Shown: in pieces, positions 1 to 16,426 of the stretch
Numbering within the stretch: the stretch's first letter is position 1
Layout: each line of letters starts with the position of its first letter
Assembly: GCA_040905465.1 (NCBI GenBank)
Contig: JBBDRK010000050.1
Location: 1-16,426 of the forward strand
Origin: Trueperaceae bacterium
GTDB lineage: Bacteria > Deinococcota > Deinococci > Deinococcales > Trueperaceae
Length of the DNA stretch: 16,426 nucleotides
Direction of reading: 5' to 3'
Translations under genes and position numbers: made by a program
The notes under the pieces: generated by a model
Databases searched by the model: none
What the model was told of the DNA's origin: nothing
Seen by the model: only the letters and a program-made list of their open reading frames with translations

Positions 1-214
1 GTTCGCCGTGTTCGAAAACACTTGCCAACAGAAGCGTTGAAACTCCTCCCGCAATTTGGGCGCCTGGGATGAGTGGAGCTAGTGGCGCAACCGGCTGGAG
101 GCACTGAAGATCGAGGGCAGCAGGCCTCCTTCCGTGTCGACCCGTTTGCCGAATGGCAAGACCCAGGCAGGCATCCCGTGCAGAGCGGGACAGGGGCCCA
201 ACGGGAAGGTACTT
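1..214 (-). mobile_element. Probable IS110-family insertion sequence, non-coding left end (transposase would lie left of the window); right boundary about 212-216
   Basis: The minus strand carries TTGCC-ATTC-GGCAA, CGGGTCGACACGGAAG, TCGATCTTCAGTGCC and AGCCGGTTGCGCCACTAGCT, which I recall from leaders of one IS110 transposase subgroup. A -10-like TACCTT (211-206) sits at the boundary, there are no terminal inverted repeats, and the neighbouring gene loses protein-like character here. Recognition is from memory; no transposase is in the window. Confidence 0.6.
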
Positions 215-782
215 GGTGGTCGCCACCGGTGGCCAGGCGGTGACTACCGGGCCGGACGGCCGGTTCGAGTTCCCGGCGCTTTCGGTTGGAGAGCACCTGA
301 TTCACGTCGCCATCGATGATGCGCTGGCGCCCAATCAGATCCTGACACCGGCTGCCCCGCACCTCGTTAACATCGCCGAAGCGCGGAGCACACGTGTGGA
401 CTTCGAGATAATCACCGGTGCCTCCGTTACAGGCGTACTTCGGGTGCAAAGTCCGGAAGATGCCGTCGAAACCGTCGACGACATCGCTACTGGAGATGAG
501 CTGGCAAGCGGAGTCCGGATCGAGCTGAGCAACGGAACGACCACCGTTCATGCGGTGACAGACGCGAAGGGAACGTTTCGCATCAATCGCGTCGCGGCGG
601 GCGACTGGACGATCCGCGTCGCCGACCGCGATCTCCCCGAGAACTACCTTATCGAGCCAAATGAGCGATCGCTGACGCTCCAGCCCGGCGACATCGAACG
701 CGTCGAATTCCAGTTGATTCCCGTCGTTCGGCGGATCCGGTTCGAAGAAGGCGGAACCCTGACTCCGCCCAGCCTTCCCTGA
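213..782 (+). CDS. C-terminal portion of a carboxypeptidase-regulatory-like/CnaB-type beta-sandwich repeat surface protein, probably 5'-truncated
   Basis: Two repeats of the T(D/G)xxGxFx(F/I)xx(L/V)xxGx(H/W) pattern (AVTTGPDGRFEFPALSVGEH; AVTDAKGTFRINRVAAGDW). The frame is closed upstream by TGA at 105-107. The ORF-track N-terminus (153-212) has no signal peptide and falls in the putative IS end. Confidence 0.6.
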   Translation: MVVATGGQAVTTGPDGRFEFPALSVGEHLIHVAIDDALAPNQILTPAAPHLVNIAEARSTRVDFEIITGASVTGVLRVQSPEDAVETVDDIATGDELASGVRIELSNGTTTVHAVTDAKGTFRINRVAAGDWTIRVADRDLPENYLIEPNERSLTLQPGDIERVEFQLIPVVRRIRFEEGGTLTPPSLP

Positions 783-792
783 GAACGCAAGC

Positions 793-831
793 AGCAACCC
801 CCGGCGCTGCTAGCGGCGTCGGGGGTTGTTT
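793..831 (+). terminator. Intrinsic terminator hairpin between the surface-protein gene and the convergent tRNA operon
   Basis: AGCAACCCCCGGCGCTG-CTAG-CGGCGTCGGGGGTTGTT: 17-bp stem whose three imperfect pairs are G-U on the + strand, ending in TTGTTT, 10 nt after the stop at 782. Confidence 0.75.
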
Positions 832-852
832 CGTGCCCATCGGGCTCTTTTG

Positions 853-929
<77 letters not shown>

Positions 930-969
930 GCGTTGTGTCCGCAACCGGGTCTTCTGGCGGTGTGCGGTG

Positions 970-1062
970 TGGCGGAGAGGGAGGGATTCGAACCCTCGAT
1001 AGAGGTTTTGCCCCTATACTCCCTTAGCAGGGGAGCGCCTTCAGCCGCTCGGCCACCTCTCC
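970..1062 (-). tRNA. tRNA-Ser(GCT)
   Basis: GGAGAGG/CCTCTCC acceptor stem, CTCCC-CTGCTAA-GGGAG anticodon arm, long variable arm, GTTCGAATC, G discriminator + CCA; 93 nt. Confidence 0.98.
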
Positions 1063-1108
1063 AGGAGTTCTAAGACGCGCCTCTCGAACGCGCTGCGCAG
1101 ACATCTTC

Positions 1109-1198
1109 TGGCGGAGGGTGAGGGATTCGAACCCCCGGTAGGGCGAGCCCTACTGCGGTTTTCAAGACCGCCGCTTTCAACCGCTCAGCCAACCCTCC
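1109..1198 (-). tRNA. tRNA-Ser(TGA)
   Basis: GGAGGGT/ACCCTCC acceptor stem, GCGGT-CTTGAAA-ACCGC anticodon arm, long variable arm GTAGGGC-TC-GCCCTAC, G discriminator + CCA; 90 nt. Confidence 0.98.
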
Positions 1199-1243
1199 GG
1201 TCAGCAACAGACCTGCCCGAAAGCCGTCCGGTCAGCGTCAGCG

Positions 1244-1273
1244 AGTATACATAGCGCCCGGCGGAAGTGTCAA
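1244..1273 (-). promoter_or_regulatory. Sigma70-type promoter of the tRNA operon
   Basis: TTGACA (1273-1268), 18-nt spacer, TATACT (1249-1244), followed by a GC-rich discriminator, about 45 nt upstream of tRNA-Ser(TGA). Confidence 0.85.
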
Positions 1274-2016
1274 CGCGTTCGGCGACGTCCGGGAATCGCG
1301 TCCGGGGGCTGGTCCGCGGCCCAGCGAGCCTGGCTCCACAGCCCCCTCAGCGCCGCAACCTCGCGCTTCGAGAGCGCCGCTCGGTCGAGCATGCGCCTGA
1401 ACATGTGCTCGACACTCGGCGCCTTCAGCGCGTCGGTGTAGCCGATGTGGAGCAGCGTGTCGACCAACTGGGAGATCATCGGCTCGATCTCCTCGCGAGT
1501 CGCCGCCTCGACCGCCTGGGCGCCGTCGGCAGACGATGGGAGCAACTGCGGCCCGGATCGAACGAACCACTCGTAGGCGATCACGTTGACGGCCTGAGCC
1601 AGATTGAGCGAGGCATAGTCGGCCGTCGGTATTCGCACGGCGGCTTGGCACAGGTCCAGCTCTGTGTTGCTCAGGCCGGTGTCTTCGGGACCGAACATCA
1701 CCGCACCACCTTCGACCGGCAACCCTGCCACCGCCGGCCTGGGCGCCAGTACCTCGAACGAGGGCGACGCTCGCAGCCTCGCGGTGGTTCCGAGAACGCG
1801 GGTTCGGCCGGCAAGCGCTTCGCCGGCGCTACCGACAATCCTGGCCCGGTCGAGCACGTCGGCGGCGTGCGAGGCGAGGGCATACGCCTGCCGGTCGAGA
1901 CGACAACGAGGCGCCACCAGCACCAGATCGACAAGTCCGAAGTTCTTCATGGCACGAGCCACGCTGCCCACGTTGCCGCTGTGCTTCGTTGCTACCAGGA
2001 TTATCCGGAGGCTCAC
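1270..2016 (-). CDS. trmJ: SPOUT-family tRNA methyltransferase, TrmJ/LasT (TrmH group 1) type
   Basis: Motifs GNVGSVARAMKNFG, GTTAR, FGPEDTGLSNTEL, SLNLAQAVNVIAYE and C-terminal LSKREVAALRG; 248 aa, GTG start. Confidence 0.88.
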   Translation of the reverse strand: MSLRIILVATKHSGNVGSVARAMKNFGLVDLVLVAPRCRLDRQAYALASHAADVLDRARIVGSAGEALAGRTRVLGTTARLRASPSFEVLAPRPAVAGLPVEGGAVMFGPEDTGLSNTELDLCQAAVRIPTADYASLNLAQAVNVIAYEWFVRSGPQLLPSSADGAQAVEAATREEIEPMISQLVDTLLHIGYTDALKAPSVEHMFRRMLDRAALSKREVAALRGLWSQARWAADQPPDAIPGRRRTR

Positions 2017-2022
2017 CGGTTC

Positions 2023-2031
2023 AGGATAACA
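2023..2031 (-). promoter_or_regulatory. Extended -10 element of a leaderless promoter for the trmJ-like gene
   Basis: TGT-TATCCT-GAACCG-GTG: TGn + TANNNT, 6 nt before the start codon, with no Shine-Dalgarno. Confidence 0.65.
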
Positions 2032-2076
2032 GCGAGCTTCCCCGCCCGCTCAGGCGCTGCCTTCCCGTGCAATGGC

Positions 2077-2100
2077 AACGGCGGTCCGAAGACCGCCGCC
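2077..2100 (-). terminator. cUUCGg-capped hairpin after rpsT (terminator or 3' stabiliser)
   Basis: Minus strand GGCGGCGGTC-TTCG-GACCGCCGTT, 21 nt after the rpsT stop; the U-tract is weak. Confidence 0.55.
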
Positions 2101-2121
2101 AATACCGCGAAAACGAACCGC

Positions 2122-2403
2122 TCAGGCCGGCTTCTGCTCGGCCCGGGCGGCGTTCACGTGGCGCGCCAGGCGCGCTTTCTTGCGTGCCGCGTTGTTCTTG
2201 TGTATGGTCGAGCCCTTGGCGGCCTTGTCTATGAGGCTCTGAGCGACCTTTTCGAACTTTACTGCGCTCTCGATGTCGCCGGCTTCGGCAGCAGCGACCG
2301 CCTTCTTCGAGAAGGTGCGGATCATGCTCTTCTTGGCGCGGTTCGCCAACCGGGCCCGTTCGGACTGCCGGTGGTATTTCATCGCAGACTGACTTCTGGC
2401 CAT
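2122..2403 (-). CDS. rpsT: 30S ribosomal protein S20
   Basis: [25 protein letters not shown]...[24 protein letters not shown]; 93 aa, basic; AAGGAG Shine-Dalgarno upstream of the ATG. Confidence 0.97.
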
Positions 2404-2478
2404 GCTTCTCCTTCAGGGCAGTTGGATCTTCAGTGGGTGAGGGGCGATTCTGTGCCCCATCCTGCCAATAACCCATAA

Positions 2479-2508
2479 ATCCTAGCACGGCGGCCGCCGG
2501 AGGCGCAA
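2479..2508 (-). promoter_or_regulatory. Probable rpsT promoter
   Basis: TTGCGC (2508-2503), 18-nt spacer, TAGGAT (2484-2479) preceded by TGC (extended -10). Confidence 0.6.
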
Positions 2509-2906
2509 CGCGCGGGAGACGGCCCGCGGCACGGCCGTCAAAGATGTGCCGTCGAAAACGACGCTGTATCCGGAGTCGGGCTGACGCGTAAGAGTTGTGT
2601 AAGGTGGCCCGTCTAGAATTATGGTTGGTCGATCCGGTTCCGTGTGAACCGGTAAGGCTGCGCTCGAGGAGACTGGGGAACCGAAACCAACAAGTTGCGC
2701 ACAACCGCGTGCAGCGACCGCCAAGCGGCGTGAGCTCGGTCTTTTCGGGCGGACGCGAGGTATTCGGCAGGGCAGAGAAACCAGGGACGATGAGGCCGAA
2801 CAGCAACCAGCAGCCGGAGTGGCGGAGCCTTCACGCCAGCTCCGAACCGAGGCAGACGCAGTCGGGTGAAACACAGGGTCTACCGGCAGTCCTGTCGCGG
2901 CTCGAC

Positions 2907-3467
2907 ATGAGGCGACGGCCGTCGTTGCTCCTCGTCGCGCTCACTGTCTTGCTGGCGACCCTCGCAGCCTGCAGTGGCCAGCCGGTCTACGAGACGGTGT
3001 CAGCGATCAGCCTGACCGCAGACGACCTGCTCGAGCCGAATGGTGACCCAATACTGTCGGTCGCGGGCGCCTTCGAGCGCACGGTCGACGGTAACGAGAT
3101 CAGGCTCGATCTGGAGACACTCGATCGCTTCGGCGTGGTCGAATACACCATCTTCGATCCCTGGTTGAAGACCGACGTGACATACAGCGGTGTACTCATG
3201 GCTACCATCCTCGACACGCTGGAAGTGGCGTCCACAGCCGAAATCGTCGGATTGTCGGCGCTCGACGACTATCGCGTAGAGATTCCTGTCGATGACATCC
3301 GCGAGTGGCCCATCTTACTCGCCACCAGACGAGACGGACAGCCTCTGAGAATCTCGGACGGCGGACCCAGTCGCGTCATCTATCCCGTACATGCATTCCG
3401 CGACGCAGCCAATGCCGAATACAGGGCGAACTGGATCTGGAACGTCGCAAGGGTCGAGATTCGATGA
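2907..3467 (+). CDS. Lipoprotein with a molybdopterin-oxidoreductase (SUOX/Oxidored_molyb) fold lacking the Mo-ligating Cys; PruR-like putative pterin-binding protein
   Basis: From ATG 2907: MRRR + hydrophobic core + lipobox LAA-C22. Motifs ILSVAG, DPW, YSGV, ALDDY, ILLA, DGQPL, GGPSRVIYP, WIWNV. No Cys in the mature chain beyond the lipidated one. 186 aa. An alternative in-frame ATG exists at 2790. Confidence 0.8.
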   Translation: MRRRPSLLLVALTVLLATLAACSGQPVYETVSAISLTADDLLEPNGDPILSVAGAFERTVDGNEIRLDLETLDRFGVVEYTIFDPWLKTDVTYSGVLMATILDTLEVASTAEIVGLSALDDYRVEIPVDDIREWPILLATRRDGQPLRISDGGPSRVIYPVHAFRDAANAEYRANWIWNVARVEIR

Positions 3468-5965
3468 CCGTAACCGCGCTTTCGGCGGGAAGGAGACTCG
3501 CCCAGTGGCAGGGGGGCCTGTTCATCCTCGTCTGCGCCCTCAGTATCGGGCTCATGGCGACCCTCGTTCAGGCAGTGAGAAACGTGTCTGCGACGATCGA
3601 CAGCTATGAAAGCAGCGGTTACGTCGTCACCACGCTCGCCAACTTGCAGCGTGAGGCGCTTCGACTGCATCTGGAAGTCGATGACCTGTTGGCGGGGCGG
3701 AGCGATGACAGCGCCGGCCTCGAACTCCAGCGGCAGCTCCTCCAGCAGCAGTTGAATATCCTGACTCCGCAGATGATCGCCGCCGAGGCCGGCGGTACGG
3801 GCAGCGATGGGGGCATCGGCAGCGTAACGGAACAACTGGCATCGGTGGACAGACTCCTGGCGATCATGCCGCCTGTGTTCAGCGGCTCGACCGATCTCGA
3901 ACGCGAGCAGGACCTGACCGACGGGCTGCGTGGACTGGAGCGAAGCATCAAGCAGCTCTACGATCGTGAAGAGAGTTCGTTCTTCACGGAAATGGGCGAA
4001 GAGCTACGCAGTCAGCAGAGCCTACAGCGCCTGGTGCTGGCGCTGGCGGCCATGGTCCCGCTCTTCACGGTCTCTTTGATCCTGTCGCTACGGCACACTT
4101 TCGGCAATCGATTCAAGGCCGCCTATCGTCAACTGGATCGCGAAATGCGCGAACGCCGCAAGATAGAGCAATTCGAGCAGGACCGGGGCCGGGTACTCGA
4201 GTTGGTGATGCAGGACGCTCCGGTCTCCCAGATTCTCGAGGAGATCCGCGACTCGCTCACTCACCAGCGACCGACGTCGAGCCCCACTATCCTGATTCGC
4301 GCGGAAGCCGGTCTGGTCCACGGCGCCGGAGCTCGGCTGCCGGAGGCGCTGGAGCGTCGACTGGGCGCCGACGGTCTCGACTCCGGCCAGGCAACGTTCA
4401 CAGGACTGCCGAACGACATCGATGGCGAGCAGTGGTTGATGCGGTCGGACGACGACTCCTGCATTCGCTTCGGACACGACGGCGCCACCTATCTTGCTGC
4501 CCCGATTGCCTCCAACGGCGATACCGGGCCTGCCTTTGGTTTCGTGGTGCTCGATCGACCAGGTTTCGATCCTGGTGTCGACGGTGATGAAGGCCGGTTG
4601 CTGTCACGGGTCGGGCAACTCGCCGGACTTGCGCTCGAACACAAGCTGCTGGCGGAACAACTCGCCCACCGAGCACTGCACGACCCACTGACGGACCTGG
4701 GAAACAGCAGGTTGCTCCAGTTGAACCTGGAACGGGCCATAGATCTAGCCGGGCGGGAGCACAATTCCTTGGCCCTCATCTTCATCGACCTCGATCGATT
4801 CAAATGGATCAACGACAGTCAGGGGCACGAGGCGGGTGACAAGCTGCTGGTACAGGTAGCGGAACGACTGCGGGAGTGCGTGGGCACCGGCAACGAGATT
4901 TCACGGCTGGGCGGCGACGAATTCGTGCTGGTCATCCCGCGCGCCCAGCGGATCGCGGGGATCGCCGAACTCGCCGCGGAGCTCAATCGCAGCCTGGCCG
5001 AACCGTTCACACTGGGCGGCAATGAGTACTGCATCTCCGCCAGCATCGGCATCAGCATCTTTCCCGGTGATGGCTCGAGCGCCGAAGCGCTGCTCAGAAG
5101 CGCCGACTATGCAATGTATGAGGCAAAAAAGCGTGGCAAGAACGGTTTCGTCTTCGCGTCGCAGACCGACGAGCGTCAGATCGCGCAAAGCGTCGCCCTC
5201 GAGAGCGCCCTGCGAAACGCCCTGGAACATGACGAATTCCACCTCGTGTTTCAGCCTTACTTCCACGCCGAGTCGAGCCATCCCGCGGGGGTGGAGGCGC
5301 TGTTGCGCTGGCAGCATCATGAGTTCGGGCTCGTCCCTCCGGGAACCTTTATTCCGATCGCCGAGCGCGCCGGATTGATCGTCGAGATCGGCAGATGGGT
5401 CTTGCGGCAGGCCTGCCTTCAGGCGGCCAGGCATCTGCATCCGGGACTGCGGGTGGCCGTCAACGTGTCGGCGGTCCAGTTCCTGCAATCCGGCTTCCTG
5501 GACGATGTCAACGCTGCGCTGGTCACGAGCGGGCTGGCGGCGAACATGCTGGAGTTGGAGTTGACCGAGAGCGTGCTGATGGAGGATCTGGAGCTCGCCG
5601 AACAGCGCCTCAGCGCGCTCCGGGAATTGGGGGTGGCGGTCGCTATCGACGACTTCGGGACCGGCTACTCGTCCCTGTTCTACCTGCACCGGCTGCCCAT
5701 CGACACTCTCAAGATCGATCGCTTCTTCATCCAGGAGATCGAGACCGCCGGTCGCACCAGCAAGCATGCAAGGACCCTGGTCGAGACCATCGTACATATG
5801 GCTCACGGACTCGGCCTCGAGGTAGTCGCCGAGGGCGTCGAGACCACCAGTCAGCTCGCGTTGGTCCGCAAGGCAGGCTGTGACAGAGTCCAGGGACATC
5901 TGCTGGGCGGGGCGTCACCGCTGGCGGAGCTCAGCTTGGAGCGCCCTGCAGCCTTGATTCACTGA
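3464..5965 (+). CDS. Membrane-bound diguanylate cyclase/phosphodiesterase (2 TM + extracytoplasmic domain, GAF-like, GGDEF, EAL); DcpA-like
   Basis: ATGA overlap with the upstream gene. Two hydrophobic segments flank about 150 aa. Cyclase motifs HDPLT, DLDRFKWINDSQGHEAGD, GGDEF (4910-4924). Phosphodiesterase motifs EALLRW (5294), VNVS, ELTES, DDFGTGYSS, KIDR, EGVE, QG. 833 aa. Confidence 0.93.
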   Translation: MTVTALSAGRRLAQWQGGLFILVCALSIGLMATLVQAVRNVSATIDSYESSGYVVTTLANLQREALRLHLEVDDLLAGRSDDSAGLELQRQLLQQQLNILTPQMIAAEAGGTGSDGGIGSVTEQLASVDRLLAIMPPVFSGSTDLEREQDLTDGLRGLERSIKQLYDREESSFFTEMGEELRSQQSLQRLVLALAAMVPLFTVSLILSLRHTFGNRFKAAYRQLDREMRERRKIEQFEQDRGRVLELVMQDAPVSQILEEIRDSLTHQRPTSSPTILIRAEAGLVHGAGARLPEALERRLGADGLDSGQATFTGLPNDIDGEQWLMRSDDDSCIRFGHDGATYLAAPIASNGDTGPAFGFVVLDRPGFDPGVDGDEGRLLSRVGQLAGLALEHKLLAEQLAHRALHDPLTDLGNSRLLQLNLERAIDLAGREHNSLALIFIDLDRFKWINDSQGHEAGDKLLVQVAERLRECVGTGNEISRLGGDEFVLVIPRAQRIAGIAELAAELNRSLAEPFTLGGNEYCISASIGISIFPGDGSSAEALLRSADYAMYEAKKRGKNGFVFASQTDERQIAQSVALESALRNALEHDEFHLVFQPYFHAESSHPAGVEALLRWQHHEFGLVPPGTFIPIAERAGLIVEIGRWVLRQACLQAARHLHPGLRVAVNVSAVQFLQSGFLDDVNAALVTSGLAANMLELELTESVLMEDLELAEQRLSALRELGVAVAIDDFGTGYSSLFYLHRLPIDTLKIDRFFIQEIETAGRTSKHARTLVETIVHMAHGLGLEVVAEGVETTSQLALVRKAGCDRVQGHLLGGASPLAELSLERPAALIH

Positions 5966-6084
5966 TCGTCACGCGCCTGTCATCACCACCGAGGTACCGA
6001 GGTATCTATCAGCAGACGTTCTCGGGCACTACACTGCTATTTACGGGGGCAGCGGAACCGCCGGGGGAAGGGTAACACCTTCCG

Positions 6085-6122
6085 AAAAAGAAGCCGGATC
6101 CACGGGGGCGGATCCGGCTTCT
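6085..6122 (-). terminator. Intrinsic terminator (possibly bidirectional) downstream of the HAD-methyltransferase pair
   Basis: Perfect 13-bp stem AGAAGCCGGATCC/GGATCCGGCTTCT (6089-6101/6110-6122) with an 8-nt loop, followed by TTTT on the minus strand. Confidence 0.8.
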
Positions 6123-6168
6123 GCTATTTGTGCACAAAGATGCAGGGCGGCGCGGGCGACTCTGCGCG

Positions 6169-6837
6169 TCAGCCCTCACTCTCGCCCACGGGCGAAACGG
6201 TGCGGCGGTAGACCACTACCAGCCAGAGGCCGACGTTCCGACCGAACACACGGGTGAAGCCGGCCCCTTCGATCAGCCCGGCCACTTCTCGCTCTCGGTG
6301 CACGAACGCGCGGAAGCCCGTTCCGGTAACCTTGACCAGCAGGTTCACGAGCGCCACCCCTGCCCGGTTCCACCATGTGTCGCGCGGGTATACCAACGCG
6401 CAGAGCAACTCGGCTCTGCCCACCGAAGCCGAAATCAGACCCGGCATATCGTCGTAGCAGCAGACGACCCGGTCGAGCGTCACGATCGTTGCAGGATCGA
6501 GGTCCGCTGCCAGATCGACGAAGTCTCCCTCGTAGAAGCGCATACTCTCGCCATGGCCCTGCCGCTCCGCTTCCTCTCGAGCGGCGTCGAGGTAGGCGGC
6601 TGAGGCGTCTACCAGCATGGCCAGCCGCGCCCCGTTATCGAGAAGGTGATTCGAGATCGCTCCGACGCCGCCGCCGATGTCCAGTACCGTAGCTCCGGCG
6701 ATGCCTTCGCTGGTCAGGGCGTCGAGCAGCATGCGGGTGGTAGCAGCAGGCCCGCGCTTCCGGTAGCGCCTCAGGTCGCCGCGGGCGATGCGCTTGCCGA
6801 AAACCTTGCGGATGCCGAGACATTGCTTGCAACCCAT
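6169..6837 (-). CDS. Class I SAM-dependent methyltransferase (distantly BchM/ChlM-like)
   Basis: Motif I VLDIGGGVG, acidic VDAS, GDFV, LDRVVCCY. ATG 6837 is preceded by GGAGAG, so it is preferred over TTG 6849. 222 aa. Confidence 0.85.
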   Translation of the reverse strand: MGCKQCLGIRKVFGKRIARGDLRRYRKRGPAATTRMLLDALTSEGIAGATVLDIGGGVGAISNHLLDNGARLAMLVDASAAYLDAAREEAERQGHGESMRFYEGDFVDLAADLDPATIVTLDRVVCCYDDMPGLISASVGRAELLCALVYPRDTWWNRAGVALVNLLVKVTGTGFRAFVHREREVAGLIEGAGFTRVFGRNVGLWLVVVYRRTVSPVGESEG

Positions 6838-6856
6838 CTTCTCTCCCAAGCAGGCT

Positions 6857-7504
6857 TCAGAAACCGGCCGCGGCTTTCAAGGCTGACAGACCCCCGTCGA
6901 AACCTTTGAGCAGAGGCCAGTCCGGTGGGAATGGCTGGCCAGCAGTTATCTCGTTCGGTACCACCACCACACTCATTCCGGCCGCCACAGCCGCCGTTGC
7001 GCCATTCAGGGAGTCCTCTATGGCGAGGGCCTCCTCGGGCCGGACGTCCAGCAGCCGCGCCGCCAGCGAGTAGAGTTCGGGGTTGGGCTTTACCCGCGCC
7101 ACATCATCGCGCGTGGCGATCGCCGAGAAGAACGACAATAGGTCGTGCCTGGCGAGCCACCGCCGCACCCACGCCCGGTCGCTGCTCGTGGCCAGCGCCA
7201 GCAGGTAGCCGGCGTCACGTGCCTCCACCAGGAGTTCGCCGATACCGGGCCGCAGATCCAGCTTGCCGACGTCGTCGATCACCGCCGCCGCCAACTCTTC
7301 CGCGAGCCGCTCACGATCGGCCAGGGCCCAGTCTGGCAGTGCCGACCATGGGTCGAAACCTCCCCAGGTGCCGATCCCCTGCTGCCAGAGCTCGAGTTCG
7401 AGCGTAAGCTCGTGCCGGCGATACAGCTCTTGCCACCGCCGGAACTCGGCAGTTTCGGTATCCAGGATCGTACCGTCGAAGTCGAAGACCAGTGCGCGGA
7501 GCAT
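6857..7504 (-). CDS. HAD-superfamily hydrolase, subfamily IA
   Basis: FDFDGTILDTE (motif I), ATSS (II), KPNPELY (III), IEDSLNGATAA (IV); 215 aa; TACAGT 5 nt before the ATG. Confidence 0.92.
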   Translation of the reverse strand: MLRALVFDFDGTILDTETAEFRRWQELYRRHELTLELELWQQGIGTWGGFDPWSALPDWALADRERLAEELAAAVIDDVGKLDLRPGIGELLVEARDAGYLLALATSSDRAWVRRWLARHDLLSFFSAIATRDDVARVKPNPELYSLAARLLDVRPEEALAIEDSLNGATAAVAAGMSVVVVPNEITAGQPFPPDWPLLKGFDGGLSALKAAAGF

Positions 7505-7624
7505 TACCCACTGTACCGGCCCGCGCTCTCACGAGAGACTTCAACTCAGGGCGTACCGCCGCATCCACGTCGCGGGCACGGCGATACCCAAGCCGTAGAG
7601 GTACCTGATGAGCTGCCCGTCACC

Positions 7625-9148
7625 TCAGCTCGCCAGCAGGAGCGGTGTCTCATCGGCGACAGGTGCGGCGTCTCCGTACCCATCTGGCGCCTCCTCGATG
7701 AAGGTGCAGTGCAGCGCTTTGACCGCGCTTTCCCTTTCCTCGGTCGGCACGAGGAACTGAACGTCGACGCCGCGGCCCGTCTCCTGTACCGAAATCGGCT
7801 CGATGCCGGCATCTGCCAGGGCCGTCAGAGCCTTGCGCATGACGCCGAGTCCCTTCAGGTCACGGCCGATGACCGATACCATCCCGGCGCGGCGCGTGTT
7901 GATCCGGGCGCAGGGATAGCGCTCGGCCAGGTCGCGCTCGACACGGCGAATCTTCTTCAGAGGCGCCTCGATGTGATGCACGATGGAATTGGCGTTGGAC
8001 ACCTTCGAAACGATGCGCAGGCGGTGGCGCGCGAGCACATCGAGAATGGCCGCGTCATACCCCTTCACACCCACCATGTCTTGCTCGAACAGTTCGAGGG
8101 ATGTGATGGGCAGGCCAGTAATCATTTCCACGCCGGGTCTGTCGGCGGGCTCGGCGTCGATCAACGTACCCGGGTCGTGGGGCTCGAAGGCGTTGGCAAC
8201 GCGCAAGGGGACGCCCGCCTGGCGCAGCTTCTTGGCAGCCTGCGGGTGGATCGCCTCCATGCCCATGTTCGACAGCTGGTCGGCTACGTCGTAGTTGGTG
8301 CGACCGATCTTGCGCACGTTGTCGGTTCCCACAAGGCGTGGGTCGGCGCTGGAGAGGTGAAACTCCTTATGGATTATCGCCTCGCGTGCGCCTGTCAATG
8401 CGGCGATCGTGGCGAAGGTCACCTCCGAATAACCGCGGTCGAACTCGCGCATGAGGCCCCCACGACACTGTGCGTAGCCGGTGGCAATCGGCAGTTCGCT
8501 CGCGATGTCCACCTCCTTGAAGGCGCCCTCGATCCGCGCCTCCAGCTCCGGCTGCGTTTCGTCGCGCCAGCCGGTGAGGTCGATGAGGCGGGCGTTGACG
8601 CCATGGCGGCGAAGGAGCAACGCAAGGTTGTTGGCCGAGTGGGCCTCCCCTAACGCCGACAGCATCTCACGGATGGTCTGCATGTGCTCGACGAGCTGGA
8701 AGTGCCCGTATGAGCACAGCCGCTGCAGGTCGATCAGGCAACAGCGCACTCCCTCGACACGTTCACGCACGAACTCGTCTGCAGCATGCCGGTCGCCGGC
8801 GTCTTCGAACATGTCCGAGTTGACGTCACGCATGGCTCGACCCACCGCGCTCAGCGCATCCATCCAGCCGTGCTCGTTGTCGGCATCGGCGAACAGGCCG
8901 TAGACGCCCGACTCACCGGATTTCTTGTGCTCCAGCAACCGGTCGGTGATGCCGCCGAAGGCGGATACCACGAAGACTCGGCCGTAGAGCGCGTCGCCAC
9001 CGCGCCCGCCTATCAGTATGGTGTCCAGCAACTCGCGGGCGCGGCTCATGGACGAGCCGCCGATCTTCTCGACAGTGTGGGCCGTGCGCTTGACCGTGTT
9101 CGCGTCGCGATCCGCTGCAACACGAACGTCTTCCGGAAGTCTTTTCAT
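7625..9148 (-). CDS. ask: Ectoine-associated aspartokinase (Ask_Ect); start uncertain (ATG 9148 or GTG 9175 overlapping the ectD stop)
   Basis: HTVEKIGGSSMSR, VVSAFGGITDRLLEHKKSG, FDRGYSE, IIHKEFHLSSADP, GMEAIHP, C-terminal ACT-like region; last gene of the ect operon. Confidence 0.93.
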   Translation of the reverse strand: MKRLPEDVRVAADRDANTVKRTAHTVEKIGGSSMSRARELLDTILIGGRGGDALYGRVFVVSAFGGITDRLLEHKKSGESGVYGLFADADNEHGWMDALSAVGRAMRDVNSDMFEDAGDRHAADEFVRERVEGVRCCLIDLQRLCSYGHFQLVEHMQTIREMLSALGEAHSANNLALLLRRHGVNARLIDLTGWRDETQPELEARIEGAFKEVDIASELPIATGYAQCRGGLMREFDRGYSEVTFATIAALTGAREAIIHKEFHLSSADPRLVGTDNVRKIGRTNYDVADQLSNMGMEAIHPQAAKKLRQAGVPLRVANAFEPHDPGTLIDAEPADRPGVEMITGLPITSLELFEQDMVGVKGYDAAILDVLARHRLRIVSKVSNANSIVHHIEAPLKKIRRVERDLAERYPCARINTRRAGMVSVIGRDLKGLGVMRKALTALADAGIEPISVQETGRGVDVQFLVPTEERESAVKALHCTFIEEAPDGYGDAAPVADETPLLLAS

Positions 9149-9171
9149 GTTTGTTGGTCCATTGCCTTTCG

Positions 9172-10104
9172 TCACACGAGTTTCCCGGAGGCAACCTCTA
9201 CGGCCTCTGCCTCATCACGCTGGGCAAGGAAATCTGGACGCGGCTTCTTGGCGCCGAAAGGCTCATCGAGCTGGTTCGACATGGCGTTGAACACGAAGAA
9301 CGCGTTGGAACGGGCGAAGGGCGTGATGTTGCCGTTCGAACCGTGCATGGTGTTGCAGTCGAACAGGACAAGCGTTCCTGCCTTGCCGGTGGCAGCCGTG
9401 ATTCCATGCTTTGAGGCGAGTTTGGTGAGCGCCTCGTGCGAGGGAACGCCCACTTCCTGCTTCTTGAGCGAGGATTTGTGGTTGTCCTCCGGCGTCTCCC
9501 CGGCACAGGCGATGAAGTGCTTGTGCGAGCCCGGCATCAGCATCAGGGGGCCGTTGAGCGCGTCGTTGTCGGTCAACAGCAGCGAGGCGGAAACGGCGCG
9601 CATGTGCGGCATGCCGTCCTCGGCGTGCCAGGTCTCGAAATCGGAGTGCCAGTAGAACTCCTTGCCCGTGAAGCCGGGCTTGTAGTTGAGGCGCGTCTGG
9701 AGGTAATAGACATCATCGCCGAGCAGGAAGCTGGCAATTCCAGCCAGTCGCCGGTCGCGTGCGAGCCGCTCGAAGAGCGGACTCTGCTCGGGCAGCTTGA
9801 AGACCGTGCGGACCTCGTCGGAGCCGGGTTCGGTTATGACGCTGCCTTCCTCGAGCTTACGCTCGCCGTTGCGGAGTGCGGCCGATTCGGCCGTCAGCGC
9901 CTTCACCTCCTCCTCGGAGAAAAGGTTTTTGAGCACGATGAAGCCGTCGCGGTCGAACTGGTCGGCTTGCTGCTCCGTCAGCGGAGCGTCGGTGCTCCAC
10001 TCGCTCGAAACCGTCCTGTCCTGGCGCGGCAGCCACTGCTCTTCCCGCAGGCGGGTCGGATACAGGTCCTTTCTTCGCTCGGTCGTCTGGGTGATTGCAG
10101 ACAT
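9172..10104 (-). CDS. ectD: Ectoine hydroxylase
   Basis: EctD signature FYWHSDFETWHAEDGMP, DLYPTR N-terminus, FDCNTMHGSNGNITPFARSN; AAGGAG Shine-Dalgarno. Confidence 0.97.
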   Translation of the reverse strand: MSAITQTTERRKDLYPTRLREEQWLPRQDRTVSSEWSTDAPLTEQQADQFDRDGFIVLKNLFSEEEVKALTAESAALRNGERKLEEGSVITEPGSDEVRTVFKLPEQSPLFERLARDRRLAGIASFLLGDDVYYLQTRLNYKPGFTGKEFYWHSDFETWHAEDGMPHMRAVSASLLLTDNDALNGPLMLMPGSHKHFIACAGETPEDNHKSSLKKQEVGVPSHEALTKLASKHGITAATGKAGTLVLFDCNTMHGSNGNITPFARSNAFFVFNAMSNQLDEPFGAKKPRPDFLAQRDEAEAVEVASGKLV

Positions 10105-10147
10105 TTTTTTCTCCTTACCTCGATGCTCTATGTTGGCTTTACGCGAT

Positions 10148-10546
10148 TCAAACCTGTTCGGCTGCCAGCAAATAGGAACCGTCGTCCTGGTGAACCTCGT
10201 TTCCCGTTACGGGCGGGTTGAACACGCAGGCCATGATCATGGGCTCTTCAGGATCGGCGCGCAGAATGTGCCGGTCGTTCTTGTCGAGCGCATAGACTAC
10301 GCCGGTCCGGACCGCGTGGACCTCGCCGGTCGCGAGGTCCTCGATCGAACCTGTGCCACCCAAGCAGTAGACGCTCTCGAGGTGGTTCTTGTAGTGCATC
10401 GGCAACTCGGCGCCGGCATGGATGGTGGTGATATGGAAGCTGAAGCCCATGCCGTCCGACTTCAGAAGCAGCCGCACGCTGTCCCACCCCTGCGAGAAGA
10501 CGTGACGGTCGGTGTTCTTGGCCTCGTGCAGGTCGCGTACGATCAT
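10148..10546 (-). CDS. ectC: L-ectoine synthase
   Basis: [64 protein letters not shown] overlap with ectB. Confidence 0.97.
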
Positions 10547-11847
10547 TGATTCACGGCTGCGACTTCCGTCGACCGGGCTATTTCCGTCACGGCTTGCTCC
10601 AGGATGTCGAGGCCGCGGGCGAAGGTCCCTTCGTCGATGGTGAGTGGCGCCAGCACCTTGACCACTTCGTCATGAGCGCCGGAGGTCTCGATGACGAGAC
10701 CGCCTTCGAAGCAGCGTGCACAGATCGCGCTCGCCAACTCGCCAGAACCGACGTCGATGCCGAGAAACATGCCCCTGCCCTTCAGCCGGGCAGCCGGAAG
10801 GGTCCCGGCTATCCTCGTCAAGCGTGACTTGAGGTAGTTGGCGCGCTCGGCCACCGTTTCCTGGAAGCGGCTATCGGCCCAGAATTTCTCGAGGGCGACA
10901 CGCGCGGTGACGAAGGCATGGTTGTTGCCGCGGAACGTCCCGTTGTGCTCGGCCGGGCCGAACAGGTCGTGTTCCGGCTTCACCAGAAGCGCCGCGAAGG
11001 GCAGTCCGAGGCCGGATAGGGACTTCGCCATGGTGATGATGTCGGGCTCGATCCCCATCTCCTCGAAGGAGAAGAACGAGCCGGTTCGGCCGATGCCGGC
11101 CTGGATGTCGTCGATGATCAGCAGGGCGCCATTCTCGCGGGCTATCTCGCTGACCCGGCGCACCCACTCGAACGAGGCGGCGTTCAGGCCGCCTTCGCCC
11201 TGCACCGTCTCCAGGATGATTGCCGCCGGCGGCTCGATGCCGCTTGCGGGCTCCGACAGCAGTCGTTCGAGCAGGTCCGCGGTGTCTACATCGTTACCCA
11301 GGGCCCCTTCGAACGGCATGCGGGTGACACCCGTAAGCGGAAGGCCGGCACCGCCGCGGTGATAGAGGTTGCCCGTGGCAGCCAATGCTCCCAGCGTCAC
11401 GCCGTGAAAGCCGTTGGTGAAGGCGATCACATTGGTCCTGCCCGTGGACTTGCGGGCAAGCTTGAGGGCAGCCTCGACGGCGTTGGAGCCCGTCGGGCCC
11501 ATGAACATCATGCGATGATCCATGCCGCGCGGCTTGAGAATGAGGCGCTCGAAGGTCTCCAGGAAGCCAGCCTTGGCGCTCGTGTGCATGTCGAGACCGT
11601 GGGCGATGCCGTCGCCGGCTATATGGTCGATGAGCGCTGCCTTGATGTCCGGGTCGTTGTGGCCGTAGTTGAGCGAGGAACAGCCGGCCAGGAAGTCGAT
11701 GTAATCGCGGCCGTCGCTGCCGGTGAGAACGGCGCCACGCGCCTTCTCGAACACGGTTGGAAAACTGCGGCTATAGCTTCGCACGGCAGATTCGCGCCGG
11801 TCGAATATGGCCTTGTCGTCCGTTGGTACGGTCGTCATGGTCGTCAT
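10543..11847 (-). CDS. ectB: Diaminobutyrate--2-oxoglutarate transaminase
   Basis: [60 protein letters not shown] lysine in [23 protein letters not shown] Shine-Dalgarno. Confidence 0.97.
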
Positions 11848-11950
11848 TTATTTTCCTTTCGGATTGGTCGTCTCGGGAAATCGATCTCGTAGGGGAGTTT
11901 CAGTATTGATTCGTATTCGGCCCGGAGTGCCCGGAGTAGAGTCTGGTCTG

Positions 11951-12505
11951 TCAGTTGGCGCTGCGCGCCTCTTCGGGCAGGGCGATAGTCACCATATGCT
12001 CGGTAACATGCGCACCGTCGAAATGGTCGTCCCTGCGGAAATAGGGCTCACTCGAGAGCTCTGCGCCTTTGCTGCGCGAGAATGACTTGAAAAGTGCCCA
12101 GCTTGCCGCATTGTCGAGCGTGATTGTGGTCTTCAGCCGGCGCACGTCGGCGCAAGCCTCGCGCTCCAGAAGCGCAGCGAGCATTTTCCTGGCGATGCCC
12201 TGGCCCTGGGCACTTTCGTCAACCGCAACCTGCCAGACGAACACTGTCTGCTGATCATCCGGCATGACGTAAGCCGAAACCCAGCCGACGAGCTCGCTAT
12301 CGCTCGCGCGCTCGGCTGCCACACAGGTGTCGCCGAAATGGTCACACTGGAGCAGGTTGCAGTAAAGGGAGTTTTCGTCGAGGGGCTCTGAGGACCTGAT
12401 CAGGCGCCAGACGGCCGCACCATCCTCGGTACGGGGCGTGCGGAACGCGATTTGGTCGGATCGGTCAGATCGTTCTTGCACTAGCTGGATGTTGCTGGTG
12501 GGCAT
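11951..12505 (-). CDS. ectA: L-2,4-diaminobutyrate acetyltransferase
   Basis: PLDENSLYCNLLQCDHF, GWVSAY, FVWQVAV, TTITLDNAASWALF, HFDGAHVTE; GGAGGAGG Shine-Dalgarno. Confidence 0.96.
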   Translation of the reverse strand: MPTSNIQLVQERSDRSDQIAFRTPRTEDGAAVWRLIRSSEPLDENSLYCNLLQCDHFGDTCVAAERASDSELVGWVSAYVMPDDQQTVFVWQVAVDESAQGQGIARKMLAALLEREACADVRRLKTTITLDNAASWALFKSFSRSKGAELSSEPYFRRDDHFDGAHVTEHMVTIALPEEARSAN

Positions 12506-12699
12506 GGATCTCCTCCTCCAAACGCATCGTATATGTTACGACAAACGAAGGACATCGTGGCCGGTTCGGAAAACATTACCGCCTTCGAGTCGCTGGTATG
12601 CGCTAATTCATTCGAGAGTCGCCAAACATGTCATTCGCCCATCAAATCATATTTTCTGCTATAAAGGAAACCGATGTCTGTTGAGCCGAAGGGCCGTTC

Positions 12700-13176
12700 A
12701 TGGAAAATCGCACCCAGACCACACTCATTGCGCTCAGGCGCATCCTGCGCGCCACGGAGCTCAATGCGCGTACGCTCGCCCGCGCGACGGGACTGACGAC
12801 TCCGCAACTCATCGTTCTCGAGATCGTTGCTGCGGCAGGACGCCTCACGCCGAAGGAGATAGCCGGGCGTGCCGGCGTCGGCCAAGCGACGGTATCGTCG
12901 CTGGTGGAAAAACTGGAGGCGCGTGAATTTGTGACGCGCAAACGAGCCGAACTGGACCGGCGTGCCGTCTGGGTGGCGCCCACGGAGGCCGGCCTGACCA
13001 TGCTCGAAGCGGCGCCCGACCCCCTGCAACGGACATTTTCGGAACAGTTCGAGCAGCTTCCCGACTGGGAGCAGGCCATGATCGTCGCGGCACTCGAAAA
13101 GGTCGGCTTGATGCTGAACGCAGGCGCGATCGACGCCTCGCCGCTTCTCGATGTCGGAGCGGTAGACCGTAAGTAG
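12700..13176 (+). CDS. ectR: MarR-family regulator of ectoine synthesis (EctR/CosR type)
   Basis: LIALRRILRATE, GLTTPQL, QATVSSLVEKLE, DRR wing, APDPLQ, WEQAMIVAALE, IDASPLL; divergent from ectA. Confidence 0.88.
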   Translation: MENRTQTTLIALRRILRATELNARTLARATGLTTPQLIVLEIVAAAGRLTPKEIAGRAGVGQATVSSLVEKLEAREFVTRKRAELDRRAVWVAPTEAGLTMLEAAPDPLQRTFSEQFEQLPDWEQAMIVAALEKVGLMLNAGAIDASPLLDVGAVDRK

Positions 13177-13227
13177 CTGCGCGCGAACCCAAGTCTTACG
13201 AACCCGCTCTCAATCCCTCGGCGGGGG

Positions 13228-14373
13228 CTACCGCCGCACTTCTCGGCTCGACCTGCCTACTGCCCGTTCATATGCGACAGGATCGGTGTCCGCCTCGGTA
13301 ACTATGACCAGGACGCGCGAGTCCCGCCCGACGTCCAGCGCACGAGCCAGTTCCGGCGTTTCGACGATCTCCAGGAGGCCCGCGAGACCTGCCGCTCCGC
13401 TCTCCCCCGCCACCACCCCCTCGCTCGCCAGCAGGCGCATCGCTTCAAAGGCACGCTCATCCGATATCGCAAGGAACGCATCCACGCCGCTCAGAAGGGT
13501 AGGCAACGAGATAGCCGACGCCGTCCCGCAGTTCAGGCCCGCCATGCATGAAGCATGCGGCCCATTCACGGTCACCGAACGACCGGCTCTTGCCGATCGC
13601 AACAGGCAGTCGGCACCTTTCGGCTCGACGCACACCAGGCGAGATCCGGGATCCAGCCGCCGGAAGTGGCTCGTGGCGGCGTGGGCGAGGGAACCCACGC
13701 CAACCTGAACCGGTATCAGGTTGGGCGCCCTCGACCCCAGCTCTTCCAGCTGGGTCTCGACCTCCTGGAAGATAGTGCCGTAGCCCTCGACGATCCATGC
13801 CGGCACCCGTTCGTAGCCGGGCCAGGAAGTATCCTGGATCAGCAACCGCCTCTCATCGGCGCTCGCAGCCGCGGCCCGGACCGCCTCGTCGTAACTCCCG
13901 CGAACCACCACTACCCGCGCACCCTCGGCGCGAAGGGCTTGGGTCCGCACCTCCGCCATTTCGCCCGGGACGAACACTTCCGATTCCAGGCCGAACCAGC
14001 GCGCGACCCGAGCCACCGCCCGACCGTGATTACCGTCCGTCGCGGTCACGAGGGTGAACCCCTGTCCGCTCAGGGCCGCGCGCAGCGCCTCCAGCTTCCG
14101 CCCCGTTGCGGCCACGCCGGTATTCGCCAGGAGTTGGTTGTAGATCGCCCACGAAGCCCCGAGCACTTTGTAAGCCGGCAGTCCGAAACGGTTCGACTCC
14201 TCCTTCACCCAGATCTCGCCCACCCCGAGTCTTTCCGCCAAACCAGCGGCCGTCCGCAACTCGCTGGGCTCGTAGCCGGGAAGAAGGCGATGAAAGGAGA
14301 TCGGCGAGTCGGCGGCAACGGAGGGCGTCGAGCAGCGCTTGCCGGCATTCGAGTTCAGATGGAAGTCGACGAT
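13228..14373 (-). CDS. Diaminopropionate ammonia-lyase family PLP enzyme (fold type II); apparent ATC start at 14373 (first canonical start is TTG 14259)
   Basis: FHRLLPGYEP (upstream of the ORF-track start), KEESNRFGLPAYKVLGASWA, ATDGNHGRAVA, QDTSWPGY, GVGSLA, MAGLNCG, AGESGAAG. The frame is open from 14382; in-frame TAA at 14385-14383. Confidence 0.85.
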   Translation of the reverse strand: MVDFHLNSNAGKRCSTPSVAADSPISFHRLLPGYEPSELRTAAGLAERLGVGEIWVKEESNRFGLPAYKVLGASWAIYNQLLANTGVAATGRKLEALRAALSGQGFTLVTATDGNHGRAVARVARWFGLESEVFVPGEMAEVRTQALRAEGARVVVVRGSYDEAVRAAAASADERRLLIQDTSWPGYERVPAWIVEGYGTIFQEVETQLEELGSRAPNLIPVQVGVGSLAHAATSHFRRLDPGSRLVCVEPKGADCLLRSARAGRSVTVNGPHASCMAGLNCGTASAISLPTLLSGVDAFLAISDERAFEAMRLLASEGVVAGESGAAGLAGLLEIVETPELARALDVGRDSRVLVIVTEADTDPVAYERAVGRSSREVRR

Positions 14374-14413
14374 GGTGTCAACTTACCTCGCCAATCGCCT
14401 GAGGAGAGAAACC

Positions 14414-15346
14414 GTGCCACAAGACCTATCCGACTTTCCGCCGATCGTTACAGCAGTCCTGAGCGAAATATCGCGCCGGCACGACGCCGACAGCGCAACG
14501 CCGGTGCAAACCGGGGGAATTTGCAATGCTATCTACTTCCTCGGCGACGATCTTGTCCTCCGAGTCCCAAGAAACGACCCTGACTTCGTAGCGGCCCTCG
14601 AACGCGAGGTTATTGCGGTCCCTGCTGCCCGCACCGCCGGCGTACGCACTCCCGCTCTTGTCACCTTCGATGATTCGCGTTCACTCATCGCCGTTCCATA
14701 TGCTGTTTACGAACGTGTACCTGGACAACCGCTGGAACGCCTCGGCTTGCTGCCAGATGCGGCGCCACTCGCCCTGGAGGAGCTCGGTCGTGATCTCGCC
14801 AGGTTGCACGACGGAGTAGATCGCAATGATGGAACCGAGATCGATGCCGTCTTCGTGGCGCTCGATCCGCGGGATGCGGCCGACGAGTTGGCGGAAAGGG
14901 GGAGCTTTACCCGTATGGAAGCCAATTGGCTCGACCAGATGCTGGGAAGACTGGCTCCAGCGGTAGAAGCGCCCTTTGAAAAGCGGCTTTGCCACGGCGA
15001 TACACAAGGCACCAACATCATGGTGGCGCCCGCATCGGCAACGTACCTGGCGTTGATAGATTGGGGGAACGCCACCTGGGACGATCCGGCGAAGGACTTC
15101 GCCGGTCTACCACTCGGGGCCATACCTTTCGTCCTCGCCGGCTATCGAAGCGTGTCACGGCTGGAGAATGCGGAGGCGCGCATTCTGTGGTGGCAGTTGC
15201 AGAATGCGCTCTACCTGCTGCACCGTCCACCACTACCAGAGTTGCCGAAGCGAGCTTGGGCGGAAAGGCCCATGGCGCAACTCCTCGAAATCACGAGGTT
15301 CCTGATCACCCCGCAGGGTCGGAAGTGGCGTGACCTGGTTACATGA
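14414..15346 (+). CDS. Aminoglycoside phosphotransferase (APH/choline kinase-like) family protein
   Basis: GGICNAIY, VLRVP, Brenner motif CHGDTQGTN, LIDWGNA, DPAKDF. GTG 14414 is preceded by GAGGAG (14401-14406). 310 aa. Confidence 0.88.
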   Translation: MPQDLSDFPPIVTAVLSEISRRHDADSATPVQTGGICNAIYFLGDDLVLRVPRNDPDFVAALEREVIAVPAARTAGVRTPALVTFDDSRSLIAVPYAVYERVPGQPLERLGLLPDAAPLALEELGRDLARLHDGVDRNDGTEIDAVFVALDPRDAADELAERGSFTRMEANWLDQMLGRLAPAVEAPFEKRLCHGDTQGTNIMVAPASATYLALIDWGNATWDDPAKDFAGLPLGAIPFVLAGYRSVSRLENAEARILWWQLQNALYLLHRPPLPELPKRAWAERPMAQLLEITRFLITPQGRKWRDLVT

Positions 15347-15467
15347 GTCCCGATCCTCAGGACACCTCCGGCGGGAACACGCGAAGCTGATGAATTGAAG
15401 TCCACGAACACGAAGGTTAATTGGCCGTTCGTTTTTACGTTTCAGGTCCCTGCCTTACAGTACGGAT

Positions 15468-16355
15468 ATGAATCCGGGGCTGACTGGCTACGCAAAGCAG
15501 GAATACCTCATGAAGGTCACCGAGTTCATGACGGCCTGCCGCCGGCGTTCTCCGCTCGGTGGTCTATGGGACGTAGCCGACTTGCACTGGTGGTGGCGAG
15601 ACGGCGGATACGGCAACCCGGAGCAGCAGCTCTTTCTCGAGGCGCCCAGTGGGCAAGCGTTGGGATTCATACTCCTGTCGGAACAGTACGATACCTTCGA
15701 TTACGAGATTCTGCCGGGCCACGAGGAAAGCGAAGCCGCCGCGACAATGTTTCGCCACGCCCTGGGCTGGCTAAAGGGCAGGCTCGCTTCCAGCAGCAAG
15801 CCGGAATCCATAAGTTTCTTCATCAGGGACAGCCACTCGACGTTACGGAAGCTCGCAGAGGCGGAGGGTTTTCGGGCAAGCATGAAGACGTATGTTCAAA
15901 CCGCACTGAGACTCCCACTCCCCGAACCGGGGTCCCTGGCACCGATTGCCGATAACATCCGCTCGATTCGGGAGACGGACCTCTCCGGCGGACGACCGCC
16001 CGTGCTCCACACGTCGGCAGCCAAGTTTTCCCGGGTTTGCGAGACGCCCTTGTACCGCCCCAAGCACCACCTGGTCGGCGTCGATCCAAACGACCAGCCG
16101 GTTGCGGAATGTATCTGTTGGATCGACCAGGTCAATGATATCGGAGTGCTCGAACCGATGGAAACACATCCGGATCACCGGCGCCGGGGCCATGGGAGCG
16201 AGATCCTCCGCGCAGCCTTGAGACTGATTTCCGTGTCCGGCGGAAAATTCGCGAAAGTATCACACTACAACTCGAACATTGCGGCCGCTCGACTCTACCG
16301 GTCCCTGGGATTCCGGCCCGTGTTCGAGAGGGTCGTCTACGAGATCGACGGCTAG
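15468..16355 (+). CDS. GNAT-family N-acetyltransferase (C-terminal GNAT domain)
   Basis: GVLEPMETHPDHRRRGHG (acetyl-CoA motif A), NIAAARLYRSLGF; TACAGT 6 nt before ATG 15468; 295 aa. Confidence 0.87.
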   Translation: MNPGLTGYAKQEYLMKVTEFMTACRRRSPLGGLWDVADLHWWWRDGGYGNPEQQLFLEAPSGQALGFILLSEQYDTFDYEILPGHEESEAAATMFRHALGWLKGRLASSSKPESISFFIRDSHSTLRKLAEAEGFRASMKTYVQTALRLPLPEPGSLAPIADNIRSIRETDLSGGRPPVLHTSAAKFSRVCETPLYRPKHHLVGVDPNDQPVAECICWIDQVNDIGVLEPMETHPDHRRRGHGSEILRAALRLISVSGGKFAKVSHYNSNIAAARLYRSLGFRPVFERVVYEIDG

Positions 16356-16426
16356 TGGTGAAACGAGCGAACACAGCTTGTGGCCGAAAACAGGAAGTCA
16401 CGACGTCATGCCGGTTCGCCGCCAAA

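Follow-up and report, generated by a model that had tools for sequence, protein, structure and literature searches.

A probable lipid-anchored variant of the PruR-DcpA signalling pair in a Deinococcales genome

Introduction

Two overlapping genes of a Deinococcales genome, one for a small exported protein and one for a membrane-bound GGDEF-EAL enzyme, raise the question of whether they form an outside-in signalling pair like the PruR and DcpA proteins of Proteobacteria and, if so, what they read. How pterins control c-di-GMP has been elucidated in a single alphaproteobacterium (PMC11194511; PMC13259868). PruR has a Trp in place of the Cys of SUOX enzymes, and three of its residues have been named as contacts of the pterin (PMC11194511). 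PruR proteins bind pterins, with a preference for tetrahydromonapterin. More than 5,500 PruR pairs have been catalogued, only in Proteobacteria as far as the catalogue is laid out in the two papers (PMC11194511; PMC13259868).

The window, to which all coordinates refer, is the whole stretch of DNA that was analysed, 16,426 nucleotides in length. A first-pass annotation had proposed a PruR-DcpA-like module here, and I will say what became of its claims where the relevant results are given.

The lipoprotein and its fold

The features of the first gene are as follows.

2907..3467, forward strand: gene of the predicted PruR-family lipoprotein (open reading frame of 186 aa; phmmer search of the PDB, AF2 model, Foldseek)
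2907..2972, forward strand: signal peptide and lipobox L-A-A-C, with the Cys22 codon at 2970-2972 (sequence)
3159..3164, forward strand: P85-W86, at the position where SUOX enzymes have the loop with the Mo-ligating Cys (aligns with the PW of 7rkb)
3264..3272, forward strand: D120-D121-Y122; against the LALNDY of 7rkb, D120 corresponds to the pterin-bonding Asn and Y122 to the stacking Tyr
3438..3440, forward strand: W178, which lines up with W160 of Agrobacterium tumefaciens PruR, the second stacking residue

The N-terminus of the 186-aa protein reads MRRRPSLLLVALTVLLATLAAC. An alternative in-frame ATG at 2790 would place 39 extra residues before the signal peptide and leave the mature protein unchanged. 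The secretion signal and the lipobox were assigned by rule from the sequence. Cys22 is the only Cys of the protein, the mature domain having none, and conservation of the lipobox Cys reaches at least 90% in a 40-sequence alignment of lipoprotein relatives; the host genome encodes both Lgt and LspA. The small exported SUOX-fold protein that the first-pass annotation described, with PW for the Mo-ligating Cys, a Cys-free mature domain and an LAA-C22 lipobox anchor, can be read in the sequence just as stated.

Pfam assigns the protein to Oxidored_molyb at 41.8 bits (cut-off 24), a partial match that covers profile positions 65-146 of 169. The best solved relative in a phmmer search of the PDB is 7rkb, the PruR of Klebsiella pneumoniae, followed by 7kom, 7kos/7kou and 7kp2; these PruR structures span E values from 1.6e-19 (7rkb) to 1.7e-9, at an identity to the lipoprotein of just 26-28%. 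The fold check against PruR structures that had been suggested for the protein came out clearly: with the AF2 model (pLDDT 93.2) as query, Foldseek puts PruR structures at the top (E 8e-15, TMt 0.91-0.94, rmsd 1.3-1.6 A), and ranks 1-7 are made up of 7kos, 7kou, 7rkb, 7kom and 7kp2 (TMt 0.86-0.94). Mo enzymes appear in the same list at E 1.5e-6 and TMt of about 0.29-0.40, sulfite dehydrogenases at ~0.29. Sequence matches and model together support the placing of the lipoprotein, by prediction, in the PruR family and not among the Mo enzymes.

The partner and its sensor domain

The second gene has the following features.

3464..5965, forward strand: predicted DcpA-type sensor enzyme of 833 aa, composed of a transmembrane segment, a four-helix outer domain, a transmembrane segment, and GAF-like, GGDEF and EAL domains
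3512-3574, forward strand: first transmembrane segment (TM1), residues 17-37, hydrophobic
3575..4024, forward strand: extracytoplasmic helical domain, residues 38-187, ~150 aa (AF2 model, hhalign)
3629..3655, forward strand: T56-X7-E64, counterpart of the motif WX7E (profile-profile alignment)
4025-4090, forward strand: second transmembrane segment (TM2), residues 188-209, hydrophobic
4139..4663, forward strand: GAF-like domain, residues 226-400 (ESM Atlas)
4673..5143, forward strand: GGDEF domain, residues 404-560 (Pfam, 151.4 bits; GGDEF motif intact)
5207..5905, forward strand: EAL domain, residues 582-814 (Pfam, 232.1 bits; catalytic motifs present)

The outer domain of DcpA-type sensors, about 138-150 aa long (190 aa as drawn in a review), lies between two transmembrane segments, and their cytoplasmic part has GGDEF, frequently together with EAL. 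The partner had been described as a protein of two transmembrane segments with a helical extracytoplasmic domain, and a model of its residues 1-241, of moderate confidence (pLDDT 70), is indeed all helix (residues 6-76, 83-109, 117-134 and 142-240).

Its relationship to known sensors was assessed with small profiles, 6-8 sequences against 10, and with this size in mind the N-terminal sensor aligns with the profile of 10 proteobacterial DcpA/DTB sensors at 94.9% (hhalign, E 4.3e-8, 195 columns), or at E 6.8e-9 when two more relatives are added. Restricted to the periplasmic part, the comparison yields E 2.8e-5, improving to 1.7e-6 once metagenome partners are included, as compared to 0.076 and 0.0099 for reversed controls; three other sets of helical sensors with two transmembrane segments, from Deinococcales, score E 0.02-0.3 in the same comparison. 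When the sensor N-terminus was compared pairwise by phmmer with 12 partner proteins, DcpA homologues included, nothing significant emerged (at most 5 bits). Foldseek with the sensor model gave nothing at E<=0.001, the weak rows being the four-helix sensors NarQ, Tsr, KinB and QseE. Homology of the N-terminal sensor with the proteobacterial DcpA/DTB sensors is thereby supported, at the level of profile comparison.

In the profile-profile alignment the "invariant" Trp and the Glu of WX7E correspond to Thr56 and Glu64, in agreement with the first-pass annotation, which had seen Thr for Trp eight residues before the sensor Glu, E64. Both residues are invariant in a 6-sequence alignment of partner homologues, and the Trp is thus absent from all six; in metagenome partners that position is T or A, and the Glu is retained. 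The five N-terminal homologues that were found are all GGDEF-EAL proteins, and all carry TTLANLQRE-type motifs.

On the cytoplasmic side, the partner contains RLGGDEF (G483-F487 invariant in the 6-sequence alignment) and the EAL-domain motifs EALLRW, ELTES, DDFGTGYSS, KID and EGVE, likewise invariant. The label "GAF-like" for residues 226-400 has a single source, ESM Atlas, where GAF clusters reach a feature score of 0.94 and all 10 of 10 rows align to GAF parts at TM 0.68-0.73; Pfam at 1e-5 on positions 4100-4700 of the window, the region of these residues, and a PDB sequence search with residues 226-400 returned no match. Intact GGDEF and EAL domains had been recognised from the outset, the additional GAF-like domain had not.

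Coupling, recurrence and accessory status of the pair

Four further features concern the arrangement of the genes.

3464..3467, forward strand: ATGA overlap, joining the stop TGA of the first gene and the start ATG of the second (sequence)
2417..6026, no strand: accessory segment of 3.6 kb with both genes (blastn against same-genus genomes)
2417..2906, no strand: leader and presumed divergent promoter region between rpsT (reverse strand) and the lipoprotein gene (forward strand)
6089..6122, forward strand: terminator-like hairpin with a 13-bp stem and T-rich tail after the operon (in the conserved flank; 6029-6125 matched in the same-genus genome G002)

The ATGA at 3464-3467, noted in the first pass and confirmed in the sequence, suggests translational coupling of the lipoprotein and sensor-enzyme genes. 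The pairing recurs in every locus examined. A metagenome scan with the lipoprotein-family alignment yielded 6 loci, and the lipoprotein lies with a sensor in all five of those whose downstream DNA is long enough (they represent two distinct systems, one of them PAS-GGDEF-EAL). The same holds for 8 of 8 loci from same-order genomes (Deinococcus, Thermus-like), where the partners are all histidine kinases with two transmembrane segments, and for 12 of 12 annotated plasmid loci. A metagenome scan with the sensor-domain alignment found nothing, nor did a search of genome contigs with the single lipoprotein; the latter search, made with the lipoprotein-family alignment, found just 3 loci, all proteobacterial. 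The host itself is not proteobacterial, as had been claimed: it falls in the Deinococcales, and a PruR-like protein from a genome of the same order is identical at 158 of 174 positions to one on plasmid pDEGR-1 of Deinococcus grandis.

The pair is an accessory insert in this genus. When positions 1-9200 of the window were compared by blastn with two same-genus genomes, G001 and G002, segment 2417..6026 was absent from both (274 nt stand there in G001, 621 nt in G002), and the flanks at 852-2416 and 6027-7213 were conserved at 66-77% identity. Homology stops 13 nt upstream of the rpsT start. The leader (2417..2906) has no Rfam match at E<=1 that would indicate an RNA element upstream of the lipoprotein gene, and no sigma-70-like promoter was found in it; the two ends of the segment have no direct repeat of at least 7 nt in common. 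GC content is 60-63% as compared to 65% for the genome, with GC3 similar to that of neighbouring genes, so that composition neither supports nor excludes transfer. No pterin gene adjoins the pair, unlike the situation at three proteobacterial loci.

Pterin and c-di-GMP genes in the host genome

The host genome encodes two FolE proteins and one FolB. The search for a PruA started from 35 SDR-like ORFs picked by motif, with a regular expression that may miss some SDRs; 20 were fetched and 15 scanned against NCBIfam. No PruA, FolM or pteridine reductase family is named in the best-25 NCBIfam lists of these 15 ORFs, and one SDR, at 54940-55686 of contig C52, scores 338.6 bits with the NCBIfam model of the dihydropteridine reductase TmpR, above its cut-off of 325. 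For the PruA/FolM-type reductase that the first-pass annotation suggested looking for, the 15 ORFs thus offer at most a TmpR-type candidate, and none named for the PruA or FolM families. The genome also has 13 GGDEF matches and 4 c-di-GMP-II riboswitches above the gathering score.

The pocket and its probable ligand

Aligned with 7rkb, ALDDY of the lipoprotein stands for ALNDY, DGGP for DKGP and W178-N for W-Q. The Tyr/Trp sandwich around the pterin (Y104 and W160 in A. tumefaciens) is kept as Y122 and W178, the latter invariant in the 40-sequence alignment and Trp in 145 of the 148 nearest cluster representatives. The pterin-bonding Asn (N102) is not kept, its place being taken by Asp120. Two of the three named pterin contacts are therefore retained, and the third is changed from Asn to Asp.

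The same 148 representatives have Asp (98) or Asn (50) at position 120, and 94 of them have a lipobox. The differences from PruR that the first-pass annotation listed (the lipobox and ALDDY/GGP/WN) are present, as it said, but not peculiar to this gene: the lipobox, ALDDY and GGP are the norm in a large unnamed clade. Nor does its notion of a Deinococcota branch survive whole: the host is in the Deinococcales, but the lipoprotein's own clade, which has 83 tips, is without Deinococcus or Thermus-like sequences and includes a protein from an Anaerolineaceae MAG, and the pair is accessory in the genus.

The changed pocket invites a reading in which architecture and docking are as in PruR-DcpA and the ligand is not of the monapterin/neopterin type, being instead a fragment of molybdopterin or Moco, a folate, flavin or lumazine, or some other flat external heterocycle. 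Besides the replacement of Asn by Asp, this reading can draw on the position of Trp86, about as often Phe as Trp in the clade (W 62, F 56 of the 148), on the second-best match to the lipoprotein, a four-repeat lipoprotein among its nearest relatives (P0008, 631 aa with four PruR-like repeats; E 6.7e-66 summed over the four), and on the acquisition of the cassette without pterin genes. I nevertheless consider it unlikely, given that the sandwich that clamps the pterin ring is retained, the fold is nearly identical to that of neopterin-bound 7rkb, and Asp often pairs with the 2-amino/N3 edge of pterins.

Proposed mechanism

A pterin remains the best guess for the ligand, and the two genes probably encode a PruR-DcpA-type pair for outside-in signalling. 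The lipoprotein would be exported and then cut at Cys22, and its lipid anchor would hold it on a membrane. There, a cut-down sulfite-oxidase fold without the metal-binding Cys would present a shallow pocket, formed by the Tyr/Trp sandwich (Y122, W178) and an Asp (D120), that most likely holds a small bicyclic heterocycle. The loaded lipoprotein may dock on the partner's four-helix outer domain, around the helix with T56-X7-E64, and the signal would run via TM2 and the GAF-like domain to the intact GGDEF and EAL domains. Docking would shift the balance of c-di-GMP synthesis and breakdown towards whichever activity the complex favours, and the cell presumably reads the c-di-GMP at least via its class II riboswitches.

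The two proteins might instead be neighbours with separate jobs, the lipoprotein a helper in capture or uptake and the GGDEF-EAL protein a sensor whose outer or GAF-like domain responds to a different cue. The presence of that second sensory domain fits such a division of labour, which is otherwise very improbable: the genes overlap at ATGA, the same pairing is found at every locus examined, the sensor domain is specifically of the DcpA type, and the 3.6-kb segment contains no transporter gene. The reading of the lipoprotein as a molybdenum oxidoreductase of small size, suggested by its Oxidored_molyb match and by the name "molybdopterin-dependent oxidoreductase" that its relatives indeed bear (automated annotation had been expected to err in this way), was rejected as next to impossible in view of the partial Pfam match, the mature protein without Cys, the PruR fold (TMt above 0.9 as against about 0.29 to enzymes) and a separate full-size SUOX-type gene in the genome (131 bits).

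Beyond the PruR-DcpA-type pair itself, I would suggest tentatively, as a possibility short of likely, that it belongs to a large, lipid-anchored branch of PruR-sensor systems, mainly outside Proteobacteria (Deinococcota, Chloroflexota and high-GC metagenome lineages). Such a branch would dock by T/A-X7-E in place of WX7E, have an Asp-based pocket, possibly read a different and possibly foreign pterin or related heterocycle, and travel as a self-contained two-gene cassette that links an external chemical cue to the c-di-GMP network of its host.

Significance and comparison with known systems

The same two-protein logic would operate in a Deinococcales genome and, to judge from relatives, in Chloroflexota-type and other lineages. 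Two supposed hallmarks, the pocket Asn and the Trp of WX7E, are replaced here, which may show which features the system truly needs; the published WX7E motif would miss this branch, and the name given to the lipoprotein genes needs correction. With c-di-GMP-II riboswitches in the same genome, the compact 3.6-kb cassette would make a handy unit for transfer and ligand studies.

The closest known system is PruR-DcpA of A. tumefaciens (Atu3496-Atu3495; 7kos, 7kou) with its homologues in K. pneumoniae (7rkb), Vibrio vulnificus (7kom) and Vibrio cholerae (7kp2). Shared with it are a small exported SUOX-fold protein with PW, a Tyr/Trp pocket and no Mo-ligating Cys, and, directly downstream, a protein with two transmembrane segments, a helical outer domain of ~150 aa that keeps the Glu of WX7E, and GGDEF and EAL domains. 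The PruR of Proteobacteria is soluble in the periplasm, whereas the protein considered here has a lipid anchor, and it has Asp for the pterin-bonding Asn and GGP for KGP; in its partner, the Trp of WX7E is replaced by Thr and an additional GAF-like domain precedes GGDEF, and the host is in the Deinococcales.

In PruR-DTB systems, the partner of PruR is a TorS/BaeS-like kinase that carries a DcpA-type outer domain (PMC11194511, PMC13259868). The first gene and the type of sensor domain are the same; the output is phosphotransfer there and c-di-GMP turnover here. The PruR-kinase pairs of Deinococcales have sensors weakly similar to this one, and their PruR-like proteins fall outside the clade of this gene. 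The four-repeat lipoprotein P0008 has the same cut-down fold, a lipid anchor and a close sequence, in contrast to the single domain coupled here to a sensor enzyme. The SUOX Mo enzymes (SorA, 2blf; chicken sulfite oxidase, 1sox; YedY/MsrP, 1xdq) have the core fold of the Moco domain in common with the lipoprotein, which differs from them in having no Cys ligand, a shortened hairpin, a shorter cleft and neither dimerisation nor haem domains.

The Lipoprotein

The two genes under study overlap by four nucleotides, as the first-pass annotation had noted, and are laid out as follows.

2907-3467 (+): lipoprotein gene, 186 aa, N-terminus MRRRPSLLLVALTVLLATLAAC
3464-3467 (+): ATGA, stop/start overlap of the lipoprotein and partner genes
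3464-5965 (+): partner gene, 833 aa

The lipoprotein opens with a short basic stretch, then a hydrophobic core and the lipobox L-A-A-C, whose Cys22 is the sole cysteine of the protein; the maturation enzymes Lgt and LspA are encoded in the same genome. Since an in-frame ATG at 2790 would put 39 more residues before the signal peptide, and a database entry 99% identical to the lipoprotein begins at residue 7, the start is uncertain and the mature protein certain. Pfam recognizes Oxidored_molyb (41.8 bits, profile positions 65-146 of 169 only), and the lipoprotein matches no NCBIfam model.

Compared with all PDB sequences, the lipoprotein matched only the four PruR "pterin binding protein" sequences: 7rkb of Klebsiella pneumoniae (E = 1.6e-19), 7kom of Vibrio (2.6e-18), 7kos/7kou of Agrobacterium tumefaciens (1.9e-16) and 7kp2 of Vibrio (1.7e-9). 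PruR structures likewise take Foldseek ranks 1-7 for a model of the lipoprotein (pLDDT 93.2, built on 40 relatives), with E-values of 8e-15 to 1e-10, TMt 0.86-0.94 and, for most, an rmsd of 1.3-2.2 Å, bearing out the SUOX-fold, PruR-like identity proposed at first pass. Sulfite dehydrogenases, sulfite oxidases and YedY rank behind (E = 1.5e-6 and weaker, TMt 0.23-0.40). According to PMC11194511, which defined the family, PruR has the Trp of a PW motif where Mo enzymes have their metal-ligating Cys, and the pterin ring is sandwiched by Y104 and W160, with a hydrogen bond from N102. In an alignment to 7rkb, P85-W86, Y122 and W178 of the lipoprotein occupy the positions of the PW, the clamping Tyr and the clamping Trp, and Asp120 stands at the place of the pterin-bonding Asn; the PW at the Mo-Cys place and the cysteine-free mature domain had been read correctly. 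The same genome encodes a full-size SUOX-type protein from a separate gene (131 bits). Judged from sequence and predicted structure, the lipoprotein is a member of the PruR family.

At E ≤ 0.001, exhaustive HMMER searching identified 1,837 cluster representatives, 613 of them at E ≤ 1e-10. Of the best 56 matches, 39 single-domain proteins were aligned with the query; this alignment conserves the lipobox Cys at 90% or more, has TALDDY in its consensus and keeps W178 in every sequence. Residues were counted in 148 sequences, the window protein and those among the matches listed that have 130-260 aa: 98 have Asp and 50 have Asn at position 120, 62 have W and 56 have F at position 86, 67 have G and 27 have K at position 152, and a crude lipobox pattern fits 94. 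Because of these counts, the lipobox, ALDDY and GGP, although present as first described, are to be taken as traits of a clade and not as peculiarities of this protein. The second-best match, P0008 (631 aa), contains four PruR-like repeats.

A FastTree analysis of the 148 sequences and 20 more from named or same-order loci joins the window lipoprotein to three metagenome sequences (support 0.999), and the Deinococcales and proteobacterial sequences all fall outside the 83-tip clade around this group. The nearest Atlas clusters are commonest in Chloroflexota, and the one taxon given for ten close representatives looked up is an Anaerolineaceae MAG. The tree and this relative contradict the earlier idea of a branch particular to Deinococcota; the name of the relative, "molybdopterin-dependent oxidoreductase", is the kind of label that automated annotation had been expected to apply.

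The Partner

The partner contains GGDEF (residues 404-560) and EAL (582-814) domains by Pfam. The motifs GGDEF, EAL, ELTES, DDFGTGYSS, KID and EGVE are all present, so both domains are intact, as originally described, and since these motifs are invariant across six homologues, both the making and the breaking of c-di-GMP are plausible activities.

When residues 1-225 were compared pairwise with the partner proteins of named loci, no match was significant. A word-indexed search found five homologues of this region (32-75% identity), all five with GGDEF-EAL and a TTLANLQRE-type motif. Together with the partner, these homologues make up a profile that hhalign matched, over 195 columns from TM1 to TM2 and with a probability of 94.9% (E = 4.3e-8), to a second profile, built from the N-termini of ten proteins whose genes follow those of PruR homologues on plasmids of Proteobacteria (K. 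pneumoniae, Paracoccus, Aminobacter, Paroceanicella, A. tumefaciens, Azospirillum, Roseibium, Aureimonas, Rhizobium and Pantoea). The match persists without the TM segments (E = 2.8e-5) and strengthens when two metagenome partners are added (6.8e-9 in full, 1.7e-6 for the outer domain only); with the sequences reversed as controls, the values were 0.0099 and 0.076. A general TM-plus-helix composition does not account for it, since three Deinococcales sets of 2-TM helical kinase sensors score only E = 0.02-0.3 against the window profile. The profile alignment sets Glu64 on the Glu of WX7E, the sensor motif of DcpA, and Thr56 on its Trp, the substitution noted at first pass; the accessible text of PMC11194511 gives both as invariant positions. 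These comparisons identify the partner as a predicted DcpA-type sensor.

Modeled from four sequences, residues 1-241 form, with moderate confidence (pLDDT 70), a four-helix arrangement, in keeping with the helical outer domain expected; the model found no significant PDB match, the weak rows being the sensors NarQ, Tsr, KinB and QseE. Residues 226-400 have neither a Pfam nor a PDB sequence match and appear GAF-like both in their language-model features (0.94) and in the model that the Atlas itself gives (TM 0.68-0.73, 10 of 10 rows).

Recurrence of the Pairing

The pairing is conserved wherever it was examined. Six metagenome loci were found, one too short, and each of the five with enough downstream DNA encodes a 2-TM sensor that aligns visibly with that of the window; these represent two distinct systems, and one partner is a PAS-GGDEF-EAL protein of 800 aa. 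A 2-TM histidine kinase lies directly downstream in 8/8 same-order loci, and a sensor gene (EAL-domain protein, histidine kinase, PAS protein or hybrid regulator) is next in all 12 annotated plasmid loci, a count that leaves out one further locus (Halomonas) without annotation. The longest contig is 12,014 bases for both P0004 (71% identical to the lipoprotein) and P0157 (75% identical to the sensor), which suggests that they share one contig.

Same-order genomes G025, G026, G029, G033, G034 and G038 (loci L013-L020) and Deinococcus plasmids (L023, L024) encode PruR-like proteins, many with lipoboxes. The 2-TM kinases directly after PruR-like genes in Deinococcus and Thermus-like genomes are of three kinds: 420 aa; about 940 aa with multiple PAS domains; and 425-460 aa, followed by a secreted CAP-like protein. 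By eye, they have W-X7-Q or Y-X7-D at the place of WX7E. Such pairs, resembling PruR with DTB (a DcpA-type outer domain on a kinase), are not in the published table. The PruR-like protein of G033 is identical at 158/174 residues to one on Deinococcus grandis plasmid pDEGR-1, the neighboring kinase being 83-90% identical. As G033 is classed in the same order as the window's genome, this places the host in Deinococcales, and the host's TmpR-type reductase and class II c-di-GMP riboswitches, described below, fit that placement.

An Accessory Segment

The window covers bases 1-16,426 of its contig, in an assembly of 3.53 Mb (95% complete), and the pair lies between two flanks.

852-2416: left flank (tRNAs, SpoU methylase, rpsT)
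2417-6026: segment holding both genes
From 6027: right flank (methyltransferase, HAD hydrolase)

DNA comparison found the two flanks contiguous in both same-genus genomes; in place of the segment, one has 274 nt and the other 621 nt that include a small ORF. The spot is therefore variable, and the two genes are gained or lost as a unit. Neither same-genus genome (completeness 87% and 98%) has a PruR-like gene. Nine of 24 other genomes of the family gave matches to the lipoprotein, all partial and weak (E = 5.5e-11 to 3e-4, about residues 72-166), and the one inspected resembles an ordinary Mo-enzyme domain. Absence of the pair from the family members sampled makes gain more likely than loss. 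The composition of the segment is unremarkable, and no terminal repeats were seen at its ends.

The rpsT gene (ribosomal protein S20; 2122-2403, -) was identified by eye from its translation. The same-genus genomes diverge upstream of it, where G002 has another small ORF, about 100 aa long. To the left of the SpoU methylase gene come three tRNA genes, Arg-ACG, Ser-GCT and Ser-TGA (853-1198, -), which end about 1.2 kb short of the variable spot.

Pterin Supply and c-di-GMP Read-Out

The genome encodes two GTP cyclohydrolases I (contig C29, 71159-71677, 250 bits; contig C67, 63377-63898, 240 bits) and one FolB. Of 15 SDR-like ORFs scanned against NCBIfam, one scores 338.6 bits with the model of TmpR, a bifunctional dihydropteridine/dihydrofolate reductase of a family known from Thermus, and so clears its curated cut-off of 325 bits; no PruA-named family was among the best matches listed for these ORFs. 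Because these four genes are present, the host plausibly makes reduced pterins. Plasmid PruR-DcpA pairs of Paracoccus (L026), Aminobacter (L028) and Paroceanicella (L033) adjoin pterin genes (folE2, 6-carboxytetrahydropterin synthase-type and, in one case, an SDR); the window cassette contains none of these kinds.

The genome has 13 GGDEF matches. Of its class II c-di-GMP riboswitches, four exceed the gathering score and one falls below it; among 14 control genomes, only Deinococcus radiodurans has such riboswitches. The window contains one of them and a cluster consistent with a salt-tolerant host.

21-105 (+): class II c-di-GMP riboswitch, 66 bits vs. gathering score 53.5
153-782 (+): CarboxypepD_reg-domain protein gene behind the riboswitch, 209 aa
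7625-12505 (-): ectoine/hydroxyectoine cluster (ectA, ectB, ectC, ectD-like PhyH dioxygenase, then aspartate kinase)
12700-13176 (+): MarR regulator, divergent from the cluster

The riboswitch lies 2.8 kb from the pair and may serve as a read-out for the c-di-GMP enzymes.

Comparison with Known Systems

In their available text, PMC11194511 and PMC13259868 describe PruR-type systems for Proteobacteria only; "Deinococc" and "phyla" are absent from that text of both, as is "lipoprotein", in this sense, from that of PMC13259868, a review. Among the 5,496 rows of Dataset S1, none names Deinococc, Thermus, Truepera, Meiothermus, Firmicutes or Bacteroid. Judged by the portions available, no such system outside Proteobacteria appears in the literature on PruR (by title/abstract, among the matches listed) or on pterin, c-di-GMP and Deinococcus. 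Because the survey's methods were not found in the SI, the proteobacterial range may perhaps be a product of its search design.

The proposal of a divergent PruR-DcpA-like pair outside Proteobacteria stands as to the homology of both parts, though not as to the lipoprotein traits said to mark it, which are clade-wide. On the evidence of alignments and models, the pair is expected to work like PruR-DcpA, to which both its parts are homologous. It differs in lacking two published hallmark residues, the pocket Asn and the Trp of WX7E, in its own features (lipid anchor, Asp pocket, T-X7-E and GAF-like insert), in lying outside Proteobacteria and in being mobile at the genus scale. Homologous in both parts yet failing the two hallmark residues, it is best regarded as a variant of PruR-DcpA.
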